Source: Minisyncoccota bacterium (GTDB taxonomy: Bacteria; Patescibacteriota; Minisyncoccia; Phycocordibacterales; JBAYGS01). From it: DNA of 64,000 bases. Numbering within the stretch: the stretch's first letter is position 1; each line of letters begins with the position of its first letter. The notes beneath the pieces were generated by a model. It did no database searches. It was not told the origin of the DNA and saw only the letters and a list, made by a program, of their open reading frames with translations. The position numbers were made by a program, and so were the translations under genes. The stretch spans positions 217,942-281,941 of the forward strand of contig JBAYGS010000001.1 of NCBI GenBank assembly GCA_041666545.1, read 5' to 3'. Shown piece by piece: positions 1 to 64,000 of the stretch.

Positions 1-1
1 T

Positions 2-448
2 ATTCCGGATTTTCGAATTGATGAGCGCGTCTTCCAAATTCTTTTGCGCTTGAGGTCTCTAAGCACCGAGAACTTTCTAATTCAAACTCGCAACCCGGAA
101 AAGAAGCTTTTTGAATACGCGCTTTCCGGCAATACCATCGACTTTTACAAAGATGAAATCGAGGTGCGCCAAAGCTTTAATTATCCGCCTTTTACCGTAC
201 TGATTAAACTGTCGCTCCGCGGCACCAAGGAATACGCGCTTGGTGAAATGAAAAAGTTTGAGATTGATTTTACCAAATTTAAGCCGGCGGTTTTTCCAGC
301 CTTCGTCGCTGTTATTAAAGGCAAGCACATTATGAATGCCTTAATCAAAATTCCTAAAGCCCAGTGGCCAAATGAAGAGTTGCTCAATAAACTTCGGAGC
401 TTATCGCCGGCCTGGAGTATCGCGATTAATCCGGAAAACCTTATCTAG
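2..448 (+). CDS. priA: primosomal protein N' (PriA), C-terminal ~150 aa; 5' end lies left of the window
   Basis: Frame is open from the window edge (IPDFRIDERVFQILLRL...); PriA-like C-terminal motifs (ERxFQxL, YPPF, AWSIAINPEN). Track ORF 44..448 is only an internal TTG. Confidence 0.55.
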   Translation: MPDFRIDERVFQILLRLRSLSTENFLIQTRNPEKKLFEYALSGNTIDFYKDEIEVRQSFNYPPFTVLIKLSLRGTKEYALGEMKKFEIDFTKFKPAVFPAFVAVIKGKHIMNALIKIPKAQWPNEELLNKLRSLSPAWSIAINPENLI

Positions 449-489
449 CCCCGACGCTTCGGTCGGGGTCCCGACTTCTGACGTCGGGA
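449..489 (+). terminator. two tandem GC hairpins (CCCCGAC/GTCGGGG and TCCCGAC/GTCGGGA) directly after priA stop; no T-tract
   Basis: Inverted repeats read directly; absence of U-tail makes terminator role uncertain. Confidence 0.3.
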
Positions 490-573
490 TTGGTAGTGGG
501 TAGTGGGTAGTTAGCAGAAAGTAGCGAGAAGAAGAGATTTGATAGAAAACTCTGCCACAAAAAAGAATGGCCT

Positions 574-617
574 CACCCTGCACTAATTGTAGCAATCGCC
601 ACAATTAGTGCAGGGTG
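574..617. repeat. perfect 17-bp-stem hairpin (CACCCTGCACTAATTGT / ACAATTAGTGCAGGGTG, 10-nt loop)
   Basis: Perfect inverted repeat seen in sequence, intergenic between priA and small ORF. Confidence 0.6.
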
Positions 618-716
618 GGAAATCAAGAAAAGTCAAAGAAAAGTTGACATTTTTGTGATATGTGATAGTCTACCGGCAGAGCAGTGAACCCAACAAAACC
701 CGAGAAAGGACCGTCT

Positions 717-893
717 ATGGAACTATTTCCTGACTCATTCGATCTCAAGCCGGAGCATAAAAAGTGCAGCACAAGTTTGACTCGCTTCGACAAATTCAAG
801 CCGGAAGTGCAGGTGGCGATTCGTGCCGTCGGCAGAGCGACATTTCAGAGCAATGGCAACTACAATGCAATCTACCCGCCGAAACAGAAATAG
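717..893 (+). CDS. hypothetical small protein (58 aa); paralog of N-terminal part of next gene
   Basis: ATG 717 preceded by GAGAAAGGA (track ORF 684..893); ~50-aa similarity to product of 932..1447 (EHxxC..VxxAxRAxGxAT..PPxQK). Confidence 0.4.
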   Translation: MELFPDSFDLKPEHKKCSTSLTRFDKFKPEVQVAIRAVGRATFQSNGNYNAIYPPKQK

Positions 894-931
894 TGTAGCA
901 AGGAAACAAACCGCAAAGAACAGAACCGCAA

Positions 932-1447
932 ATGAAGATTATACTGAACACTAGCGACCTGCGGGGTGAACACTCCAACTGTCATGCCGATGAGGTCACT
1001 TTCTGGATGTTGAATAACCGAGCGCAAGCGGTGGTCAGGGCCGCCGGAGAAGCCACAATCTATACCGACAGTGGCACGCGGGAGGGCACAATTCGACCAC
1101 CTCAGCAAAAATCGTCCTTACCCATCGTTCTTTCCGTGAACAACTACCAACAAGAACTGGACGAGATGAGCAAGAAGGGAGAATTGCCGGCAGAGCTGGC
1201 ACGCCTCCTCAAGGCTTTGGTGAACTCACATTTAAGAAAAAGTATCTCCCCGACTGCCACTCCCACAGAAGTGAAACAGGCCTGGGAATATCTTTCCGGA
1301 GGGATTTTCCTGAGACAGGACGGCAGTGACGGATCATTTCACTCTGCGGCAGTCTTCGAACCTGACCCGGAGCTAGCGGGAACCGCCAGAATCTTCCTCC
1401 AATTGGTCCGCCGGTGCCCACTAGGAAAAATCGTAATCTTCGAATAA
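932..1447 (+). CDS. hypothetical protein (171 aa)
   Basis: Track ORF; followed by GC hairpin + T6; N-region paralogous to upstream small ORF. Confidence 0.45.
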   Translation: MKIILNTSDLRGEHSNCHADEVTFWMLNNRAQAVVRAAGEATIYTDSGTREGTIRPPQQKSSLPIVLSVNNYQQELDEMSKKGELPAELARLLKALVNSHLRKSISPTATPTEVKQAWEYLSGGIFLRQDGSDGSFHSAAVFEPDPELAGTARIFLQLVRRCPLGKIVIFE

Positions 1448-1451
1448 CCTC

Positions 1452-1493
1452 CCCACTCTCACCCGCCTTAGCGCAAGCGACGGTGGGTTTTTT
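1452..1493 (+). terminator. probable intrinsic terminator (GC-rich hairpin + TTTTTT)
   Basis: GC-rich inverted repeat ending GACGGTGGG followed by T6 at 1488-1493. Confidence 0.5.
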
Positions 1494-1543
1494 GTTAAGG
1501 ACCTTTACGAATAGGACACATGAATATTCGTGTCATTCGTCCC

Positions 1544-1564
1544 CATTCGTGTATTTGTGTCGTG
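1544..1564 (-). repeat. 21-nt motif CACGACACAAATACACGAATG (copy 1, reverse orientation) inside a cluster of ATTCGTG/CGAATA short repeats (1505-1580)
   Basis: Identical 21-mer also at ~18669 and ~50379. Confidence 0.7.
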
Positions 1565-1585
1565 TACATATTCGTGGTTCTATTA

Positions 1586-1591
1586 TATAAT
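1586..1591 (+). promoter_or_regulatory. perfect TATAAT -10 box 8 nt upstream of def ATG (possible leaderless or near-leaderless def-fmt mRNA)
   Basis: TATAAT at 1586-1591, no SD between it and ATG 1600. Confidence 0.35.
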
Positions 1592-1599
1592 GCTAAATT

Positions 1600-2130
1600 A
1601 TGCTGGAAATCGTAAACCGTGACAACCCAGTCCTTAGAGAAAAGGCTAAGGAAGTTCCGGTCTCGCAAATCGGTAAACCGGAGATTCAGAAAATAATTTC
1701 TGAAATGAAGGAGGCTCTAGCCACTCAGGATGACGGCGTTGCTATCGCCGCCCCGCAAATCGGTGAACCGTTGCGGATTTTTGTTGTCTCTGGAAAAATT
1801 CTCGCCCAGCAGTCAAAGAAGGTCAGGTCGACTAAAAAAGACGGCTCTGATTTAGTTTTCATCAACCCCAAAATTATCAAGCTCTCTCGCAAGAAGGATT
1901 TTATGGAAGAGGGCTGCCTTTCAGTCCGCTGGCTATACGGTCGAGTCAAACGCTCCGAGAACGCCACCGTCGAGGCTTACAACGAAAAGGCGGAAAAAAT
2001 CACTCGCGGCGCCAGCGGTCTTTTAGCTCAAGTTTTCCAGCACGAGGTTGATCATCTTGAAGGTATTCTCTTTATTGATAAGGCCAAGGACATCGTTGAG
2101 ATCCCCCCGAAGAAACTGCATGATAAATAA
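1600..2130 (+). CDS. def: peptide deformylase
   Basis: GxGxAAPQ, EGCLS and HEVDHL metal-binding motifs. Confidence 0.9.
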   Translation: MLEIVNRDNPVLREKAKEVPVSQIGKPEIQKIISEMKEALATQDDGVAIAAPQIGEPLRIFVVSGKILAQQSKKVRSTKKDGSDLVFINPKIIKLSRKKDFMEEGCLSVRWLYGRVKRSENATVEAYNEKAEKITRGASGLLAQVFQHEVDHLEGILFIDKAKDIVEIPPKKLHDK

Positions 2131-2980
2131 TCAAAAAACAAAATTTGCTTTCTTCGGCACGCCAAGTCTGGCGGCAGATTTGCTTGAGGCCTTAAAAGGG
2201 GCCGGTTTTGTTCCTGCCGTTATAATTACCAACCCCGATCAACCAGTCGGCCGAAAAATGATTGTCACACCACCACCAGTTAAAACCTGGGCTATCGAAA
2301 ATAATATTGAATGCCTCCAACCCACTTCTTTAAAAGATTCTGAATTCATCAGTCAGTTGTCAAAGGTCAATTGTCAAATGTTCCTAGTTGCCGCCTACGG
2401 CAAAATCATCCCGGAATCAATTTTACAAATTCCTCAACTTGGCAGTTTTAATGTCCACTATTCCCTACTACCAAAATATCGTGGCGCCACACCGGTTGAG
2501 TCGGCAATTCTAAATGGAGACATTGAAACCGGAGTTTCAATCCAAAAAATGGTTTACGAGCTTGACGCCGGAGATGTAGTAGCAAGCGAGAAAACGGAAA
2601 TCCGACCGGATGAAACTGCCCCGGAATTGCGAATGAGACTAAATGAAATCGCCAAGAGCCTTTTAATTAAAACTACTGAAAAAATAATTTCCGAAAACAT
2701 CGCCCCAGAGACACAGGACCCGGCCAAAGCGACTTTTTGTCACAAAATTAAAAAAGAAGACGGACTCATCAATCTCACGGCCGACCCAAAAACTAACTAT
2801 TTAAAATATCGCGCTTACTTCGGCTGGCCGGGCACTTATTTCTTTGCAGAAAAGGGTGGCAAACAAATTCGAGTCATTATCAAAAAAGCCAGTTTCAGAG
2901 ATGGCCAATTTGTAATCGAAAGAGTGGTTCCCGAGGGCAAAAAGGAAATTAGCTACCAAGATTTTGCGACTAGACCCTAA
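2120..2980 (+). CDS. fmt: methionyl-tRNA formyltransferase
   Basis: FFGTP N-terminus, HYSLLPKYRGATP motif, C-terminal domain; start taken at ATG 2120 (11-nt overlap with def) rather than track 2048. Confidence 0.9.
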   Translation: MINNQKTKFAFFGTPSLAADLLEALKGAGFVPAVIITNPDQPVGRKMIVTPPPVKTWAIENNIECLQPTSLKDSEFISQLSKVNCQMFLVAAYGKIIPESILQIPQLGSFNVHYSLLPKYRGATPVESAILNGDIETGVSIQKMVYELDAGDVVASEKTEIRPDETAPELRMRLNEIAKSLLIKTTEKIISENIAPETQDPAKATFCHKIKKEDGLINLTADPKTNYLKYRAYFGWPGTYFFAEKGGKQIRVIIKKASFRDGQFVIERVVPEGKKEISYQDFATRP

Positions 2981-3001
2981 ACCAATCCGATTGGTTTAGG
3001 G
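2975..3001 (+). terminator. hairpin CCCTAAACCAATCCGATTGGTTTAGGG overlapping fmt stop (no T-tract)
   Basis: Perfect 11-bp-arm inverted repeat read in sequence. Confidence 0.35.
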
Positions 3002-3083
3002 TTGCCCGAACAAATTCTTAATTTGTTTTAGGGAAAAAATTAAAAACACCCCGCCGAAGCGAGGTGCTAGATCTGCCAAACCT

Positions 3084-3362
3084 TTACGAGCCGGAACGGC
3101 AAGAGTTGATATAGGTCGCTACCAAGAGGACAAAACAGTTAAGCTCGTTTTGAACTCTCTCACGGGAATTTTCACGCTCTGCAAAGCGAAGATGCCTAGC
3201 CTTGGTGGTGATATTCTCAACCAAATTTACCTGCTGATACTCTGACAGAACAACCCCCGGATTCACAGCAAGAAGGATCTTTGCTACTAACTCCTGGGCT
3301 TCAGAAAAGCGCATCTCAGCATCCTCGGCAATTCCCTGGAGAACATGTTCGGCTTTTTTCAT
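3084..3362 (-). CDS. hypothetical protein (92 aa)
   Basis: ATG 3362 preceded by AGGAAAA SD (track ORF extends to 3413); hairpin + T5 on minus strand at ~3040-3075. Confidence 0.45.
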   Translation of the reverse strand: MKKAEHVLQGIAEDAEMRFSEAQELVAKILLAVNPGVVLSEYQQVNLVENITTKARHLRFAERENSRERVQNELNCFVLLVATYINSCRSGS

Positions 3363-3513
3363 AATTTTTCCTTTCTCTTTCAGCACAATAGCAAATCCTC
3401 GCCAATTTGTCAAGCACTAAAACGGCCCTGTCCTTGGGGCTGTTTTAGTGTCTTTTATCCCATATTTCTTTCCCTCTTCATACCATATACCATACACCTA
3501 ATACTATATACTT

Positions 3514-4182
3514 TTATTTCAGTTCTATTGAATTAATCACAATCGGCGTCTTAGGAATATCACTCTCCCCTGTAATTACATTGTTGATTTTATCCACGAC
3601 ATCCATCCCGGAAACAACCTTGCCGAAAACAGTGTGTTTACCATCGAGCCACGGAGTGGCGGCCGCCGTGACAATAAAAAACTGACTGCCGTTGGTGTTT
3701 GGTCCGGCGTTCGCCATGGCAATCACACCACGAACAATTTTTTGGTCATTGATCTCATCCGGAAAAGTGTAGCCGGGACCACCTCGGCCATAGAGAGCAG
3801 TGTTATCGCCTTTGCTTAGAGGATCGCCGGATTGAATCATAAAATCCTTAATAACTCGATGAAATTTAACTCCGTCATAAAAACCGGACTGCGTGAGTTT
3901 CACAAAGTTGGCCACGGTTGCCGGCGCTTTGTCACTGAAAAATTGGATTTCAATATTGCCGGAAGTGGTTTTCAAAATTGCTCTACTAATTTGCTGTTCG
4001 CTCGATTTAACTGCCATATTTTTTGTATTTAAACTATTAGTGGTTGATAAGTTGGTCGTGTCCGTCTCCTTTGGACTTGGCCGCCAAGGACCGAGAACAT
4101 AGGCTAGAATGCCCAAAATAATTACTATTGCAAGCGCAAGTTCGAGCGGCAACAGTTTTTGCTGTGTCTTTGATTTCACCAT
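3514..4182 (-). CDS. ppiB: peptidyl-prolyl cis-trans isomerase, cyclophilin type, with N-terminal membrane anchor
   Basis: Cyclophilin core motifs ([35 protein letters not shown]); hydrophobic N-terminus. Confidence 0.85.
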
Positions 4183-4191
4183 AAATTGAAT

Positions 4192-4584
4192 TTATTTTTT
4201 GTTAGGACGCCAATTGCTGATACCTTTAATCAAATTCTTGATCTGTCGGCCACTTCGTCTAATCAGACTGATTTGCTTGGTTTTATTGCCTCGCAACTCT
4301 TGCAACAACTCATCCTTAACTTTATCAATCGCTGAGTGCAGATCGGCCATTTCCGAGACGGCTCGAAAACTTTGCCCGCCCAAATGGAGAGTGAGTTCGG
4401 CTTTAAAAATATCTCCGGCTTTATGATGAGAAGTGGTACGAGCCAATTCAACAAAGCAAATGTTGGCATCGTCCTCGGCATCGACGAATTTTTCCAAAGC
4501 TGAAAGTCTCTTGTCGAGGTAATCGGAAATTTCCGGAGTTAAAGTTATGTCGGTGGCTTTAATTTTAGTATTGATTTTTGTCAT
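4192..4584 (-). CDS. hpf: ribosome hibernation promoting factor / RaiA (sigma-54 modulation protein family)
   Basis: Size (130 aa) and characteristic N-terminal region (ITLTPEI..YL..KL..LEKF....I.F.......HKAGDIF..E..L.L.G....A). Confidence 0.75.
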   Translation of the reverse strand: MTKINTKIKATDITLTPEISDYLDKRLSALEKFVDAEDDANICFVELARTTSHHKAGDIFKAELTLHLGGQSFRAVSEMADLHSAIDKVKDELLQELRGNKTKQISLIRRSGRQIKNLIKGISNWRPNKK

Positions 4585-4619
4585 AGTTTAATTTTAGCAA
4601 AAATTATTAAGACTGCCTA

Positions 4620-4841
4620 TCAATCCCCGACCGCGACAAGCTTGCTCGGGCTATGGTGCCCATTCACAATCCGGATTTGACCGGCTTTCGGCCCGAAATG
4701 TCGTCGCAAGAGCTCAATCACGCGAGTATTGGCCAGATTGCGCTCGGCCTTTTCCTTGACCTGTATCTTAAAACTCGTGTCCGAGACTTTTTCAAACAAC
4801 TCCTCGTCCGAATTGGTTTTGACTTTTACCTTGATGTACAT
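4620..4841 (-). CDS. DUF167 / YggU-family protein (73 aa)
   Basis: MYIKVKVKTNS...IRIVNG pattern; start taken at internal ATG 4841 (track uses GTG 4883, which would run into the MITE inverted repeat). Confidence 0.55.
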   Translation of the reverse strand: MYIKVKVKTNSDEELFEKVSDTSFKIQVKEKAERNLANTRVIELLRRHFGPKAGQIRIVNGHHSPSKLVAVGD

Positions 4842-5030
4842 CCCGTTAGAGATAGGAAGCGTGAAGTTGTGTACTTTTGACACCCCTATGTGAAATTAAC
4901 ATTAGATGAATAATACCCCACACCGACAAATTAACGAAACGCTTCCGAAGTCTGCGGAGCAAAACGAAAGACAATTTTTCACAGCAACTTGAGAAAATCT
5001 TTAAATTCGAAACAAAATATCTCTAACGGG
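4842..5030. mobile_element. MITE-like element copy 1 (189 bp) with terminal inverted repeats CCCGTTAGAGAT...ATCTCTAACGGG; flanks ACAT/ACAC
   Basis: Same 12-13-bp TIR as elements at 18517 and 29221; internal sub-terminal hairpin (GGAAGCGT...ACGCTTCC); non-coding; left TIR abuts yggU start codon. Confidence 0.6.
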
Positions 5031-5120
5031 ACACATCTCCCACTATCGAGGATTCGATATGTATTATATAGTATATGACAAAAGGTTGGCCTTTTCACTT
5101 AATTAGAAATTAAAAAAAAT

Positions 5121-5681
5121 ATGGAGACTAAATCAAAATTTGTCGCGACCATTCCGGAGCCAAAGTTGGCCAGACTTTTATTTGCCGACACCCGACTGGC
5201 CATGCTTTGGCTCGTTATCCGACTCTATGTTGGTTATGAATGGCTAATGGCCGGAATTTCAAAACTTAATTCTCCGGCTTGGTTAGGCGAACAGGCTGGC
5301 ACCGCCCTCAAAGGATTTCTGGCAGGAGCCCTACAAAAAACCGTAGGCGAGCACCCTGATGTTGCCGGCTGGTATGCGAGCTTCATTCAAAATTTCGTAC
5401 TGAATCACCCAATCGTTTTTTCCAATCTGGTAGTTTATGGCGAAATCGCGGTTGGTCTGGGATTGATTTTGGGTTTGTTTACCGGCATTGCCGCCTTCTT
5501 CGGCAGTTTTATGAACCTCAACTATCTTTTGGCTGGCACCGTGAGCACCAACCCTGTTCTGGGCATTTTGCAGTTATTTTTGATTCTAGCTTGGCGTATT
5601 GCCGGCTGGTACGGACTAGACCGTTTCGCTTTGCCAAAGCTTGGGACACCCTGGAAGCACGGCGAGATGTTTGAGAAGTAA
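5121..5681 (+). CDS. DoxX-family membrane protein
   Basis: Four predicted TM segments, DoxX-like spacing (LRLYVGYEWL..G..K). Confidence 0.6.
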   Translation: METKSKFVATIPEPKLARLLFADTRLAMLWLVIRLYVGYEWLMAGISKLNSPAWLGEQAGTALKGFLAGALQKTVGEHPDVAGWYASFIQNFVLNHPIVFSNLVVYGEIAVGLGLILGLFTGIAAFFGSFMNLNYLLAGTVSTNPVLGILQLFLILAWRIAGWYGLDRFALPKLGTPWKHGEMFEK

Positions 5682-5706
5682 ATTTTCGAAAAACTAGGGA
5701 TTAATG

Positions 5707-5734
5707 AAAACCACTAGCACCCGCTAGTGGTTTT
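5707..5734 (+). terminator. intrinsic terminator AAAACCACTAGC..GCTAGTGGTTTT
   Basis: 12-bp stem with flanking A/T tracts (bidirectional-capable). Confidence 0.65.
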
Positions 5735-5797
5735 CATTCTGACTTTTGCAACTCTCAAAAATTTTGCTATTATAAGCCAGCTCTTTGATTTATCACT

Positions 5798-6111
5798 ATG
5801 CCAGATAATAGAAAATACGCAGATCGTCGAGAAGCCTTGATTAAGGCCGTAGCAAAGCGTAGAAAAAAATTAAGCTGCTGGCTATTGAATACAAGGGCGG
5901 AAAATGCCAAGTTTGCGGTTATGAAAGGTATCCGGGAGCATTAGAACTTCATCATCTAGACAAGCGAGACAAAAGTTTCGCAATTGGTGATAAAGGGTAC
6001 ACAAGATCCTGGGAAAAAGTAAAAGCGGAACTAGATAAGTGTGCCTTGCTGTGTGCCAACTGTCACCGAGAAGTCGGAGCGGGCATAACGAAATTAGACA
6101 GCGCAGAGTAA
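5798..6111 (+). pseudogene. HNH endonuclease (~104 aa) interrupted by a -1 frameshift in an A7 tract (either a pseudogene or programmed/transcriptional slippage)
   Basis: Frame 1 ATG 5798..stop 5944 (MPDNRKYADRREALIKAVAKRRKK...); frame -1 continues from the A-run at ~5863 to 6111 with the HNH motif (CQVCGY..LELHHL...CALLCANCH). The frames join at AGAAAAAAATTAAG. Confidence 0.6.
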
Positions 6112-6143
6112 ATTGAAAACCGAATAATAAATGACAATTAAGC

Positions 6144-6425
6144 TCCGGGATAGCTCAGCGGTAGAGCAGTCGCCTGTAGAGTAATGCAGCTTTTTATCGA
6201 AAGGTAAATCGAAAACTTCGGGATAACGGTGGAACCCTACTATTTAAAAATTGAGGGCAATACCGTGGGAACCGAGCACATAAAGTTTATATGCTCGGGC
6301 GCCGTAGAGACTAGATACCGAGGCACCTAAATCCGCAAGGATATGGTGGTGATATAGTCCACGCCATCAGTAATGATGAATTAAGTGTAAGCGATTGGTC
6401 ACTGGTTCGAATCCAGTTCCCGGAG
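6144..6425 (+). tRNA. tRNA-Asn(GUU) interrupted by a group I intron between anticodon-loop positions 35/36; exons 6144-6177 and 6388-6425; no encoded CCA
   Basis: Acceptor stem TCCGGGA/TCCCGGA with U1-A72, G73 discriminator, D-arm GCTC/GAGC, anticodon stem GTCGC/GCGAT, T-arm ACTGG-TTCGAAT-CCAGT. Spliced loop is CUGUUAA (GUU anticodon). Confidence 0.75.
6178..6387 (+). ncRNA. group I self-splicing intron (~210 nt, small IC3-like) within tRNA-Asn
   Basis: 5' splice site after U with an IGS-like GCAG 8 nt into the intron (a CUGU/GCAG P1 with U.G at the splice site); terminal G6387. Core sequence CGCCGUAGAGACUAGAUACCGAGGCACCUAAAUCCGCAAGGAUAUGG resembles the P7/P3/P8 core of Azoarcus/cyanobacterial tRNA introns as I recall them. 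Confidence 0.7.
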
Positions 6426-6441
6426 CTTAGAGGTCATTTAG
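6411..6441 (+). repeat. direct repeat copy 1 = genuine tRNA 3' end (ATCCAGTTCCCGGAGCTTAGAGGTCATTT) followed by hairpin 6443-6466
   Basis: 30-nt block repeated at 6614 and 6818. Confidence 0.8.
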
Positions 6442-6613
6442 CAAACCGCCCGTCTTGGGCGGTTTTGCTTCATCTAAGGTCCGGGAAAGGACGCAAACTG
6501 CTTTGCGTCCGTCTGGATTCGAACGCCGGAGTTGTGTTTTTGTCAGCAGACAAAACCAACGAGGCGGTGCCCAGACAAGGCCGAGCGGCGGCGAGGTTTT
6601 AGTCGCGGGCGAA

Positions 6614-6677
6614 TCCAGTTCCCGGAGCTTAGAGGTCATTTGCAAAAACAGCGTTTCGGCGCTGTTTTTGTTTGACC
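6614..6677 (+). repeat. direct repeat copy 2 of tRNA 3' end + hairpin/T-tract (GCAAAAACAGCGTTTCGGCGCTGTTTTTG)
   Basis: 30-nt identity to 6411-6441; hairpin identical to copy 3. Confidence 0.8.
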
Positions 6678-6817
6678 TCGCTCCGAGGAAGCAAGTGAAC
6701 GATTTCACTTGCGGACTGGATTCGAAGCCCGATTGAGCATTTTTTCAAGCCACAGTGGCGCGGGAAAAATCCAATCGGGGTACTGAAACTGTAAGTTTCG
6801 AAAAACGTACCCGCGGT

Positions 6818-6880
6818 CCAGTTCCCGGAGCTTAGAGGTCATTTGCAAAAACAGCGTTTCGGCGCTGTTTTTGTTTAACC
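6818..6880 (+). repeat. direct repeat copy 3 of tRNA 3' end + same hairpin/T-tract
   Basis: CCAGTTCCCGGAGCTTAGAGGTCATTTGCAAAAACAGCGTTTCGGCGCTGTTTTTG identical to copy 2; degenerate extra copies (CTGGATTCGAA..CCGGAG) at ~6508 and ~6723. Confidence 0.8.
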
Positions 6881-6929
6881 CATTGTGATAGGCTGACCCT
6901 AGATAGAAGCCCGTCAACCCAGCAAAATT

Positions 6930-7199
6930 ATGAACCTTCACACCGCCGAAGTTTTTGTTAAAGATGTCCTTTTTGAAATGACGGGCTTCAGCGTCGCCCC
7001 TCATTTATGGGGATCAATTCCCCTTTCAGATATTGGCCTGACTCCCGAATCATGCCGAAACTTATCAGTCACGCTGGGTCTTAAACCTGAAGACCTGACT
7101 CCGGCCATGACCCTCGAGGAAACCGCGAAGAAGGTCGAGAAAGACAGTCCACTCGACATGAGGGTTGAAACGGAGCCGATGTGGGCACTTAATTTTTAG
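6930..7199 (+). CDS. hypothetical protein (89 aa)
   Basis: Track ORF followed by clear terminator at 7215-7247; no recognisable domain. Confidence 0.35.
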   Translation: MNLHTAEVFVKDVLFEMTGFSVAPHLWGSIPLSDIGLTPESCRNLSVTLGLKPEDLTPAMTLEETAKKVEKDSPLDMRVETEPMWALNF

Positions 7200-7214
7200 A
7201 GTTTGCCTCACCTA

Positions 7215-7247
7215 CCGACCACTTCATTTTGAAGCGTGGTCGGTTTT
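7215..7247 (+). terminator. intrinsic terminator CCGACCAC..GTGGTCGG + TTTT
   Basis: 8-bp stem, T-run 7244-7247. Confidence 0.65.
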
Positions 7248-7291
7248 AATTTACCAAAACCATTACGGTGCTTTGACACATTGCTATATTT

Positions 7292-8167
7292 ATGCTAGAA
7301 ACAGACAAGAACAGCAGAAAAAAGTTTAAAGAGAAAGGCAGAACCTTGATAATCGACATCCACGCACACACATCAAATCACCAGATGAAGGGTCTCCACG
7401 TTACTTCGGCGACCATTGCCACACTAGAGGAGTTGGCCAAGCAGTATGGCATCTCAGCCATTATTCTGTTGGCAACCTACTTCCCCCACCGGGGAACCGG
7501 TGTCCACAATCACGATCTGCTAAAACGGATCGAGGGACGACCACTGTTTCGAATGTTCGGCAGTCTAAATGTCATAAATGGACTGCGTACCGGAATCGAC
7601 GAGCTTGAGAAGTTGGCCCAACTTGGTTTAATCGCCGGCATCAAACTGTATCCCGGCTATCAGAGTTTTGAACCAAGCGAAACCCAACTTGTCGGGATCT
7701 ATCAGCTGGCGGAAACTTATCGCCTGCCGGTGATGCTTCATGGTGGCGAACTGCATCGATGCCCAAAAGAATGGAACGAGCTTTCCCGACCAAAGTATGT
7801 TGAAAAACCGGCCCGGGATTTTCCGAAAGTTAAATTCGTCGTCAGTCACCTCTCGAACCCTCACTTTGAGGAACTTCGCGAAGTGATGACTCGTTGCCCG
7901 AATGTCTTTACCGACATCTCCGGACAATTTGTCTCCGGCGCCGAAGAGGACATGCCCGAGTATCGCAAACTTATCGTCGAGGAAATCCAAAAGTTTCTTT
8001 TACTTCCGAACGGAGAAGATCGGGTCATGTTTGCGACCGACTTCCCTATCCAGAGCTATGAAGATTCTTTGGATCTGGTCTGGCGCTTGAAATTGAGTGA
8101 GGTTGGGTTAAAGAAAATTCTGGCAGGAAATGCTATCAGGTTTCTGGACAGAACACACGCAACATAA
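7292..8167 (+). CDS. amidohydrolase-family (TIM-barrel metal-dependent hydrolase) protein
   Basis: N-terminal IDIHAH metal-binding signature typical of amidohydrolase_2/TatD-like folds; 291 aa. Confidence 0.65.
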   Translation: MLETDKNSRKKFKEKGRTLIIDIHAHTSNHQMKGLHVTSATIATLEELAKQYGISAIILLATYFPHRGTGVHNHDLLKRIEGRPLFRMFGSLNVINGLRTGIDELEKLAQLGLIAGIKLYPGYQSFEPSETQLVGIYQLAETYRLPVMLHGGELHRCPKEWNELSRPKYVEKPARDFPKVKFVVSHLSNPHFEELREVMTRCPNVFTDISGQFVSGAEEDMPEYRKLIVEEIQKFLLLPNGEDRVMFATDFPIQSYEDSLDLVWRLKLSEVGLKKILAGNAIRFLDRTHAT

Positions 8168-8182
8168 AGAAAGGCAGATCAA

Positions 8183-8881
8183 ATGAGCATAAAGAGAATA
8201 CTCGTGACAGCCGGCAACACCCGGGTCCCGATTGACAGAGTTCGCGGTATCGACAACATTTTCAAAGGTCGAACCGGAGTCGCAATCGCAAAATATTTCG
8301 CCACGCAGGGTTGTAAGGTGACTCTACTCACATCGCATCCTGACCTCGCAAAGCAGTGTCATCCGAATTTGGAAGTCCTGTCATTCAGTTCGTTTGAACA
8401 ACTGCGTTTTAAAATGAGGGCATTGGTCCAAGACCTAGCCTTCGACGCGATTATTCATTCGGCCGCGGTCTCTGACTATAAGGTTGCCGGCATGTACAAA
8501 CAGACCGGCGAGGCTGTCGAAATTGGTGGGCACCTCCTGCGCGAGCTCAGCCAACTGGACAGCTCTGGCAAAATCGGTTCCGATCACCCCGAGTTGTGGA
8601 TGAAAATGGTTCCAACAGTGAAGATCGTCGACCTGATTCGTGAACCGTGGGGCTTCAAAGGAATACTCGTTAAATTCAAGCTCCAGGTAGACATGACCGA
8701 CGCCGAGCTCATTGAAATCGCCACGAAAAGTATGAAGCACTCCTCGGCCGACTTCATTGTTGCCAACACCCTGGAAGGTCTGACGGCTAAGGCCTTCATC
8801 ATCTCGGTGAAGGGCGGAAATCCGATTCGCACCAGTCGAGACAAACTGCCCGAGAACCTCTACCAAGAACTCGGCCTATGA
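8183..8881 (+). CDS. coaB: phosphopantothenate--cysteine ligase (CoaB domain, stand-alone)
   Basis: ILVTAGNTRVPIDRVRGIDNIFKGRTG matches CoaB motif; ATGA overlap with coaC. Confidence 0.65.
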   Translation: MSIKRILVTAGNTRVPIDRVRGIDNIFKGRTGVAIAKYFATQGCKVTLLTSHPDLAKQCHPNLEVLSFSSFEQLRFKMRALVQDLAFDAIIHSAAVSDYKVAGMYKQTGEAVEIGGHLLRELSQLDSSGKIGSDHPELWMKMVPTVKIVDLIREPWGFKGILVKFKLQVDMTDAELIEIATKSMKHSSADFIVANTLEGLTAKAFIISVKGGNPIRTSRDKLPENLYQELGL

Positions 8882-9429
8882 AATTACTCCTTGGCGTGAC
8901 CGGCAGTGTGGCTGCCAAACTTACTCCGAAACTGGTTCGAACCCTCATGGAAAGAGTACCCGAACTTGAGCTCAAAGTCATCGCGACTGACCGGGCCCTG
9001 TACTTTTTCCGAAAGGAAGATGTACCGATTCCGGTGCTCACCGACAAGTCTGAGTGGACCGAAGGCGGTTATGTCAAAGACACTCCTGTTCTCCACATTG
9101 ATTTGGGTGAATGGGCCGACCAACTGTTGATTGCCCCGCTTTCGGCCGACACTTTGTCGGACATGGCACACGGCAAAGCCAACAAGTTCCTGACCAGCAC
9201 GGTCTTGGCCTGGCCGAGGGAAAAGCGAATTATCTTGGCTCCGGCCATGAACACTCGGATGTGGTCAAATCCAATCACTCAAGACAATCTGGCAACGATT
9301 CAGCGAGTTTACAATACAGGCACAATCGAACCAGTTGAAGGTATGTTGGCCTGCAAGACAAAAGGGGTGGGAGCGATGGCCCACATCGACACCATCGTCG
9401 CTTCCTTGCTCCCAAAAAAAGTACATTAG
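8878..9429 (+). CDS. coaC: phosphopantothenoylcysteine decarboxylase (CoaC flavoprotein, stand-alone)
   Basis: LLLGVTGSVAA flavoprotein N-terminal motif, PAMN motif. Confidence 0.7.
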   Translation: MKLLLGVTGSVAAKLTPKLVRTLMERVPELELKVIATDRALYFFRKEDVPIPVLTDKSEWTEGGYVKDTPVLHIDLGEWADQLLIAPLSADTLSDMAHGKANKFLTSTVLAWPREKRIILAPAMNTRMWSNPITQDNLATIQRVYNTGTIEPVEGMLACKTKGVGAMAHIDTIVASLLPKKVH

Positions 9430-9434
9430 CTATC

Positions 9435-9461
9435 GCCGCCCGGCCTCCGGGCGGCTTTTTT
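9435..9461 (+). terminator. intrinsic terminator GCCGCCCGG-CCTC-CGGGCGGC + T6
   Basis: Near-identical terminator sequence recurs at 10155-10180. Confidence 0.75.
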
Positions 9462-9571
9462 ATTTCCAAAAATCGCACAGGAATTTAAAAAACTTCAAAC
9501 TGACAAAATGTATTACTTTAGAAACAAATGCTTATCGGTCTCGCGAACAATATTTGTGATATGATTTTCGC

Positions 9572-9739
9572 ATGAACAAAAAGAGGATAATTTACTCGGT
9601 TATTGAAATCACACTTGGAGCACTGATGTTTGTCTACGGCGAGATTGACGACAGCCCCGGGGGACAACTGCTTGGGCTTCTGGCAGTCATTTTTGGCATT
9701 GTCGGCATAATGAAAAGCCAAAAGAAAAAGATTGGCTAA
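9572..9739 (+). CDS. possible small membrane protein (55 aa, two hydrophobic segments)
   Basis: Unlisted ORF (<60 aa), ATG..TAA, followed by hairpin/T-tract; no SD. Confidence 0.3.
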   Translation: MNKKRIIYSVIEITLGALMFVYGEIDDSPGGQLLGLLAVIFGIVGIMKSQKKKIG

Positions 9740-9831
9740 CCGCGCCCAATGGTGCGGTTTTAATTTGTGACATTCAATTCAATGTATGCTAAGTTATTTT
9801 CGGAGTTAATTGAAACCGAAATTCACACTTT

Positions 9832-10083
9832 ATGCCTACAATCTTGCCTGACACCAATTGGGAGGAGTCACTTGCTCAACTGCCCATAACCGACGAACAG
9901 AAGAATGTTTTACGGTTGGCAATTGGAAAAATCCTGCGAAAATCTCGGACTTTTCCGAAAATCGGGGAGGCTGAGTTTGACGACCTAATCAGAAAGGTTT
10001 GGTTTATTAAATTCCAACCTTCGGGAGCGAATTACATCCTAGCGCGCAAGCGCGGACGGCTTTGCTTACAGCATGAGGACTGA
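9832..10083 (+). CDS. hypothetical protein (83 aa)
   Basis: Track ORF; terminator at 10155-10180. Confidence 0.35.
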   Translation: MPTILPDTNWEESLAQLPITDEQKNVLRLAIGKILRKSRTFPKIGEAEFDDLIRKVWFIKFQPSGANYILARKRGRLCLQHED

Positions 10084-10154
10084 ATCACGGGGACGGCTAC
10101 CCAAACCAACACCGTCGTCACTTGCCCATTATCACAAAACAATGTTTCGATAGC

Positions 10155-10180
10155 GCCGCCCGGCCGCCGGGCGGCTTTTT
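10155..10180 (+). terminator. intrinsic terminator GCCGCCCGG-CCGC-CGGGCGGC + T5 (second copy of the 9435 terminator)
   Basis: Read in sequence. Confidence 0.7.
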
Positions 10181-10272
10181 CATTACTCTGCCCATACTTG
10201 ACAACACCAAACAGTATGTTATCGTTGTAAAAGAAACCGTAAACCGATTCGGTTCCTTAACAAGGGAGAAAA

Positions 10273-11313
10273 ATGAAAGGATTACGCTTAAGTTCCCTTT
10301 CGTGGGAACTCCATAAATTAAGTCCGGATTTTGATTCTCAGCCAGCCACCTCGATTGCAAGCATCGCGAAACGCTTTGGTGAATGGGGCGAAAGGCTCCT
10401 CGAGAATACCGACGATGACGCCGAGATGATTGATAAGTATCACGCACTGCCGCTTGAGGCTTTCGCCGGATTCACTTTTGAGGAACTCTGTATGCTCAAG
10501 CATTCCTCAAAATTTAGGATGAGTAGCTCGGTCCGAGACTTCTTCGAGCGAAACGTGCGACACGAAGTGATCCAAAAAATCACAAATTCCATGTGGCGCT
10601 GGTCATTTTACAAGAGTGGTTGGAATGAGATCGTCGAAATTTATGACCGTCTACGTCATTTCACCTTCTCGGATGATCCAAATTTTGAAGTTCGTTTGGA
10701 TTACACGACCTATCACAATGAGTACGGCCACGCCAAGTTCAGTCGAGTTTACATCGACGGAACCTTTGCCTACTTGGTCTATTACAAACGCAAGCACATA
10801 ATGACCATCGGCTTTTCCTTAGCTGGCAAGAGCCGGATTCTCATCCAGCAGGTTCAGTCAGCCAAACAGAGTGGAAATCGGTATTTGTACAAATTACCAA
10901 AAAACCGACTGGAATTTGTGATTGAGTTGTTCAGGAAAAACTTCCCCACCTACTCGCTGTATCTAATCGACGGGAAGAGTCTGGTCAAAAAGACGCTCGC
11001 CGACTACCAGAGAACCCTGACAAGAACTCTGGAACACATCAAGGCGTACCGGAAGGAAAACAGCGATTTTGCCAGGAGAATGCTTGAAGATTACGAGAAA
11101 GATTGCGCCACCTTCGAACAAAAAATCGCGCACCTCGAGGCAGACAAAGCAAGGCTAATCGCTTTCTATAGCGATACCGGTCGATTCAAGTTCGGCCGTT
11201 CGGTATACGAAACCCTGTATCTTGTTCACCGCCAAATTGTGGCTCACCTGCAAGCATCCAGGTGTCGTAGTAAGGCCTCTGAGCCAAACAACTGCTTCTC
11301 TGTGGCAGCTTAG
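10273..11313 (+). CDS. hypothetical protein (346 aa) with a possible Walker-A-like GFSLAGKS
   Basis: Track ORF, AGGGAGAAAAATG RBS; weak P-loop-like motif only. Confidence 0.5.
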   Translation: MKGLRLSSLSWELHKLSPDFDSQPATSIASIAKRFGEWGERLLENTDDDAEMIDKYHALPLEAFAGFTFEELCMLKHSSKFRMSSSVRDFFERNVRHEVIQKITNSMWRWSFYKSGWNEIVEIYDRLRHFTFSDDPNFEVRLDYTTYHNEYGHAKFSRVYIDGTFAYLVYYKRKHIMTIGFSLAGKSRILIQQVQSAKQSGNRYLYKLPKNRLEFVIELFRKNFPTYSLYLIDGKSLVKKTLADYQRTLTRTLEHIKAYRKENSDFARRMLEDYEKDCATFEQKIAHLEADKARLIAFYSDTGRFKFGRSVYETLYLVHRQIVAHLQASRCRSKASEPNNCFSVAA

Positions 11314-11520
11314 ACACTTAACCCACAAACCACTTCCCGACGAGAGTCTCGAGGTGGTTTTTATTTGCCTCATGTGCACAGTTTTGAAACCTTTAGTCTC
11401 CACTTTCATTGTATAATTCAGAATTTTATATTTGACAATTTTCATAAATATGCTAGCCTGCGAAGAGAGTCTTTTGGAGTTAGATTGGTCAGACAAACAA
11501 AAACAAAAGAAAGGAAGCCA

Positions 11521-12051
11521 TTGAAAGGACAGGTCAGAAATCCGAACGATTCGTATGAACTGATGTACGAATTTTTGAAAATGCGCCGGGCCAGCACCGA
11601 AGCGGGCCAACCATTCACTTCGGCCGATGTCTCGGGTGAGACCGGGGTCAAGATCGAAATCGCTTGCAACTTCTTGAGGCGCCTTTCCGAGAAAGGCGGC
11701 CCGCTCATTCGCACTCGCGTCTCTTCCAGATTCGGACGGGGCACAATGTACACCTATCTTTTTGCACCCGAAATAAAATTGCCCAAGCCGCAGTTATCGA
11801 AGGGCGAAGTCGCAAATTTGGTCTGGAGAGTGTTCAAGCTGGCCAAGAAGCCGCTCAGCAAAACCGAGGTTGCCAGGCGAGTCGGTTGCCGAACCGGCAG
11901 ATTGGTGAGTCGCAATTCAGTAAGCACCGTAGTCTATCGGTGGTACGGATTCAACCACCTGGCCCGACTCAAGAGGGGCAAGTACCAGCTTAAAAACCGG
12001 CTTCCTTGCCGTCCGCTCACTCTGTCGCTTCCGACTCAGTCACAAATCTAA
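11521..12051 (+). CDS. hypothetical protein with two tandem winged-helix-like DNA-binding repeats (start uncertain: TTG 11521 or ATG 11563)
   Basis: Internal repeat (SADVSGETGVKIEIACNFLRRLSEKGG..IRTRVSSRFGRG / PLSKTEVARRVGCRTGRLVSRNSVSTVVYRW); AGGAAG RBS before TTG; terminator follows. Confidence 0.45.
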   Translation: MKGQVRNPNDSYELMYEFLKMRRASTEAGQPFTSADVSGETGVKIEIACNFLRRLSEKGGPLIRTRVSSRFGRGTMYTYLFAPEIKLPKPQLSKGEVANLVWRVFKLAKKPLSKTEVARRVGCRTGRLVSRNSVSTVVYRWYGFNHLARLKRGKYQLKNRLPCRPLTLSLPTQSQI

Positions 12052-12059
12052 ATCGTTTT

Positions 12060-12097
12060 GGCCCGAAAGTGTTCCGACACTTTCGGGCCTCTTTTAA
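12060..12097 (+). terminator. intrinsic terminator GGCCCGAAAGTGT-TCCG-ACACTTTCGGGCC + T-rich tail
   Basis: 13-bp perfect stem. Confidence 0.7.
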
Positions 12098-12227
12098 TTC
12101 AGGAAAGCGAGACCGCCCCGCGCCGGAGCGCTGGGCGACCTTTTGCACCTTGACTTTTGGCATGAATATGATACAGTCCCCGACAGAACAGAACGCCGGC
12201 TTGTAGCTGGTATAGCCAAAGGAATAT

Positions 12228-12461
12228 ATGCCAAGAGCCTTGAAAACCGACCGTTTCTTTCTGCAAAAGGCAGCAAGAAGCGGTAAAAACAAAGACAAAT
12301 TGCTTGTCGGGGTCCATAGTAGCCATAAGGACATCACGCTGCAAAACCTGCTTGATTTCCTGGAGGCGAACCAAATTGATCCCTCGCAGGTTGAGCTCAA
12401 ATTCGGCTTCGTCACCACCGTTAACCCGAAAAACGGAAAGGGTGAAAATGAGAAAAGTTAA
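12228..12461 (+). CDS. hypothetical protein (77 aa)
   Basis: ATG with AAAGGAA RBS; overlaps next gene by 14 nt. Confidence 0.4.
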   Translation: MPRALKTDRFFLQKAARSGKNKDKLLVGVHSSHKDITLQNLLDFLEANQIDPSQVELKFGFVTTVNPKNGKGENEKS

Positions 12462-12789
12462 GGACATAGTCGAAGAATTCAAGAAGAGCGGTGCTACAAG
12501 TGAGGCCTTGACCAAAGCGGTTAACGAACTGCTTGTCCACGACATTCCAGAAATGAAGCGAGTGAGAACTGTGACGACTGTCAGTGGTGTCCTCGGCATC
12601 ATCGCCACAGCGAAGGAACGTTTTGAGACCTTTGCCAGGCTCGCGCCATCAGTCGAAGGCAAGACTAGACTCAGCCCCGAACATTTCGGCCCCCTACTGC
12701 AGGAAGCCTGGCCAGAGGCGTTCGCGTTGTGGAAACTCTACAAGCCCAGGAATGTGTCAGGCGCACCCGAAAGAAAGGAGACCGAATGA
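12448..12789 (+). CDS. hypothetical protein (113 aa), tandem paralog A
   Basis: GGAAAGGGTGAAA RBS; N-terminus MRKVKDIVEEFKKSGATSEALTKAVNELLVHDIPEMKR is paralogous to next gene. Confidence 0.55.
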   Translation: MRKVKDIVEEFKKSGATSEALTKAVNELLVHDIPEMKRVRTVTTVSGVLGIIATAKERFETFARLAPSVEGKTRLSPEHFGPLLQEAWPEAFALWKLYKPRNVSGAPERKETE

Positions 12790-13115
12790 GACCCGTTAAA
12801 GAAATAGTGACCGAATTCGGAAGAAACGGTGCCACGATCGAGGCCTTAAACACGGTCATAAATGAGCTCGTGCTGCATGATATCCCCGAGCTCAAGAGAC
12901 AGAGGCGCGCACAGACAGACGAAGCCATCTTGGCAATCCTCAATACGGTCGAGGAGCGCTTCGGCGCCTTCGCCAACAAGGCACCCGCACTTGCCGACGG
13001 CAGAAAATTGCAGCCGAATCATTTCGACCTGATTCTGAAGGCGACCTACCCGGAGATACATGATCTCTGGCAAATCGGCAAGATGCTTAAGGGACGGCAA
13101 TTGGTCCGCCGTTAA
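12786..13115 (+). CDS. hypothetical protein (109 aa), tandem paralog B
   Basis: AAGGAG RBS, ATGA overlap; N-terminus MRPVKEIVTEFGRNGATIEALNTVINELVLHDIPELKR; terminator follows. Confidence 0.55.
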   Translation: MRPVKEIVTEFGRNGATIEALNTVINELVLHDIPELKRQRRAQTDEAILAILNTVEERFGAFANKAPALADGRKLQPNHFDLILKATYPEIHDLWQIGKMLKGRQLVRR

Positions 13116-13141
13116 CATCCAACCTCCCCACCCCGCACGCG

Positions 13142-13171
13142 CGAACGCGTGCGGGTTTTTTAATTGCGACA
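13142..13171 (+). terminator. intrinsic terminator CCCGCACGCGCGAACGCGTGCGGG + T6
   Basis: Read in sequence. Confidence 0.8.
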
Positions 13172-13248
13172 AACTTACTTTAGATATTTCATCTAAGAAA
13201 ACATTCAGGTATAATTGTCTACAGTAAACCTTTTTGGAAAGGAGGGTT

Positions 13249-13491
13249 ATGAGAATAGTAGTTTTTGATAACTCTCGGTTTTTGCAGCGACAGATTATCG
13301 AGGCCTTGACCTGCCCAATCAACCGACATTGTACCCGTTTGGAGCATAAGTGTGACGACTGGGAACTTTGGCACCATCCGGAGTGGTTAATCCAACACTT
13401 CATTGAGAATGGCGGAGCAGTGGCGTTTGCAAAACGCCGAGCCGAGTTTGTTCGCGAAGTGGAGGTTCCAGAAATCGAATACGAAATCTAG
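13249..13491 (+). CDS. hypothetical protein (80 aa, Cys/His-rich segment CPINRHCTRLEHKCDDWELWHH)
   Basis: AAGGAGGG RBS before ATG 13249; TATAAT at 13210-13215; terminator follows. Confidence 0.5.
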   Translation: MRIVVFDNSRFLQRQIIEALTCPINRHCTRLEHKCDDWELWHHPEWLIQHFIENGGAVAFAKRRAEFVREVEVPEIEYEI

Positions 13492-13509
13492 GATTACAAA
13501 TTCTAGAAC

Positions 13510-13541
13510 ATGTGGCGACACCTTGGTGTCGCCACATTTTA
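13510..13541 (+). terminator. intrinsic terminator ATGTGGCGACACC-TTGG-TGTCGCCACAT + TTTT
   Basis: Read in sequence. Confidence 0.8.
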
Positions 13542-13631
13542 ATCTGTTAAAAATTGTAAGATTTGGTCTTGCAGGATTGACCCGGAGGCCCAGCTTGATA
13601 TATCCTTCAACTAGATAGAAAGGACTAAATT

Positions 13632-13826
13632 ATGCCGAAAAAGAAATTGTCGAAAAGGACTCGAGAACCGACCAAAACACCGCGGAAAAACAGGGGTCGC
13701 AAGTCAAGCACGGAGAGGGAAAATCAATCCGATATGCAAGGAGGACAAGGCCCCATCATACACGATAGAAGCATGGAAGACGGTAGCTACCACCAAACAC
13801 TTGGTGGCTGGGGAATGCCCTACTAA
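13632..13826 (+). CDS. small basic protein (64 aa, Lys/Arg-rich N-terminus)
   Basis: AAAGGA RBS; terminator directly downstream. Confidence 0.45.
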   Translation: MPKKKLSKRTREPTKTPRKNRGRKSSTERENQSDMQGGQGPIIHDRSMEDGSYHQTLGGWGMPY

Positions 13827-13835
13827 GACCGCGAT

Positions 13836-13859
13836 GGACTCTCTCATGAGAGTCCTTTT
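13836..13859 (+). terminator. intrinsic terminator GGACTCTCTCATGAGAGTCC + TTTT
   Basis: Read in sequence. Confidence 0.75.
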
Positions 13860-13897
13860 AATTTGTAAATTAAAACTGAAAGCTCTATACTAAAACC

Positions 13898-14494
13898 ATG
13901 AATACAAAAAATGTTTCGACAATTTTAATAGTTATTATTTTGATTATAGCTGGTATTTACTTATTCAAGCCGAAAGCCCAAGTGGCCGCCCCTGTCCAGG
14001 GCGGAATTAATGAGAAAAATGCCACTTATGAAATCGGCAATCAAAAAGTCACTTTGGTTAATGGTGTAGCTGAGACTGAAAGCGCTCCGGAATCCGCGAC
14101 CAAAACTACCACCCGATATTTTGGCAACGAGATCAGACATGACCTCAATGATGACGGCCAGGAAGATGTGGCCTTTTTGCTAACTCAAGAAACCGGCGGT
14201 AGTGGCACCTTTTATTATTTTGTCGCCGCGCTCAATACTCCAAACGGTTACATCGGCTCGCAAGGATTTTTGTTGGGTGACCGCATTGCTCCCCAATCGA
14301 CAGTGCTGGAAGAAGGAATTACGGCGGTTGGGACGGCAAGAAAAAATGTTATTATCGTAAATTACGCCATTCGAAAACCCGACGAACCGTTTACCACTTC
14401 CCCATCAGTTGGCAAAAGCGTTTGGCTTAAACTCGATCCGGCCACCATGCAATTTGGCGAGGTGGCGCAGAATTTTGAGGGAGAATCAAGATAA
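13898..14494 (+). CDS. hypothetical secreted/membrane-anchored protein (198 aa)
   Basis: N-terminal TM/signal (ILIVIILIIAGIYLF); terminator follows. Confidence 0.55.
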   Translation: MNTKNVSTILIVIILIIAGIYLFKPKAQVAAPVQGGINEKNATYEIGNQKVTLVNGVAETESAPESATKTTTRYFGNEIRHDLNDDGQEDVAFLLTQETGGSGTFYYFVAALNTPNGYIGSQGFLLGDRIAPQSTVLEEGITAVGTARKNVIIVNYAIRKPDEPFTTSPSVGKSVWLKLDPATMQFGEVAQNFEGESR

Positions 14495-14508
14495 GACCCG
14501 TGTTGCTT

Positions 14509-14552
14509 GGCCTCCAATATCAAGGTCGGACCTTGATATTGGAGGCCTTTTT
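14509..14552 (+). terminator. intrinsic terminator with 19-bp perfect stem (GGCCTCCAATATCAAGGTC...GACCTTGATATTGGAGGCC) + T5
   Basis: Read in sequence. Confidence 0.8.
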
Positions 14553-14664
14553 GGTTATTTGACAAAATACTCAATCTATGATAACATTCTAGGCAGAAAG
14601 TCAAACCAAAAAACAAACTCGGAACGACTCAAAAGGTCGCTTCGAATAAAAAGAAAGGACAAAA

Positions 14665-15147
14665 GTGAAGATCTTGTTCGCAAACGGTAATCCGATTTTT
14701 TCATCAACAAGAGTCCGGATACTCACAGATCTGGGCTTCCGGGTGGACTTCCGTAGGGACGCGGCTCAGGTACTCGAGGCCTTCACCGGCCCCAAGGAGA
14801 CATGGCCGGACATCCTGGTCATGGACAACTTCCTTCCTCAGGGTGATACCGAGGAGGTCAACGAACACAGCACTTATGGCTACATCCGGACAGGGATGGC
14901 CATTTATGCAGTCCTCCGGAGAAAGTACATCGCAGTGCCGACACTGATTTACACAACCGACCGCCAAGGACATGAGGAACTGAAGCTGCTCTGTCTTGCC
15001 GATTCACGCTTGTGCGCAGTTTACGAATGTGTCGATAACTCAACGAAGGAAATCACTACCACGGTCCAAAAGCTGGCCAAAATTGTCGAAGCCGAAGCCA
15101 AGACTGCACCGGCCTCACCCACGAAGATGGATCTTAGCGAGTGTTGA
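14665..15147 (+). CDS. stand-alone CheY-like receiver-domain protein, probably a pseudo-receiver (acidic pocket residues replaced: ANGN)
   Basis: GTG start with AGAAAGGA RBS; DILVMDNFLP phospho-acceptor-like region; no kinase or output domain nearby. Confidence 0.5.
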   Translation: MKILFANGNPIFSSTRVRILTDLGFRVDFRRDAAQVLEAFTGPKETWPDILVMDNFLPQGDTEEVNEHSTYGYIRTGMAIYAVLRRKYIAVPTLIYTTDRQGHEELKLLCLADSRLCAVYECVDNSTKEITTTVQKLAKIVEAEAKTAPASPTKMDLSEC

Positions 15148-15340
15148 CAAACCTGCCGGCTCAAGGTCAAAATTGGTGACGCAATCTCGGTCGTGAAGGT
15201 GCTCATGGCACATCCGTGCGACGAGGGTCGCAACAAACGACCGGTCGGCAACCGAGTTCATCTGGTCCCGGGTGGCTGGTTCGAGACCAGCCGAGTCGAA
15301 GTTCTCGAGCTTCTTCCGTGGGAAGAATAACTTCCCCGCC

Positions 15341-15378
15341 CCGCCCAAGAAACCTCCGAGGTTTCTTGGGCGGTTTTT
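15341..15378 (+). terminator. intrinsic terminator CCGCCCAAGAAACCTCCGAGGTTTCTTGGGCGG + T5
   Basis: Read in sequence; plus-strand orientation. Confidence 0.8.
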
Positions 15379-15387
15379 AATATCAAA

Positions 15388-15427
15388 CTACATAAGACCG
15401 TCTTACGCGTAAGACGGTCTTATGTAG
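15388..15427. promoter_or_regulatory. perfect 40-nt palindrome (20-bp arms) CTACATAAGACCGTCTTACG|CGTAAGACGGTCTTATGTAG, candidate operator or bidirectional terminator
   Basis: Perfect inverted repeat ~35 bp upstream of a consensus promoter. Confidence 0.5.
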
Positions 15428-15461
15428 AGAAAACTCCCTTTGTTGAGGGATTTTTTATTGA

Positions 15462-15490
15462 TTGACTTTTAGTATGAGATATGATATAAT
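15462..15490 (+). promoter_or_regulatory. sigma-70 consensus promoter TTGACT-17-TATAAT driving 15615 gene through a ~120-nt structured leader
   Basis: -35 15462-15467, -10 15485-15490, 17-bp spacer. Confidence 0.6.
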
Positions 15491-15614
15491 TGCCGGCAGA
15501 AAGTTGGACCGAACATTGTCCAATTAGTCCCTAAACAACCAAGGCCTAAAGCACCAAGTGCTCGGCTAAGACCCTAAAACAGATTGCTAAATCTGCTCGG
15601 GTAAGAAAGGAAAA

Positions 15615-16358
15615 ATGATAGATAAACTCATGCCGAAAGGCTATTTCGACGGGGTCCAGCGTGAAATGGTTCGCGCCGGATTTGCTCACATCTCAACGGT
15701 GCCGATCGACAGCACCGAATGTGAGTACCATGTCCCGACAGTCGCCGCTCGGGCCACTTCCATATTCTTTCACAAGCACGGGAAGGGGTTCGTCGTGATG
15801 CTCCGGTACAACGAACACATTGAGGACTCCGGGAATCCGCGAAAGGGAAACTGGCGAGTGGACTTTTACATTCGTTTCAAATCCTTCCGAACCCTACTCC
15901 AAGAGAATCCTCACTGGCTCGAGGACACCCTTCACGAGCACGGGGGTGGCATCTACCACGACATGCCGATCTTCGGGTCAACAAAGGTGGAGATCGAGGG
16001 GTTCAGAAGTTACGGCAGTATGAGCATTGAACGAGACTGCGAGAACGAGCAGGTCGTTCTGCATTTTGAAGAGCCTTACAGCCGGTCCGAGACCCTATCA
16101 CCAACCGAGCTGATTGTAAAAGTTGATCGGGTGTATCGGGCTGTCAAGAAATACCTCGACCGCGGGCCAATTTTTAAGCCCTCACTTCTCGACCTCGTCC
16201 CCCACTATACCTTCTCTGGACAAGACAATTTCACCCTGCCGTGGAAGACGGAGAAGCTGGAAGAAACCTTCTGGTCCAAGTTTGACTGGCACTACTTCCG
16301 CCATTTGGTCGTTCGCCCTTGGGGCTACAACTATCGACGGAAGGAGGCTACCGCCTAA
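15615..16358 (+). CDS. hypothetical protein (247 aa)
   Basis: AAGAAAGGAAAAATG RBS; terminator downstream. Confidence 0.55.
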   Translation: MIDKLMPKGYFDGVQREMVRAGFAHISTVPIDSTECEYHVPTVAARATSIFFHKHGKGFVVMLRYNEHIEDSGNPRKGNWRVDFYIRFKSFRTLLQENPHWLEDTLHEHGGGIYHDMPIFGSTKVEIEGFRSYGSMSIERDCENEQVVLHFEEPYSRSETLSPTELIVKVDRVYRAVKKYLDRGPIFKPSLLDLVPHYTFSGQDNFTLPWKTEKLEETFWSKFDWHYFRHLVVRPWGYNYRRKEATA

Positions 16359-16363
16359 TTCAC

Positions 16364-16400
16364 CCGCTCCGCGTGCGCAAGCATGTCGGAGCGGTTTTTT
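16364..16400 (+). terminator. intrinsic terminator CCGCTCCGCGTGCGCAAGCATGTCGGAGCGG + T6
   Basis: Read in sequence. Confidence 0.75.
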
Positions 16401-16419
16401 ATTTGATGATGTGGCGCGA

Positions 16420-16497
16420 CCGAAGTTTTGCGAGGGCAAAACTTCGGCTTTTTATCTTCTTCGCTATTGCAGTGTTTTGCAAAACACTGCAATAGCG
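16420..16497. terminator. two further hairpins between convergent genes: CCGAAGTTTTGC..GCAAAACTTCGG+T5 and the perfect palindrome CGCTATTGCAGTGTTTTGCAAAACACTGCAATAGCG
   Basis: Inverted repeats read in sequence. Confidence 0.5.
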
Positions 16498-16558
16498 AGC
16501 ACGGCAATTAAAAAATCCCCCGAGCGACTAGCGCTAGAGGGACTATGACGAAAACAAA

Positions 16559-17551
16559 CTACTTCCCTGCCCCATGGCCGTTTCCGTTCAGAGCCACTTC
16601 CGAGAATTTCCCGTTTTTCGGGTCTTCCTCGGTTGAGAGTGTCCGAAACGAATCCGGATGAGACAAGTTGAACTTGCTCACATGGACGCGATGTTCCGGC
16701 CGGAAGCCTTGCTCCAAGACCTTAGCCACCATCGCTGCAAACTCCGGCGTGGTTTTGACCTTGGTCGAGAGAGCCTGGCGCGGCAAGAGCTGATCAAAGA
16801 CAATCCTCGCTCCGGTCGTGATTGAATTGCCCGAAACATCCGGCTGCCAGAACTGTGAGAGAGTGACGATTCGCGAACCAAGAAAAACCGCTTCCTCGAT
16901 ATCGTGGGTGACGAAAATCACCGTCGTCTTGTACTTCTCCCAAAGCTCCAGGATGAAGACCTGCAACTCTTCACGAGTCGACGGATCCAAAGCCCCGTAG
17001 GGTTCGTCCATGCAGAGAATTTTCGGCATAGCGAAGAGGTCGATTGTAATCAGCGTTTGGGCAATCGCCACTCGCTGTTTCATCCCACCCGAAAGTTCGT
17101 GAGGATACTTGTCCCCGGCGCCTTCGAGCCGAATTTTTTTGAGATATCCTTCGGCCAGCAATCTGGCCTGTCGGTTCCACTTCGGCGACCATAGTTCCCG
17201 CCAAGGATCTGCTTGGTACTTGAGGCTCAAGAGGATATTCCCTAAAACAGTGAGATGTGGAGCCAGAGTGTAATTCTGAAACACCACACCACGCCTGCGA
17301 TCAGGGAAACCGGCCGGACCGCCCATAATTTGAAACTGCAGAGCGGTATCGACTTGCTCCTGCCCAGTAATCAAACGGAGAAGGGTCGACTTGCCACAAC
17401 CGGAAGGCCCGACCATGGTCACGAACTCGCCACTCTTGATTTTGATGTCCACATTGTTGAGCACCACTTTGCGGCCACCCGGAACTTTCGGATCCGGATA
17501 GCCGTGGTAAGCGCTCTCAACCAGAATGTCGTACTTGGTTTTTGTCTCCAT
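16559..17551 (-). CDS. ABC transporter ATP-binding protein, NitT/TauT (SsuB/TauB-like) family, with C-terminal extension
   Basis: Walker A GPSGCGKST, signature LSGGMKQRVAIA, Walker B, H-loop. Confidence 0.85.
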   Translation of the reverse strand: METKTKYDILVESAYHGYPDPKVPGGRKVVLNNVDIKIKSGEFVTMVGPSGCGKSTLLRLITGQEQVDTALQFQIMGGPAGFPDRRRGVVFQNYTLAPHLTVLGNILLSLKYQADPWRELWSPKWNRQARLLAEGYLKKIRLEGAGDKYPHELSGGMKQRVAIAQTLITIDLFAMPKILCMDEPYGALDPSTREELQVFILELWEKYKTTVIFVTHDIEEAVFLGSRIVTLSQFWQPDVSGNSITTGARIVFDQLLPRQALSTKVKTTPEFAAMVAKVLEQGFRPEHRVHVSKFNLSHPDSFRTLSTEEDPKNGKFSEVALNGNGHGAGK

Positions 17552-17560
17552 ATTTCCTTT

Positions 17561-18412
17561 CTAGTTGCTGACTTTGCTATACCAAGCGAAGCAACGCAAC
17601 TTAAGCGAGAGCTTTAGGATGTAGTCGCAACTGTAGGCCAGGGCGGTGATATACATCACATACGGAATAATCAGGGCCATGTTCATGTACCTCTGTTGGA
17701 GGTAAACCCGATAACCCAAACCTTCCGTTGACGCTACCGCTTCTGACGCAATCACAAAGATCCAAGCGGCGCCGAGCGACACTCGAACCAAGTCAATGAG
17801 TCGCGGAAACATCTGTGGCACCACGATGCGCATCAAGACTTCAAACTGCGACGCACCAAGAGTCAATTGCTTGACCTTAACCTCGTTCGGGATTTGCTCC
17901 ACCATTTGTTCGACGCTTCGCGCAATCGGGATCCCGATGCCGAAAACAATCAGAAAAATTTTGGAAGCTTCACCGATACCAAGCGCCACCAAGACGATGA
18001 CTAGCACCGCCAAGGGGTTGATATTTGAGAGGACAGTAATAATCGGCATAAACAAGGACCGCAGGCCCGGGAAAAGTCCGATCATAATTCCGGCCACATA
18101 GCCAAAGACTGCGGAAATACCGACACCGATGGCAAGCCTTCGCAGACTCGCCTTGGTATCTTCGAGGAAAAAATTCTTGCCCGAACGCTTGTCCGGGACA
18201 GTGATTATTTCCTTCATTTCGCCGTACATCTGACTGAAGTACGGCATCAGTTTGTCATCCGGATTTTTTTCGTGACGCTTTTGGGCGATCAGGAAATAAA
18301 CCAGGAGCAAGAGCGCAACCGGCAAGAGTCCGAGAAGTTTTGAAAGCTTCTCGCCCGGTTTGGCATTGATGCCAAAGAATAACGGAGTCCGACAATGGAT
18401 GTTGTTGTCCAT
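17561..18412 (-). CDS. ABC transporter permease, SsuC/TauC-like (BPD inner-membrane component)
   Basis: 6 TM segments, EAA-like loop region. Confidence 0.8.
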   Translation of the reverse strand: MDNNIHCRTPLFFGINAKPGEKLSKLLGLLPVALLLLVYFLIAQKRHEKNPDDKLMPYFSQMYGEMKEIITVPDKRSGKNFFLEDTKASLRRLAIGVGISAVFGYVAGIMIGLFPGLRSLFMPIITVLSNINPLAVLVIVLVALGIGEASKIFLIVFGIGIPIARSVEQMVEQIPNEVKVKQLTLGASQFEVLMRIVVPQMFPRLIDLVRVSLGAAWIFVIASEAVASTEGLGYRVYLQQRYMNMALIIPYVMYITALAYSCDYILKLSLKLRCFAWYSKVSN

Positions 18413-18488
18413 TTGGTTCCTTTCTAGTTTGTTTGTTTTTAAAGAACAAGCTTTTTAGGGCTTAAATCCTTACTGGGTTCTGATTTTG

Positions 18489-18516
18489 AGTATACACATT
18501 TTCAGCCGTCTGTCAA
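18489..18516 (-). promoter_or_regulatory. candidate sigma-70 promoter (TTGACA-16-TATACT) for permease/ATPase genes; -35 sits at the MITE insertion junction
   Basis: Minus-strand read GGGGTTGACAGACGGCTGAAAATGTGTATACT. Confidence 0.45.
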
Positions 18517-18634
18517 CCCCGTTAGAGATAGGTCGTCGCAACGACGACCGTGGCCGTCACTGTTTCCAAACATTTTGTGTAAAAGCTAAGTTGGTTTCGT
18601 GATCGCTATTCCTAACAAAAAATCTCTAACGGGG
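18517..18634. mobile_element. MITE-like element copy 2 (118 bp), TIR CCCCGTTAGAGAT/ATCTCTAACGGGG, flanked by 4-bp direct repeat TCAA
   Basis: 13-bp perfect TIR; internal hairpin GGTCGTCGCAACGACGACC; ~85% identical to copy at 29221; lies between the binding-protein and permease genes of the ABC operon. Confidence 0.7.
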
Positions 18635-18668
18635 TCAAGACAAATAACGACACCGGTACGCGTTAGCG

Positions 18669-18690
18669 CACGACACCAATACACGAATAG
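18669..18690 (+). repeat. 21-nt motif CACGACACCAATACACGAATAG (copy 2) followed by ATTCGTG/CGAATA short repeats (to ~18745)
   Basis: Match to 1544-1564 and 50379-50399. Confidence 0.7.
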
Positions 18691-18740
18691 CTGAATTCGT
18701 GTGTGCGTATTCGTGGTCTCGCTATTCGCGTACTTTATTC

Positions 18741-18812
18741 GTATGCCCTATTTGTAAGGGTTCTTAACATAAAAACCCCTCGCCTGCCGTAGCAGATGAG
18801 GGGTTGGGCCGG
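18741..18812. repeat. degenerate copy of the palindromic repeat module (TTACAAATAGGGCATACGAATA, palindrome core deleted) + terminator hairpin for the binding-protein gene
   Basis: Shares flanks TAAGGGTTCTTAACA and CGAATA with copies at 22305, 25890 and 42040. Confidence 0.5.
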
Positions 18813-18836
18813 AACGCTTCGCGCTCCGGCAAATAA

Positions 18837-19871
18837 TTACTTCAAATAACTGGTGGGATCCTTGTAGTGGATCTTCACATTCTTCGGATTGCCGTAAACC
18901 GACCCATCGGGAAATTCGATCCCGATATGTTGGGCCGACTTCGCACCTTGACCAAGCAGGCCATGATCGAAACAGAACTCCGCCACGGTCTTGGCTGCCT
19001 TCTTAGCTTGCGGGCCGCTGGCAAAAGCCTGCGCATCCGCCGGCTTGTAGAACATGTAGGTCGTCTTCAACTGGGCCTTGAACTCGGCGACCGTACCACC
19101 GGCGAATTTCGCCATGGCCGCAATCGCTTCATCCGTTTTCTTGCCCTGGCCGGTCATGATCTCCATCGCCTCAAACCATGCTCCGACCAGTGCCCTTTTG
19201 ACACCTTCCGGAGCGTCGCGACGAACCACCATAAGATCCTGGATTTCGCCGGGAATCTTGGATGAGTCGAAGACCATCTTCGCGCCGGGCAAATTACGCA
19301 CCTGCATCAAGATCGGGTTCCAGGTGACGCAAGCGCCCTTGGGACCGGAACTGGCGAAGGTGGCACCGATGTTAGCATCCGAAGTGTTGACCTCGGTCAC
19401 ATCGCCGTCCTTCATTCCTTCGGCCTTGAGAGCTTGGGAGAGAAGATAGCTGGAAACCGAGTCCTTCACGATCATGAACTGTCGACCCTTCGCTTCGCGC
19501 AAAGATTTGGCATTCATGAGCACCACTCCGTCGTTGCCGTTCGAGTAGTCACCGACCACGAGGATGTCGGAATCGATACCGCCGGAGGCCGGCATATCGA
19601 GACAGTCCATGATGGTCATCGCGCAACCCACAGCCGAACCGGCGGTGTACTGGTTGATCGAGGTGACATAGTCATTGATGAGGACAATCTCGACTTTCAC
19701 GCCGTGCTTGTCCGCATGCTTTTTCATAATGCCGGAGTCGCTGATGTATTGCCACGGCTCCCAGCCGGTGTAATGGGACCAGAGATACCGATAGGTTTCG
19801 CCGGCCTGCACTGCAGTGGAAGCAACCAAACTGATGATGGTCAAAATAAGAAGGCTGAGGTATTTTTTCAT
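18837..19871 (-). CDS. ABC transporter substrate-binding protein, NMT1/SsuA/TauA-like, with signal peptide
   Basis: MKKYLSLLILTIISLVASTAVQA signal; NMT1-like periplasmic binding fold features. Confidence 0.75.
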   Translation of the reverse strand: MKKYLSLLILTIISLVASTAVQAGETYRYLWSHYTGWEPWQYISDSGIMKKHADKHGVKVEIVLINDYVTSINQYTAGSAVGCAMTIMDCLDMPASGGIDSDILVVGDYSNGNDGVVLMNAKSLREAKGRQFMIVKDSVSSYLLSQALKAEGMKDGDVTEVNTSDANIGATFASSGPKGACVTWNPILMQVRNLPGAKMVFDSSKIPGEIQDLMVVRRDAPEGVKRALVGAWFEAMEIMTGQGKKTDEAIAAMAKFAGGTVAEFKAQLKTTYMFYKPADAQAFASGPQAKKAAKTVAEFCFDHGLLGQGAKSAQHIGIEFPDGSVYGNPKNVKIHYKDPTSYLK

Positions 19872-20035
19872 GCTGACTTTTCCTTTCTTGCCCGAACAGG
19901 CGGAGCCTGTTTTAGGGCTTTCTGACTTCTCGTTTTTGTTTTACCCGAGCAATTCTTATTGCTTTAGGGTTTTGTTTTCTGACTGATGGCCCACGGCAAG
20001 ACCGTCCTGCCGTGGGCCGATTCCTTCCCAACCAA

Positions 20036-21271
20036 TTAGGCATTGAGAGGGGCACCGGAAGGCTCGAGCTCGAGGCTAATCGTCGAACGTTGCGCGTTGC
20101 CGCGTTCCATCCGACCAATCACCTTCTCTCCTTCGCCAGCCATCCGATCCATCTCCGCAATGTTTTGCGCCATTTGCGGCAAAGCTTCCTGCTTAAACCG
20201 AGAAATGTCGTCAACAGCAGACACCACGTCTGCGAAACACGTCTTCAGCTTATCAAGACTCAGAGATTGCCCGGAAGCCCGCTTGTTGACATCGGCCACA
20301 CCTGTTTTGACAAGTTGGCCCATTTGGACAAGCATTTCGTTGGCAGTCTCATCCATGGCTTCGAGACTCTTCAGAATCACACGCTGATCAGCAAGGGCGA
20401 TTGACGCCGCGGCACCAATCCTGAGAGCATTGACTGTCACCTCTTCACACCGGCGCACTCCGCGAATCAATTCGCGATTAGTACGACGGATAACTTCGAA
20501 GACGATCACGCCGTTCTGATTGATCAGTAGGTTTTGCTGAAGGTCCACGATCCGTTGGCGGAGAGGGAACAAGACTTCTTCGTTAAGAAATTTGCACTTC
20601 TCGCTTTCCGGATCAATGCTGGCAATTTTCTCTGCAAGCTTATCGTCGAGACGTCTCGCAACCTGAACCGTCTTCTGCAGACGCAAGATCAGGCTGCGCA
20701 TTTCCGCTTGATCCTCACTCAGAAAATCGTTGTCCCTCTGCAATTGGGCTGCCCCTTCTCGCATTTGGAAAACGATCGCCTCGATTACGCCACTGGCCGA
20801 TTGGTACTTGGTAAAGTACCGGTTGGCCGTAATCCCCACAAACGGAATGTACGACAACACTCGTCCAAAGGCACCGGGTGCCAAGATGTTGTAGCGAGCA
20901 GGATTGATATGATCAACCTGCACTTTGAGATCAATCAGCGATTTCGCCACCGGCCGACCTTCGGTTGTGGTTGCCAATTTCCCAACTTGTCGATTAAGGA
21001 GGCCGCTTTTGGCGAGCAATCCTTTGACGAGCGGGGCGCCGATTGATTCAACAGCTGCCTCCATCTGGACTCTTTGGCTGGGCTGATTCAGATCACAACC
21101 AAGAATCTTGTCGAGCACTTCTTGAGCGGTTTGATCCACCTGAAGATCGACTTTTTTCTTGCTGTCCAAATCATCCGCGCTCAAAAAACCCAAATCCCTT
21201 CTGACCTGATCAGGTTTTGCAACCTGTAAAGGCGCCACTGGCGCCGCTGACACGAGAACTTGTTCTGACAT
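20036..21271 (-). CDS. TelA-like (toxic anion resistance / YaaN-like) coiled-coil protein
   Basis: 411-aa all-helical Q/L/A/E-rich protein recalling the TelA family; immediately follows an XpaC-like gene as in Bacillus xpaC-yaaN; AGAAAGGAAG RBS. Confidence 0.5.
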   Translation of the reverse strand: MSEQVLVSAAPVAPLQVAKPDQVRRDLGFLSADDLDSKKKVDLQVDQTAQEVLDKILGCDLNQPSQRVQMEAAVESIGAPLVKGLLAKSGLLNRQVGKLATTTEGRPVAKSLIDLKVQVDHINPARYNILAPGAFGRVLSYIPFVGITANRYFTKYQSASGVIEAIVFQMREGAAQLQRDNDFLSEDQAEMRSLILRLQKTVQVARRLDDKLAEKIASIDPESEKCKFLNEEVLFPLRQRIVDLQQNLLINQNGVIVFEVIRRTNRELIRGVRRCEEVTVNALRIGAAASIALADQRVILKSLEAMDETANEMLVQMGQLVKTGVADVNKRASGQSLSLDKLKTCFADVVSAVDDISRFKQEALPQMAQNIAEMDRMAGEGEKVIGRMERGNAQRSTISLELEPSGAPLNA

Positions 21272-21303
21272 ATGTTATCTCTTCCTTTCTTCTGTTCTGC
21301 TGT

Positions 21304-22161
21304 TTAGGTTTGCTTTTCCACTGGCAAATCGAGAGGATTAACCTTCGATCTGTTATTGACTCGATTAATCAGACCGACCAATTCACTCATGGCACCTTCC
21401 AACTCGCCATTGCCTTGACCTTTGATTTTGAGCGCAGCGGAGCCGGCCTGATCGATAGCTGTGAGCACTTCTTCGTTTCGAGCCAAAAGCTCGGCGACCT
21501 CAGCTTGGCTGTCGTCGTAAAGCTTGGCTCGCTCCTCCAAAGTTTTCACAGTTCGCTCGTCAGCCGAAGTGCGTATCAACTTTCTTTTCAACAAGTCGAG
21601 CTTCCTCGAAATATCACCGCGATTGATATCGCTGATGTTAGTGAGAATGTTCGCAACTCGCTCCAAATTACTGACGGCAGAAGCGTAAACCACTTCTGCC
21701 GAACCCAGAAATCTGGTAAAAGACAGCTCGCCTTCGTTGAGAACTCGGGAAAGAACAGTTCGCAGATTTTCAAACTTGTCTGCCAACTGCCCGACCTGTT
21801 CTCGACCTTGATTGCAACCAAGTTTTTTCAAGTCAGTCGCAACCGTCTCCAACTTTTGCTCTTTCATGACTTCAAATCGATCGTGAAGCTCCGCGTAATA
21901 CCTTTGCAGGCACGCGTCGCGTCCACCGAAAAATTTGATGGCCCAATTGGCGGCACCGACGAAGGTGCAACCGGCGGCAATCCCAAGCGCTGCCGGGACT
22001 GTCACCATGCCAAAAAGTCCCAAACCAAATCCTGCCGCCACGCCTAGGGCCGGGGGCCAAAGGGTAAGCGGATGCTGAATCGTATCTGACAAAGCCGCCC
22101 TGCGAGCGGCCGTTTCGCTGTAATCCAGCTCAACTGACGCGCCTTTCGGGTTTTCGTTCAT
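21304..22161 (-). CDS. XpaC-like membrane protein (two TM helices + long coiled coil)
   Basis: TM pair (LGVAAGFGLGLFGMVTVPAALGIAAGCTFVGAANWAIKFF) followed by helical region; AGAAAGG RBS; identity by architecture and synteny only. Confidence 0.45.
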   Translation of the reverse strand: MNENPKGASVELDYSETAARRAALSDTIQHPLTLWPPALGVAAGFGLGLFGMVTVPAALGIAAGCTFVGAANWAIKFFGGRDACLQRYYAELHDRFEVMKEQKLETVATDLKKLGCNQGREQVGQLADKFENLRTVLSRVLNEGELSFTRFLGSAEVVYASAVSNLERVANILTNISDINRGDISRKLDLLKRKLIRTSADERTVKTLEERAKLYDDSQAEVAELLARNEEVLTAIDQAGSAALKIKGQGNGELEGAMSELVGLINRVNNRSKVNPLDLPVEKQT

Positions 22162-22223
22162 TTTCAGCCTTTCTATATATTTTTAGTTATTTGAAGTTTT
22201 CAACGAACACAAATCTGTTTCCC

Positions 22224-22251
22224 ACTATACACAAAGTATAGTTTTTGTCAA
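22224..22251 (-). promoter_or_regulatory. candidate sigma-70 promoter TTGACA-16-TATAGT for xpaC-telA-like operon; shares an identical 26-nt block with the promoter at 25837
   Basis: Minus-strand TTGACAAAAACTATACTTTGTGTATAGTGGGAAACAGATTTGTG. Confidence 0.5.
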
Positions 22252-22304
22252 GCATTTAGGCCAAACTTGGCGTGGTCTCGGATATTAAAAAACAGTTAAT
22301 AACC

Positions 22305-22345
22305 GTTACGAATACGCCTGCCTGCCGGTAGGCAGGGCACATGAA
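22305..22345. repeat. palindromic repeat module copy: TTACGAATACG-CCTGCCTGCCGGTAGGCAGG-GCACATGAATA (20-bp palindrome, one central mismatch)
   Basis: Copies at 25890-25935 and 42040-42080 (perfect palindrome), degenerate at 18741. Confidence 0.7.
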
Positions 22346-22354
22346 TATATAAAA

Positions 22355-22382
22355 AACCGTCTCCCTCTTCGGAGAGACGGTT
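22355..22382 (-). terminator. intrinsic terminator AACCGTCTCTCCGAAGAGGGAGACGGTT + T6 (minus strand) ending the AAA gene
   Basis: Read in sequence. Confidence 0.75.
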
Positions 22383-22389
22383 GCTTCGA

Positions 22390-24033
22390 TCAGACACCGA
22401 TCTGATGAAGCTTTTGCACATTGGCAATCTGGTCCATGAAGTCGTGCGTGAACTCCCGCAATGCATCTCCATGGTCCATGCCAAACTCCTGCCGTGCGAT
22501 ATTGTCGACGGCTCCGACCAGATCCGCATCGGTCAAACCTTCGGTCGGCTCCGGCTTCAAGAGTTCCCGCTCCAAAGCCAGACGCTTGGCATCGGCGACA
22601 ATCGCCGGAATCATAGACCCACTCACAATATGGGCCAAGGTGAAGTCAACAGTCGTACCGTCAGCCTTCTTGATTTCGTAGATTCTCCGCTCCGGAGAAA
22701 AAACCGAAATCGCGCCGACTTCGGCCAACAATTCAGCCGAGGTAGTGGAGGAAATCGCCACACCCTTAAAGTTCTTGAGAAAGATTTCCCGAACCGCTAC
22801 CTTCGTGGGCCGTTTGATTTCGATTTTCACATCGATTCGACCGGGCCGAATTGCCGCACTATCCAAACTCTCCGGCTTGTTGGTCGCCAGAATCACAATC
22901 GCGCCCGATTCCCGCACGCCTTGCATCTGCGCCAGAAAGGCCGGCACAATCGTCTTCAAGACATCACTCGAAATCCCCGAATCGCGTTTGGCCAAAATCG
23001 CTTCAGCCTCGTCGATGAAGATAACCGCCATGATGCCGGTCCGACGATAGAACTCGCGGGCTCGCGCAAAGATGTGGCGGATGGTCGCTTCCGGCACGCC
23101 GACATACTTGTCGAGCAACTCCGGACCAGAAACCAGGATGAAGCCGCCTTTGGGACTCACACCTTTCTCTTCGCAACGTTTGACCAAGGAAGTGTAGACC
23201 GCCTTGGCAAACATTGTCTTGCTACAACCCGGAGGGCCGTAGAGCAGAAAGCCGGCCGCCGGCTTCTTGCCAAAGAATTTGTAATGCTTTGGAAAGCGCA
23301 TCGGCCTCTCCATCGAGTCCAAGAACAACGCCTTGGCCGCTTCTTGGCCACAAATGTCGTCCCAAGTGATGCCGGTCGCCTGATCGAGCTCAAACGAGTC
23401 GTCTTCGAGACCGTAATTTTCGAGCACGATCGCGAGGGCCGAGTCGAGTACGACTCGGCCATTCGGAACCAGTTTGCCAGCAAACTTACCGGCAAAAACT
23501 GTCCGGCGTCCACCCGAAACATCTACCACCGCCAATTCCTTGTCGATAATCTGGGAGACGAAAGCGATGCTACCGGTCGGAACTGCGGGCTCCACACCAA
23601 CGGCGCGGAGAGTTTCGCGTTCCAGCTTGACCACATCACCCGGTTCGATGTTGAGACCGTCGATCGGCACCTCAATCATCTGACCCGAGTAATTCACGGT
23701 CGCAAACCGCTCTTTTTCGCCTTCGGCGAGTTCCAGATCGCAAGCGCCACCCTGCACACCGAACATACCGATGCGATAACGATTTTTGGCACCGTCAGGA
23801 AAGCTGACCCACGACCAGCCCTCTTCCCTCGGGTCTGGCGCAAAAATCCGGCCAACCCCTTTCGGGGCTGAAGCGGCAAACTTACTGCCGGGATTAACCG
23901 TGACCAGAGTCCCAGTTTTCCGGAGCATGCTCGGAGTCGGTTTCGGCATCCGAGAACTCACTTTGAGAACTGTCGCCTGAACCAGAGGGTAACGAATTGG
24001 ATTTTGTTCCAAGTCTTGATTGAAGTCTGTCAT
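22390..24033 (-). CDS. AAA+ ATPase, classical (CDC48/FtsH-like) clade, with ~270-aa N-terminal beta-rich domain
   Basis: ITWDDICGQEAAKALF...LLYGPPGCSKT (Walker A), IFIDEAEAIL (Walker B), ILATNKPESLDSAAIRPGRID (SRH); start at ATG 24033 with AAAGGAAA RBS (track start 24087). Confidence 0.85.
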   Translation of the reverse strand: MTDFNQDLEQNPIRYPLVQATVLKVSSRMPKPTPSMLRKTGTLVTVNPGSKFAASAPKGVGRIFAPDPREEGWSWVSFPDGAKNRYRIGMFGVQGGACDLELAEGEKERFATVNYSGQMIEVPIDGLNIEPGDVVKLERETLRAVGVEPAVPTGSIAFVSQIIDKELAVVDVSGGRRTVFAGKFAGKLVPNGRVVLDSALAIVLENYGLEDDSFELDQATGITWDDICGQEAAKALFLDSMERPMRFPKHYKFFGKKPAAGFLLYGPPGCSKTMFAKAVYTSLVKRCEEKGVSPKGGFILVSGPELLDKYVGVPEATIRHIFARAREFYRRTGIMAVIFIDEAEAILAKRDSGISSDVLKTIVPAFLAQMQGVRESGAIVILATNKPESLDSAAIRPGRIDVKIEIKRPTKVAVREIFLKNFKGVAISSTTSAELLAEVGAISVFSPERRIYEIKKADGTTVDFTLAHIVSGSMIPAIVADAKRLALERELLKPEPTEGLTDADLVGAVDNIARQEFGMDHGDALREFTHDFMDQIANVQKLHQIGV

Positions 24034-24215
24034 ATCATTTCCTTTTTTTGAGTTTTTCCAAATAACAATCTGAAATATGTTTAGCATAAAACAATGATTT
24101 TGTCAAACAAAAAACCGGTAGTGCCTCCCAGTCTTATGCATCGCCCGGACCCGCCGGACGAAATAAGATGGAAGACACCACCGGTAAACTCAGCCGACTA
24201 ATCGGCCCAAACCAG

Positions 24216-25790
24216 TCAGTAGGATTCGGCCATGAGCGTAATCTCCACTCGTGGCAGACGATACCCATACGCCCGATCAGATTCGCCCGGGGCCCGAGGC
24301 AAGGGTTTCTTGCCACCGAAGCCTTCGGTCCGCATTCGGTTTTCGTCAATCGAATAGGTAATCGAGAGATACCTCGAAACCGATTCGGCCCGCTGTTCCG
24401 AGAGGGTGGCATTGGCAGTCTGGTCACCATCAAGCGAGGTGTGTCCGCCGATAAGAATCCGAAAAGTCGGATAGTGCTTCAGCCTTTCGACCGCCGCGTC
24501 CAACTTTTCTTTCTCGGAAACTCCTAACTCAGAAGAGCCGGTCTGAAAGATAATCGGGTCAACCCGAATACTTCCGACTGATCGAAGCTTGCTCCACTGC
24601 GCCGGAGTCAAAACCTTGAACGACCGCGCCAGCGCCGCCGTCGGATCGAGAGCTTTGACTCCCCCATCGAGACTTGCGAAACCGGTCCGCAAACCATTTT
24701 GGTAAATCGCCGTAATGAAGGTGCTGTTGATAATCCGATAAGGATCTTTGTCCGGTAAGGGACTCTCCTTGAAGTCGCCGGCCTCCAAAAGAATGGAGAC
24801 TGTCGAACCAATCGTATCAACCAAGCCTTGCTCAGCAATCTGCCCAGGACCGCTCACTCCAAACCACTCTTGGCAATTCTCGCTAAGATTTACAAAGCGT
24901 ACGCCATCGAGCATGGTCTGGATTGCCTCCTTGGGCACCTTGAGTTCGTCGTGAATGTCCTTCTTAAACTCTTCGGGGTTGTCGGCATAAAACTTCAACA
25001 CTCGGAAGTAGGTTTTGAGGAACAGGTCAACCCGCTCCGGATACTTGGTGGCAAACTCGCGGTTCACTACCAAAATATCGACTACGGCCCGGCTGATGCT
25101 TTCCGTCCCGATAATCTTGCCAACGCCCGGAATCTGCAGAGCCTTGGAGACATTCGGCTCCCAGAGTATTGCCATCGAAACTTTTTTGCTCTGCAACAGG
25201 CGCAAGGCTTCTTGAGAATCTTTGGTCTCGAAACGATGTTCGCGATCAAGATTTTTCAGAGCCGGCACATTGAAGTGCGAAGCGACCGTTTTTAGCAATT
25301 GATGACTCGGCGAACCTTGCGTGTAAGCAATCCGTGGCGAGACCCCACTTTTCAGCGAGTCGAGGTTTTGCACCAAATTGGTGTAGGCCACGATTGCGTC
25401 ATCGCCTTTGGATTCGTCGATGACCATGATAATCGTCGCCGGAAAATCGTGGGCGGCGGCGTTCAGGATTTCGGAGTCGACTGTCATCACCGCAAAGTCC
25501 AATTTGCCATCGCGCAGATTTTTATTCCGCGCTTGGTAATCGGCTCCGTCGTTCTGACACTCGAGCAAATAGCCCTCGTTGCGAAGGAACTTTTTCATCC
25601 GTCCGGAACTGACCGGGAAATACCCGATCCAATCGTCGTAGGCCAAAGTAATCTTGGCTTTGACATCTTTGGCGTCACTCGTTTTCTTCTGCAAATGGCT
25701 TTTGACCATGAGCAGAATTTTGAACGCGCCGAAGATGCCCAACATCACCACGACCATAACGATAAACGGGGCGAAGCTACTTTTTTTCAT
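24216..25790 (-). CDS. membrane-anchored fusion protein: NMT1/SsuA-like substrate-binding domain + C-terminal OmpA-like peptidoglycan-binding domain (paralog 2)
   Basis: N-terminal TM; ITLAYDDWIGYFPV binding-domain start; C-terminal OmpA_C motifs (LIGGHTSLDGDQTANATLSEQRAESVSRYL, RMRTEGFGGKKPL, RLPRVEITL); AAAAGGATAAAAATG RBS. Confidence 0.7.
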   Translation of the reverse strand: MKKSSFAPFIVMVVVMLGIFGAFKILLMVKSHLQKKTSDAKDVKAKITLAYDDWIGYFPVSSGRMKKFLRNEGYLLECQNDGADYQARNKNLRDGKLDFAVMTVDSEILNAAAHDFPATIIMVIDESKGDDAIVAYTNLVQNLDSLKSGVSPRIAYTQGSPSHQLLKTVASHFNVPALKNLDREHRFETKDSQEALRLLQSKKVSMAILWEPNVSKALQIPGVGKIIGTESISRAVVDILVVNREFATKYPERVDLFLKTYFRVLKFYADNPEEFKKDIHDELKVPKEAIQTMLDGVRFVNLSENCQEWFGVSGPGQIAEQGLVDTIGSTVSILLEAGDFKESPLPDKDPYRIINSTFITAIYQNGLRTGFASLDGGVKALDPTAALARSFKVLTPAQWSKLRSVGSIRVDPIIFQTGSSELGVSEKEKLDAAVERLKHYPTFRILIGGHTSLDGDQTANATLSEQRAESVSRYLSITYSIDENRMRTEGFGGKKPLPRAPGESDRAYGYRLPRVEITLMAESY

Positions 25791-25836
25791 TTTTATCCTT
25801 TTTGATTGGTTTTAAAGGTTCACAAATCTGTTTCCC

Positions 25837-25864
25837 ACTATACACATAAAATTTGTTTTGTCAA
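25837..25864 (-). promoter_or_regulatory. candidate sigma-70 promoter TTGACA-16-TATAGT; identical -10/leader block to 22224
   Basis: Minus-strand TTGACAAAACAAATTTTATGTGTATAGTGGGAAACAGATTTGTG. Confidence 0.5.
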
Positions 25865-25889
25865 CATAAATTCTGGATGGCTTTCTTAT

Positions 25890-25935
25890 TCGCATGCCCT
25901 GCCTGCCGGCAGGCAGGCCTATTCGTAAGGGTTCT
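25890..25935. repeat. palindromic repeat module copy with perfect 20-bp palindrome CCTGCCTGCCGGCAGGCAGG (25898-25917) flanked by TATTCGCATG / CCTATTCGTAAGGGTTCTTAACA
   Basis: Lies between the VWA-gene terminator and the 25837 promoter. Confidence 0.75.
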
Positions 25936-25945
25936 TAACAAAAAA

Positions 25946-25973
25946 GCCCCACACATGCATGCACGTGTGGGGC
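25946..25973 (-). terminator. intrinsic terminator (CCCCACACGTGCATGCATGTGTGGGG + T-tract, minus strand) after the VWA gene
   Basis: Read in sequence. Confidence 0.65.
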
Positions 25974-25987
25974 GACTGACATTGCAA

Positions 25988-26713
25988 CTAGAACTTGTCG
26001 GACTCGGCCAACACCTCCGCCAAACCCTTTTCAAGGTCCGCCGGATTGTTGGCTTCCTTGTAAACCGTTCGTCCCGGTTGATTGAGCGAGTGCCGGCTAC
26101 CAATGTGGAAGCCAATGGTGTGAATCACTACGGGTGAATCCCGCAAGATGATGTTCACATCATTTCCCGGATCAAAGCCTGCGTTGGCTTCCCCGTCGGT
26201 CACAATGACCAAGTGGTACTCGCCATAGCCAAGTTGCCGAACCGCTTGCTTGCGCAGTTGTTCGTAGCCGAGGCGAACCGCACTCGAGAGCGGAGTCGCA
26301 CCGCCGGCACCAGCTGACTGTACAGTTTGGTAGAACTGCTTGCGATTGTTAACCCCCAGGGGCACTCTTTCGGAGGGTCCGTTCGAGTCGAAGATGGCCA
26401 AACCAAGAGAAGTCTCGGCCGGGATTTTCCGACCAAAGGCTTCAATTGCCCGCTTGGCCGTCACAATCTTCGGCTCGCCGTTCTTGGCATCCGCCATACT
26501 GCCGGAGCAATCAAAGACGAGGTAGATGTTTCGTCGCATCAAATCGGCGTCGAGCACCACGCCCTTGGTCTCCACTCCCTTGATCCAGACATCTCCGAGA
26601 CGACTGGGATTGGGCGGAGCGGCCGTGGCCTGACTCGGCGGTTGATCGCCACAGCCCGAGATGATGAACACCCCGAGGAACAGTAAACCGAAGCGCTTGA
26701 TGAGCTTATTCAT
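25988..26713 (-). CDS. lipoprotein with von Willebrand factor type A (VWA) domain
   Basis: Lipobox LFLGVFIISGC; MIDAS motif DCSGSM; LVIVTDGEANAG; ATGA overlap with upstream gene. Confidence 0.8.
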   Translation of the reverse strand: MNKLIKRFGLLFLGVFIISGCGDQPPSQATAAPPNPSRLGDVWIKGVETKGVVLDADLMRRNIYLVFDCSGSMADAKNGEPKIVTAKRAIEAFGRKIPAETSLGLAIFDSNGPSERVPLGVNNRKQFYQTVQSAGAGGATPLSSAVRLGYEQLRKQAVRQLGYGEYHLVIVTDGEANAGFDPGNDVNIILRDSPVVIHTIGFHIGSRHSLNQPGRTVYKEANNPADLEKGLAEVLAESDKF

Positions 26714-28449
26714 TTCGCACCTCCCGCCGGCGCGAAGACCTGCATTTCAGTGTCACCAACAGGGATGAGATTGAACACCACCCGCATGTTGGAAGCCCAC
26801 TCTTGTTGAGTCTTGGGACGGATTGGTTCGCCATTCGCAATGCCGGTCTTGGGTTGTTCAAACCCGTGACCAACCACCGCATATTGCGACGGGTCCATCA
26901 CCACACCCTTCGACTTGGCGTAGTTGAGCAAGCTTTCCCGAACCGCGATTGCCCGCGTCAAGGAAAGATTCTTGGCCGACTGCCGCAAACGCGACAGAAC
27001 CAACTCCGGCGCATTCGCCAATTTCTTGTCGATATACTGCGTCGGGTCGGCATGACCCTCAACCGTGAGAATCGCACCGCCGTAGGTAGCTGCCAATTCA
27101 ATCGCCTTGTCATAATCAGCCTTGTACAGTTCAGCGTTGAAGCTGTTCTGGTTCGGGCTGAAGTAGATTTCGAGTGAAAGAATCGAGCCGTTGGCCAGGG
27201 GTCCTTGCTTCGTCCTTTGGTCAATAACTTTGGCAACTTCGCTCACTTGAAACCGAGGAGTTTCGCTCGCCACGGTTTGAGTCAGACCCCTTTTCAGAGC
27301 TTCGTAATCAAACCCGGCATGGGATAGACCGACCTTGCTGGTCAGAAGACCCATCGCGAGAAATGCATCCTGCATCTCCTTCGTCAAGGTCTCAAACTTA
27401 CGAACTTCCGTCGGTGTCGCAAAGAACTTCACGTTCCCCACATAGCCGACAAACTCACAATCGCCGTAAAGTCCCTTGGCATCAGCAACCGCCTGCTCGC
27501 TGTCGAGTAAGATTTTCGCCGAAGCCGTCATCAACTTGTCATACTCGGCCTTGCGATTGGCACTACCGATTACGAGCTGACTGAGACTTTCCTGAGCCGA
27601 CAGAAGTGCATGGACGAACTTTCCAACCTCCGCTTTATGAGCCTCGAAGTAATCGCTTCTCACTCCGTAAACATCGGGAATGATTCGGCTGGCAAGGGTG
27701 CGGAGAAGGATTTTCGCCCCCTTCACCGACCCTTCAGAGCCGGTGCCGACGGTGCCGTTTGAAGTCAAAGCCGCCGCATCGGGCGAGATGACAAAACAAG
27801 CGTCCACAGAGGGATCCTTCTTGAAGGCCTCGCTAGGAGCTTCCGCCGTACCCGTCAAGTCTTTCACCCAGCGGATTTTGACGTCGCTCATCTGGAGGCC
27901 GGCACTCTTGAGGACCGTGGCAAGATATTCAACATGCGGGCTGTAGGCCTGCAAGCAGACGGTCTTGCCTTTCAAATCCTTGATTGTATTGATGCCGGAT
28001 TTAACCACCAAGCAGTCGCCACCAGATGACCAGGTCATCTGGTAGATGACAACCAATTTGGTGCGCGGGTCCTTCGCTGTCAATTCGGAAGCCTGATTCA
28101 TCATTCCTGCTGTGCCCCGCAGATACGGAGTCACGCCGGAAATATAATGCTCCAACTGCTTGGCGAAAACATCCTCGCGAACCAACTTGAACTTCAAACC
28201 GGCTTGGGCGAAGATACTGCCTGGCGCCGTATTCACGCCACCGCCATTCGCATGGATGGTGGCGATGTCGCCACCCCAGGTGATAATCGGAAGCTCCATC
28301 ACGGAACCTTCCTGAACCGGGCCAACCTTCGTCTTGACCACCTCGGTAAGAGGCGGCGAAGCGATGTACTGGGCCGCGGGGAGACTTAGACTGAACGCCG
28401 CCAAAAGGCCCACAAAAACTGCGAGCAACTTTATCTTGTATTTTTTCAT
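26710..28449 (-). CDS. secreted fusion protein: NMT1/SsuA-like substrate-binding domain + C-terminal OmpA-like domain (paralog 1)
   Basis: Signal peptide MKKYKIKLLAVFVGLLAAFSLSLPAAQ; C-terminal OmpA_C motifs (ILTVEGHADPTQ, LSLTRAIAVRESL, NMRVVFNLI); start ATG 28449 with AGGAAAGG RBS (track extension to 28515 rejected). Confidence 0.7.
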   Translation of the reverse strand: MKKYKIKLLAVFVGLLAAFSLSLPAAQYIASPPLTEVVKTKVGPVQEGSVMELPIITWGGDIATIHANGGGVNTAPGSIFAQAGLKFKLVREDVFAKQLEHYISGVTPYLRGTAGMMNQASELTAKDPRTKLVVIYQMTWSSGGDCLVVKSGINTIKDLKGKTVCLQAYSPHVEYLATVLKSAGLQMSDVKIRWVKDLTGTAEAPSEAFKKDPSVDACFVISPDAAALTSNGTVGTGSEGSVKGAKILLRTLASRIIPDVYGVRSDYFEAHKAEVGKFVHALLSAQESLSQLVIGSANRKAEYDKLMTASAKILLDSEQAVADAKGLYGDCEFVGYVGNVKFFATPTEVRKFETLTKEMQDAFLAMGLLTSKVGLSHAGFDYEALKRGLTQTVASETPRFQVSEVAKVIDQRTKQGPLANGSILSLEIYFSPNQNSFNAELYKADYDKAIELAATYGGAILTVEGHADPTQYIDKKLANAPELVLSRLRQSAKNLSLTRAIAVRESLLNYAKSKGVVMDPSQYAVVGHGFEQPKTGIANGEPIRPKTQQEWASNMRVVFNLIPVGDTEMQVFAPAGGAK

Positions 28450-28565
28450 TATTCTGCCTTTCCTGTTTGTTTTCTGACAGCTCGTCTGTCTTTGCTTCTT
28501 GGCTTTTCCTTTCATTTAAGCCGTTTTTTCTAGATGCAAATGTCAACGAACGAACTTCTCCTACC

Positions 28566-28594
28566 TATATTGCATAAATATCAAGCTTTGTCAA
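28566..28594 (-). promoter_or_regulatory. candidate promoter (AAATGCTTGACAAA -35 region, as at 22246) for 28449 gene; -10 ambiguous
   Basis: Minus-strand TTGACAAAGCTTGATATTTATGCAATATAGG. Confidence 0.35.
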
Positions 28595-28672
28595 GCATTT
28601 TCGCGGGTTGGACTATTTGACTTTTTATATTTGATATGTATAGTTGAAAAAGAAATTCCGACAAAAAAAATT

Positions 28673-29173
28673 ATGAAGACCTTCCTCACCCTCGTCACAC
28701 TTACACTCTGCGTCACTTTTGGAATTTATTTCTACCCGAACTACAGCAGTTGGATCAAGCAAAAAATTTCCGAATTCCGAAAGCACCAAAAGGACAAGGT
28801 GAAAACGGCCAATTTTGAGTTCATCGAAGTTCAGCCCGACAATCCCACCAATTCCGAGGTGGAAGTTCTCAACAGGTGGCTCAAGGACAACAGGGGGCAG
28901 AAAATTGCCGCCTTTACTCAAGTAGGTCTTGGCTATCTACTTTTGACCGAAGAGGGTGACAACTCTCGCCAACTCTTTGCCGCCCTCAATTGCGGTAGCC
29001 GAGATAGTTGGACCGCTGATAACGGATTTGGGGTTGCCGATTTGCAAAGACAGTTTCAACTTACCTGGCCAGCGAGCAAAATAACAAGTTTTGCTCCCTC
29101 GCTACAAATCCGGGCAAAAAAGGCTTACATAATCCTTTATGAGAGTCAGCTCTCTAATTTGCCGACAAGATAA
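28673..29173 (+). CDS. hypothetical membrane-anchored/secreted protein (166 aa)
   Basis: ATG 28673 (track 28631); hydrophobic N-terminus; terminator follows. Confidence 0.5.
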   Translation: MKTFLTLVTLTLCVTFGIYFYPNYSSWIKQKISEFRKHQKDKVKTANFEFIEVQPDNPTNSEVEVLNRWLKDNRGQKIAAFTQVGLGYLLLTEEGDNSRQLFAALNCGSRDSWTADNGFGVADLQRQFQLTWPASKITSFAPSLQIRAKKAYIILYESQLSNLPTR

Positions 29174-29181
29174 TCGAGTTC

Positions 29182-29208
29182 GGGCCGCGCGTTTCGCGCG
29201 GCCCTTTT
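29182..29208 (+). terminator. intrinsic terminator GGGCCGCGC-GTTTC-GCGCGGCCC + TTTT
   Basis: Read in sequence. Confidence 0.8.
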
Positions 29209-29220
29209 AAATTGATTTGA

Positions 29221-29339
29221 CCCCGTTAGAGATAGGTCGCCGCAACGACGACCGTAGCAGTTAAGGTGTCTCCGGTGTTCTAAACAAAAAGGAGTTTGGC
29301 TTTGTGACTGCCATTCTTAACAAAAAATCTCTAACGTGG
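29221..29339. mobile_element. MITE-like element copy 3 (119 bp), TIR CCCCGTTAGAGAT/ATCTCTAACGTGG, flanked by 4-bp direct repeat TTGA
   Basis: TIR, internal hairpin GGTCGCCGCAACGACGACC and sub-terminal TTCTTAACAAAAAA shared with copy 2; TTGACT immediately outside right TIR. Confidence 0.7.
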
Positions 29340-29416
29340 TTGACTTCCTACTTGAATATGATAATTATAGGTCAGAGTTCAAGCACAAAACCGAACTCGG
29401 AAAAGAAAGGAAAAGT

Positions 29417-29695
29417 ATGAAGAAGGAAGAGATCATTGACGCCATCAAAGTTAAAGGTGGCGAACTGCTCCAGAAGGTCAAAGACATCATCGCCAAAGGC
29501 AACGCCAGCAAAATCCGCATCAAGGGTGAAGACGGCAAGACCGTTGCCAGCTTCCCCATCAATGTCGGCCTCATCGCCACCATCGGCGCGCCTGTCTTCG
29601 TCGCCGTTGGCGCGATGGCCGCGGTCATCAACGACTGCACAATCGAGGTGGTTCGAAAGACGGACGATAGCGAGAAATCCAAGAAAAAAAAGTAG
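29417..29695 (+). CDS. hypothetical small protein (92 aa, hydrophobic central segment, Lys-rich tail)
   Basis: GAAAGGAAAAG RBS before ATG 29417 (track 29336); terminator follows. Confidence 0.5.
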   Translation: MKKEEIIDAIKVKGGELLQKVKDIIAKGNASKIRIKGEDGKTVASFPINVGLIATIGAPVFVAVGAMAAVINDCTIEVVRKTDDSEKSKKKK

Positions 29696-29705
29696 CCCTT
29701 CCGCC

Positions 29706-29732
29706 GGCCAGACACCAAGTGTCTGGCCTTTA
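29706..29732 (+). terminator. intrinsic terminator GGCCAGACAC-CAA-GTGTCTGGCC + T-rich tail
   Basis: Read in sequence. Confidence 0.75.
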
Positions 29733-29951
29733 TATTTGGCATCGACCGAATATCAGTGGCACCAATCAAAACCTTTTCCCAACATACAATTTACTCGCGG
29801 TCGCGATAAAATTGTATGTTGGAAAATCATGCTCGGGGAAATCTTGCTTGTTGGTAAATACCGTAAGAGGATATAGATTATGTCATTTGACTTTTTTGAT
29901 TTTAACTGTAGATTAGAACTTAGAGAAACCTGAACATTTTAAAAAAGGCTA

Positions 29952-30617
29952 ATGATGAATACTGACGAAAGGCCCGTTTACATTACTAATGATGTTGAGG
30001 CCGCCGGGAATCGACTTGGCCACCACTGCGCCCTATCCTTTGGAACCTGCGTTGTCACAAGAGACGCAAACCTAATCGGCAATCGAATCACATCGTTTCC
30101 TGATCTGATTTTCTACACTGAACTCCGGCCTAGCACGATTAATTTCGAGGTTGAAGCATTAAAAGTCGGCTGCCGACAACTCATCTGTCTCGAAGAACGC
30201 ATCCGGACCGACAAGAGATTTGATCCTGACAGTAACCTGTTTGAGCCGGAAAGAGTGATGGCTTACCTACAAAAAGTTGGCGAGGATCCGAGGCTGGCCA
30301 TGGAGCGCTTTCTGGCTTGGATTGAGCGGGTGACCCTTGGCAATAAACTCAAAGTTGAGGCCGTAGCTGACACCGTCTTTTTTGACAGTGGCTTCATCAA
30401 TCTTTTCTTTGGTCCGAATCACCGAAACAAATCCCCTTACGGTTGGGGCGGGCTCGATCTCGACTCGTTGTACCGGGGTTACACCCAAAGATGGAATGCC
30501 AACCTGAGAGAGCTCGGCATTCCGGACACCAGAATCAAGCCGCACCGGGCCGATCATGACGCCTTCCTCTTGGCCCAAGTCGCCCAGAAATTGCTTTTTA
30601 TAGAGCTTGGGTGGTGA
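29952..30617 (+). CDS. DEDDh-type 3'-5' exonuclease (DnaQ/RNase T-like fold)
   Basis: Exo I DVEAAG, Exo II-like FFDSGF, Exo III HRADHDA. Confidence 0.6.
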   Translation: MMNTDERPVYITNDVEAAGNRLGHHCALSFGTCVVTRDANLIGNRITSFPDLIFYTELRPSTINFEVEALKVGCRQLICLEERIRTDKRFDPDSNLFEPERVMAYLQKVGEDPRLAMERFLAWIERVTLGNKLKVEAVADTVFFDSGFINLFFGPNHRNKSPYGWGGLDLDSLYRGYTQRWNANLRELGIPDTRIKPHRADHDAFLLAQVAQKLLFIELGW

Positions 30618-30634
30618 GTAATCTGATTCCTTCG

Positions 30635-30665
30635 CCCCGCAGGTGTACCCACCTGCGGGGCTTTT
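30635..30665 (+). terminator. intrinsic terminator CCCCGCAGGTG-TACCC-ACCTGCGGGG + TTTT
   Basis: Read in sequence. Confidence 0.8.
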
Positions 30666-30734
30666 AATTGACAAAATCGACTTTTCAAGTAGATTGATGA
30701 AAGTAGCTCATTTCAAAAAAGGGAAAACTCTGGA

Positions 30735-31007
30735 ATGAAAATCGAAAAACGCCCAGATCAGCTTTTCTGCATTTACCAAAGAGTCGGCGACCCGAAGAAA
30801 CAGCTCTGGCGTCTGAAAAGAAAAATCTGGAACACAACGGTTCCAGGCGCTCTTGAAGTCTGGCTCGGAGTTTCCTTTGCCAGGTGGCAATCTCGGCCCA
30901 TTCGGTTTTTAGCGATCACCGAAGAAATCCCCAGCCACAAGATTGGTGGCCTCTACCCTTTCCGAGCAATCAAAAGCAAATATTTTTACCTCTACCGAGG
31001 CTGGTAG
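30735..31007 (+). CDS. hypothetical protein (90 aa)
   Basis: Track ORF; terminator follows. Confidence 0.4.
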   Translation: MKIEKRPDQLFCIYQRVGDPKKQLWRLKRKIWNTTVPGALEVWLGVSFARWQSRPIRFLAITEEIPSHKIGGLYPFRAIKSKYFYLYRGW

Positions 31008-31018
31008 ATGGTTTACCA

Positions 31019-31040
31019 CCCGCATTGCAATGCGGGTTTT
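31019..31040. terminator. intrinsic terminator CCCGCATTGCAATGCGGG + TTTT shared by convergent genes
   Basis: Read in sequence. Confidence 0.7.
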
Positions 31041-31042
31041 AA

Positions 31043-31363
31043 TTACTTTAATTCTTCTCGCAATTTAGCCAAGTCAGCTTTAATCTCATCTCGTCTCAAG
31101 CGGTATTCCTCCAAAAGAGCACTCGGGTTCGAAGCTAGCCAGTCTTTTTCCCCTTCATCATAAAGGTGATAATTCGGCTCGCGACCGGTTTCAATATCTC
31201 TAATTTTAGTATTAAGTGTAATTTCTTCCTTCACCAAGGCTTCGATTTCGGCGGTCAGTCTTAAGCGGCGCTCATAAAATTCCGAGTCGTCTCGATTAGA
31301 CTCAATTTTTTCGGGTCTTTTGGGAATCTGACCAAAATTTTCAAATGGATTTTTAAACATCAA
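31043..31363 (-). CDS. hypothetical protein (106 aa, charged/helical)
   Basis: Track ORF ending at the shared terminator. Confidence 0.45.
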   Translation of the reverse strand: MMFKNPFENFGQIPKRPEKIESNRDDSEFYERRLRLTAEIEALVKEEITLNTKIRDIETGREPNYHLYDEGEKDWLASNPSALLEEYRLRRDEIKADLAKLREELK

Positions 31364-31401
31364 AGTGAGTCTGGTTAACCTAATTACTTATATGCTAACA
31401 T

Positions 31402-32298
31402 ATGAGAACTATGTCAAACAAACCACTGGAACTGCTTTATTCTAAAAATTGGCAAGATTATGAACTGATTGATTCCGGGAACGGCCAAAAGCTTGAGCGT
31501 TTCGGCCAAACTCTTTTTGTTCGTCCCGATTCGCAAGCTATCTGGCCTCCCCACTTGCCCCAAGACGAGTGGCAAAAAGCCTCAGCGACTTTTGAAACCG
31601 GCGAAAAGGACAAGGGCGGTTGGAAATATCGAAAACAATTTACCAAGCGATTCAAACTGCAATATCAGAAACTCGTTTTTTGGGCTGAGCCGACACCATT
31701 CCGGCATCTTGGCGTTTTTCCGGAACAGGCGCCACACTGGGATTTTGCTAGTGAGCAAATCGGTAAAACTAAGCAACCAGTAAAAATTTTAAACCTTTTC
31801 GGCTACACCGGATTGGCCAGCCTGGCGACCGCTTCGGCCGGAGCCGAGGTTGTGCATGTTGATGCTTCCAAAACTAGCATCGCCTGGGCCAAGGAAAATC
31901 AAAAACTCTCCGGCTTGGAGAAATCGATCATTCGCTGGATTGAGGACGACGCCTTAAAATTCGTCCGCAGAGAAATCAAGCGGGGCAATTTTTATGACGG
32001 TATTATCATGGACCCGCCAAAATTTGGCCGAGGACCAAAGGGTGAAATTTGGAAATTCGAGGAACTCTTCCCTACTTTGCTTGCTGAATGTGCCAAAATC
32101 TTGAAGCCGAGACCGCTCTTTTTCATTATCACCTCCTACGCTTCCGAAATTTCGGCCGTGAGCCTGGGCAACGCCTTAAAGATCGCGCTCAGAGCCGACG
32201 ACTCTCAAATAACTTCCGGCGAACTGACCAATCTGGAATCGGCGACCGGCAGATTGCTTTCGGAAGCTCGCTTCGCCCGCTTTCAGGGCCAAAACTAA
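31402..32298 (+). CDS. class I SAM-dependent methyltransferase, RlmI/YccW-like catalytic domain
   Basis: SAM-binding LNLFGYTGLASLATASAGA..VVHVDAS, catalytic DPPKFGRG. Confidence 0.7.
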   Translation: MRTMSNKPLELLYSKNWQDYELIDSGNGQKLERFGQTLFVRPDSQAIWPPHLPQDEWQKASATFETGEKDKGGWKYRKQFTKRFKLQYQKLVFWAEPTPFRHLGVFPEQAPHWDFASEQIGKTKQPVKILNLFGYTGLASLATASAGAEVVHVDASKTSIAWAKENQKLSGLEKSIIRWIEDDALKFVRREIKRGNFYDGIIMDPPKFGRGPKGEIWKFEELFPTLLAECAKILKPRPLFFIITSYASEISAVSLGNALKIALRADDSQITSGELTNLESATGRLLSEARFARFQGQN

Positions 32299-32340
32299 TC
32301 TGGGGATTGGCCAAGACTCCGGTCATGGTAAAATTGATTT

Positions 32341-32589
32341 ATGAAATTCACCCGCCGACCAATTAATGTCTTGGAATTCAAGAAAAATCGTCGCTACTGG
32401 CCATACTTACTGATTTCGCTTTTATTTCTGATAATCGCCTGGCTTGATGCTTTGCGAATTATTTTGGGCATCGACTCACGCTTATTTGGTTTTACTTTTC
32501 CGATGTGGCTTTCGGGCATCATTTTGGTTTTCGCCATCTACTTCGCCTACCGGTCTTTCGTCTTCTGCTTTGATTGTGACGGAAAGTAG
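32341..32589 (+). CDS. small membrane protein (82 aa, two TM)
   Basis: Track ORF; followed by 20-bp-stem hairpin. Confidence 0.4.
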   Translation: MKFTRRPINVLEFKKNRRYWPYLLISLLFLIIAWLDALRIILGIDSRLFGFTFPMWLSGIILVFAIYFAYRSFVFCFDCDGK

Positions 32590-32605
32590 CCACAAATACA
32601 AAAGT

Positions 32606-32650
32606 GGGGCTAAAACAAAAACTCCCTTGAGGGAGTTTTTGTTTTAGCCC
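32606..32650. repeat. hairpin GGGGCTAAAACAAAAACTCCC-TTGA-GGGAGTTTTTGTTTTAGCCC; 16-bp arms identical to hairpin at 47933
   Basis: Near-identical copy at 47933-47968. Confidence 0.75.
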
Positions 32651-32683
32651 AATTACAATTACTTATTTAGCATTTACGCTAAA

Positions 32684-32887
32684 TTACATTGCTTGGCCAG
32701 TACCGCAAGCCTTGCAATTGCCCTTATGGCTGAAAACTTCAACCAAAGCGGCTAGACCGACAAGGACATAAATCACCTTGGAGATCGTTGCTGCCTGTCC
32801 GCCGAAGATGACGCCAATATCCCAGCTAAAGAGGCCTACCAAAAGCCAGTTTAGACCACCGATGATAAGGAGGATAAAAGCGACCAT
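32684..32887 (-). CDS. DUF378 (YuzA-like) small membrane protein
   Basis: GGLNWLLVGLF...IYVLVGLAAL pattern; start at ATG 32887 with AAAGGA RBS (track 32902). Confidence 0.55.
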   Translation of the reverse strand: MVAFILLIIGGLNWLLVGLFSWDIGVIFGGQAATISKVIYVLVGLAALVEVFSHKGNCKACGTGQAM

Positions 32888-33051
32888 GTGTAATCCTTTC
32901 ATAACTTTTAATAAATTAACTATTAATGATCGACTTTAATTACCCCATTATTATACTCCTAAGTCCAAGAGGTAAACAGCGAGTAATACACAGGTCCAGG
33001 TATTTAAAAACCCCTCCCGCAAAAGTGCGCAAGGGGCGAAAAGCCAAGAAA

Positions 33052-33348
33052 TCAGGCCGCCATAACGACCCTTTTCCAGGCCGAACGCTTTTGGGGGCTG
33101 TTGAAAAGAAACGATACGTGGATTCCACGGGTATCAACTCGACAAAAAACCGTAAAATTCAAGCCGAGCTTCCGGCGATTTCCCGCAAGCATTGCCACCT
33201 GATGAGCCGGAACCCGCCAGAGGTTTCTGGCCTGGCCATCGCCACAAATGATTCCCGGACACTCCTCGGCATCCGGCACTTGCTCCGCGATGATTCGGTT
33301 GGTAGCTTCATCAGCTTCGATAAACCATTCAGTTTTGGCTTCACTCAT
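33052..33348 (-). CDS. hypothetical protein (98 aa)
   Basis: Strong RBS AAAGGTGA before ATG 33348; hairpin + T5 on minus strand at ~32992-33025. Confidence 0.5.
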   Translation of the reverse strand: MSEAKTEWFIEADEATNRIIAEQVPDAEECPGIICGDGQARNLWRVPAHQVAMLAGNRRKLGLNFTVFCRVDTRGIHVSFLFNSPQKRSAWKRVVMAA

Positions 33349-33413
33349 AAGTCACCTTTCTTTTTCTATCTATTTATACAATACAGCTAATTATCTGCGT
33401 GTCAATAACTAAT

Positions 33414-33442
33414 TTGACATCGCTAAGCCGGCACGGTATCAT
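33414..33442 (+). promoter_or_regulatory. candidate sigma-70 promoter TTGACA-17-TATCAT upstream of a 44-codon ORF and the MFS gene
   Basis: -35 33414-33419, -10 33437-33442. Confidence 0.45.
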
Positions 33443-33610
33443 ATTTCCATGCCTAATTTTTACGGCCAAATGAATATTAATAAGAACACCACCTATCCTC
33501 GTGGCACTTTTGGCGTTTCTCTTAATGACGCCGATTGTGAACGCTTATATTCAGCCGTAATTTTTTTAACTCCCCAATTTTAATTTAACCAGCTATTAAT
33601 TTTGCTTAGA

Positions 33611-33642
33611 AAAATCCCGGCTGAATGAAAGCCGGGATTTTT
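33611..33642 (+). terminator. intrinsic terminator AAAAATCCCGGC-TGAATGAAA-GCCGGGATTTTT located between the small ORF and the MFS gene
   Basis: Read in sequence. Confidence 0.7.
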
Positions 33643-33732
33643 CATTTTGCCTAAAGCCGCGTGGCTCGGCCAAAAAAATCTCAACCTTCATTCAGATTTG
33701 TTCTTTAAAAATTCAACCAGGAAAGCATAGTT

Positions 33733-34923
33733 ATGGCTAAACAAATTATCCATCGATATCTAGCATTAGTCGCTTTAGTGGGAATGTTTGGGACCGGCAT
33801 CGGCTCAGCAACTTACGTCTTATTTCTCAAATCTCATGGTTTGGACTTATTCGAAGTTAACCTAGTCAATGTAGCTTTTTTCACGACCTTATTCATCTGT
33901 GAAATCCCAACTGGGGCTTTCGCAGATGTCTTCGGAAGAAAGCCGTCCTTCATCATATCTTGTTTCCTCTATGCTTTAGGGCTAGGCGCCTACGCCTTTT
34001 CTCAAAGTTTTTGGGGATTCGTTATGGCAGAAATGGTTCTGGCTGTTGGGGCGACTTTTTCAAGCGGAGCATTCAGTGCTTGGCTAGTTGATAGTCTGAA
34101 ACACCACGGCCATGCTGAACCGCTTGCACCGATTTTCTCAAAAGCTGGAGCAATCGGCAGACTCGGCAGTATGGCTGGCGGACTGATAGGGGCTGTCATC
34201 GCTGAATGGGATTTGGCCTTACCCTGGTTTGTCGGATCAATCGGCATGTTCATAGTTGCCGGCTACAGCTTAATAGTTTTACGCGAAGACTATTTTGTCA
34301 AACAAAAACTGAACTGGCGTGAAGGTTGGCAGGCTTTTATTCGAACCGTCAAAACCAGCTTCCACTACAGTCGCAATAACCGGGCAATTAGATTTGTTCT
34401 GATTATTATGGCCCTTCAGTATGTGGTTGTAATGGCGCCGAATATGCAGTGGCAAATCTTTTTCCAGAATAGCGGAGTAAGCAAAAGTATTCTGGGAATG
34501 ATCTGGGTCGGAAACTTGACTCTCTGTATGATCGGATCAGCTTTGGCTCCAAGACTAATAAAAAAATTTCATGGCAACGAGCGAAAAGCTCTGCTTGCTT
34601 CTGAAATTTCTATTGGGATTCTGATCACCATTATGGGGCAATTTGGCAACTACGGATTAGCGATTGCTTTGTTCCTGCTCCACGAACTGCCTCGAGGCAT
34701 GGTTGTGCCCATCAAAGATGCTTACCTGAACAACAACATCGAATCGAAAGAGCGAGCTACAATCCTGTCCTTCGAATCGATTGCCCACCACTTCGGTGGT
34801 GCCATCGGCCTACTGTTAAGCGGACTGCTCGCCAGATCGGCTGGTATTCCCCTCACTTGGTTGGTTTTCGGTTCGTTCTTGGTGATCGGCACAACGCTCG
34901 TTGCCAAAAATGGCCGGCATTAG
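33733..34923 (+). CDS. MFS transporter
   Basis: 12 predicted TM segments; GRKP-like loop motif (DVFGRKPSF). Confidence 0.85.
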   Translation: MAKQIIHRYLALVALVGMFGTGIGSATYVLFLKSHGLDLFEVNLVNVAFFTTLFICEIPTGAFADVFGRKPSFIISCFLYALGLGAYAFSQSFWGFVMAEMVLAVGATFSSGAFSAWLVDSLKHHGHAEPLAPIFSKAGAIGRLGSMAGGLIGAVIAEWDLALPWFVGSIGMFIVAGYSLIVLREDYFVKQKLNWREGWQAFIRTVKTSFHYSRNNRAIRFVLIIMALQYVVVMAPNMQWQIFFQNSGVSKSILGMIWVGNLTLCMIGSALAPRLIKKFHGNERKALLASEISIGILITIMGQFGNYGLAIALFLLHELPRGMVVPIKDAYLNNNIESKERATILSFESIAHHFGGAIGLLLSGLLARSAGIPLTWLVFGSFLVIGTTLVAKNGRH

Positions 34924-35014
34924 TCGGCATTAGTTAGGTTCAGCCCGATTTTCGCAAAGCGAAAATCGGGCTTTTTGTTTGATTAATACGCTCATTTGTC
35001 ATATGATTTTATAT

Positions 35015-35791
35015 ATGGAAAATAATCTTGAGGCAAATCAGGGGGGTGATGAAAATCATGAGTCAGCCGAAAAAATGATTGACGCAGTAAAGATCTCTGC
35101 AATCTTTAGCGAAGAGGCAACACTAGAGACAATCGCCGAGAGACTTTTGTCAGACGGATCCATCTCCGGATTCACAATCGAGCCGGTAAAGTCTGGCTAT
35201 TTGTACAAGGGTGAGAAAGTTGCAGAAGGACAATTTTCCTTAAATATCCTGACTGAAGGTGACTTGACAAAAGGTCAGCACATTCGAGACGAAATTGAGA
35301 GGCAAATTGGCGACAAATGGGATGTACCGGCCATCACAGAGGAACAGGTCAGAATAAACGAGAAATTTTTAACATTTATTGAAAGAGCCGGAGTCGAGCA
35401 TAAAAAATACGTTGGTGAGAAAAAAAAGAAACTGGCTATTGCCCTATCCGGATTATTGGCCATTGCTGCAGCTCTAGGTTGGATCGGCAAGAAATATGGA
35501 GACGAGAGAGCGAGCGAAGCTGCCAGAGTCTCAGCAAAAAGTGAAAAGACGGAAGCGGAGAAAAAAATATATAAACTTACTGAGGATGTTAGATTTAAAA
35601 TTGTTGATATAGAACGAAAAATAAACGAAGTAACAGAACTGCTTCCGCAGGACCTTAAAAAGCGAGCTCAGGAGGAAATATTCCATTCTGCAAAAACTGA
35701 TATGGCTGTTGCAGGTTTTGACGAGACAGATGAAATTGTAAAAAAGATGCAGGATTTAACCCTTGAAATGGGCAAACTGGCAGAAAAATAA
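35015..35791 (+). CDS. CutA/PII-like fold domain fused to a TM segment and a C-terminal coiled coil (start uncertain)
   Basis: N-domain resembles CutA1 (AVKISAIFSEEATLETIAERLL..SGYLYKGEKV.EGQFSLNILT); central hydrophobic LAIALSGLLAIAAALGWIG; Lys/Glu-rich tail. Confidence 0.4.
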   Translation: MENNLEANQGGDENHESAEKMIDAVKISAIFSEEATLETIAERLLSDGSISGFTIEPVKSGYLYKGEKVAEGQFSLNILTEGDLTKGQHIRDEIERQIGDKWDVPAITEEQVRINEKFLTFIERAGVEHKKYVGEKKKKLAIALSGLLAIAAALGWIGKKYGDERASEAARVSAKSEKTEAEKKIYKLTEDVRFKIVDIERKINEVTELLPQDLKKRAQEEIFHSAKTDMAVAGFDETDEIVKKMQDLTLEMGKLAEK

Positions 35792-35848
35792 ACCTCGTTT
35801 CTTTCCCCATACCATATACTCTATACTTAATACTTTATACTTCCTACC

Positions 35849-36565
35849 ATGTCTCGCCTTGATGTCGAATTAGTGAATCGCGGTTTGGCTCGAAGTCGGA
35901 CTATCGCTCAAACCTTAATTGAACAGGGTGCGGTTTTGCTAAACGAACAGCCGGCCGAAAAATCCAGCACCAACATCTCCCCGATCGATAAACTGGAAGT
36001 TATTGCCGATTTGCCATACGTCAGCCGAGCTGGAGTCAAACTGGAAAAAGCCCTGGATGAATTTGAACTAAATCCTAGCGGTTTAGTCGTACTTGATGTT
36101 GGCTCTTCAACCGGTGGTTTTACCGATTGCCTAATTCAGAATGGTGCAATCAAAGTCTACGCCGTCGATGTTGGCACCGGCCAACTTAATCCGGAATTAA
36201 AGAAAAATCTAAAAGTAGTTTCAATCGAGCAAACCGACATTCGCAATCTGGCTTCCATACCGGAACAGGCAGATTTGGCAGTAATCGATGTCTCTTTTAT
36301 CTCCCTAACCAAAGTCTTACCGGCCGTCAAAAAATTCTTAAAACCTCAAGCTAAAATTATTGCTTTAGTCAAACCCCAATTTGAAGTCGGGCCGGATATT
36401 GTGAATAAAAAGGGTGTAGTCGCCGATGTGAAAATCCGAGAAAAAGCTCTGCAAGATGTAATCGCTTGGACCGAACAAAACGGTTTTGTTTTCTTGAAAC
36501 AAATCGAGTCCCCGATCCACGGCACCGACGGCAACACGGAGTATCTGATTTATTTATCAATCTAA
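35849..36565 (+). CDS. tlyA: TlyA-family rRNA (cytidine-2'-O)-methyltransferase with S4 domain
   Basis: S4 N-terminus (RLDVELVNRGLARSR), FtsJ-like LDVGSSTGGFTDCL. Confidence 0.85.
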   Translation: MSRLDVELVNRGLARSRTIAQTLIEQGAVLLNEQPAEKSSTNISPIDKLEVIADLPYVSRAGVKLEKALDEFELNPSGLVVLDVGSSTGGFTDCLIQNGAIKVYAVDVGTGQLNPELKKNLKVVSIEQTDIRNLASIPEQADLAVIDVSFISLTKVLPAVKKFLKPQAKIIALVKPQFEVGPDIVNKKGVVADVKIREKALQDVIAWTEQNGFVFLKQIESPIHGTDGNTEYLIYLSI

Positions 36566-36609
36566 AAACCATTCTGGAATTCTCAAGAACTTCAGAATAG
36601 TTGAAAATT

Positions 36610-36635
36610 AAAAAACCCCCGGATTGCTCCGAGGG
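36610..36635 (-). terminator. probable intrinsic terminator (CCCCCGG..CCGAGGG hairpin + T-tract on minus strand) after GHKL gene
   Basis: One mismatch in stem. Confidence 0.5.
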
Positions 36636-36645
36636 TTACCACTTT

Positions 36646-38331
36646 TTAATCAGTGGAATTTTTCTTGCGACCTGCCAACATTAGACCAACGAAAGGCCCG
36701 ATGAGTTCGGCAAGGGTCAAACGGCTAGTGTCCCGCCAATCACCGCGCGGGATAGTTTGCAGGACGAGAGCGTGAATCAGGATATGCAGTTGGAGTTCTT
36801 CCAACCGGCGATCCGATGATTCACAGGCCACCCAATGGGGATGCCGGATATTGATGTGGAGTACGCCAGCTTCAGCGTCCAACTGCCAAAGATCATCCGA
36901 ACCTTCCATCAAACTGTGATTGAAGCGGAGACCGAGACTGTTGCGCTTGACCGGCACCCGAAGACCACCACTAGGAGAATCGACCACGAGCGGATGATGC
37001 TCTGGCTTTTCATCTGTCGGTGGCTTCGGCACCGCGACCGGATCAGGATCCTTGCTCGGTTCCTTTTCCTTACCGGCGCCACCTCCGACTGCCGTACCAG
37101 TAAACTCCTCGCCCTCAAGCACCTTCGTGTCATCGGGTTTAGTGTGTCTGGTACCAACACTGCCAATCTTGAAACTCTTAATGACGCCGAGCAGGCCCGC
37201 GAAAGCTTCAGTCTTAATCACCGACTGAAATCGCTCGAGAGTTTGAATTCCCAAACGAACATAGCGCTCTTCGGTTTGAGTCTTAACCGTCTCTTCGTAG
37301 TAGCTTGAACCGACGCCGACAAACCAGGCATTAATTGCCGTACAAAAGCCCCTCAAGGCTTCGTTGGCAATGAACTTCTCCCGGCCGACATGCAGCTCAA
37401 GCTTGGTGCCGACAATTTCGCCCTCGAAAACTCCGGAGGACAGTGCTTCCGCCACGTCCGGCAGAAGCCAATCCTCATCTTTCACCTGACGAAGCATCTT
37501 CGAGAGAGCGAATGTGTAAGGATTGTTGACAATCCCGACTTTTACCACGCCCCGCCGCCGACCACGCTGATCAGCTTGAGCAAGCCAGAGCCGAAAGTAG
37601 CTCATCCCGCAGGCAGGATCATCGATAAACTCGTCGGTCAGTTGTTTGCCGGTATAGGCCCGACCTGAAAAGCTGCCTCTGGCAAGCTCGCCATCTTCGT
37701 CAACGAAATCGACAAACACCACAACCTTATGCTTCAACAGCACGACATTGTAGCGCTCGATAATTCCGGAACGAAGCGACTCGGTAGACATCCGGCGCGT
37801 AATCGCGTCAGTCGTAGTTTCGTAGAGTCGAACTTCAGTGTTCCACTCCACATCACGAATATCACGCCGCAAACGGTTGGGAATATAGATCTCGCCAACC
37901 TGGCGACGAATGTCTTCGGTCACGAATTCCCACTCGACAAAATGGTCGGAACTGCCTCTCAACTTTGAAATGAAGGTGTTCCGTTTGCATTTGCCAAGAG
38001 GACTGATGAGACCTTGGCCAAACCGACCAAACTTGTCGGTCACATCAATCTTGGATGAAACCAAGCAGGAAGTCAGCGCCCTGTCGAAGTTTTCCCGACT
38101 CGTGCCGCCGCCGTTATCCCGAATGATGATTTGGTTCTTTTTCTGATCGACATAGATCCAGATTTTGGTTGCGTTAACATCCAAAGCGTTCTGGACCTGT
38201 TCGAAAATGACGAGCGGTAGTGTCCGATAATCTTCGGCAAACCGCAGGAGTCCAATTCCTAACGGATAAGCCACCCGGCTAAGGTTGCGAGTGCCACTTG
38301 TAGGCGACAGCTCAACTGTTGCAGTGCTCAT
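36646..38331 (-). CDS. GHKL/Bergerat-fold ATPase (HATPase_c) protein, 561 aa, no kinase, MutL or Hsp90 accessory domains recognisable
   Basis: N-box EQVQNALDVNAT, G1 box IRDNGGG, G2 box GRFGQGLIS; CGAGGAAAAAAATG RBS; 15 nt after the HTH gene. Confidence 0.75.
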   Translation of the reverse strand: MSTATVELSPTSGTRNLSRVAYPLGIGLLRFAEDYRTLPLVIFEQVQNALDVNATKIWIYVDQKKNQIIIRDNGGGTSRENFDRALTSCLVSSKIDVTDKFGRFGQGLISPLGKCKRNTFISKLRGSSDHFVEWEFVTEDIRRQVGEIYIPNRLRRDIRDVEWNTEVRLYETTTDAITRRMSTESLRSGIIERYNVVLLKHKVVVFVDFVDEDGELARGSFSGRAYTGKQLTDEFIDDPACGMSYFRLWLAQADQRGRRRGVVKVGIVNNPYTFALSKMLRQVKDEDWLLPDVAEALSSGVFEGEIVGTKLELHVGREKFIANEALRGFCTAINAWFVGVGSSYYEETVKTQTEERYVRLGIQTLERFQSVIKTEAFAGLLGVIKSFKIGSVGTRHTKPDDTKVLEGEEFTGTAVGGGAGKEKEPSKDPDPVAVPKPPTDEKPEHHPLVVDSPSGGLRVPVKRNSLGLRFNHSLMEGSDDLWQLDAEAGVLHINIRHPHWVACESSDRRLEELQLHILIHALVLQTIPRGDWRDTSRLTLAELIGPFVGLMLAGRKKNSTD

Positions 38332-38345
38332 TTTTTTCCTCGTGT

Positions 38346-39047
38346 TTAGCGTTTATCAGCTCCGCGAGCTTTTTCGCCGCAGAGTCGATTGAGATGATTC
38401 GCGAGCTTAAAGATGCTGGTCGCACCGGCCAACTCCCTGAGTTTGTTTCTCTCTTCCGGAGTAAAACCGTCCGAAACCACCAACTGGGCGAGTGGCAAAA
38501 TTGCCTGAACCTGGAAGGCCAAGGCCGAGATTATAAGATCGTGACTGAGATCGGTGTGAATGTTGGCTTCGAATACCGGAACAACTTGCTCTCCCGCCGA
38601 CGACGATTCGCCGGCCGTGAAGACCCGGATTTTCTGAACCAATTCGGCTTGCTTCAGGGCCAGAAATTCCGCAATCTTTTTGAGCCGAACAGGATAAACT
38701 CCGGACCGACCCAAAAGAACTCGCATCAGCGAGTGCGCATTGGGATAGTCCGCAACCTTGGCCGCCTCCCCGAAAGTTATGACCTTAAAGGCCACCAACC
38801 TGCCCAATTCCAACACTTCAGGACTAATCCCTTTCAGTTCGGAAACTTCACAACCGTGGGCATCCAAAAAGTAGCGGAGCCTGACCAAGTTTTCGCCTTC
38901 TGGCATTCTCTTGGTGACAATCCAGTTTTGGACAGTATTCGGATGAAGACCGGTGAATTCCACAATCTTGGCAATTTCCAACGGGTGCTTCGAAACCAAC
39001 TCTGTAAAGCAAAACTCTACACTTCCAGATATTTTTTCCATTTGCAT
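38346..39047 (-). CDS. HTH-domain protein (233 aa)
   Basis: Helix-turn-helix-like LEIAKIVEFTGLHPNTVQNWI; GAGAAAGG RBS; own promoter upstream. Confidence 0.5.
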   Translation of the reverse strand: MQMEKISGSVEFCFTELVSKHPLEIAKIVEFTGLHPNTVQNWIVTKRMPEGENLVRLRYFLDAHGCEVSELKGISPEVLELGRLVAFKVITFGEAAKVADYPNAHSLMRVLLGRSGVYPVRLKKIAEFLALKQAELVQKIRVFTAGESSSAGEQVVPVFEANIHTDLSHDLIISALAFQVQAILPLAQLVVSDGFTPEERNKLRELAGATSIFKLANHLNRLCGEKARGADKR

Positions 39048-39114
39048 CCTTTCTCATTAACTAGCGTTTTCAAAAGCTAAAAGCGTTGGCTTTGAGCTAA
39101 ACTATTCTGTCCTA

Positions 39115-39142
39115 AATATACATAACTAACTAGATTTGTCAA
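39115..39142 (-). promoter_or_regulatory. candidate sigma-70 promoter TTGACA-16-TATATT for the HTH-GHKL unit
   Basis: Minus-strand TTGACAAATCTAGTTAGTTATGTATATT. Confidence 0.45.
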
Positions 39143-39162
39143 CAATTTTTGGTATTTAAAAA

Positions 39163-39182
39163 CCCGCCACTTTGGGCGGGTT
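39163..39182 (-). terminator. intrinsic terminator AACCCGCC-CAAAGT-GGCGGGTT + T5 after the ParB-like gene
   Basis: Read in sequence. Confidence 0.7.
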
Positions 39183-39207
39183 GTCTCACTCGAAAAACTT
39201 TGACGAA

Positions 39208-40050
39208 TTAGGGCTTCTTTCCCGGCTTGGCCAGTTTGCGGTTGGCATCAAAAGATGCCTCAAACCGTCGTTCCCATTCCTTGAATGACTTCTCCGTCCG
39301 CCTGACCAAACGCTTCACGTGGCAGATAATCGCCTTGGCTGAAGTCTCCGAGATGGTACCATCATCAACACCATTCTTGAGTGTCCTCATTTGGCGAGCC
39401 ACACTCGCCGAATGACTACGGAACTTGGTACTGAAGGCCGCGTTGAATTCTCCGGCACCGATTTTCTTGACCGGCTTGCCCGACAATTTGCCCCGAAGAG
39501 TCCGACCGTCGACCTCGTATCTCGCCGCCGCCTCCACAACCGTGAGCCCTTCGTCAACAACTGCGTGGACTGCTTGATTGAGCCGCGCCTCGGCAATGTT
39601 TGACTTGGCATCATCCACTACCCGAATGGCAAATTCGCGCGGGAAGCCGCTGATTCCAATCAGCTGATCGATAATCTGGCGCCGCGTCTGCTTTTGTTTG
39701 AAAAGCAACTCGGCGGTATGGACCAAATCCTGTTGAGTCGGCGGCAGAGACCCGCCCAGATTGGCTTGGCAAGCCAGAACGATGAGCTTCGTCCGGTCTT
39801 GCTCCTTCGCAATGCCGAATTCAGCTTCAACCACTTCAAGGCGCTCGAGGGCCGCGAAGCGATGCCGACCATCCACCAGATTGTCAGACTGATCAATTAC
39901 CGGCAGATCAACCGCCGCCTTAGCCGCGTAAAGGCCCATAAAAAAAGCCACTCGACTTTCAATGAGGTGAGTCCGGACATAAAACGGCACTTTGACAACT
40001 GCAAGCTTGCGATTTTCCCGACGACTGATTTCAATACCGTTGAGTTGCAC
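39208..40050 (-). CDS. ParB/sulfiredoxin-fold (ParB N-terminal nuclease-like) domain protein
   Basis: PVIDQSDNLVDGRHRFAALERL matches the ParB-N DGxHR core; GTG start with GAAAGGA RBS. Confidence 0.55.
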   Translation of the reverse strand: MQLNGIEISRRENRKLAVVKVPFYVRTHLIESRVAFFMGLYAAKAAVDLPVIDQSDNLVDGRHRFAALERLEVVEAEFGIAKEQDRTKLIVLACQANLGGSLPPTQQDLVHTAELLFKQKQTRRQIIDQLIGISGFPREFAIRVVDDAKSNIAEARLNQAVHAVVDEGLTVVEAAARYEVDGRTLRGKLSGKPVKKIGAGEFNAAFSTKFRSHSASVARQMRTLKNGVDDGTISETSAKAIICHVKRLVRRTEKSFKEWERRFEASFDANRKLAKPGKKP

Positions 40051-40099
40051 ACTAATCCTTTCGTTGAGTTAAACTTGTTGTTTTCGAACTTCTTTTCGC

Positions 40100-40128
40100 A
40101 GTATACACAGATAGCAAGTCCTGTCAAT
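40100..40128 (-). promoter_or_regulatory. candidate sigma-70 promoter TTGACA-17-TATACT for the ParB-like gene
   Basis: Minus-strand TTGACAGGACTTGCTATCTGTGTATACT. Confidence 0.45.
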
Positions 40129-40147
40129 ATTTACAATAGTTTTTTAA

Positions 40148-40801
40148 TTAGTTTAATTTTTCGGCTTGTCCGATTGAAAAATCGCCGATTTGGGTCCGCC
40201 TTAATGCCTGAAGGGTGGCCGGTAGGCCTAGTTTATAACCAATTTCTTCGGCCAGAGTACGAATGTAGGTGCCACTGCCGACTTCAAAATCAGCCTTGAT
40301 AATCTGATACTGACCGTCTTGTAAAAAACTCTTAAGAATTATTTTTTTCACTGTCATCGGCTTTTTGGGTAGCTCAATTTTCTCTCCCCGCCGAGCTTTT
40401 TTGTAAAGCGCTTCCCCACCCTGTTTGATTGCTGAATACGCCGGCACGGCAAACTCGTGCGTGCCGATTAGCTCCTTAAGTGCCACTTTTAAAGCCTCGG
40501 CTGTAACCTGGGCAGAAACCGTCTCCAAAATTTTCCCCTGAAGATCACCTGTATCAGTTTTCACGCCTAACAAAATTCCCGCCTCGTACACTTTTGGTAA
40601 TTTAAGAAATTCATTCAGCCTCTTGGTAGCTGGGCCATAGGCAATAATCATTAAGCCAGAAGCCATCGGGTCAAGTGTGCCGGCGTGACCCATCTTCCAT
40701 TTTGGTTCACCTTTTTTGGCGCCGAATTTAGTCCTTAGCCGACGAATCACATCGAAAGAAGTGATGCCGGACGGTTTATCAATTAGAATTATTCCTTCCA
40801 T
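40148..40801 (-). CDS. truB: tRNA pseudouridine(55) synthase
   Basis: ILIDKPSGITSFDV..GHAGTLDPMASGLL catalytic motif. Confidence 0.9.
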   Translation of the reverse strand: MEGIILIDKPSGITSFDVIRRLRTKFGAKKGEPKWKMGHAGTLDPMASGLMIIAYGPATKRLNEFLKLPKVYEAGILLGVKTDTGDLQGKILETVSAQVTAEALKVALKELIGTHEFAVPAYSAIKQGGEALYKKARRGEKIELPKKPMTVKKIILKSFLQDGQYQIIKADFEVGSGTYIRTLAEEIGYKLGLPATLQALRRTQIGDFSIGQAEKLN

Positions 40802-40906
40802 AAGCCAATTCTAGGCAAAGTTGAAGGAAAAACAAGCCCTGCCTCCGGCTTTTAGAGCTTTTAACGGCTCAAATGGTGGAAATGAGCCGTTAACTAAAAT
40901 GTAGAT

Positions 40907-41245
40907 TTAAGCCAACTGTCGACGCAACATTAAGCCGTCAGTGATTCTAAGTGACCGATAAATATCCCGAATCAGAAAAAGTCCAGAGGCTAAAATCGCC
41001 AAAATCGATAACTGAACAATAAAATCAGTGCGCAAAAATGCCTGGGCAAAAAATTCGATTGCCGCCAAGCGGTCGGCCACACCCATCGAGTTGGCAACCA
41101 CATGACCGACCGAGACCAGGGAGGCTGTGAGACCGGTAAAGAGCACGACGGCCGAGATCTCCAAAACTACAGGCTGGAAAACCCGCTTTAGATAGAAAAG
41201 GAACTTGACCCTCGCCATGACATTTTGTTTGATAGTTTGAGACAT
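40907..41245 (-). CDS. small membrane protein downstream of the ECF sigma factor (possible anti-sigma factor)
   Basis: Two or three TM segments; 3-nt gap to sigma gene. Confidence 0.4.
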   Translation of the reverse strand: MSQTIKQNVMARVKFLFYLKRVFQPVVLEISAVVLFTGLTASLVSVGHVVANSMGVADRLAAIEFFAQAFLRTDFIVQLSILAILASGLFLIRDIYRSLRITDGLMLRRQLA

Positions 41246-41248
41246 TTT

Positions 41249-41839
41249 TTAAATTAGATTAGTGCTGGCTTTTTTGTATTCCTTCTTGGCTCGGTGCAAT
41301 CTGGTCCTGACGGCTGAAATCGAAATTCCTTCGGCGGTCGCGATATCTTCAGAAGTTTTGCCATCTACCACGATACTCTGCAGTAGGCTTTTGGCTCCGG
41401 AAGAAATTTTGGAAATAACTGACAAAAATTCATCAAGCTCGAGGTGCTTTTGCCAACTATCAGCCTTATCAGGCAGATTCTCCACCACCTCCGGTTCCAA
41501 ATCCATCAGACGAGTCTTCTCCAGATTTAGCTTCTTCATCTTGGTGAAGCAGGTGTTGAGCAAAATTCGATAGGCCCAAGATTTGAATGAAGCACCGGGG
41601 ACCGGCCGATACTTGGAGGCGTTAAGATAGATTTTCACGAAAGCATCCTGAACAATATCTTGCACCTCATCCGAAGCGCGTAGCATCATCCGCAGTTTTC
41701 GCACAAACGCATCCTCGTAGCGATCCACGATAACTGAAAAAGCATCTGGATTTTTGATTGAATACACCAAAACTTCCTCATCGGAAAGATTTTCGAGATG
41801 AGAGTTCAGATTCACGATTTCAGCTTCTAGTAAAGACAT
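41249..41839 (-). CDS. ECF-type RNA polymerase sigma factor (sigma-70 regions 2 and 4)
   Basis: Region 2 (QDAFVKIY...SFKSWAYRIL) and region 4 HTH (SEDIATAEGISISAVRTRLHRAK). Confidence 0.8.
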   Translation of the reverse strand: MSLLEAEIVNLNSHLENLSDEEVLVYSIKNPDAFSVIVDRYEDAFVRKLRMMLRASDEVQDIVQDAFVKIYLNASKYRPVPGASFKSWAYRILLNTCFTKMKKLNLEKTRLMDLEPEVVENLPDKADSWQKHLELDEFLSVISKISSGAKSLLQSIVVDGKTSEDIATAEGISISAVRTRLHRAKKEYKKASTNLI

Positions 41840-42039
41840 GCCGATTACTAAATAGACTAAGAATTTAAAGGCATTAGGGAAGGTTGCCCTTCCCTAGAAC
41901 CCACTTCCATATTTTAAATGGGTCCTTAGCCAGCTTACAATTTGCGACCTTTGCTTTATATAACCGTAAGCTAGCGATTTCATTTCAACAACTACACTGT
42001 GCCAAAAAAATGAAATTTAGTCAAAAAAGTTAAGCACCC

Positions 42040-42110
42040 TTACGAATAGGCCCTGCCTGCCGGCAGGCAGGGCATGCGAATAAAAAATCCCCACATGCAA
42101 GCATGCGGGG
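42040..42110. repeat. palindromic repeat module copy: TTACGAATAGG-CCTGCCTGCCGGCAGGCAGG(42052-42071)-GCATGCGAATA + hairpin CCCCACATGCAAGCATGCGGGG
   Basis: Perfect 20-bp palindrome; ~200 bp upstream of the ECF sigma gene. Confidence 0.75.
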
Positions 42111-42111
42111 A

Positions 42112-42292
42112 AATAGTGGCCGGTTCACGGGTCGGGTTCAAGCCCTGCTCAAGGGCGTCAGTTGTCGGCCAGAAGGGCGACACCTATCAGCTATTGGGCT
42201 TTCGGCTCTCGGTTGTTTACGGACTCCTCGGCAGCATCGGCAAGGAAGTGGATAGCACTCCGTTGCGTCATTAGCGCGAGGGGCGCTTTTTT
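42112..42292 (+). ncRNA. GC-rich structured element of unknown identity ending in an intrinsic terminator (GCGCGAGGGGCGC + T6); alternatively a 59-66-codon ORF (42074/42095..42274)
   Basis: Local GC well above surroundings; nested hairpins (GGCCGG...CCGGCC, GCCCT-GCTCA-AGGGC), T-loop-like GGGTTCAAGCCC; no flanking plus-strand gene. Confidence 0.3.
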
Positions 42293-42368
42293 ACCCCCGT
42301 TCCTAAGACATGAACTAGCCAAGGTCGATACTAGCACAACCATAATTTTACGCAAGTCTGGACCAAAT

Positions 42369-43004
42369 TTAATGGATTTTGGTTTGCCTCTGATTTGTCG
42401 TGTCTACAGAACGTAGTGTGACTGAAATCAGGGAATCCATCGCACTCTTCACCGGGCTAACCCGATAATCAACATCGTACTGCATCAGCCGATTCAAAAT
42501 CAGCTCGCCTTTGCTTAAGACTAGGACCAGGCCGACCGAATCGCCACCACTTTCACTATCTTGGGCAGAGCCGGGCACAACCGAAAAGATGTCGACATCC
42601 GGCAATTCACGATGGATAAATGTCCGGCCATGGTTTTTGATAAGCACCAACCAATTATCATCAGACGGAACCGGAAATGGCGTACTCCCCTCCGTCTCCG
42701 GAAAAACTCTAATCCAGAGGTGGTGCGTTCTGGAATCAAAACGGACTTCGAAATCAACCGGCGTGTTGTCAAAAAGTCTTTCGCTTAGATTCAAGGTGAT
42801 ACCCCAGCCGATTAGATCTCTGGGTTCCAAAATCATCGCACTTTTACCGTAAGCATCCTTAACCGTGGAGAGGCCGGACATCGCCATTTTGAAAGGACTT
42901 CCCAATATTTTTTCCGGCGACGCGACAGTCGAAACTGGCCGAACCGGCGAAGCGCAACCGACAAAAAGCACTGACAAGAAACCGAGCAAGCTTATAATTT
43001 TCAT
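42369..43004 (-). CDS. hypothetical lipoprotein (211 aa)
   Basis: Lipobox LFVGCAS. Confidence 0.55.
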   Translation of the reverse strand: MKIISLLGFLSVLFVGCASPVRPVSTVASPEKILGSPFKMAMSGLSTVKDAYGKSAMILEPRDLIGWGITLNLSERLFDNTPVDFEVRFDSRTHHLWIRVFPETEGSTPFPVPSDDNWLVLIKNHGRTFIHRELPDVDIFSVVPGSAQDSESGGDSVGLVLVLSKGELILNRLMQYDVDYRVSPVKSAMDSLISVTLRSVDTTNQRQTKIH

Positions 43005-43459
43005 AAGTGCCTTGAGCTGAATTTTCTATAACCAAGGTATGCCTAAAAGAACTTCATGTCAACGAATTGCCACATTATTCCCAATCTGCTATCGTACAGA
43101 CAGGTCAAAATCTCCATAAACCCCAAACCGACCTAAAGCATCGCATGCTCGGTCAAGAAAGGTGGTGATTCAGGTGTTAGTACAGCAAGCCTTCCCCGGT
43201 CGACAAGTCCAAAAAGGCAGTCGCATCGGGACAGTATTCAAAATTCTGCCGGCCACCCAGCAGATTATTGTGGAATTACCGATCCCTCCGGGCAGTGAAA
43301 GTCGCAAGACTCCAAAACTGGAAACCTGGAACGCTTCGGATTGCACCTCGCTCGCAAGAAGCGAAGTGACTGAAACAAGTCAGGAGTAACACGGGAAGCG
43401 TTGACGCACGCTTCCCTTTTTCATTTCATTTCTAAATACCGGCACAACCACTTTTGGGA

Positions 43460-44698
43460 TTACTCATACCTTAGGGCCTCAATCGGACTTTTCTTAGCCG
43501 CCTGTTTAGCCGGATAAACTCCGAACACCAGACCAACTGAACCGGAAACCGCCAGGCCGATAATGAGCGCCAGATAAGGGAAATCGTACTGCCAGCCCAG
43601 TCCAACCACTTTGCCAATTATAATTGAGGCGCCAAAAGAAATAATTACCCCCAGAATGACTCCGACCAACCCGCCGAGCAAAGTTAGAATAACCGCCTCA
43701 AATAAAAATTGAAGCATAATGTCGCGATTGGAAGCGCCGACAGCTTTGCGTAAACCAATTTCTTTCGTTCGTTCCGTCACCGACACTAGCATAATATTCA
43801 TGATGCCAATACCGCCAACTACCAGAGAAATCGCGGCCACCGCCACCAAAAATAAGGTTAGCGCTGTAGTGATGACACTAAGCCGGCTCGCCAAGTCAGC
43901 TTGAGTTTGCACGAAAAAGTCATCTTTGCTCGGGTCACTAATCGAGTGATTGGCCCGCAAAGTCCTCTCCACATCAAACACGGTAGCCGAAATCAATTCT
44001 TCAGACTCGGCCTCAATCATAAAGCGGTGAAAGTATTTGATGCCGAAAATAAATTGTTGAGCCGTGGTATAGGGCACGATCGCCACCTCGTCAAAATTGA
44101 AAAAAGAAACCTGGCCTTTGGCCGCCAAAACTCCGACTACCCGAAAAGTCCGGCCTTTAATTTTGATTTTTTGTCCCAAAGCGTCGCTCTGTCCAAAAAG
44201 TTCTTTCTTGACCTTGGAACCGATTACCACCACATCGGCCCGACCACGAACATCATCTGCCGTTATAAAAGATCCGGTCTCCGGTTCCATGTCAAAAATC
44301 TGGGCCATTGCCTCCGAGGCACCGAAAATCGTCAATCGATAGGTTTCGTTGTCATAAGATGCCTGTTCACCGCCAAAAACCACCGGCACAATTTTGGCGA
44401 TTGTCGGAGCATTTATTTTTTGTCGCAGAGACTCGAGATCCTTCTGCTTAAGCGAATCGCTAAAAATCTGAGCCGAATCGGCCGGCCCGCTTGGTTCTCG
44501 GCCCGGGATAACCACAACAGTTTTTGAACCCATGCCCTGGATCTGACCAAGGATTAGATTTTGCGCGCCGTTGCCCAAGGAAACAATCACAATAATCGCC
44601 ATAATACCGATAACGATGCCGAGAATCGTCAAAATCGAGCGGCTTTTATTCACCGAGAGACCTCTAACCGCCGTTCTGGCTATATGTTTCAGAGTCAT
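43460..44698 (-). CDS. ABC transporter permease, FtsX/MacB-like
   Basis: N-terminal TM, large periplasmic domain, C-terminal FtsX 3-TM bundle. Confidence 0.85.
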   Translation of the reverse strand: MTLKHIARTAVRGLSVNKSRSILTILGIVIGIMAIIVIVSLGNGAQNLILGQIQGMGSKTVVVIPGREPSGPADSAQIFSDSLKQKDLESLRQKINAPTIAKIVPVVFGGEQASYDNETYRLTIFGASEAMAQIFDMEPETGSFITADDVRGRADVVVIGSKVKKELFGQSDALGQKIKIKGRTFRVVGVLAAKGQVSFFNFDEVAIVPYTTAQQFIFGIKYFHRFMIEAESEELISATVFDVERTLRANHSISDPSKDDFFVQTQADLASRLSVITTALTLFLVAVAAISLVVGGIGIMNIMLVSVTERTKEIGLRKAVGASNRDIMLQFLFEAVILTLLGGLVGVILGVIISFGASIIIGKVVGLGWQYDFPYLALIIGLAVSGSVGLVFGVYPAKQAAKKSPIEALRYE

Positions 44699-44701
44699 AA
44701 A

Positions 44702-45433
44702 TTATTTCATAAAAACACTTCGCTTTGACACCTTGCTATCGCTCTCAATCGAGCCGTCCTTGATCCTGATAATCCTGCCGGCCTGTTCGGCCGTATAGGT
44801 CTCGTGGGTAATCAAAACAATCGTGTGCCCGTGCTCCTCATTAAGTTTACGGATAATATCCATGACCACTTGGCCAGATTTTGAATCCAAATTGCCAGTT
44901 GGCTCATCGGCGAAAATAATCTCCGGCCTGACAACCAGAGCGCGGGCAATAGCCACTCGTTGTTTTTCTCCGCCGGAGAGGCCGGCTGACTCGTGGTGCA
45001 TCCGGTGCGACAAGCCGACCGAGTCAATGGCCCGCTCGGTCCGCTCTTGCCATTCAGATTCCGGAATTCTTGAATAGAAAAGGGGCAAGCGAACATTTTC
45101 AAAAACCGTAGTCCTCGGCAACAGGTTGAAGGCCTGAAACACAAAGCCAATTTTTTCATTACGCAACTTGGCCGACTCGTCCTCGCCAAAATGCTCAAAA
45201 CGACGGCCACCAAAATAATATTCGCCGGAAGTCGGGTAATCCAAAAAACCCAAAATGTGAAGCAGGGTCGATTTACCCGAACCGGACGGTCCCATAATCG
45301 CCACAAACTCGCCTGCCTTGATTGAGAAGGAAATCCCTTGGAGAACCTTGGTCTCTTCCCCGCCTTCATCAAAATAAGACTTGTGTATATCGCGAGTCTC
45401 GATTGCCACTGCCGAATCTTTAGACTGGGACAT
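44702..45433 (-). CDS. ABC transporter ATP-binding protein (MacB/LolD-like)
   Basis: GPSGSGKSTLL Walker A, LSGGEKQRVAIARAL signature, IFADEPTGNLD. Confidence 0.9.
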   Translation of the reverse strand: MSQSKDSAVAIETRDIHKSYFDEGGEETKVLQGISFSIKAGEFVAIMGPSGSGKSTLLHILGFLDYPTSGEYYFGGRRFEHFGEDESAKLRNEKIGFVFQAFNLLPRTTVFENVRLPLFYSRIPESEWQERTERAIDSVGLSHRMHHESAGLSGGEKQRVAIARALVVRPEIIFADEPTGNLDSKSGQVVMDIIRKLNEEHGHTIVLITHETYTAEQAGRIIRIKDGSIESDSKVSKRSVFMK

Positions 45434-45438
45434 GTTTT

Positions 45439-46971
45439 TTAATTTATGATCACCGTATCGCCCACTTCCAGTCCGGAAATCACCTCCACCAGGCCATCGT
45501 TGCTACGAATGCCGATTTTTACATCCTTATTCACGATTTCATTGCCGACCAGAACTTTAACAAAACTACCACCATTTTGACCGATAACCGCCCGCTGTGG
45601 CACAGCCAAAGCCTTTTCTTTGGTGGCGGTAATAATATCCAAGTTTGCCGTCATACCAGAACGAATTCTCTCATCTTCAGTTTTGAATTCGAGCAGAATT
45701 CGATAAGTGGAAACATTTTCAATCACTGTTTCAGCTGGGTCCATGAAGACCACCTCGGCTGGAAATTCTATTTCACTGCTATAGGCGTCTAAGGTCACCC
45801 GGGCCTGATCCTTGAGATGGATTTTGGCCACATCCGCCTCCGGCACATAAGCCTCAATGTGCAAGGTTGAACCAAAGAGTGATACTAAAATCTTACCGGC
45901 AGTAGCAATCTCGCCAACCTTGGCATCCTGAACGCTCACTACTCCGGCGAAAGGCGCGCGGATTACGGTTTTCGCCAGCTGGCTTTTCAGATTGAGGACA
46001 TTGGCTTCGGACGATTTCAGTGAAGCCTCTGCGGCCTCAAGGTCTCCGGCTGTCGCGCCGGCCAATGACAACTTGAGATTATTATTTTCCAGACGCAAGT
46101 TGGAATCGGCCGCCCGCAACTTTTCACCGGCGGTTGTCAAATTGGAAATAGCAGTATTGATATTCGTGCGCGCCGTTAGAATATCGGCCTTATAGGAGTC
46201 AATTGTCGTCTGGGTCAAACTGGCCGAAGCCTGCAAGGCGTTGACCACAAAAGACACATCGTTTAGGAAATTGTTGATGACAAAAAGATTGTCGCTGGCG
46301 CTTGCCAAATAAGTTAGGAGGTCGGAGCTTATGGTCAGGTTGACCAAGCTTGTCTGCCAGAGAGTCAGGGTCCCTTCCAGGGCCAGCCGTGTTGATTCGA
46401 TCTTGGCCGCCAGTTGAGAATCGACTTGAAAATTTAGTTTAGGATTTTGAGCGCGCGGATTGGTGATAAACTGATCAACTTTAGCTCGAATCGCGTCATC
46501 CGACTTTACAAAGGCGTCATTAAGCTTGTCGACCAAATTTTTCCGAGCATCCGTAAGCGTCACTTCGGCGTTGTCGACTTTCACTCTGGCAATGTCGATT
46601 TCCTCCGGTCTCGTGCCGCGTTTCAGCTGATCAAGTTCAGCCTGCGTCCGGTCTCTTTCCGCTTCAGCTTGAAGCAACTTGGCGAAAATTTCCGAGCTAT
46701 CTAGGGCCACGATGGCGTCGCCAGCCTTGACGACACTACCGACATCTCGATACACCGCGCTAATTAGGCCGCTATTTTCAAAGCCCAGCTTAACATCATT
46801 TTTCGCAACCACTTTGCCGGTCACGCTTACCTCTTGAGTTAAAGTCTGCGGAGATACCACAATAGTTTGCAATTCAACTTTTTTGGGCGAGAAAATCAAA
46901 AACAAAGCGATGACGATTAAAACCAGAACGATTGAGGGGATATAGAAAATCGGCTTTTTTAGATGTTTCAT
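45439..46971 (-). CDS. HlyD/MacA-like periplasmic adaptor subunit with long coiled coil
   Basis: N-terminal TM, biotinyl/lipoyl-like hairpins, extended coiled-coil, C-terminal beta domain. Confidence 0.75.
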   Translation of the reverse strand: MKHLKKPIFYIPSIVLVLIVIALFLIFSPKKVELQTIVVSPQTLTQEVSVTGKVVAKNDVKLGFENSGLISAVYRDVGSVVKAGDAIVALDSSEIFAKLLQAEAERDRTQAELDQLKRGTRPEEIDIARVKVDNAEVTLTDARKNLVDKLNDAFVKSDDAIRAKVDQFITNPRAQNPKLNFQVDSQLAAKIESTRLALEGTLTLWQTSLVNLTISSDLLTYLASASDNLFVINNFLNDVSFVVNALQASASLTQTTIDSYKADILTARTNINTAISNLTTAGEKLRAADSNLRLENNNLKLSLAGATAGDLEAAEASLKSSEANVLNLKSQLAKTVIRAPFAGVVSVQDAKVGEIATAGKILVSLFGSTLHIEAYVPEADVAKIHLKDQARVTLDAYSSEIEFPAEVVFMDPAETVIENVSTYRILLEFKTEDERIRSGMTANLDIITATKEKALAVPQRAVIGQNGGSFVKVLVGNEIVNKDVKIGIRSNDGLVEVISGLEVGDTVIIN

Positions 46972-47177
46972 TTAGTTTAGAAAATTTAGTTTATTCATCT
47001 TAGCACAGATTTTTGCCAAAATTAAAGAGGGTCTCGGTTTGGGTAGTCTTTGGGTATAATAGGTTCAATCGATTGACAACAATTTATTACCCTGATACCA
47101 TTTTCAACTGGTTGTTCTTTGCAAGATTGCAGGAACTAGGTATAAAGCACAAACAAAAACAAGTAAAGAAAGGCAGA

Positions 47178-47861
47178 ATGAGGCATATCAAAACTGCAGT
47201 GGTGTTGATCGGTCGGAGCGGTTGTGGCAAGGGCAAGGGCGCAGAACCTCTTCGGCAAATGGGTATCTCGGTTCTGGAAACTGGAGCACTCTTCCGCGAG
47301 ATGAAACAGCAGGCCAAGCATAGTCCGTCCATCGACTGCATCGATTCCGGAATCTTGGTGGCCGACGAAACGGTCATGTGGCAAGTCAAACTTTGGCTCA
47401 CCGCGCACAAGGAAAAGATGATTGTGCTCGATGGCGCTATCCGGACAGAGCAACAGGCCAACACTATCGTCCAAGAACTGAAGAGTCGTGGCTATCAGCT
47501 GGCCACCTTTTGGTTCAACGCCTCGGAGCAGGCTTGTCGGAACAGAATCACCAAACGGGCTTCCGAAACCCAGGACGGCCGCGTCGACGACTCGACTGTC
47601 GAATCGATCGACCACAAACTGAAGGCCTTCGACCAGAAGACCTTGCCAATCAAGCCCTTCATGCAGAGTCCGCAGGTCAGCCACCAATTCGTGGAGGTTG
47701 CTGAGGATCTCGGCGTGCAAGAAGTCCAGAGCCTGATCATGCACAGCCTGGGACTGATCTCTAACGCCCGAATCACCTCAAGCAATCAGCCGGCAGTCTT
47801 CGTGGCGCCGGCGCTCGCTCGCCAGATCTTCAAGGATGAGCCACACCCGGTTGAGCCTTGA
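47178..47861 (+). CDS. adenylate kinase-like nucleoside-monophosphate kinase (P-loop)
   Basis: LIGRSGCGKGKGA P-loop, VLDGAIRT like ILDGFPRT; start ATG 47178 with AAAGAAAGG RBS (track 47013). Confidence 0.55.
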   Translation: MRHIKTAVVLIGRSGCGKGKGAEPLRQMGISVLETGALFREMKQQAKHSPSIDCIDSGILVADETVMWQVKLWLTAHKEKMIVLDGAIRTEQQANTIVQELKSRGYQLATFWFNASEQACRNRITKRASETQDGRVDDSTVESIDHKLKAFDQKTLPIKPFMQSPQVSHQFVEVAEDLGVQEVQSLIMHSLGLISNARITSSNQPAVFVAPALARQIFKDEPHPVEP

Positions 47862-47886
47862 AGTTCTTAGCATTTAGTTCCGCAAC

Positions 47887-47916
47887 CAAGCCAGCACGCG
47901 CCCTTCCTCCGGAAGG
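47887..47916 (+). terminator. intrinsic terminator GCGCCCTTCC-TCCG-GAAGGGCGC + T6
   Basis: Read in sequence. Confidence 0.8.
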
Positions 47917-47932
47917 GCGCTTTTTTATACCT

Positions 47933-47968
47933 GAAATGTCGGTAAAACAAAAACTCCCCCTAGGGAGT
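47933..47968. repeat. second copy of the 16-bp-arm hairpin TAAAACAAAAACTCCC..GGGAGTTTTTGTTTTA (see 32606)
   Basis: Arms identical to 32611-32646. Confidence 0.75.
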
Positions 47969-48036
47969 TTTTGTTTTAGCCTGCGCTTTCGCTTTCATTT
48001 TCTACAAACTACTCACTACTCACTACAAACTTCTGC

Positions 48037-48345
48037 TTAGAAGCTGCGTCGATCACCTCGATCGCCACCGCCAAAGCCACCTCGTCGTGGAGGTCGATCA
48101 CCCATTGGGCGAGCCTCGTTGACGATGATCTTTCGGCCTCCTAGATCAGTTCCGTTCATTGCGTCAACCGCTTTCAAAGCGTCGTCGTCATTCATCTCCA
48201 CGAAACCAAAGCCGCGTGAGCGACCGGTCATCTTGTCGATGATAACATTTGCCGAAATGACTTCACCCATTTTAGAGAAAGCGTCCTTCAATTCATCATT
48301 GGTAGTTGAATATGGAAGACCGCCTACATACAATTTCTTAGCCAT
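48037..48345 (-). CDS. RRM-type RNA-binding protein with Gly/Arg-rich tail
   Basis: RNP-2 LYVGGL, RNP-1 RGFGFVEM. Confidence 0.85.
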   Translation of the reverse strand: MAKKLYVGGLPYSTTNDELKDAFSKMGEVISANVIIDKMTGRSRGFGFVEMNDDDALKAVDAMNGTDLGGRKIIVNEARPMGDRPPRRGGFGGGDRGDRRSF

Positions 48346-48522
48346 GTATCGTAAACTATTTTATTAACCTGTAGAACGACCTTCACTATGGCCAAGGAAA
48401 CCTTTACCCCTAGAGAAACTCTACAACGAAAACAGTATACACGACCAGCCCAAAAACACAAACCCAGACAATTGTTTCCAAAAACTTGACAAAACACCGT
48501 AGGTATACTATGATACCGAAAC

Positions 48523-48975
48523 ATGAGTAGCAAAGACAACAAGCCGTATTATAAGCAGGTTTTGGGCTTTTATTTCGCCCCGCTTTTGCGTTCCTTTGTC
48601 ACCGTGCTTTATCTCGGTTTTTTCGTGTATTTCGCCCTTTTTTACTTTGAAAATGTCATTTTGGCCCTTAAATTCCTTTGGTACACTTTTAATATTTCTA
48701 CCCCGCTTTTGGATATTGCCTACCTATTCTGGGGAGCCCTGTTCTTCATCACACTCCTAATTCCCTTCTCGCTTTCAGTCTATGCCATTGTTTTACCTTA
48801 CGAAATTATGAAGCATCTGACTTGGGATAATATTCGCAAGTGGTTGATTGTCGCTTTGGTTTTTGTGGCCACTATTGATGCCATTATCATCGCCGACAAA
48901 GCTATCCATATGATCGCCGATCAGCCGCCAATCGTCCCTTTCGTGGAAATGCAGGATTTAGGTTTTAGAATTTAA
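48523..48975 (+). CDS. hypothetical membrane protein (150 aa, 4 TM)
   Basis: Track ORF; terminator follows. Confidence 0.5.
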   Translation: MSSKDNKPYYKQVLGFYFAPLLRSFVTVLYLGFFVYFALFYFENVILALKFLWYTFNISTPLLDIAYLFWGALFFITLLIPFSLSVYAIVLPYEIMKHLTWDNIRKWLIVALVFVATIDAIIIADKAIHMIADQPPIVPFVEMQDLGFRI

Positions 48976-48986
48976 ATTAAAGCCTA

Positions 48987-49018
48987 AAGCCCCGCCCCCG
49001 CAAGGGGGCGGGGCTTTA
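48987..49018 (+). terminator. intrinsic terminator AAAGCCCCGCCCCC-GCAA-GGGGGCGGGGCTTT
   Basis: Read in sequence. Confidence 0.8.
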
Positions 49019-49050
49019 GTTTACTCGTTTAGTCTGTTAAAATTAGCCTC

Positions 49051-50376
49051 ATGTCAGAAAAAAATACCAAAACACCAAAACTCTCAACTGAACCTTACAA
49101 AGGCGTAAGAGATTTTTACCCTGCCGACCAATTCACCCAAAACTACATTTTTGGAGTCATGAAAAAAACTTTGGAAAGTTTCGGTTATGAAGAGTACGGG
49201 GCTTCCGTGCTGGAGCCAGCCGAACTCTACCGAGCCAAAAGCGGTGAGGAAATCGTCAACGATCAAACCTACACCTTTACTGACCGCGGTGAGCGCGAAG
49301 TCACTTTAAGACCGGAAATGACCCCAAGTGTCGCACGATTGATCGCCGCCAAGCGAAAAGAAATGGCCTTTCCGGTCCGCTGGTATTCGATTCCCAATCT
49401 TTTTCGTTATGAACAACCCCAGAGAGGTCGTTTGCGCGAACATTGGCAATTGAACGCCGACGTTTTCGGCATCAAAAATATTCAGGCCGAAGTTGAGACC
49501 CTGACTCTCGCCTCTACCCTACTTCGTAATTTCGGCCTGAAGGATAACCAATTCGAAATCCGAATCAATAGCCGCAAAATCATGAATTATATTTTGCGCG
49601 ATCTTTTTATGCTTAATGAAGGCGAATCCTACCAAATTTCCAAACTGATTGACAAGAAAGAGAAAATCTCAAAGGATGAATTTGCCGGAGAAATCAAGAA
49701 AATGATTGGCGAAAGAAGTGATGACTTTCTCACACTCTTAAATACCGAGAACTTTGCCGAATTTATTAAGGTTATCGGCAGTGCCGAAAAAGTTGCACCC
49801 GCTGTCGCCGAAATCAAGACGCTGATTGAAAAATTGGAACAACTTGGCATCACCAATGTGGTCTTTACCCAAACCCTGATGCGTGGCTTCGATTATTACA
49901 CCGGCATTGTTTTTGAGGTTTTCGACACCAATCCCAAGAATCGTCGCTCAATTTTTGGTGGTGGCCGCTATGATGACCTCTTGGCCATATTTGGAGAGGA
50001 AAAGATTCCGGCCTTCGGATTTGGCATGGGAGATGTCGTCATCCGTGATGTTCTGGAAACCTATGGCCTACTTCCAAAATTTGAACCGAAAACTCAAATC
50101 TATATCTGCTCCACCAATCTAGAAGCCGCCGATTACACCAACGAAATCGCCCAAAAGATGAGGGAGGTTGGTATTTCTGCCGCTGTCGACTATACCGAGA
50201 GAAAAATCGGCGACCAGATTAAATATGCCGACAAGAACAAGATTCCTTTTGTCACAGTCATCGGCGAAGATGAGGTCAAATCCGGCAAGTTTAAAATCAA
50301 GCGCCTTTCTGATGGTAAGGAGACTGAAATCGGTGATAGCGAGGTTGAATCTTTAGTAAAAATTATTAAAAAGTAG
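49051..50376 (+). CDS. hisS: histidine--tRNA ligase
   Basis: Class II aaRS motifs, HisRS signature (GGGRYDDL), anticodon-binding C-domain. Confidence 0.9.
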   Translation: MSEKNTKTPKLSTEPYKGVRDFYPADQFTQNYIFGVMKKTLESFGYEEYGASVLEPAELYRAKSGEEIVNDQTYTFTDRGEREVTLRPEMTPSVARLIAAKRKEMAFPVRWYSIPNLFRYEQPQRGRLREHWQLNADVFGIKNIQAEVETLTLASTLLRNFGLKDNQFEIRINSRKIMNYILRDLFMLNEGESYQISKLIDKKEKISKDEFAGEIKKMIGERSDDFLTLLNTENFAEFIKVIGSAEKVAPAVAEIKTLIEKLEQLGITNVVFTQTLMRGFDYYTGIVFEVFDTNPKNRRSIFGGGRYDDLLAIFGEEKIPAFGFGMGDVVIRDVLETYGLLPKFEPKTQIYICSTNLEAADYTNEIAQKMREVGISAAVDYTERKIGDQIKYADKNKIPFVTVIGEDEVKSGKFKIKRLSDGKETEIGDSEVESLVKIIKK

Positions 50377-50378
50377 CA

Positions 50379-50399
50379 CACGACACAAATACACGAATG
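50379..50399 (+). repeat. 21-nt motif CACGACACAAATACACGAATG (copy 3) + CGAATTA/ATTCGTG short repeats and a CACTAAT..ATTAGTG inverted repeat (to ~50475)
   Basis: Identical to reverse complement of 1544-1564. Confidence 0.7.
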
Positions 50400-50487
50400 A
50401 AGACGAATTACACTAATGCAGAACTTGGATTTGATTTTATTAGTGTCATTCGCGCTAATTCGTAATTCGTGTCGAGTCAAACATCTT

Positions 50488-51063
50488 ATGCACAAGATCG
50501 TCTTTGATATCGAGACTAGCAATCTTTTTTCCGATGTTGGTGTTAATGACCCGGCCGCCCTCACGATTTCTGTCGTGGGCATTTATGATTCCGAAACCGA
50601 TTCTTACAGCAGTTTTTTGGAATCCGAGCTCAAGAAGCTTTGGCCAATTATTGAAAAAGCTGATATTTTGATAGGCTACAACTCCAACCATTTCGATATT
50701 CCGCTTTTAGATAAATATTACCCAGGCGATCTAACCAAAATTAAAAGTTTAGACCTGATGAAGGAAGTCCAGAATGTTTTAGGCCGAAGAATCAAATTAG
50801 ACACTTTGGCCGAAGCAACTTTGGGTAAAAATAAAACCGGCAACGGTCTGGAAGCAATTAAATTATGGAAGCAAGGTGAAGTTGAAAAAGTTCGTTCTTA
50901 CTGTCTACAAGATGTCAAAATCACCAAGGAGCTTTACGAATATATGCTTGAAAACGGCAAAGTTAAATACCTCGACGGCAAAGACACCAAGGAATTAAAA
51001 ATCGACACCAGCAAATGGGAAGAAAAAAGTCACTCGGCGATGACTCATACGCTGCCTTTTTAA
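50488..51063 (+). CDS. DEDDy-type 3'-5' exonuclease (RNase D/DnaQ-like fold)
   Basis: Exo I FDIETS, Exo II YNSNHFDIPLL, Exo III YCLQDVKITKELY; start ATG 50488 (track 50416). Confidence 0.65.
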   Translation: MHKIVFDIETSNLFSDVGVNDPAALTISVVGIYDSETDSYSSFLESELKKLWPIIEKADILIGYNSNHFDIPLLDKYYPGDLTKIKSLDLMKEVQNVLGRRIKLDTLAEATLGKNKTGNGLEAIKLWKQGEVEKVRSYCLQDVKITKELYEYMLENGKVKYLDGKDTKELKIDTSKWEEKSHSAMTHTLPF

Positions 51064-51148
51064 GGCCTTGACATATAGCATGTAATATGCTATACTTGCA
51101 AAAGAGACCTCTTATAGGAGGTACAGAACCGCAAACCAAAGGCCACAA

Positions 51149-51598
51149 ATGAAAAACGTGTCTGACGCAGAAGTCCGCTCGCAAATTGGAGCATTTTTCC
51201 AAAGCCGGGATTTCGCCCTTCTTAACGCCAACCTCGGCAAACCCGCCGATCAACAAGCCACCCTTGCTGACTGGAAGAAAGTCGCCATGAGTCTGCCGCG
51301 GCTGTATGCTGTGGTGGAAGCGGCCGAAATCGCCATCGCACTCGGAGTCAGCCCCGACCTCGCTTCCGCATTGAAGACGATGGCGAGTGAAGGGACGGAC
51401 GCCGAGCCGACTTCCAAGATCGGCCAAATCGCGGCCCGCTTGGCTTGGCAATCCCAACAGCCACTGCTCGGAGAGGAGCGTTTGGATCGTCCCATCATGG
51501 GTTGCACCTCCGGCAGTTTGCCCCCGGGCGAGCTGGAAAAGGACATCGTCCGGATCCGCGCCACTGCGCAGCTGGTTCTCGACCATTGCCTGGCCTGA
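51149..51598 (+). CDS. hypothetical protein (149 aa)
   Basis: Track ORF; terminator follows. Confidence 0.45.
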   Translation: MKNVSDAEVRSQIGAFFQSRDFALLNANLGKPADQQATLADWKKVAMSLPRLYAVVEAAEIAIALGVSPDLASALKTMASEGTDAEPTSKIGQIAARLAWQSQQPLLGEERLDRPIMGCTSGSLPPGELEKDIVRIRATAQLVLDHCLA

Positions 51599-51616
51599 GC
51601 CAAACACTGTCCTCCG

Positions 51617-51650
51617 CCACCAACAAGACGCAATCTTGTTGGTGGTTTTT
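51617..51650. terminator. intrinsic terminator CCACCAACAAG-ACGCAAT-CTTGTTGGTGG + T5, shared by convergent genes
   Basis: Read in sequence. Confidence 0.8.
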
Positions 51651-51664
51651 ATTTACAATAAATA

Positions 51665-52396
51665 TTAAATCCCCGCCAACTTAATTGCGCCGTAGAGAAC
51701 GGCAATACCTAAAACAGTAGTGACTGTTGTCCAAATGGTTGGATGACGATGATGACTTTCCGGCAACAAGTCGCTCGCGCCAATATAGAAAAAGAAACCA
51801 CAAAAAATCGCCAGTAAAATTCCTAAAATTTGTTCCGGCACCTTTAGAAAATAAGCCACAATAATTCCCAAGACCGGCGCCAAAGCATCGAGAGTTAGCC
51901 AACTGAAAGCTTGTTTTTTGGTGCCACCATTTTTAAGAATCATGCCCACGGTATTAATACCGTCAGAAAAATCGTGGACCAAAACCGCAATCGCCACCAC
52001 AAGACCAACTGAAACCGAAACCTGAAATGCCAAACCCACAGCTAGGCCATCTAAAAAACTGTGGAAGGATAAACTCCCCGCCCCTAAGCGTCCGCGATGA
52101 CTTTGGTTTTCACAATGATCGTCATCATGATGACAGGCCGCCAAAACTCGGTCCAAAATCATGAAGAGAACAAAGCCCAGGGCAATCACACTAGAAACTG
52201 TAGAAATATCGAATGAACCGGACGAAAGCCCGACGGCCTCCGGCAATAAATCAAAAAAGGCCACGCCGATTACCGCACCGGCGCTAAAACCCAAAATTAA
52301 ATGCAATTTATCTTGATAGCGCAAGGCGAACAGTCCCCCAAGAAGGGTGGCCGCAAAAGCACCGATGGCAATGACAATAATCATAAGTAAAAGCAT
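51665..52396 (-). CDS. ZIP-family metal (zinc) transporter, ZupT-like
   Basis: 8 TM, His-rich loop HHDDDHCENQSHRG, HDFSDG motif in TM. Confidence 0.8.
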   Translation of the reverse strand: MLLLMIIVIAIGAFAATLLGGLFALRYQDKLHLILGFSAGAVIGVAFFDLLPEAVGLSSGSFDISTVSSVIALGFVLFMILDRVLAACHHDDDHCENQSHRGRLGAGSLSFHSFLDGLAVGLAFQVSVSVGLVVAIAVLVHDFSDGINTVGMILKNGGTKKQAFSWLTLDALAPVLGIIVAYFLKVPEQILGILLAIFCGFFFYIGASDLLPESHHRHPTIWTTVTTVLGIAVLYGAIKLAGI

Positions 52397-52473
52397 TCTA
52401 GCACAAAATTTGAATAGATTTAATTCTTAATCATGCTAAGATTGAACCTGTTAGCAACTAGCAAAAATATCAA

Positions 52474-53271
52474 ATGGAGAAAAATTCTTTAACCTTACCG
52501 GCCGCAATTGTGATTGCCGGAGCTCTCATTGCCGGGGCGGTTTTTTACGCTTCTTATACGCCAAGTACTACCCCATCAGTCCCAACCGGAAGGGCCGTGA
52601 GCAATGAGAGTGAGATAAATCTCAAAGCAGTTTCCGCCGACGAACATATTTTGGGTAATCCTAACGCCCAACTAAAAATTGTTGAGTTCTCTGATACTGA
52701 ATGCCCATTCTGCAAGACTTTCCACACCACCATGCAGCAAATCGTGAGTAAGTACGGCAAAACCGGAGAAATTGCCTGGATTTACCGCCACTTCCCGCTT
52801 GATAACATTCACCCAAAAACTCGCAAAGAAGCCGAGGCCACCGAGTGCGTGGACGAGCTTAAAGGCAACAGTGGTTTTTGGACATATCTCAACGCAATTT
52901 TCAGCACTACTCCGGCCAATAACAATCTTGACCCGGCGGTGCTACTTCAATTGGCCAAAGCCGAGCAAGTTAATGAGCAAAGTTTCCAAACTTGTTTGAA
53001 TAGCGGCAAATACGCGCAAAAAGTAGACGACCAATATCAAGACGGCATCGGGGTCGGAGTCCAAGGCACGCCCCACTCGGTGATTATTGCCGACAAGCCG
53101 TTTTCTAGCCAAACCATCGCCTCCGTTTTGGCTCTATACGAAAAATATCGAGACTCGCAGACAGGCGAACTGCCAGTCAAAACCTCGACCGATGGCCTAA
53201 AAGTTAGCGTAAGTGGCGCCATTCCCTACCCATTGTTTGAGCAAACAGTTTCTCTCTTACTCGGCAAGTAA
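52474..53271 (+). CDS. DsbA-like thiol:disulfide oxidoreductase, membrane-anchored
   Basis: CPFC active site in thioredoxin fold; N-terminal TM. Confidence 0.75.
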   Translation: MEKNSLTLPAAIVIAGALIAGAVFYASYTPSTTPSVPTGRAVSNESEINLKAVSADEHILGNPNAQLKIVEFSDTECPFCKTFHTTMQQIVSKYGKTGEIAWIYRHFPLDNIHPKTRKEAEATECVDELKGNSGFWTYLNAIFSTTPANNNLDPAVLLQLAKAEQVNEQSFQTCLNSGKYAQKVDDQYQDGIGVGVQGTPHSVIIADKPFSSQTIASVLALYEKYRDSQTGELPVKTSTDGLKVSVSGAIPYPLFEQTVSLLLGK

Positions 53272-53297
53272 CCTGAGAATCTCAACTCAGAAGCGGA

Positions 53298-56267
53298 CTA
53301 AACTGACAGACTCGATTTGAAATTTTTTGCCAGAACGCAATACTCGCACTCTTTTTGCCTACCAAAAGGTTTAAAATTACAAGGTAAGTCGAGCCACTTA
53401 CCCGAAGAAAGCAGGAAGTTGTAATCTTTGATGTCCTTGCGTAAAAGTTCAATCTCAGTAGAGCCAATCTGTCTTTCATAAAATCTATCCCTATCACCAA
53501 CCTCAGCCTCGACAAAGAAAAGTCGTGAGAGCGATACCGGTTTTTCATTTTTTACCTGCATCAACAAATATGAATACATGGCCAGCTGACGCAACAGATC
53601 ACTCATTCGCCCATCCTCCGTATTCTTCTCAATCTCCTTTCGGGTTTTAACCTTACCAGTTTTAAAATCAGTGACGGAAGAAGTGCCGTCAGGCAAAGCC
53701 TCAATCAAATCAATTTTTCCGGTAATCGCAATATTCGGAACGTCGGGGTCTCGATAAGAAGCAATGTTTGTCTCTGACCGAGCTTCGCCAAGTTTAGGCA
53801 CAAAATCGACAACCAAAGGTTCCAAAATTGCGAATGCATCTCTAGAAAATCGAACCCTTTCGCGATCATCCCAAATCAAGAGTTCATCCAATACTCCCGA
53901 AATCAAAACCGGCAACTCCTTTGGGGCAGTAATTTTATTTTTTAAAATTTTTTCAATCGCCGAGTGAACGAGATTACCAAAATGTAGACTCTCAGACTCC
54001 GGCTCAGGCAAACGGATAAAGTTCCTAAAATACCACTTCCAAGGGCAGCTAAAAAAGTTGTTGAGATGCGTGACCGACAGTGACCGGTCCGAGTACTCTT
54101 TCTTTACAAACTCGACAATTTCTTTCCTGGCATCCTCCGGGACAACAATCGGAGTCGCCGCAACATAAGCGAATAAATTTTCAGCTTGAATACTTTTTTC
54201 TGTCTCTCCGGCACTCCTTCTTTCAAAAAGTCCCTCGGGCATTTCCGCAATCACCTTGGCCAACTTCAAATCATTCCCGGAATAACTCATAACCGGATAA
54301 GATAGCGTCGAGTGACGTTTGGCGCGGGTAATCGCCACGTAGAGCTCACGTCTCGCGGTTAACTCATCCTTCTTAGCAATCTTCTCTTTGATTGATTCCG
54401 GCAAGGTAAAGCCTGAGTGCCTCCCTTTCATAATCGAATTCTCATCCAAATGCGCAATCCAAACGTATTCAAATTCCAAACCCTTAGAGCCGTGCATCGT
54501 GCTCACCCTTACCCCCTCATCACTTTCGAAAACCGCTAGCGGCACATCTTCACCGTAAGATTCAAGCCGATCAAGAAATTCCAGGAAATTCGACAAAGTC
54601 AGCTTATGATTCTTTTCCATTGAAACCAGGGCCAAGTGCAGCAAAGTCCGTACCACTTCAATTTCGGTAAGCAGTTTTCTGTGGCTGTCGGCATTCTGGA
54701 AAAATAATTCCGCGCCGACATATTGAATAAGTTCATAGACATCCTTCTCTCGTCCAACCTTGACAAAGCCGACAACAAGTTCGCCTAATTGTTTGATTTC
54801 GTTCTCCGCTTTTTCAAACGACTCAAGTGAAATTTTCTTACCTTGCAGACGTAAAAATTTATGAGCCTGAAGAAACGGTACGCCAGAAATAGTATCCAGC
54901 AAGAGTTCACCCAAATAAACAGGATCCGCCGGTGAGGCGATTACCCGAAAAATCCGTAGCAAGGATTGCGTCACCGGCAAACCCAAAAGCCTGGCAGATT
55001 TACCTCGCGCCACCGGCAAACCCAAATCCCTAAGAACCGCGACCGCCGTCCTGACCTGGGCTTGTTTGGGCACCAACAAGGCACACTCGTGAGGGGCGAT
55101 TCCTTCCTCAATTTTTTTCTTAATTTCAAGACCGGCCGACAAAATTTCGTCTCGAGGATACTGCGCCTCAATCAAACGAATCGCTTGCGACCCGGCCTTG
55201 TTACCGACAAGCGGCTCTTTAACCAAATCACTTTGAAGCAGTTCCCCGGCCAAATCCAAAATATTCTGAGTCGAGCGGTAATTTTGCGTGAGCGCAATCA
55301 GCTTGGTACCCTGAAACGTTTCAAGAAAATTCTGAAAATGTGACAAAGAAGCTCCGCCGAAACCGTAAATAAGCTGACGATCGTCACCAACCACAAAAAT
55401 ATTTGGTTTCTCGACATCCGCCCAAACAGCACTCAAAAAACCATTTTGTACCCCACTTGAATCCTGGTGCTCATCAACCAGGACATAGAGAAAACGCTCA
55501 CGAATCGTGTCGCGAACTTCAGACGACTTCGAAACCAGCTCAAGCAAATAGTCCAAAATATCATCGTAATCAACAAGATTGCGTGCCTTTTTAGTCCGCT
55601 CGTAAAGTTCGTAAAACCTAGCCGTCTCCGCCGTGCGCCCTTCAAGATTTTTGACCTTCTCTTTTTCTGCCGACTTCAATTGACCCTTCGTGGGTCCACG
55701 CGAAGACAAACTTTCGGGATTATTTTGAATTCTCACAACTTCCGATTCAATCTCTTTGGCGAAAACTGCCGGCACCATTCTCTCGCGCTTTAAAAGTGAA
55801 ATTAGGGACTTTAAATCGCCGAAATTGTGCTCGCCACCACTCCGTAAACGCAAACACTCCCAGTCATTGTTTTCAAGCAATTCATCATAAAGCAGAACCG
55901 CATCTTTTTCATCAAGCAATTTCGGGGGGCGCTCCAAGGATAACTCCTCATAAAACTCTTCAATCAAGGAACTGGCAAAACTGTGAAAAGTGGAAATAAC
56001 CACGCGCAGGGCCGATGGTCCGATGATTTCGGTCAAACGCTCACGCACGGCCTTCACGCCGGTATTAGTAAAAGTTAGACATAAAATCCCATCGGCCGGC
56101 GACAAGCCTTCCGCCAGAATTTTCGCAATTCGCATCGTCAAGACTTTGGTCTTACCAGTACCCGGCCCGGCAATTACCATCACTGGGCCATCAATAGTAT
56201 CTACGGCCTTTTTCTGCTCCGGATTGAGATTCTTGTACAGCTCAACAAATTTTTCGTCTTTTTTCAC
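53298..56267 (-). CDS. UvrD/PcrA-family helicase fused to C-terminal RecB-like nuclease domain with 4-Cys cluster
   Basis: Walker A AGPGTGKT, helicase motifs (DEHQD, QNYRST), C-terminal PD-(D/E)xK-like region and C..CEYC cysteine cluster. Confidence 0.85.
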   Translation of the reverse strand: MKKDEKFVELYKNLNPEQKKAVDTIDGPVMVIAGPGTGKTKVLTMRIAKILAEGLSPADGILCLTFTNTGVKAVRERLTEIIGPSALRVVISTFHSFASSLIEEFYEELSLERPPKLLDEKDAVLLYDELLENNDWECLRLRSGGEHNFGDLKSLISLLKRERMVPAVFAKEIESEVVRIQNNPESLSSRGPTKGQLKSAEKEKVKNLEGRTAETARFYELYERTKKARNLVDYDDILDYLLELVSKSSEVRDTIRERFLYVLVDEHQDSSGVQNGFLSAVWADVEKPNIFVVGDDRQLIYGFGGASLSHFQNFLETFQGTKLIALTQNYRSTQNILDLAGELLQSDLVKEPLVGNKAGSQAIRLIEAQYPRDEILSAGLEIKKKIEEGIAPHECALLVPKQAQVRTAVAVLRDLGLPVARGKSARLLGLPVTQSLLRIFRVIASPADPVYLGELLLDTISGVPFLQAHKFLRLQGKKISLESFEKAENEIKQLGELVVGFVKVGREKDVYELIQYVGAELFFQNADSHRKLLTEIEVVRTLLHLALVSMEKNHKLTLSNFLEFLDRLESYGEDVPLAVFESDEGVRVSTMHGSKGLEFEYVWIAHLDENSIMKGRHSGFTLPESIKEKIAKKDELTARRELYVAITRAKRHSTLSYPVMSYSGNDLKLAKVIAEMPEGLFERRSAGETEKSIQAENLFAYVAATPIVVPEDARKEIVEFVKKEYSDRSLSVTHLNNFFSCPWKWYFRNFIRLPEPESESLHFGNLVHSAIEKILKNKITAPKELPVLISGVLDELLIWDDRERVRFSRDAFAILEPLVVDFVPKLGEARSETNIASYRDPDVPNIAITGKIDLIEALPDGTSSVTDFKTGKVKTRKEIEKNTEDGRMSDLLRQLAMYSYLLMQVKNEKPVSLSRLFFVEAEVGDRDRFYERQIGSTEIELLRKDIKDYNFLLSSGKWLDLPCNFKPFGRQKECEYCVLAKNFKSSLSV

Positions 56268-56358
56268 GAGTTAAGTATAACATTCGGCAATTTGAGCCAA
56301 ATTAAATCCTGACTTGCTTTTATCTGTAAAATATGTATAAATTATATAAGAAAAACTT

Positions 56359-56535
56359 ATGAATATTATCAATATCATTCCCGTATTCTTTGACGGCCAG
56401 GGGACAGCAACCAGCTACAAGTTCAAGCCAAGAATCGTCCGAATGAGTCGGGTCGGCAAGAGGTTGCACTTCCTCCTTCGTCCGGCCAAAGGCCGCAAAA
56501 AACCCCACCTCAAGACCCCTCTTAAAACGGCCTAA
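56359..56535 (+). CDS. possible small basic protein (58 aa) ending at a strong terminator
   Basis: Unlisted ORF; TTGCTT-16-TATAAA promoter-like upstream; competes with antisense track ORF 56320..56508. Confidence 0.3.
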   Translation: MNIINIIPVFFDGQGTATSYKFKPRIVRMSRVGKRLHFLLRPAKGRKKPHLKTPLKTA

Positions 56536-56550
56536 CTATTTTCACCACAA

Positions 56551-56576
56551 CGCCCCGAAACCTTCGGGGCGTTTTT
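56551..56576 (+). terminator. intrinsic terminator CGCCCCGAAACCTTCGGGGCG + T5
   Basis: Read in sequence. Confidence 0.75.
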
Positions 56577-56634
56577 AATTAAAAACTCCATCCAACCTCT
56601 TGGTCAAATGGAGTCAGACTGACTATTCTAGAAA

Positions 56635-57186
56635 CTACTCCGGGAAGAACGCGGACCAGAGGCGATGTGATAAACGGCTTTTTACCACCGCCATCTTGTC
56701 GAAATAAAGACGAGGGTCAGACAAGGGAACTGTTCCAACCACCCATTCATCTGACACGAACGCCAAAAATGGCGACACCCTCTCCTTGTTCATAGTGGTC
56801 AAAATTTCCCCATCAAAAAAGATCCGACTGGCATGCTGACCTTGCGCTGCCTCTTGCCACTCTTTTGGAATGAGCGACGACTCAGTTATCAGCCGACACA
56901 AGACTTCGATACCGAGTGGGATCCATGTCTGATGTTGCCCCATTTCCCAAAGCACTTCTCCTCCACTTAAGCTAAGTCGACTAGGGCCAACAAAGGCATC
57001 GCCACCGAGTAGTCGGATGTCCCTAATCCGGACAAGATCCACGGCACTCCACAATCTATCGCTCCGCCAATCTACCATCTTGCCACCGAAAAGCTTTTCA
57101 AGAGTAGCGCGTGTGGCCTTGATGTCTTTATTGTCGGAACCTGACTCACGGTACCAGAGCGCCTGCCGACACTTTACTGTGCTCAT
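56635..57186 (-). CDS. hypothetical protein (183 aa)
   Basis: Track ORF with its own promoter. Confidence 0.5.
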   Translation of the reverse strand: MSTVKCRQALWYRESGSDNKDIKATRATLEKLFGGKMVDWRSDRLWSAVDLVRIRDIRLLGGDAFVGPSRLSLSGGEVLWEMGQHQTWIPLGIEVLCRLITESSLIPKEWQEAAQGQHASRIFFDGEILTTMNKERVSPFLAFVSDEWVVGTVPLSDPRLYFDKMAVVKSRLSHRLWSAFFPE

Positions 57187-57254
57187 GTCAATCTCCTTAT
57201 TTGAATTTTCATTCTTTGTTTTGGGTCAGAATTTGCACCTGTCTATCTTCTTTA

Positions 57255-57282
57255 ATTATACACAAAACACCCGAACTGTCAA
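57255..57282 (-). promoter_or_regulatory. sigma-70 consensus promoter TTGACA-16-TATAAT for 57186 gene
   Basis: Minus-strand TTGACAGTTCGGGTGTTTTGTGTATAAT. Confidence 0.5.
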
Positions 57283-57312
57283 TAGTCGAGCGTCCTTGCG
57301 CTTTTTCGGTAA

Positions 57313-58542
57313 TTAATAGTTTCGCAGTCGGTTCACTCTCTCGTGCTGGCGGATTTTTTCGTGGGCCTTGGCTTCAATCTGACGAATTCGTTCGCGCGTG
57401 ACCCCGAACTCCTTCCCCACTTCTTCGAGAGTATGAGTAATACCGTCCATCAAACCATGACGCATTTCCAAAATCTTTCTCTCCTTCGGTGAAAGATCGC
57501 CCAAAATTTGTTTGACTTGGTCAGCCAAAATTCGTCTCGAGGATTCCTGATCCGGTGAAAGGATTTTATCATCCGGCAAAAAGTCACCCAGGGTCGATTT
57601 ACCGTCGTCACCCTCATCACCAACCGGTGATTCCAGAGAAACGGTATCTTGGTCAATTTTTTCAATTGAATAAACCTTTTCAACATCCAGACCCATTTCG
57701 GTCGCAATTTCTTCCGGCAAAGGTTCTCGGCCCAAGTCCTGTGACAGGCGTCTAACAACTTGTTTGTATTTGGCGATTGTTTCCACCATGTGCACCGGCA
57801 CGCGAATCGTGCGCGACTGGTCGGCCAAGGCTCTAGTAATCGCTTGCCTAATCCACCAGGTGGCATAGGTCGAAAACTTGTAGCCTTTGGTCCAATCAAA
57901 TTTATCAACGGCCTTGAAAAGGCCGAGGTTGCCCTCTTGAATCAAGTCGAGCAAGGTTAGATCAGGACTGCGGCCAACATATTTTTTAGCAATCGAAACC
58001 ACCAAACGCAGGTTGGCGCGTGCGAGCAGATTTTTTGCCTCTTCGTCACCCTTCTCAATTCGCTTAGCCAAATCTTTTTCGGTTACGGCGGAAATCAAAG
58101 GATACTGGCCAATCTCCTTAAGATAGATCTGAATGGAGTCGTAAGATGAATCGCCTCGGCTATAGGAATATTTTCGGCTCGGCGCGACAGCTTCCGGCGC
58201 ATCAATCTCCAACATGCCTCCCCCCTCCAAAATATCGATACCGGCCACCGAAAGTTTGTTGTAGAGCTCATCCAAAAACATCACATCCTGTTCAATGTTC
58301 GGAAATTCCTTGAGAATCTCGTCGTAGGTCACAAAGCCGCGTTCTCGGCCTTTCGTAATTAATTTTTCAGCCTTAGATAGCCAATCCCGATGCTTCCGGT
58401 CGGGCTTTTTCCCGGCAACCTTCGGCTTAACCCCCGTTTTTTTGGCTTTTACTTTGGCAACCTTCTTTTTTGGCTTTGAAGAGGCTTTCTTTGTGGAGGC
58501 TTTCTTCTTGCCAACTTGGCGTTTAGTAGTTTTTTTGGGCAT
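57313..58542 (-). CDS. rpoD: RNA polymerase sigma factor RpoD (sigma-70)
   Basis: Regions 1.2-4; [31 protein letters not shown], region 4 HTH; basic N-terminal extension. Confidence 0.9.
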
Positions 58543-58594
58543 TTTGTAAAGATTAATTATATATAAAAATAGAGTTTAAAGCGAGATGGGCTAT

Positions 58595-60277
58595 TCAGGT
58601 CTTAAGTTTGAGCGAAATTTCGTGGCACTGCTTTAAAATCTTTTCAGCTTTAGCTTTATCACCCAAAACTTCGGCTTCTCTCAATTCGACCATGGCCGCA
58701 CTTAGCTCTGACCTTAGGTTTTCCTTATAAAACTCACTGAACAACTCCGCGACTTCTCGATCCAATTTATTGGCATCAGCATAGGCCACTTCGGCCTCAA
58801 AGGATAACTCGGTTGCTTTCTTCTCATAAAACTTATCTACCTCCGCAAATTTTTCGACCCCTAAAATTTCCTTAAATTTTTGTTCCATCTCGGCAACCGA
58901 GATTAACGGTGTCGCGGCCAATCTCTGCCAATAAAGAATCGCAATTAGGCGTTTGCCGATATAATTTTTGCGAGTGACTTTTGGACCTTCCGCCACCTCC
59001 TCCTTTTCGATCTGCCTTTCTTCCTGATGCCTGACCTTGCCCAAATCTTCCCAGACGGCCTCTTCTTTCACCCCGAGTGCCCTGGCAACTTTGGCAACGG
59101 CTTGGGACTTCTCAATCGCGCTCTCCAAAAATGCTACATAAGGTAAAACTTCCTGACGGACTGCCTTAACTTTGTCGCGGCCACCTTTTTCAATCGCTCG
59201 CTTTAGGGCAAAATCAATTACATCAGTGCTTTCTTTGATGACCTTTTTCCAAGCCTCTTTGTCTTTAAGAATGAGCGAGGCCGGATCCTCGTCGGCCGGC
59301 AAATTGGCAACTTTCACCTCAAACCCCCTTTCCAGAGCCAGTTGGGTGCTTCTTAGGGCCGCTTTATAACCCGCACCATCAGCATCAAAAGCCATGATAA
59401 TTCTTGATGACAGCCGATTCAAAAGAACCAATTGTTCTTCGGAGAGCGCTGTGCCAGAAGAAGCTACTGTGTTGATAAATCCGGCCTGGTGGGACATTAG
59501 TAAATCCATCTGCCCCTCAACCAAAATAGAATAATTAAGAGTCCGAATCTGCTGTTTCGCCTTATCAAAGCCAAAAAATATTTTCGATTTGGTGAAAAGC
59601 GGAGTTTCCGGACTATTGAGATACTTGGCCGACTTGCCGTCGTCGTGAAGAATTCGGCCGGAAAAAGCCACAACCCGACTGGAAGCATCACAAATCGGAA
59701 AAGCAATCCGGTCTCGGAAGGTGTCATAGACTCGGCCTTCAGATTTCTTAACCAAACCGGCCCTAAGCAAGATTTCCTCGCTAAACTTTCGACCCGCAAG
59801 CTCGTGCTCAAGAGTGTGCCAATCATTTAACGCGTATCCCAGCCGGAAGTCCGAGATAGTCTTTTCGGTCAATCCCCTTTTTAAGAGATAATCTTTCGCT
59901 TCAGAATTTTGCACCAAATTTTCTTCATAAAACTTGGCCGCTTCCTCCATTGCCTCAAACAATTTTTCTCTTTCATCTTTAACGGCGGGATTTTCAAAAA
60001 CCACCGGCACTCCCGCGCGTTCACCCAAAAGCTTCAAGGCGCCAACAAAATCCAGACCGTCAATTTGCTGAACAAAACTGAAAATATCACCTTTCGCCCC
60101 GCAACCGAAGCAGTAGTAAGTTCCGCGATCCGGCGACACGAAAAAAGACGGCGTTTTTTCATTGTGAAATGGGCACCGGCCTTTTAGATTGGCGCCGGCG
60201 CGCGTCAGCTTCACATATGGCTCAACCACATCTTCAATCGAGAGCCGCTCTTTAATTTTTGAAGCGGTACTGCTCAT
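58595..60277 (-). CDS. dnaG: DNA primase
   Basis: Zinc ribbon CPFHNEKTPSF..CFGCG, TOPRIM domain. Confidence 0.9.
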   Translation of the reverse strand: MSSTASKIKERLSIEDVVEPYVKLTRAGANLKGRCPFHNEKTPSFFVSPDRGTYYCFGCGAKGDIFSFVQQIDGLDFVGALKLLGERAGVPVVFENPAVKDEREKLFEAMEEAAKFYEENLVQNSEAKDYLLKRGLTEKTISDFRLGYALNDWHTLEHELAGRKFSEEILLRAGLVKKSEGRVYDTFRDRIAFPICDASSRVVAFSGRILHDDGKSAKYLNSPETPLFTKSKIFFGFDKAKQQIRTLNYSILVEGQMDLLMSHQAGFINTVASSGTALSEEQLVLLNRLSSRIIMAFDADGAGYKAALRSTQLALERGFEVKVANLPADEDPASLILKDKEAWKKVIKESTDVIDFALKRAIEKGGRDKVKAVRQEVLPYVAFLESAIEKSQAVAKVARALGVKEEAVWEDLGKVRHQEERQIEKEEVAEGPKVTRKNYIGKRLIAILYWQRLAATPLISVAEMEQKFKEILGVEKFAEVDKFYEKKATELSFEAEVAYADANKLDREVAELFSEFYKENLRSELSAAMVELREAEVLGDKAKAEKILKQCHEISLKLKT

Positions 60278-60309
60278 TTAATAGATTTTAACCGACCCGA
60301 AAACTCCTA

Positions 60310-63300
60310 CTAGTAGGCTTCGCCACTACCGTCAAAATAATCTTCTCGCACTTCCTGTTTAATGCTTCGAAGCATAATTTCTTTTGGACTGCCACGGAAA
60401 CCGGTACCGGCTGGAATCAAGCGGCCAAGGATAACATTTTCTTTCAGACCGGCGAGATGATCGACACTGCCCCGAACGGCACTCGAGATCAAAACTCGGC
60501 TGGTGTGTTGGAAGGAAGCCGCCGACAAGAAACTGCGTCGTGACAAGGAAACTTCGGTAATACCCATGACCACCGAATCAGCCTTGGCTTCGAGTAAATT
60601 CTTTTCTTTAATCTCGTCATTGACTTGGCTAAGGTGTCGATTCTCGATGACATCACCCACTGAAAATTCGCTGTCACCGGCTTCTTTGACTCGCTTTCGC
60701 GAGAACATCTGACGAACAATGATTTCGATGTGTCGACGAGCTACTCGTTCACCCTGCAATTCATAAAGTTTGGAAACTTCGCTAATGATATAGCTTTCGG
60801 CTCGTTCTTTGCCGGCATATTTGAAGACTTCGTCGATATCAGCCGAACCGTCGGTGATAATATCGCCCTTCAAAACTTTGTCGCCAACTTTAACCAAAGG
60901 CATGCGTTTGTAGTGAACGAGATACTCAACTTCGGCTTTCTTCTTAGTTTTGCTCTTATCATGAATTTCCGGGGTGACAACAATAATCTTCTCCTTACCG
61001 TCAGTTTTGATTTCTGTGACCATTCCATCAACCCGATTCACCACGGCCGGATTTTTCGGACTGCGTTTTTCAAAGACTTCCTCGACTCGAGGCAGACCTT
61101 GAGTGATGTCGCCACCAACTGAAGCGGTACCACCGGCGTGGAAAGTACGCATAGTAAGTTGAGTTCCCGGCTCACCAATCGCTTGAGCAGCCACAGTACC
61201 GACAGCCTCACCCAATTCTACCGGTTTGCCTTTACCAAGATCCAAGCCATAACACTTGGCACAAATACCTTGAGAGGTTTTGCAGGTCAAAGGCGAGCGT
61301 ACTTTAACTTCTGTAATTTGAGCGTCCTCAATTTCTTGCGCCTCGACTTTAGTCAGCAAATGCCCCTTTTTGAAAAGCACTTTGCCATTATGAACCAAAT
61401 CATCTGGTAGAAATCTACCCTTGATGCTCTTGGCAATTGAGACATCCATACCAAGAGAAAGGTCTTTCCTGATAATTGCACCCTCTTTGGTACCGCAATC
61501 ATCTTCAGTAATAATCACATCGTGAGCCACATCGAAAAGGCGTCGGGTTAGATAACCGGCTTTGGCGGTGTTTAGAGCGGTGTCAGTCAGACCCTTTCGA
61601 GAACCGTGGGTTGTAATGAAGTATTCAATCGGAGTAAGACCTTCCTTCATACAAGAAAGAATCGGGAATTCGATAGTTTCACCGCTCGTGCTCTGAATCA
61701 AACCTTTCATACCAACCATTTGGGTGATGTTGCCGAGTGAACCTCGAGCACCGGATTCCACCATGTCATGAACCGGGCCATTCTGATCCAAACTGTTAGG
61801 AATAACTTTTTCCAGCTCGGTTTTAGCAGACTGCCAAATTTCAATATTGATTCGGCGCTTTTCTTCCTCGGAGAGCAGACCTTCATTAAATTGCTCCTTA
61901 ACTTCGCTGGCTTTCTTTTTGGCTTTCGCGACAATCTCGGTTTTCTCCTCTGGGATCATAACATCGTCAATGCCCCAAGTGACACCCGAAACCGTAGCGT
62001 ATTTGAAACCGAAAGCTTTGATCCGGTCGAGAATTTCCGGAGTTTTGTCGATACCATAACGACCCATGACATCATCAATAATCTTAGCTAGAGCCTTCTT
62101 ATTGATTTCTTTATTGATATAAGGGTAGTCTTCGGGTAGTACGCCGTTAAATAACAGTCGGCCAACTGAGGTCTCGAAAATTTCGCCATTGAAGCCACTG
62201 AACTTTTTGCTGTCATTGGCCAAGATTTTAATTTTTGAGCGGATACCGACAACACCGTAGGTTCGAGCGGTAATCGCGCTGTTTGGTCCTGGGAAAATTT
62301 TGCCCTCACCCAAACCGTTTTCCTCCAACTTGGTCATCCAGTAACACCCGAAAATAATGTCGAGCAATTTAGCGGAGATGATTGGGTCACCAGATCCCGG
62401 TTTCAGGATGTTTTTGTCCGAGGCCATAATTTCTCTGGCTTCCATTTGAGCTTCTTTGGACAACGGCACATGAACGGCCATTTGGTCACCGTCGAAGTCG
62501 GCGTTGAAAGCGGTACAAACCAACGGGTGAACCTGGATGGCGTTGCCTTCAATCAGAATCGGCTGAAAGGCCTGAATACCAAGGCGGTGCAAAGTCGGCG
62601 CTCGGTTTAGGAGCACATACTTGTCTTTAATAATATCTTCCAAAATGGCCCAAACCTCCGGCACTCCTTCGTCGATCAAGCGACCAGCACCTCTAATGTT
62701 ATAAGCCAATTCTTTCTCCAAAATCTTTGAAATAACGAATGGTCGGAAAAGCTCTAGTGCCATGTGCTTTGGCAAGCCACACTGATTTAGGCGCAAGGTC
62801 GGACCAACCACAATGACGGATCGACCGGAATAGTCGACTCGTTTACCCAAGAGATTACCTCTTAGCAATCCGCGCTTGCCTTTCAGGTTGTCGGCCAAAG
62901 ATTTGAGCGGTCGCTTTTGAGCTTGGCTTAAAGCGCCGGCCGAATTACTACCGTGTCTGATTGAGTTGTCCAAAAGCGAATCTACCGCTTCTTGTAGAAT
63001 TCTTTTTTCGTTTCGCAAAATAACCTCCGGCGCACTGATTTCCTTGAGCTTTTGTAATCGATTGTTTCGATTGATAACTCGTCGGTAAAGATCGTTCACA
63101 TCAGAAGTGGCATAGCGACCACCATCAAGCGCCACCATCGGTCGAAGGGCCGGCGGGATAACCGGAATGCTGGTTAGAAACATCCACTCTGGCCTGACGC
63201 CCGAGCGCACCATGGATTTAACCAACGAAACTCGCTTCTGCAATTTTTCGCGCTCAGCCGCACTCACAGTTTCAAGTTGTTCAGTGACTGTCACCAACAA

Positions 63301-63999
63301 TTTTTTCAAATCAATACCCTTGAGCAAGTTGAAGACCGCCTCGGCGCCGATTGAAGCTTCAAATAAACCGCCGTATTTAACTGAATATTTGTGATAAGTG
63401 ACTTCGTCGATAATTGCCCCCTCTTTAACATCTTCGATTTCTTTCTTGGTGGTAAGCAAAAGCTCTTTTAGGGCTTCCTTGGTCTTTTCATCGTTAACCG
63501 ACTTAACTTTGCTCTTGTATTCGGAATCCAATTCTTTTAGCACCCGCTCTTTTTGAGCCGGCACAACTTTGGTGATGATGTAGCTGGCAAAATAGATAAC
63601 CTTCTCCAATTCGGCGGCCGGCATACCCAAAATCAAACCGATTCGAGATGGCATACTGCGCAAGAACCAAATATGAGAAACCGGCGAGGCCAATTCGATA
63701 TGACCCATGCGCTCCCGTCTCACAATTGAACGAGTAATTTCAACCCCACACTTCTCGCAGACAATTCCTTTATAACGGATACCTCGGTACTTTCCGCAGT
63801 AACATTCATGGTCTCGATCCGGGCCGAAAATTTTCTCGTCGAAAAGACCGCTCTTCTCGCTTCTTTGAGTTCGGTAATTGATAGTTTCCGGCTTGGTGAC
63901 TTCCCCGTGTGACCACTCTTTGATTCTCTCCGGCGAGGCCAGACGCAACGCGACGGCATTGAAATCTAGGAGGTCTTCTTTTTTAATTTGTTTTAACAT
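60310..63999 (-). CDS. rpoC: DNA-directed RNA polymerase subunit beta' (complete; start codon is 1 nt inside the window edge)
   Basis: [14 protein letters not shown] catalytic motif, zinc-binding CxxC pairs, 1229 aa. Confidence 0.95.
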
Positions 64000-64000
64000 G

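Follow-up and report, generated by a model that had tools for sequence, protein, structure and literature searches.

REPINs consist of two inverted REP hairpins, are not known to make a target-site duplication and are spread by a single-copy RAYT transposase encoded elsewhere. Correia elements contain IHF sites and a promoter of their own, and their target duplication is TA. Ends starting with CC(C) and a 4–5-bp duplication are typical of piggyBac and IS1380, and piggyBac tips begin with CCC. The piggyBac transposon inserts at a 4-bp TTAA target; its two ends are unequal, with a 13-bp tip and a subterminal palindromic repeat to which the transposase binds (PMC5861402). IS1380 transposases serve as its prokaryotic outgroup (PMC10813416), and IS1247, a member of the IS1380 family, has 16/13-bp inverted repeats and a 5-bp direct repeat (PMC3281130). 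The inverted repeats of the IS1380 family are short, and its duplications measure 4–5 bp (PMC10813416, PMC3281130). Rickettsia palindromic elements (RPEs) are small (~100–150 bp) palindromic repeats that lie in frame in protein-coding genes and are translated as a conserved peptide (PMC10969869).

The repeat family described here resembles the Correia elements of Neisseria, ERIC and RUP: all are 100–150 bp long, bounded by terminal inverted repeats (TIRs), non-coding and multi-copy, adjoin promoters and gene ends, and form a long stem when transcribed (PMC10969869). Unlike Correia elements, the family duplicates 4 bp (TNAA) and has no conserved interior, and in the window the native −35 box stays in use. 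Like REPINs, its members are non-autonomous, about 100 nt long, and have inverted repeats with hairpins; unlike REPINs, they show a clear 4-bp duplication and have a hairpin at one end only. No published description of the family was found, and the kind of element, a MITE, is well known. The TIR sequence gave one unrelated primer-like match in the literature, and a search for papers about MITEs of CPR and neighboring phyla turned up nothing relevant. These phyla, TTAA and IS1380 all go unmentioned in a review of prokaryotic MITEs from 2024.

The window, the whole 64,000-nucleotide stretch of DNA that was analyzed, is part of a 341-kb metagenomic contig (k141_82438, ENA ERZ27249449). Its sequence is also present in one JGI and one Logan assembly, with identical elements in identical orientation. 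The host is a CPR bacterium (Patescibacteria): identical permease and DoxX proteins are listed by NCBI under "Candidatus Paceibacterota bacterium", and all organism-named DoxX homologues are from Patescibacteria. The repeats in the window are very probably copies of a non-autonomous cut-and-paste DNA transposon, a MITE. Four copies lie in ~74 kb of the source genome, and the copies and their parts are as follows.

Positions 4841–5031 (191 bp): copy 1, a T-type variant (outermost base T/A) with a 165-nt divergent interior and without the subterminal hairpin.
Positions 4841–4853, plus strand: left TIR of copy 1, TCCCGTTAGAGAT.
Positions 5019–5031, minus strand: right TIR of copy 1, ATCTCTAACGGGA.
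Positions 4837–4840 and 5032–5035: flanks of copy 1, TACA and CACA, an imperfect duplication with 3/4 bases matching.
Positions 18489–18516, minus strand: promoter of the permease operon beside copy 2, TTGACA-N16-TATACT, which starts at the duplicated TTGA and has 11/12 matches in a promoter scan.
Positions 18517–18634 (118 bp): copy 2, a full-length profile match (E=1.7e-17).
Positions 18517–18529, plus strand: hairpin-end TIR of copy 2, CCCCGTTAGAGAT.
Positions 18531–18549, plus strand: subterminal hairpin of copy 2, GGTCGTCG-CAA-CGACGACC.
Positions 18622–18634, minus strand: second TIR of copy 2, ATCTCTAACGGGG.
Positions 18513–18516 and 18635–18638: target-site duplication of copy 2, TCAA (TTGA on the minus strand).
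Positions 29221–29339 (119 bp): copy 3, a profile match (E=1.3e-15).
Positions 29221–29233, plus strand: hairpin-end TIR of copy 3, CCCCGTTAGAGAT.
Positions 29235–29253, plus strand: subterminal hairpin of copy 3, GGTCGCCG-CAA-CGACGACC, with 1 mismatched pair.
Positions 29327–29339, minus strand: second TIR of copy 3, ATCTCTAACGTGG, with 1 mismatch.
Positions 29217–29220 and 29340–29343: target-site duplication of copy 3, TTGA.
Positions 29340–29368, plus strand: promoter-like site beside copy 3, TTGACT-N17-AATTAT, which starts from the duplicated TTGA and has 9/12 matches.
Positions 458–579 of locus L001, ~4.4 kb before the window start: copy 4, with TTGA/TTGA flanks.

The TIR is 13 bp long, (C/T)CCCGTTAGAGAT; copy 1 has T/A as the outermost pair, where copies 2 and 3 have C/G. 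The initial annotation had described 12–13-bp perfect TIRs with a sub-terminal GC hairpin. The repeats are perfect in copies 1 and 2 but not in copy 3, and the hairpin is seen in copies 2 and 3 but is missing from copy 1. The boundaries given there for copies 2 and 3 are unchanged, while copy 1 is one base longer on each side than the 4842–5030 first assigned to it. Direct repeats of 4 bp were correctly read at copies 2 (TCAA/TCAA) and 3 (TTGA/TTGA), as were the divergent 165-bp interior of copy 1 and the intergenic placement of all window copies. The elements had also been said to encode no transposase, and no transposase or recombinase domain is on record for any window gene.

In copy 1 the inverted repeat extends to a perfect 14 bp (TCCCGTTAGAGATA / TATCTCTAACGGGA), and the family profile gives weak matches, one at each end. 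Copies 2–4 carry the GC-rich hairpin at one end only, and the order inward from the repeat is AGG, hairpin, GT. The hairpin of copies 2 and 3 reads GGTCGYCG-CAA-CGACGACC. The exact 12-mer CCCGTTAGAGAT occurs five times in the window and once more with one mismatch, always in inverted pairs, at spacings of 92, 93 and 165 nt. Allowing up to two mismatches raises the number of matches to 11 versus 3.7 expected, and 0/100 shuffles get that far. Further window copies were not found in a profile search with a profile built from 73 family members.

The DoxX gene starts at 5121, 89 nt downstream of the right TIR of copy 1. Copy 2 is neighbored by an ABC transporter substrate-binding-protein gene and a permease gene, both on the minus strand. 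The neighbors of copy 3 are a strong terminator (29182–29204) and a DUF4342 gene that starts at 29418. Copy 4 lies between mreB and the next gene.

The family was scanned for with the 18-mer CCCGTTAGAGATAGGTCG (repeat plus hairpin start) against one genome per GTDB species, and at least 120 stretches matched. Nearly every match has an inverted partner ~105 nt away. The matches listed come from ~50 uncultured metagenome-assembled genomes (MAGs) with labels from at least 5 phyla. Among them are Planctomycetota, Omnitrophota, many Patescibacteria lineages, Elusimicrobiota and Ratteibacteria, and single-contig labels are Gemmatimonadota, Bacteroidetes, Rhizobium and Candidatus Multivorans. Mis-binning is possible for some short matching contigs. 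Some of the matches listed lie on contigs of 123, 150, 211 and 593 kb, and the breadth of host labels is therefore real. One MAG contributes up to 17 of the stretches listed, and some 8-kb stretches hold three or four copies. A scan of viral contigs gave one match, a short-form copy with the target-site duplication TCTG, and the conserved end had no blastn match in PLSDB plasmids.

For family statistics, 100 distinct elements were extracted with their flanks. Interiors are 85–105 nt long in 73 of these elements, with a range of 23–248 nt. Left and right flanks were compared in every register, and a single register gives a signal: the four positions just outside the 13-bp repeats match in 75–82% of cases, versus 39–46% at positions farther out. 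The 4-bp duplication is perfect in 62/100 elements and has one mismatch in 17 more; flank composition predicts ~5% perfect (p ~1e-54). The commonest duplicated 4-mers are TAAA, TCAA, TTCA, TTGA and TGAA, and TTAG is also seen. The target is TNAA or its complement TTNA, with a position-by-position consensus of TTAA and a preference for a flanking purine before and pyrimidine after (R|TNNA|Y). Exact TTAA accounts for only 2 of the 62 perfect duplications. Tandem elements with one common duplication are frequent, so the junction of the element itself is similar to the target.

Copy 2 is absent from two loci (L130 and L131) whose permease is 88% identical and where the same promoter and leader lie upstream of the gene. 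Homology restarts exactly at TTGACA, from the window's duplicated TTGA. This empty site is one-sided, in that the relative does not align upstream of the insertion point. The exact empty-site sequence of copy 2 was not found in metagenome contigs. For copy 1, an empty site was sought via DoxX relatives, and the closest, at only ~70% identity, lack synteny.

An alignment of 73 elements limits conservation to the repeats and the AGG-hairpin-GT module, and the remaining 70–95 nt are unconserved. Near-identical interiors define subfamilies, both within single MAGs and between MAGs, as would be expected from bursts of transposition followed by drift. The window copies have little common interior sequence, in the hairpin region only, and are therefore old. 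Nothing indicates present-day mobility in the source genome.

The elements thus have the size (under ~300 bp), the TIRs, the fixed-length duplication, the multiple non-orthologous copies and, for copy 2 and on one side, the filled and empty sites of a MITE. The initial annotation had read them as MITE-like and had proposed inspection of empty sites in related genomes. Copy number, the duplications, the relative without copy 2 and the unconserved interior all support that reading. It had named conservation at orthologous positions with compensatory changes as the outcome that would speak for a structured RNA; the position is not conserved, and the interior has neither the conservation nor the covariation expected of such an RNA.

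The proposed mechanism starts from an element of ~120 bp with 13-bp (C/T)CCCGTTAGAGAT ends, one of which continues into AGG, a 7–9-bp GC-rich hairpin and GT. The ~70–95 nt between the end modules drift freely. A transposase, presumably supplied in trans, would bind the ends and make cuts staggered by 4 nt at TNAA/TTNA targets (R|TNNA|Y), which would yield the 4-bp duplication. We infer the DDE-type mechanism, the identity of the enzyme and the reason for the one-sided hairpin. The target resembles gene punctuation, namely the stop codons TGA and TAA, the TGA(A) after the initial A of an ATG start, and the TTGA that opens a −35 box. The duplication restores the gene-proximal signal, so insertions do little harm and persist in compact genomes.

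This course of events would account for the sites in the window. Copies 2, 3 and 4 sit directly upstream of an intact −35 hexamer, and in each the gene-proximal duplication forms the first four bases of that hexamer. The copy 2 promoter sequence is conserved in relatives without the element and is therefore native and intact after insertion. The promoter-like site at copy 4 is TTGACA-N16-GATAAT, with 11/12 matches. Copy 1 sits on the start codon of the DUF167 gene, with the terminal A of the repeat supplying the A of the ATG. The outermost base of its left TIR is the A of the DUF167/PF02594 ATG (minus strand, 4841–4839), and the gene start reads ATCTCTAACGGG-ATG on the minus strand. Gene callers are split on this start, at 87 versus 73 residues.

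Similar sites recur across the family. Many elements lie 0–1 nt past a stop codon that falls inside the duplication. In 12 CPR elements with T/A ends, the neighboring gene has an ATG made up of the terminal A of the repeat and the duplicated TG. One Planctomycetota MAG (L109) has four elements in four pseudopilin genes of one cluster, inserted at GGN TTY ACC codons (G|FT, the prepilin cleavage site). These insertions are read as target resemblance rather than origin, as GGN TTY ACC fits R|TNNA|Y. An origin of the TIR in the sequence that encodes pilin N-termini was considered and rejected, with only 2/100 elements and the four of L109 at pilin genes.

In other genomes the element also lies inside genes and is translated in frame. 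Of 148 elements, 74 have a length that becomes divisible by 3 once 4 is added, versus an expected one third (p=2e-5). Fifteen elements lie inside continuous ORFs, and 13 of these use the same frame, PVRD(RSSQRDDR)...ISNGV. None of the window copies lies inside an ORF with an in-frame reading. Two of the three frames of the repeat are open and one contains TAG. At one locus (L030) this TAG terminates the host gene, and a solo repeat forms the end of another gene. One protein (L054) has a 42-residue segment, DPVRDRSSQRDDRK...CISNGV, that is the element in frame and is missing from two homologues. A profile of the in-frame peptide was compared with 5.8 billion proteins and gave 27 word candidates, none scoring, the conserved part being too short to inform.

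The likeness to RPEs is one of behavior: 13 elements encode PVRD...ISNGV within ORFs, and whole codons are added by half of all elements. The differences are several. The hosts here are free-living or episymbiotic and belong to several phyla, whereas RPEs belong to one genus of intracellular bacteria. The present family has clear 13-bp TIRs and 4-bp target-site duplications, and most of its copies, including all in the window, are intergenic.

An addition to the MITE explanation rather than a replacement is co-option, in which the mobile element acts on the adjacent gene. The hairpin, followed by UAUCUCU, could be a weak terminator or insulator, a 5′ stabilizer, or a stem that brings the ribosome-binding site from upstream close to the rebuilt start. 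The hairpin end faces gene starts in 38 cases versus 16, and the other end in 21 versus 30 (Fisher p=0.003). The hairpin end is gene-proximal in 10/12 start-codon insertions and in 6/6 pseudopilin insertions, and in copy 1, which has no hairpin, the AGG-bearing end adjoins the gene. This bias hints at selection on an effect on the neighboring gene, beyond simple tolerance. Genes with start-codon insertions are intact even though ~120 nt now separate their ATG from the former upstream region. However, copies 3 and 4 are oriented the opposite way, and no promoter or Shine-Dalgarno-like motif is conserved inside the element, where only GT is fixed after the hairpin. Co-option is possible but rather unlikely.

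The hairpin itself was compared across elements. Stem pairs 1–5 (GGTCG/CGACC) are fixed, and their left arm belonged to the search pattern. Pairs 6–9 vary on both sides; position 6, for example, has 40 elements with T-A and 30 with C-G. At each of positions 6–9, paired elements outnumber those in all 1000 partner shuffles. The inner stem pairs thus covary, which recognition of double-stranded DNA by a protein would not need; some further constraint therefore acts on single-stranded DNA or RNA. The orientation bias and the stem covariation leave room for an effect on the neighboring gene or for recognition of a folded single strand.

The same hairpin could belong to a structured cis-regulatory RNA or a small RNA gene family, with the 13-bp closing stem and the hairpin functional and the segment not mobile. 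Predicted RNA folds are far more stable than those of shuffled sequence (z-scores of −3.9 to −6.4), but this stability is due to the inverted repeat itself. The covariation of the hairpin and its preference for the side of gene starts fit such an RNA, whereas the conservation or covariation expected of a structured RNA family is absent from the interior in the alignment. The elements also occur in both orientations at gene ends, starts and interiors, are flanked by target-site duplications, and in the case of copy 2 are missing at the orthologous site of a close relative. At the gathering threshold, Rfam had no match in the window or at the elements of four other loci, and permissive scans of two regions gave chance-level matches only. 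A structured RNA is very unlikely.

An inverton, in which a site-specific recombinase flips the segment between the repeats and so switches the downstream gene, is extremely improbable. The size of ~120–190 bp and the site directly upstream of genes fit, and the interior of copy 2 is opposite in orientation, relative to its gene, to those of copies 3 and 4. However, inversion makes no direct repeats, and variable 4-bp direct repeats flank the elements. The promoter, which relatives without the element have conserved, is located outside the repeats, and no recombinase domain is on record among called window genes. Copies 1 and 2 have the same orientation in three independent assemblies, a weak test as these are consensus assemblies, and the flipped junction of copy 2 was not found in metagenome contigs. 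The elements also lie in frame within genes, which an inverton does not fit.

Paired transcription-factor operators ~100 bp apart for DNA looping are hardly conceivable: identical inverted 13-mers do stand beside −35 boxes in three copies, but these 13-mers also turn up at stop codons, within coding regions and across unrelated phyla, carry variable 4-bp duplications and occur as tandem copies.

For a MITE, a mobilizing enzyme would be encoded elsewhere. The initial annotation expected a cognate IS in the genome and suggested a genome-wide TIR search. Searches with the element ends yielded copy 4 and the ~50 genomes, but neither the window nor 129 fetched loci yielded a parent that has these ends and bears a transposase. 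Degenerate TIR pairs 0.4–4 kb apart gave only neighboring small elements or noise. A search for ORFs flanked by inverted repeats found a single ORF between two TIRs, which encodes the GTPase Der and was set aside. Of four solo hairpin ends that were examined, one is 190 nt away from a truncated IS256/Mutator transposase fragment and another ~1 kb away from a tyrosine recombinase. Both were judged incidental because those families give other ends or duplications. A REPIN-type single-copy enzyme encoded elsewhere would explain the missing parent IS.

A lead on the enzyme is architectural. The ends begin with CCCC or TCCC and are accompanied by a 4-bp duplication, as in piggyBac and IS1380. Like piggyBac, the family has unequal ends, a 13-bp tip from CCC, a palindrome 2–3 nt inward (here at one end only) and a 4-bp target with a TTAA consensus. 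Unlike in piggyBac, exact TTAA is rare and TNAA/TTNA dominates, so the family does not show TTAA-specificity, and the inner palindrome covaries rather than keeping its sequence. Neither a piggyBac nor an IS1380 transposase was found beside the family's ends, and the likeness is architectural only. A piggyBac/IS1380-like enzyme is thus a lead only as the candidate mobilizer.

A bolder reading, which we consider doubtful, is that the elements are the footprint of a transposition system undescribed in bacteria. The enzyme could be piggyBac-like, with a TTAA-like target, and spread across CPR, Omnitrophota, Planctomycetota and Elusimicrobiota, or it could be a single-copy host enzyme that reads the single-stranded DNA hairpin and has no autonomous parent. 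In either case the ends would have evolved to suit gene punctuation. Such a fit would comprise the two open frames with TAG in the third, and a terminal A or G that rebuilds ATG or GTG.

The end module of ~35 nt is almost invariant across labels of at least 5 phyla, including CPR bacteria with very small genomes. This points to recent transfer of the mobilizer between phyla or to a very broadly distributed enzyme. The host range is unusually wide and the fit to punctuation unusually exact. A substantial share of copies keep the frame and are translated in host proteins, which is the Rickettsia pattern in unrelated lineages. For annotation, gene callers disagree on starts beside the element, and the repeats could mislead assembly and binning. 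If the mobilizer is a bacterial relative of piggyBac with a relaxed TTAA target, it would be relevant to genome-engineering tools. The match of ends and target to gene punctuation offers a detailed case of a parasite that persists with almost no spare DNA. If the ends are indeed suited to punctuation, the most streamlined genomes would be open to colonization, and peptide segments or 5′ leaders would be added to host genes.

The elements include two structural subfamilies. Split-hairpin elements were found in CPR MAGs (loci L055, L078, L083, L098, L100, and L110) and carry the hairpin's two arms apart, one at each end, TCCCGTTAGAGAT-AGG-TCGCGGTC ... GACCGCGA-TCTCTAACGGGA; the entire interior therefore lies within the hairpin loop. 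Short-form elements, with a 36–50-nt interior, are made up of just two hairpins.

Further copies and repeats lie at these loci:

L061, 1976-2650, solo hairpin end, Brocadiaceae MAG
L109, 2950-6040, four degenerate element copies, Planctomycetota MAG CSMAG_1870 (DAOWBV010000001.1)
L030, 1240-1250 and 2934-2955, terminal repeats supplying the ends of host genes

The partner repeat of the L061 hairpin end is absent from 2.6 kb on its inner side. At 190 nt from this end lies the remainder of a transposase of the IS256/Mutator family (PF00872, E=3.5e-5), 156 residues from its C-terminus; it is the only transposase fragment observed beside any element end. It is probably a remnant of an unrelated IS that truncated the element. 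In L030, one host gene terminates at the TAG within the repeat's CCC CGT TAG, and a solo repeat holds the ...HPVRDI* end of a 429-residue membrane-protein gene on the opposite strand.

The L109 copies lie at four pseudopilin genes of a single cluster, each gene with a degenerate element at its G|FT prepilin-cleavage codons. The hairpin end adjoins the gene body in all four. Two elements are translated through in frame, giving a lengthened leader peptide, and an ATG inside the element begins the longest ORF in the other two.

One protein family, which carries the C-terminal motif SHIDFxVVE...LxIQV and does not itself match Pfam or PHROGs significantly, is repeatedly encoded near elements, at distances of up to a few kb. 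It occurs in this setting in six tiles from Planctomycetota and in a single element-carrying viral contig. Its members are:

L009, 6946-7905
L057, 4605-5564
L054, 61-981
L124, 217-1227
L107, 247-1068
L021, 3-788
L129, 3700-5145

An element immediately precedes the start of two members and is inserted in frame within one. In the viral contig, the family protein is fused to a Laminin_G_3 domain.

Within the window, ATCTCTAACGCC (47757-47768) agrees with the repeat at 10/12 positions and lies in a kinase-like gene (47178-47861), where it is translated as ...LISNA.... The chance expectation for the window is about 0.1 exact 10-mer matches, and no partner repeat lies nearby. This match is either a chance occurrence or a very old relic.

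Called genes are nearly absent from a 1.6-kb stretch of the window (5700-7290), which is unusual given the compact CPR genome. It holds a tandem array of three ~203-bp units (6412-7020), each terminating in a terminator-like hairpin, CAAAAACAGCG-TTTC-GGCGCTGTTTTTG. No tRNAs were detected in the entire window using ARAGORN, and the sole Rfam result was a sub-threshold tRNA-like match at 6144-6224 (19 bits vs a threshold of 29).

Directly past copy 2, the element between the substrate-binding-protein and permease genes of an ABC transporter, the substrate-binding-protein side (18640-18760) carries clustered ATTCG-containing motifs (TATTCG, ATTCGT, and the complement ACGAAT), including the palindrome CACGAAT-AGCTGA-ATTCGTG. 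This segment does not align to a relative without copy 2. One possible reading of the cluster is an array of operators serving the transporter operon.

Follow-up and report, generated by a model that had tools for sequence, protein, structure and literature searches.

Evidence for a group I intron between U35 and U36 of a Paceibacterota tRNA-Asn(GUU) gene and for downstream structured RNAs that share the tRNA 3' end

A survey of 95 complete Patescibacteria genomes identified 22 intron-bearing tRNA genes (Nakagawa et al., mSystems 2026, PMC13011429; bioRxiv 10.1101/2025.07.03.662931), of which 15/22 are tRNA-Asn(GUU) and 3/22 are tRNA-Asp(GUC), with introns located between nucleotides 35 and 36. 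The 35/36 insertion in tRNA-Asn is the commonest type of tRNA intron in Patescibacteria, and HNH endonuclease genes reside in four of the Asn introns (PMC13011429). Self-splicing was demonstrated in vitro for the Asn intron of GCA_016700035.1 and the Asp intron of GCA_001029755.1, including sequencing of the ligated exons, and a mutant with the omega-G changed to C stalled in vitro (PMC13011429). Annotation tools often overlook such introns or miscall the genes as tRNA-Thr(UGU) with an intron at 33/34, and because RF00028 scores were sub-threshold, the survey was run with E < 1e-4 and a second model (PMC13011429). As cited in PMC13011429, the family had already been typed "Asn.4Ug" by tFind (Williams 2020).

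We looked into a 64-kb stretch of DNA (the whole of which is called the window below) that belongs to a bacterial chromosome, as it carries rpoC, dnaG, a UvrD/PD-(D/E)XK helicase-nuclease gene, hisS, def, and fmt. It is part of a 341-kb ENA metagenome contig. The amidohydrolase of the window is identical to an NCBI protein labelled Candidatus Paceibacterota; the contigs of its closest homologues (≤70% identical) share with the window only an amidohydrolase-DFP-flavoprotein block, with no tRNA upstream. A phage origin is ruled out by rpoC, dnaG, def, fmt, and hisS, and the sole phage match in the window is an HNH gene, with 70% identity to HNH genes of Bacillus phages. We found that positions 6144 to 6425 very probably correspond to a Paceibacterota (Patescibacteria/CPR) tRNA-Asn(GUU) gene with a 210-nt group I intron between U35 and U36 (Table 1), which adds a Paceibacterota member to an intron family that has proved common among CPR bacteria.

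Table 1. Features of the tRNA-Asn locus, its intron, and the neighboring elements (positions in the window)
Feature	Position	Strand	Remarks
Promoter-like site	5746..5773	+	TTGCAA-16 nt-TATTAT, TG-extended -10, upstream of HNH ORF; consensus match only
Frameshifted HNH homing-endonuclease gene	5798..6111	+	ATG 5798, stop 6109-6111
5' leader	6128..6143	+	Complementary to 3' trailer 6426-6440; inverted repeat I2, 23 nt, 87% complementary
tRNA-Asn exon 1	6144..6177	+	UCCGGGA UA GCUC AGCGGUA GAGC A GUCGC CUGU (acceptor 5' strand UCCGGGA, D arm, anticodon stem 5' strand, C32 U33 G34 U35); ARAGORN and sequence reading
Group I intron	6178..6387	+	210 nt; RF00028 alignment, helix assignment, covariation on 76 homologues
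Guide sequence GCAG	6186-6189		8 nt into intron
P1 CUGU/GCAG	6174-6177 / 6186-6189		U35.G at junction
P2	6193-6198 / 6203-6208		L2 GAAA
P3	6216-6221 / 6318-6323
P4	6226-6231 / 6261-6266
P5	6235-6238 / 6254-6257
P6	6267-6268 / 6302-6303
P6a	6272-6278 / 6292-6298
P7	6309-6313 / 6355-6359		Pseudoknotted with P3
P8	6324-6327 / 6345-6348 and 6331-6334 / 6339-6342		L8 GCAA
P9	6365-6369 / 6374-6378		L9 GUAA
omega-G	6387
tRNA-Asn exon 2	6388..6425	+	UAA GCGAU UGGUC ACUGG UUCGAAU CCAGU UCCCGGA G (U36 A37 A38, anticodon stem 3' strand, variable loop, T arm ACUGG-UUCGAAU-CCAGU, acceptor 3' strand UCCCGGA)
Discriminator G73	6425		End of exon 2; CCA absent, CTT next in DNA
Terminator-like hairpin and T run, 3' of tRNA	6450..6470	+
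Downstream unit 2, cargo type A	6480..6627	+	Repeat family D1; fold z-score -7.0; outside intron
Unit 2 closing pair	6480-6486 / 6620-6626		UCCGGGA / UCCCGGA
Unit 2 hairpin 1	6489-6510		Loop CUGC
Unit 2 inner pair	6513-6521 / 6610-6618		CUGGAUUCG / CGAAUCCAG
Unit 2 cargo	6524-6608		Three-way junction
Downstream unit 3, cargo type C	6681..6830	+	Same architecture, 3' end, trailer; fold z-score -5.5

The joined exons form a canonical tRNA of 72-73 nt with anticodon GUU, a U1-A72 pair, and G73, and ARAGORN identified the spliced sequence as tRNA-Asn(gtt). In its intron mode, the program reported i(35,210) on the genomic sequence; together with the anatomy and the homologues described below, this confirmed the claim of an earlier note, made from the letters of the window, that a group I intron splits a tRNA-Asn(GUU) in the anticodon loop between nucleotides 35 and 36. 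That note had also stated correctly that the CCA end is not encoded (Table 1). The best BLAST match of the spliced tRNA among 267 intron-less tRNAs was a tRNA-Asn(GTT) (92% over 49 nt), from a set that contains few tRNA-Asn genes and gave one clear match, and the exons are 85% identical to the in vitro-validated tRNA-Asn of GCA_016700035.1. Pairing of the 5' leader with the 3' trailer lengthens the acceptor stem by ~15 bp.

Alternatively, both splice sites of the same intron could lie 2 nt further upstream (after U33 and G6385), which would place the intron at 33/34 of a tRNA-Thr(UGU). Such junctions would keep a U at position -1, a G at omega, and a 7-nt loop (CUUGUAA), and the Thr(UGU) 33/34 call has been made for many homologues by ARAGORN and tFind (PMC13011429). 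We nevertheless consider this reading exceedingly improbable, as the guide GCAG puts its G opposite U35 rather than U33, in a U.G pair that is invariant in the 76/76 introns aligned below. Furthermore, the same family follows GU in tRNA-Asp and tRNA-Tyr, where a 2-nt shift gives the wrong isotypes, and the best intron-less match of the spliced tRNA is, as mentioned, a tRNA-Asn. The tRNA body also carries U1-A72 and G73, a combination that we take to fit the tRNA-Asn of organisms using the transamidation route and not a bacterial tRNA-Thr. Finally, a spliced homologue that was sequenced shows the 35/36 junction (PMC13011429), the one that we retain for the window intron.

We then assigned the helices of the intron from the Rfam alignment and the homologues (Table 1). 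The sequence and this assignment bore out the splice-site features proposed earlier, namely, the U at -1, the omega-G, and a P1 formed by CUGU and a GCAG located 8 nt into the intron. P1 has only 4 bp, with C31 lying opposite a C, and all assigned helices are paired except at the outermost position of P9 (C-A); no convincing P10 pairing was found in the window intron. The catalytic-core motif GUAGAGACUAGAUACCGAGGCACC...CGCAAGG, which the earlier note had pointed out, was located at 6305-6340, and the core is conserved. As for the Rfam covariance model that the note had put forward as a check, RF00028 (Intron_gpI) matched positions 6161-6380 over the full model (1-253) with an E value of 2.7e-7 in a search of positions 6050-6700 (651 nt), yet the score of 35.2 bits falls short of the gathering score of 50, so that a scan of the window at Rfam gathering thresholds returned no match. 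A homologue (L104) is likewise under the gathering score, with 45.9 bits. Since ARAGORN in default mode also reported zero tRNAs over all 64 kb of the window, tRNA-Asn would be counted as missing from the genome. This is another case of standard annotation failing, the intron being visible only with intron-aware or E-value settings.

To place the intron among its relatives, we scanned one genome per GTDB species for exact occurrences of an 18-nt core motif (CCGTAGAGACTAGATACC). This yielded at least 120 loci, in at least 120 species genomes, almost all of which are labelled as CPR lineages. Among the 120 matches listed, 90 resolve as 35/36 insertions, covering 43 tRNA-Asn, 28 tRNA-Asp, 18 tRNA-Tyr, and 1 doubtful tRNA-His, under the rule that exon 1 ends with UGU and the intron with G; the terminal G found in 90/90 resolved homologues was itself part of this rule. 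ARAGORN labels 33 of the 120 listed loci Thr-tgt, and many of the Asn cases are called Thr-tgt 33/34. These numbers, with Asn, Asp, and Tyr hosts and at least 120 species genomes at the level of an exact 18-mer, suggest a family far exceeding the 22 cases published so far. The earlier note had regarded an Asn host as unusual for a CPR-like genome; such a host turns out to be commonplace, since it accounts for 15/22 of the published Patescibacteria cases and for 43 hosts among the matches listed.

The window intron is a new member of the published, in vitro-validated family and is ordinary for the phylum. Insertion site, host taxon, and sequence homology place it among the Patescibacteria 35/36 introns of GUN tRNAs, and it shares with the published Asn, Asp, and Tyr introns the phylum, the host tRNA, the insertion site, and the size class, as well as the guide GCAG(C), the core motifs CCGUAGAGACUAGAUACC and GAUAUAGUCCACGCC, the 18-nt core, and the stretch from J8/7 to P9. 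Among published sequences, the window intron comes closest to those of GCA_016699995.1 (Tyr, 192 nt) and GCA_030583765.1 (Asn, 205 nt), with 75-80% identity (matches divided by the length of the shorter sequence after global alignment). It differs from most members in having GUAA in L9 and CCC/GGG in P5, instead of GAAA and a receptor-like P5 (CUAAG...UAUG), and from the published members in being found in a different genome and in having its HNH gene outside the intron rather than in L1.

Covariation was evaluated on a MAFFT alignment of 76 introns of ≤240 nt (the window intron and 75 homologues). In the assigned helices P1 to P9, 90.0% of the cells are paired, far more than chance would give: shuffled alignments reach 80.5% (0/500 equalling the observed value), and sliding the partners lowers the figure to 35-47%. 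The U at -1, the omega-G, and the 4-bp P1 carrying U.G at its junction end do not vary in 76/76 introns. Pairing is complete in P3, P4, P5, P6, P7, and P8 (100%) and reaches 85% in P9, the low score of P2 being due only to MAFFT misregistration. P1, P6, and P7 do not vary across the 76 introns, and compensatory changes were found in P3 (4 pairs), P4 (AU/UA 51:25), P5 (GC/CG 53:21), P6a (3 pairs), P8 (3 pairs, including CG/UA 44:29), and P9 (5 pairs). The window intron retains all the invariant columns of this alignment, which, taken with the covariation, is strong evidence, at the level of sequence comparison, for a functional fold. The alignments establish the anatomy of the intron, its homology to the family, and the covariation of its helices; by homology to the two family members that self-splice in vitro, we infer that it is catalytic as well.

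We propose that splicing would proceed as follows. The end of exon 1 (C32 to U35, CUGU) would pair with the guide GCAG, and the U35.G wobble would mark the 5' splice site. The P3-P8 core, with its P3/P7 pseudoknot, its P4-P6 domain, and the GNRA loops L2, L8, and L9, would bind a guanosine that attacks after U35. G6387 would then bind in place of that guanosine, and U35, through its free 3'-OH, would attack after G6387; joining of the exons would restore the anticodon loop CUGUUAA.

A decayed, non-splicing relic within a tRNA pseudogene, with a functional tRNA-Asn elsewhere in the genome, would account for the frameshift in the HNH gene, the short P1, and the sub-threshold RF00028 score. We find this very improbable, since all the invariant columns are kept and every helix is paired but for the outermost P9 position. 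Moreover, late in the homing cycle the endonuclease usually decays while the ribozyme is kept, which counts against a relic. Most family members carry no endonuclease, and intron-bearing and intron-less copies of the same anticodon are seldom found together (PMC13011429). We therefore retain a splicing intron in a functional tRNA-Asn gene as the preferred reading.

The earlier note had assigned the intron to subgroup IC3, that is, to the lineage of the introns of Azoarcus tRNA-Ile and of cyanobacterial tRNA-Leu, which would imply a move into tRNA-Asn; known IC3 introns reside in Azoarcus tRNA-Ile(CAU) and in cyanobacterial and plastid tRNA-Leu(UAA). The small size of the intron (210 nt), the absence of P7.1/P7.2 between P7 and P3', the GNRA loops L2 and L9, and a shared GUAGAGACUAGA stretch are all in line with this assignment, and the catalytic mechanism is the same in both groups. 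In the published survey, however, nearly all Patescibacteria tRNA introns, a set to which the closest published relatives of the window intron belong, were classed as IA; subgroup covariance models put 0 of them in IC, and 25/28 introns at 35/36 were assigned to IA (PMC13011429). The insertion sites also differ, being 34/35 for Leu and 36/37 or 33/34 for the others (PMC13011429), compared to 35/36 in the window. Visual comparison shows that J8/7 (GAUAUAGUCC) and P7 (AGACUAG) agree with the IA-labelled sequences of the supplement, whereas the IC3-labelled sequences carry AGACUYGAC and GARARAGUCC instead. Global alignment scores were 204-213 against Patescibacteria Asn and Tyr introns and 108-148 against everything else; within the latter, the scores against two IC3-labelled introns (108-124) and against IA1- and IA3-labelled introns (111-126) do not separate IA from IC. 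The likeness of the J6/7-P7 region to Azoarcus, which had been offered as evidence for IC3, concerns a stretch common to both subgroups. The IC3 label thus finds no support in the published classification, which has IA and none in IC (PMC13011429), and we consider an IC3 origin unconfirmed and unlikely rather than disproved.

We next examined the HNH gene located upstream of exon 1. As assembled, its frame is broken at an A7 run (5863-5869), by a true frameshift or possibly by an assembly error, so it does not form an intact ORF, although the HNH motif is present; an A8 run would restore a 104-aa protein, which scores 21.5 bits with Pfam PF01844 (cut-off, 21.4). The restored protein aligns over its full length with the ORFs carried by the 511-557-nt tRNA-Asn introns of four homologous loci (L019, L082, L097, and L121), with roughly 70% identity by eye, and it resembles the HNH genes of published tRNA-Asn introns, such as those of GCA_001029735.1 and GCA_023898525.1 (PMC13011429). 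Common motifs are (R/K)KYADR...AVAKRR(R/K)K...KGGKC at the N terminus and CxxC...HH...CANCH in the core. In the HNH-bearing introns, the ORF occupies L1, past the 5' splice site and ahead of the guide, and its last codons span GCAGC and P2. In the window, by contrast, the ORF stops 32 nt short of exon 1, which separates it from the guide, and its sequence departs from the intron-borne ORFs exactly where the guide would start (...GITKLDSAE* versus ...GITQLPKE...). Unlike the intron-borne ORFs, it is broken in the assembly, by a 1-nt deletion in the A run. No remnant of exon 1 was found upstream of the HNH gene.

Judging from these alignments, the HNH gene of the window appears clearly derived from a former passenger of the intron, orthologous to the intron-borne ones. 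As it is now a frameshifted gene outside the intron, this copy of the intron is probably no longer mobile, and the displaced, broken gene would represent a snapshot of an intron losing its homing endonuclease. In T-even phages, free-standing homing endonucleases lie beside intron-containing genes, in what is termed collaborative or intron-less homing. The window resembles that case in that an endonuclease gene is adjacent to, and not inside, a gene bearing a group I intron, and differs from it in that the endonuclease is intron derived and inactivated. In a consensus scan, the promoter-like site upstream of the HNH ORF was the only candidate promoter found for the series formed by the HNH gene, the tRNA-Asn gene, and the RNA array downstream.

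This array came to light because the last 17 nt of the tRNA, the trailer, and the terminator recur (at 6412, 6614, and 6817), the two extra copies closing units of ~150 nt (units 2 and 3 in Table 1). In each unit, a strand complementary to the acceptor 3' strand is followed by a 9-bp hairpin and by the pair CUGGAUUCG/CGAAUCCAG, which encloses a two-hairpin cargo. The 3' end of unit 2 matches the tRNA letter for letter, from the T loop through G73 and over the next 15 nt, and the 3' end and trailer of unit 3 (64 nt) are 98% identical to those of unit 2. The cargo of unit 3 is different (GAAGCCCGAUUGAGC...CCAAUCGGGGUAC...), and its hairpin 1 occupies the same place with another sequence. We found the same arrangement in CPR intron loci, after intron-bearing tRNA-Asn, -Asp, and -Tyr and after intron-less tRNA-Thr, -Glu, -Met, and -Trp, with up to three extra copies in tandem and with the same cargo types turning up behind different host tRNAs.

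When metagenomes were scanned for the type A cargo core, at least 120 matches were obtained, roughly 95 of those listed being judged real by inspection. Among the matches listed, type A units follow tRNAs of nearly every isotype (about 20). After strict filtering, 39/65 listed cases showed an exact copy of the 3' end of the unit (≥12 nt, typically 18-23) at 60 to 120 nt upstream; in the inspected cases, this copy corresponds to the 3' end of the upstream tRNA, and the stretch of identity usually breaks off close to the discriminator. In ~27/30 registered cases, counted by eye, the 7 nt that follow the 5' strand of the unit T stem are the reverse complement of the T loop of the upstream tRNA, and this holds even for a tRNA-Gly with the unusual loop UCCGACU. 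RNAalifold predicted 29 pairs in an alignment of 38 type A units, 20 of them with compensatory changes; 91.7% of the cells are paired, compared to 72.7% in shuffled alignments (0/500) and 40-51% when slid, and the covariation score is 0.50 versus 0.16 for shuffled alignments. G.U pairs outnumber A.C pairs, which indicates that the RNA is made on the tRNA strand. A kissing pair between the loop of hairpin 1 (CUGC) and a cargo loop (GCAG) was considered and rejected, as the motifs are frequent and showed no covariation in the examples tabulated by eye.

We are confident that the units form a family of real structured RNAs. At E ≤ 10, no Rfam family matches them apart from weak, chance-like hits; searching IMG/VR for the exact cores of the A, B, and C cargo types turned up chance matches only, and we found no description of units sharing a tRNA end in the literature that we searched. 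The units might be taken for att scars left by integrated elements. This is unlikely, since their interior is a conserved, covarying RNA structure, the right junction does not show the complete T arm that a T-loop crossover should leave, there is no integrase nearby, and the same cargo follows tRNAs of about 20 isotypes among the matches listed.

We infer that the units are undescribed and work as mimics of the top half of tRNA. The last 17-20 nt of the neighboring tRNA (from T-loop position ~57 to the discriminator) would be copied and paired with their complement, giving an acceptor/T-stem "top-half" minihelix in which interchangeable cargo domains (types A, B, C, and others) would take the place of the T loop, and gene conversion or selection would keep the units matched to the neighboring tRNA. 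Tentatively, and as a proposal that we find quite possible if somewhat short of probable, the intron-bearing tRNA-Asn would head an array whose units belong to a widespread, undescribed CPR family of natural tRNA-scaffolded RNAs, matured by tRNA enzymes and perhaps CCA-tagged or charged. If they do constitute a new class, these units would tie tRNA genes of every isotype in CPR genomes to modular structured RNAs and could matter more than the intron itself. As for the type C cargo of unit 3, we also detected it after a tRNA-Met gene (L095) and in three other loci (L238, L242, and L291).

The 3' end of tRNA-Asn(GUU), from the T loop to G73 and including the trailer and terminator, recurs as an exact copy at the end of both structured RNA units located downstream of the gene. 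In these units, a 5' strand pairs with the copied tRNA 3' end to form a helix resembling the acceptor and T stems, and the interior consists of a covarying hairpin plus three-way-junction "cargo." We found that, in CPR genomes and in metagenomes, units of this family are common 3' of tRNA genes, with nearly all isotypes represented, and searches of Rfam and the literature for the family returned no match. A family alignment of 38 type-A units showed 91.7% pairing and a covariation score of 0.50 (0.16 in shuffled controls).

Positions of features in the window
Feature	Position	Strand	Location or remark
HNH homing-endonuclease gene	5798-6111		32 nt upstream of exon 1, outside the intron
3'-end repeats of tRNA-Asn	6412, 6614, 6817
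Structured RNA units (~150 nt each)	6480-6627 (cargo type A), 6681-6830 (cargo type C)		3' of the tRNA-Asn gene
89-aa ORF	6930-7199	+	flanked by the RNA array and the amidohydrolase gene

Tandem arrays of the units were present at loci L025 (minus strand, oriented positions 5341-5768), L056, L074, and L238, the last of which has a type-C unit directly 3' of a type-A unit. At one locus, a tRNA-Asp gene is followed by three extra units, two of which are 100% identical 139-nt repeats. Since the units stand in tandem arrays, we suggest that they multiplied through unequal recombination at the repeated ends of the tRNA.

The 5' leader of tRNA-Asn (6128-6143) is complementary over ∼15 nt to its 3' trailer (6426-6440), which lengthens the acceptor stem. 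This trailer is repeated 3' of both downstream units, and inspection of the sequence indicated that the two unit leaders (6474-6479 and 6674-6680) each pair with a different part of it. The leader/trailer duplex could be a double-strand processing site. Inside the units, the loop of hairpin 1 (6489-6510 in the window) is CUGC in many cases, behind different tRNAs, and that of the first cargo hairpin (6532-6556) is often CAGCAG, which contains GCAG, the complement of CUGC; no covariation between the two loops was seen in examples tabulated by eye. The gene call on the source contig gives the ORF beyond the array a length of 73 aa; a Pfam search with this ORF returned no match.

The intron family was scanned with an exact 18-mer, which retrieved at least 120 loci; by this count, the family appears to exceed by far the 22 cases published for 95 complete Patescibacteria genomes (PMC13011429). 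Among the scanned loci (L002 to L121), the family sits after G34-U35 of GUN anticodons. The hosts among the 120 matches listed include 43 Asn, 28 Asp, and 18 Tyr tRNAs, all three being queuosine-family tRNAs. Among the same matches, ARAGORN labels many Asn hosts as Thr(tgt) 33/34 and Tyr hosts as Ser(tga).

The HNH gene of the window is an ortholog of HNH genes found within longer tRNA-Asn introns, and its C terminus diverges exactly at the point where the coding sequence of the intron-borne copies continues across the guide. An A7 run (5863-5869) that is one A short shifts its reading frame, which reflects either a real pseudogene or an assembly error.

In most of the 76 aligned introns, L9 is GAAA and P5 is CUAAG...UAUG, the latter resembling the 11-nt tetraloop receptor. 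A GUAA L9 is combined with a CCC/GGG P5 in the window intron (L9, 6370-6373; P5, 6235-6238/6254-6257) and in those of L058 and L072, a difference that may represent a swap of tertiary contacts; however, some aligned members with a CCC P5 retain the GAAA L9.

Follow-up and report, generated by a model that had tools for sequence, protein, structure and literature searches.

A conserved gene cluster encoding putative wall-tethered binding proteins, a TelA-family protein and a probable guanidine/urea importer

The window analysed was a stretch of 64,000 nucleotides from a Minisyncoccota bacterium (contig JBAYGS010000001.1, positions 217,942 to 281,941). Nine co-oriented genes, denoted g1 to g9, were found on its minus strand. 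An earlier interpretation made from the letters alone (the sequence-only reading) had placed the nine genes at the same coordinates, and both the ORF list and an independent gene caller run on the source contig agreed with it. The sole difference was the start of g1, at 28515 by the independent caller and at 28449 in the ORF list; with the 28449 start, the protein begins with a signal peptide resembling those of the orthologues. The genes and the predicted transcription signals are given below.

26710..28449, minus strand: g1, exported NMT1/SsuA-like binding domain with a divergent OmpA-like peptidoglycan-binding domain
25988..26713, minus strand: g2, lipoprotein with a VWA domain whose MIDAS site is intact
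25946..25973, minus strand: intrinsic-terminator-like hairpin of 12 bp with a T run, directly 3' of g2
25837..25864, minus strand: predicted near-consensus sigma-70 promoter for g3(+g4), TTGACA-16-TATAGT
24216..25790, minus strand: g3, N-terminal membrane anchor, TIGR03427/SsuA-like binding domain and canonical OmpA-like domain
22390..24033, minus strand: g4, cytoplasmic classical-clade AAA+ unfoldase, Mpa/ARC-like
22355..22382, minus strand: intrinsic-terminator-like hairpin of 11 bp with a T run, directly 3' of g4
22224..22251, minus strand: predicted near-consensus sigma-70 promoter for g5-g6(-g7), TTGACA-16-TATAGT
21304..22161, minus strand: g5, member of an unnamed family, two-TM hairpin and then a helical bundle
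20036..21271, minus strand: g6, TelA-family (toxic anion resistance) protein
18837..19871, minus strand: g7, soluble exported substrate-binding protein (SBP)
18489..18516, minus strand: predicted near-consensus sigma-70 promoter for g8-g9, TTGACA-16-TATACT
17561..18412, minus strand: g8, ABC permease, TauC/NtrB-like (BPD_transp_1 61.8 bits, TauC 97 bits)
16559..17551, minus strand: g9, ABC importer ATPase of NitT/TauT type (ABC_tran 87.6 bits, ntrCD 169 bits)

The gaps between the genes had been described as holding a shared palindromic repeat and terminator/promoter modules. These elements are present, and the palindromic repeat has further copies in the window at 1494 and 42029-42071, indicating that it is spread over the genome rather than tied to the cluster. 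The -35 box of the g8-g9 promoter is located at the end of a MITE-like element (18512-18643). In the window, the cluster is interrupted by dispersed repeats, terminators and strong promoters and probably makes up about four transcription units rather than one operon. The one hint of co-expression across these units is a stretch of 22 nt, TATAGTGGGAAACAGATTTGTG, covering the -10 box and the start of the leader, which is identical at the g3 promoter (25821-25842) and the g5 promoter (22208-22229). The adjoining genes of relatives overlap or are separated by 3-24 nt.

The conservation of the gene order was analysed across other contigs, and the order is shared by at least ten independent ones. 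The full order g1-g2-(2OG-Fe oxygenase)-g3-g4-g5-g6-g7-g8-g9 was observed at L083, L085, L086, L090-L093, L096, L098 and L100, and shorter contigs follow it as far as they extend. An eight-gene core without the AAA+ gene, comprising two SBP-OmpA proteins, the VWA lipoprotein, the two-TM protein, TelA and the binding protein/permease/ATPase, was found at 25-45% identity on the L109, P0307 and P0308 contigs and in six Vibrio plasmid records. The bearers of the cluster are many uncultured bacteria and plasmids of cultured Vibrio. The Vibrio version is rearranged with the ATPase gene placed first and the L004 locus has the order g5-TelA-SBP-permease-ATPase-AAA, which shows that the linkage is kept despite reordering. 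The flanking genes vary between loci, so that the conserved block begins and ends where the nine-gene cluster does. The 2OG-Fe oxygenase (PF10014) is an accessory gene, found in about half of the AAA-containing clusters and absent from the window; members of this family hydroxylate free amino acids. The proposal of a conserved envelope-associated transport/stress cluster is supported by the recurrence of the same order on many unrelated contigs; absence of the neighbourhood from related genomes, which would have spoken against that proposal, was clearly not observed. No account of this nine-gene combination was found in the literature searched, in accordance with the earlier statement that no such system was known. 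Through the cluster, TelA, a stress protein that is poorly understood, is linked with binding proteins anchored to the cell wall and with a probable importer of guanidine or urea.

The domain identities were obtained with Pfam and NCBIfam. Eight of the nine domain calls of the sequence-only reading held, that is, the TelA, VWA, AAA, OmpA, NMT1-type SBP and NitT/TauT-type importer assignments, and the ninth, an XpaC-like identity for g5, failed. The importer gave the clue to the ligand. The g7 protein scored 406.7 bits against TIGR03427 (cut-off 333.9) and is 46-54% identical to the SBPs adjoining uca, UAAP1, UAAP2 and atzF (allophanate hydrolase) in Skermanella and Pantoea; by these comparisons the cluster importer is orthologous to the importer of urea/guanidine-carboxylase operons. 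Residues W37, D114, W184 and D212 of g7 are invariant and position 40 is W in six of seven sequences and Y in the other; the set W37, W40, D114, W184 and D212 is conserved in both the cluster SBPs and the carboxylase-linked SBPs. Its spacing equals that of the guanidinium-binding residues W59, W62, D135, F205 and D233 reported for GimA (PMC12704784), a match of spacing and not an alignment to GimA. Family membership and residue spacing together point to guanidine or urea as the probable substrate. Guanidine/urea catabolic genes were absent from the window and, in eight other loci, from the 10 kb around the cluster, and no guanidine riboswitch was found; these absences offer no purpose for the import of such a solute and count against the proposed role.

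The nine genes might serve plain nutrient scavenging, namely high-affinity uptake of a solute rich in nitrogen, be it urea, guanidine or a guanidino compound, with the tethered binding proteins acting as a periplasmic ligand sink and TelA/g5 solely as detoxification, with no sensing or control. The importer orthology is in favour of this reading, as is GimA, a member of this transporter class, which binds guanidine at nanomolar affinity; guanidine is toxic at millimolar levels (PMC12704784). The oxygenase accompanying part of the clusters hints likewise at metabolism of the imported compound. The lack of catabolic enzymes in or near the cluster stands against it, and the ordinary carboxylase-linked importers manage without g1, g2, g3, g5 and TelA, so that five additional conserved proteins would be many for an uptake accessory. 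Scavenging alone was considered rather unlikely.

The proteins expected outside the membrane were then compared with their orthologues. The g1 protein matched NMT1 at 31 bits, above the cut-off, and OmpA at 20.3 bits, under the cut-off of 27.2 (Pfam); the OmpA model was matched by all eight g1 orthologues at E<0.01 and NMT1 by six of the eight, and the GHAD ... LSLTRA motif is retained in the OmpA-like domain. Its N-terminus, MKKYKIKLLAVFVGLLAAFSLSLPAAQ, is similar to the signal peptides of the orthologues, which are present in every full cluster at 37-60% identity. The g2 gene is the next gene after g1 in all the loci compared, and the coordinates give a 4-nt ATGA overlap between its start and the stop of g1. 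Its product carries the lipobox IISGC and a VWA domain (38.5 bits, Pfam), and six orthologues show no variation at its MIDAS residues D68, S70, S72, T140 and D173. The g3 protein matched OmpA at 55.5 bits (Pfam), SsuA_fam at 64 bits and TIGR03427 at 31 bits (NCBIfam), and its OmpA-like domain matched OmpA-like domains of the PDB with a best E of 6e-12. An alignment covering 93% of the length gives 36-37% identity between g3 and its Vibrio orthologue. BLASTP detected no similarity between g1 and g3, and aligned g3 with g7 at 22% identity over 196 aa (E 2e-6). The earlier claim that the binding domains of the fusions are of the same class as the importer SBP is supported, and for g3 this alignment, along with common pocket residues, shows it directly. 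The topology is conserved among the orthologues: g1 and g7 have signal peptides, g2 has a lipobox and g3 starts with a TM helix.

These features could also describe a structural tether, in which the binding folds of g1 and g3 take up no ligand and are mere membrane-peptidoglycan spacers of the Pal/MotB kind, the importer being linked for regulation only. The peptidoglycan-binding OmpA-like domains on both proteins and the membrane anchor of g3 are consistent with such a role, as is the lack of a demonstrated pocket in g1. The candidate pocket of g3 includes a conserved aromatic residue at 57, D131, W210 and D238, and four of its five positions are kept in orthologues whose identity ranges over 29-64%, a sign that ligand binding has been retained. 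As the importer is moreover the most constant partner of g5, a purely structural role was regarded as improbable.

The g5 gene belongs to a family of about 926 cluster representatives. The predicted two-TM topology was confirmed, as two TM helices and a helical bundle were found, while the XpaC profile PF10112 was not matched by g5; none of its 20 close and 58 diverse relatives matched PF10112 or any other Pfam family. The g6 protein scored 168 bits against PF05816 (cut-off 30) and has no export signal. The gap from g5 to g6 is 5-42 nt in the window and the five orthologous loci measured, and g6 is the next gene after g5 in all other loci with sequence there except L104, where the importer follows g5 directly and TelA is lacking within 10 kb downstream. 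TelA is thus not obligatory.

The g4 protein matched PF00004 at 99 bits and consists of a Mib/HERC2-like N-domain, a double OB domain and one AAA module, with a complete catalytic and pore-loop set, an Mpa-type OB ring and no export signal. A beta-rich N-domain of about 270 residues had been proposed; the region is all-beta and spans the N-terminal ~215 residues. The gene is accessory, occurring only in some lineages and missing in many versions of the cluster. The same sample yielded a 44%-identical AAA+ protein, whose gene shares an island with genes for a retron/DGR-type reverse transcriptase, Fic and restriction-modification.

The sequence-only reading had set the locus beside Ter/TerY-type stress loci. 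In a system of that type the AAA+ protein would activate the VWA protein in the manner of MoxR, and Ter proteins would be the partners of TelA. TelA and a VWA protein are both encoded here, and other TelA loci, for instance in Sphaerotilus and Variovorax, have a vWA or SBP-vWA protein after TelA. However, the cluster lacks TerB, TerC, TerD, TerZ, a kinase and a PP2C phosphatase, and its AAA+ protein is of the PF00004, Mpa/ARC-like type and not MoxR. Being an exported lipoprotein, the VWA protein is separated by the membrane from the cytoplasmic AAA+ protein, and many clusters keep the VWA protein without the AAA+ protein. This framing, along with the AAA-VWA pair, is largely refuted and was given a very low probability. 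A chance or hitch-hiking row of three modules (importer, TelA pair and OmpA/VWA envelope proteins), carried by an island that was acquired by horizontal transfer, would fit the GC content of the cluster (0.50-0.55 versus 0.44-0.49 in the flanks), the plasmid location in Vibrio and the separate transcription units in the window; it is disfavoured by synteny and highly improbable, as the components are still found together where protein identity has fallen to 25-45%, with varied flanks and rearranged order, and adjoining genes overlap in relatives. Anti-phage defence or conflict, with TelA, the VWA protein and the AAA+ protein directed against invading elements, merits hardly any credence, for although the Vibrio copies are plasmid-borne, the related AAA+ gene lies in the above island and weak AAA-domain matches to IetA/TRIP13 models were obtained, PADLOC gave no specific match for any component, Pfam and NCBIfam revealed no nuclease, toxin or other effector domain, and an importer with three binding-protein paralogues occurs in no known defence system.

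On balance we lean, with modest confidence, towards the nine genes forming one conserved functional system that spans the envelope and serves uptake and stress functions, its solute being a small guanidinium/urea-like compound. The working proposed here is derived from topology and homology. On the outer side of the membrane, the N-terminal helix would anchor g3 and the OmpA-like domain would bind it to peptidoglycan, and the soluble g1 would be peptidoglycan-tied likewise. The VWA lipoprotein g2 may act as a metal-dependent (MIDAS) bridge, so that g1 and g3 would make a wall-tethered platform binding the solute. The soluble g7 would hand the solute to the permease and ATPase (g8/g9) for import. 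At the cytoplasmic face, the two-TM g5 may keep TelA at the membrane beside the transporter, and the two could serve as a stress-protection or control arm by analogy with what is thought for XpaC and TelA in Firmicutes. In the lineage of the window, the added Mpa/ARC-like unfoldase would most probably have the cytoplasmic g5/TelA assembly as its target, remodelling or recycling it.

Comparison with known systems showed partial likeness to each. Mpa and PAN carry GQYL/HbYX-type proteasome-docking tails at their C-termini. The g4 protein resembles Mpa/ARC (the actinobacterial proteasome ATPase) and archaeal PAN in its classical-clade AAA+ module and Mpa-type OB ring, whereas its C-terminus, ...KLHQIGV, displays no such tail, its score of 244 is below the TIGR03689 cut-off of 505, and a Mib/HERC2-like beta domain replaces the N-terminal coiled coil; the gene content check found no proteasome or Pup genes in the cluster. 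Ter loci and the RK2 kilA (klaA-telA-telB) operon share the TelA-family protein, and Anantharaman et al. 2012 are said to have described vWA (TerY) proteins in some Ter loci; neither KlaA nor TelB homologues were detected in the cluster, as for the Ter proteins, and its VWA protein is exported. The XpaC-TelA (YaaN) pair of Firmicutes (B. subtilis sigma-W regulon, L. monocytogenes lmo1966-1967, E. faecium) is alike in having the TelA gene directly behind that of a small membrane protein, which combines TM helices at its N-terminus with a helical domain; the pair is induced by, or gives resistance to, envelope-active agents (PMC6811118, PMC12791056, PMC3498285). That pair stands alone, without wall-tethered binding proteins, VWA lipoprotein or importer, and g5 differs from its XpaC member in profile. 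The cluster importer is like those of urea/guanidine-carboxylase operons and the guanidine importer GimABC of Synechocystis in that g7 exceeds the TIGR03427 cut-off, its candidate pocket has the residue spacing of GimA, and the permease and ATPase are of NitT/TauT type; a carboxylase, carboxyguanidine deiminase, allophanate hydrolase, guanidine hydrolase and riboswitch are absent here, and the importer is joined by five further conserved proteins. Pal, the OmpA C-domain and MotB share the OmpA-like domain and its ...LS..RA..V motif with g3 and more weakly with g1; here the domain is fused to a solute-binding-protein fold, and in those proteins to a beta-barrel, to nothing more than a lipid anchor or to a stator plug.

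The nine consecutive open reading frames described by the sequence-only reading were all recovered on the minus strand between positions 16559 and 28449, and the same nine genes were returned by an independent gene caller on the 341-kb source metagenome contig (ENA ERZ27249449, k141_82438). Among the labels given at that stage the sole one that failed was 'XpaC-like' as a family name. The genes and their profile matches are listed below.

Genes of the cluster and their profile matches
26710-28449, minus strand: g1, putative SBP-OmpA fusion, NMT1 at 31 bits and sub-threshold OmpA (PF00691) at 20.3 bits against a cut-off of 27.2
25988-26713, minus strand: g2, VWA lipoprotein, VWA at 38.5 bits (Pfam), lipobox IISGC
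24216-25790, minus strand: g3, SBP-OmpA fusion, OmpA-like domain (PF00691) at 55.5 bits against a cut-off of 27.2, and an SsuA/TIGR03427-like binding domain
22390-24033, minus strand: g4, AAA+ ATPase, PF00004
21304-22161, minus strand: g5, two-TM helical-bundle protein, zero matches in profile searches
20036-21271, minus strand: g6, TelA, PF05816 at 168.4 bits against a gathering cut-off of 30
18837-19871, minus strand: g7, importer binding protein, TIGR03427 at 406.7 bits against an equivalog cut-off of 333.9
minus strand: g8, permease by profile search
minus strand: g9, ABC ATPase by profile search

The coordinates of g1 and g2 give an ATGA overlap, and plus-strand open reading frames flank the cluster on both sides (15615-16358 and 28631-29173). 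The window is chromosomal, since it also carries rpoC, dnaG, rpoD, hisS and a UvrD-type helicase; the NCBI label on its proteins is 'Candidatus Paceibacterota bacterium'. The 64-kb window gave no tRNA genes and no Rfam families at the gathering score, and many open reading frames around the cluster have no Pfam matches on record. A MacB/FtsX permease with a HlyD-type adaptor lies at 43460-46971, about 15 kb from the cluster. A similar MacB/FtsX and HlyD set with an ABC ATPase directly adjoins the cluster on the related contig L086 (17329-20826).

The conservation of the neighbourhood was analysed on contigs carrying homologues. For the AAA+ homologues at 60%, 58% and 53% identity, all three contigs had every gene of the set, arranged as in the window (L083; L084/L085, whose assembly bears the label Verrucomicrobiae; L086, labelled Patescibacteria group). 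A metagenome scan with the close g5 alignment returned 19 loci, and the tblastn table for them showed the full gene order wherever the contig was long enough (L090-L093, L096, L098 and L100), while the shorter contigs held partial runs with the order unchanged. A homologue search with the g5-family profile gave at least 25 proteins, including four distant members with usable contigs; the distant relatives, at 22-26% identity, had the same cluster without the AAA+ gene on L109, on the P0307 contig and on the P0308 contig with L119. The flanking genes vary from lineage to lineage, which leaves g1, g2, g3, g5, TelA and g7-g9 as the core. The AAA+ ATPase and an oxygenase are lineage-specific additions. 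The latter, a PF10014 2OG-Fe oxygenase gene (102 bits), stands between g2 and g3 on L083, L084/L085, L090, L093 and L100, that is in about half of the AAA-containing clusters, and is absent from the window, where the g2-g3 gap is only 198 nt.

A tblastn of TelA and g3 against plasmids also located the eight-gene core in six records from cultured Vibrio, the carriers being V. alfacsensis pSEA2, Vibrio sp. 04Ya108, V. rotiferianus and V. penaeicida. The Vibrio proteins share 25-45% identity with those of the window, and the g5 counterpart was confirmed by hhalign with a probability of 99.7%. The order is rearranged in Vibrio, with the ATPase gene first, and on L004 (g5-TelA-SBP-permease-ATPase-AAA), with the linkage kept in both; in one variant, L104, the importer directly follows g5 without TelA. 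That the nine genes form a single system is well supported. The GC content is 0.50-0.55 in the cluster (16001-28000) and 0.44-0.49 in the flanks. This higher GC, together with the plasmid-borne core in Vibrio, is consistent with horizontal acquisition.

Signal peptides were found on g1 and g7 and an N-terminal membrane anchor on g3. By topology, g1, g2, g3 and g7 are external to the membrane, which itself contains g8 together with the hairpin of g5 and the anchor of g3, and the inner side has g9, the g5 bundle, TelA and the AAA+ protein. The OmpA-like domain of g3 also matched OmpA-like domains of the PDB down to an E value of 6e-12. For g1, eight of eight orthologues match the OmpA model at E<0.01 and six of eight match NMT1, and residues G465, D468, S496, R499 and A500, at the GHAD and LSxxRA positions, are invariant. 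The MIDAS residues of g2 (D68, S70, S72, T140 and D173, in the pattern DxSxS...T...D) are invariant in six orthologues.

The TIGR03427 model matched by g7 describes the binding protein of the urea-carboxylase-region ABC transporter. The nearest cultured relatives of g7, at 46-54% identity, are binding proteins in operons with urea carboxylase, two 'urea amidolyase associated proteins' and allophanate hydrolase. In the urea carboxylase/allophanate hydrolase pathway guanidine is carboxylated and carboxyguanidine is deiminated (literature cited in PMC12704784). GimA, the NitT/TauT-type binding protein of the Synechocystis guanidine importer, has a KD for guanidine of about 97 nM, the binding residues being W59, W62, F205, D135 and D233, an aromatic cage with two Asp (PMC12704784). 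The residues W37, W40, D114, W184 and D212 of g7 have offsets of 3, 77, 147 and 175, against 3, 76, 146 and 174 in GimA, and all five candidate pocket residues are invariant or W/Y in seven sequences, both TelA-linked and carboxylase-linked. Judged from this residue spacing only, the g7 pocket may be equivalent to that of GimA. The g3 protein aligns to g7 with an E value of 2e-6, and its D131, W210, D238 and one aromatic position are retained across all five orthologues; because these candidate pocket residues are kept, g3 is predicted to bind the same or a related ligand still.

The TIGR03427 systems are linked in genomes to the urea/guanidine carboxylase, whereas the TelA-linked cluster lacks this linkage. 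Neither the window nor eight cluster loci gave a tblastn match to uca, UAAP1/2, atzF or agmatinase-like genes, and no riboswitch was found with Rfam, at gathering and permissive thresholds, in the window cluster and four related loci. A binding protein of a Chondrocystis plasmid had been tried as a stand-in for GimA and was dropped, its genomic context being unsupportive.

The TelA match of g6 extends over model positions 39-330 of 332. Directly upstream of it is encoded g5, a two-TM hairpin with a helical bundle, the gap to TelA being 5-42 nt in the window and the five orthologous loci measured. Assignment of g5 to the XpaC family, as first proposed, was not borne out: PF10112 gave no match (E<=1) for g5 and 19 close relatives, and it was absent from the 25 most-matched families listed for 58 diverse g5 relatives (E<=0.1). 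The likeness to XpaC is one of functional analogy: g5 too is a small membrane protein that starts with TM helices and has a helical domain, and its gene immediately precedes that of TelA. The g5 and TelA profiles gave no significant matches to PDB sequences. By hhalign, g5 has no relationship to TelA (probability 1.7%), nor to the proteins encoded next to TelA in Sphaerotilus and Bacillus. On a Methanosphaera plasmid (L111, 4630-5862), a zinc-ribbon protein of 410 aa, encoded ahead of an archaeal TelA, gave a weak local hhalign match (probability 21%) at the most conserved g5 motif, GELTxxRYL, which may be a shared TelA-partner motif. Plasmids of Sphaerotilus (L113) and Variovorax (L114) carry a hypothetical protein of about 375 aa, TelA, a vWA protein or 'substrate-binding and VWA' fusion, and a small hypothetical protein. 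As TelA is paired likewise at these loci, in another architecture, its link to exported vWA/binding proteins may be general.

The AAA+ protein g4 matches PF00004 and the CDC48/PAN/Mpa models. It scored 244.4 bits with the Mpa/ARC model TIGR03689, below the equivalog cut-off of 504.75. As in Mpa/ARC, its one AAA module is preceded by a double OB inter-domain, and its first 100 or so residues form a Mib/HERC2-like beta domain, not the coiled coil of the Mpa/ARC type. Its C-terminus (...KLHQIGV) is without the proteasome-docking motif, and no pup or proteasome genes were found in the cluster. In a contig scan with the AAA+ alignment, actinobacterial Mpa/ARC proteins dominated and at least two useful full-length relatives were obtained (L003, L004). 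The homologues at 44% and 37% identity stand in unrelated contexts. The 44%-identical protein, on contig k141_295620 of the window's own sample (L087), has an extra N-terminal coiled coil and is flanked by two small unannotated open reading frames, in an island with a reverse transcriptase and bAvd (DGR-like), Fic, RadC, a restriction-modification set, Vsr and a serine recombinase. PADLOC returned only generic AAA/MotB matches on the cluster. The AAA+/VWA analogy drawn earlier does not extend to a MoxR-VWA chaperone pair, as g4 belongs with PF00004 and CDC48/PAN/Mpa, not with the MoxR clade (AAA_3), and g2 has a lipoprotein signal, whereas the partners of such a pair share one compartment.

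The transcription layout of the window was read from two terminator-like hairpins and three promoters inside the cluster, which are listed below.

Predicted transcription signals inside the cluster
25973-25946, minus strand: strong terminator-like hairpin directly 3' of g2
25864-25837, minus strand: predicted sigma-70 promoter (11/12 match) ahead of g3
22382-22355, minus strand: strong terminator-like hairpin directly 3' of g4
22251-22224, minus strand: predicted sigma-70 promoter (11/12 match) ahead of g5
18516-18489, minus strand: predicted sigma-70 promoter (11/12 match) ahead of g8

By these predicted signals, the cluster is probably transcribed in the window in some four units: g1-g2, g3-g4, g5-g6-g7 and g8-g9. 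The same genes in relatives overlap or lie 3-24 nt apart, a spacing like that of one operon. The g3 and g5 promoters have 56 nt in common at 82% identity, including an identical 22-nt stretch, TATAGTGGGAAACAGATTTGTG, at 22208-22229 and 25821-25842, which spans the -10 box and the first transcribed bases. This stretch precedes g5 and g3 only, being absent elsewhere in the window, and may have arisen by promoter duplication or be an operator or leader common to the two.

The palindromic repeat seen between the genes consists of GTTAAGAACCCTTACGAATAGG beside the perfect palindrome CCTGCCTGCCGGCAGGCAGG, and its intergenic copies lie at 1494-1515, 18747-18787, 22295-22347, 25887-25939 and 42029-42071, usually just 3' of a terminator hairpin. 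A role as a cluster-specific regulatory element was ruled out by the copies at 1494 and 42029-42071; because it occurs elsewhere in the window, the repeat is a dispersed genomic one and not a cluster regulator. It looks like a REP-type element of the source genome. A MITE-like element of about 133 nt was also observed in two copies (18512-18643 and 29212-29344, 84-86% identity), with the terminal inverted repeats TTGACCCCGTTAGAGAT ... ATCTCTAACGGGGTCAA. The outer end of both copies provides the TTGAC -35 box of a predicted outward promoter, and these MITE-derived promoters are predicted to drive g8 on the minus strand and the 29336 open reading frame on the plus strand.

What we infer is how the parts make contact, which ligand is bound and what TelA and the AAA+ ATPase do. 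The simplest model using all the conserved parts would be an envelope-spanning uptake/stress device. The binding proteins tethered to the wall, with the VWA lipoprotein as their bridge, would capture a small guanidinium- or urea-like solute, and the soluble binding protein g7 would feed the importer. The g5 protein would anchor TelA at the membrane as a protective or control arm, and the Mpa/ARC-like unfoldase, where present, may remodel the cytoplasmic assembly. A more tentative reading, which we consider rather unlikely as it stands, is a wall-to-membrane sensing device: the peptidoglycan-tethered paralogues of the importer binding protein, bridged by the VWA lipoprotein, would detect a cationic guanidinium-type signal in the cell wall, the two-TM protein would couple this to TelA at the inner membrane face, and in some lineages a proteasome-independent Mpa/ARC-like unfoldase would reset the assembly. 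Candidates for that signal would be guanidine in free form and the guanidinium/amine groups that cationic antimicrobials carry.

Since the 1990s TelA has been tied to resistance to tellurite, nisin, daptomycin and further agents that act on the envelope, yet how it works is still described as unknown. If true, the sensing-device reading would for the first time define an input and a set of partners for TelA. The cluster itself provides TelA with fixed conserved partners, namely a new two-TM family, the pair of binding proteins anchored to the wall, the VWA lipoprotein and one specific importer, and suggests a testable ligand class for the TelA system. Genetics and biochemistry are feasible without culturing the source organism, because the core is present on plasmids of cultured Vibrio. 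Of wider interest are the solute-binding-protein folds fused to peptidoglycan anchors, and an Mpa/ARC-type unfoldase with a Mib/HERC2-like domain in Patescibacteria-labelled contigs, in a cluster without proteasome genes.

The cluster was compared with known systems. The Ter-type analogy proposed earlier had to be given up, as TerB/TerC/TerD/TerZ and the TerY kinase-phosphatase triad were unmatched by the nine proteins or the flanking genes. No description of the cluster was found in the full-text literature searched, which did not cover the main comparative paper on Ter systems (Anantharaman et al. 2012). The closest known counterparts are the XpaC-TelA pair of Firmicutes for g5-TelA, the carboxylase-linked TIGR03427 importer and GimABC for the importer, Mpa/ARC for g4, and the Pal/MotB-type anchors for the OmpA-like domain of g3 and the putative one of g1. 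The cluster is rated as a probably new combination of parts of known kinds.
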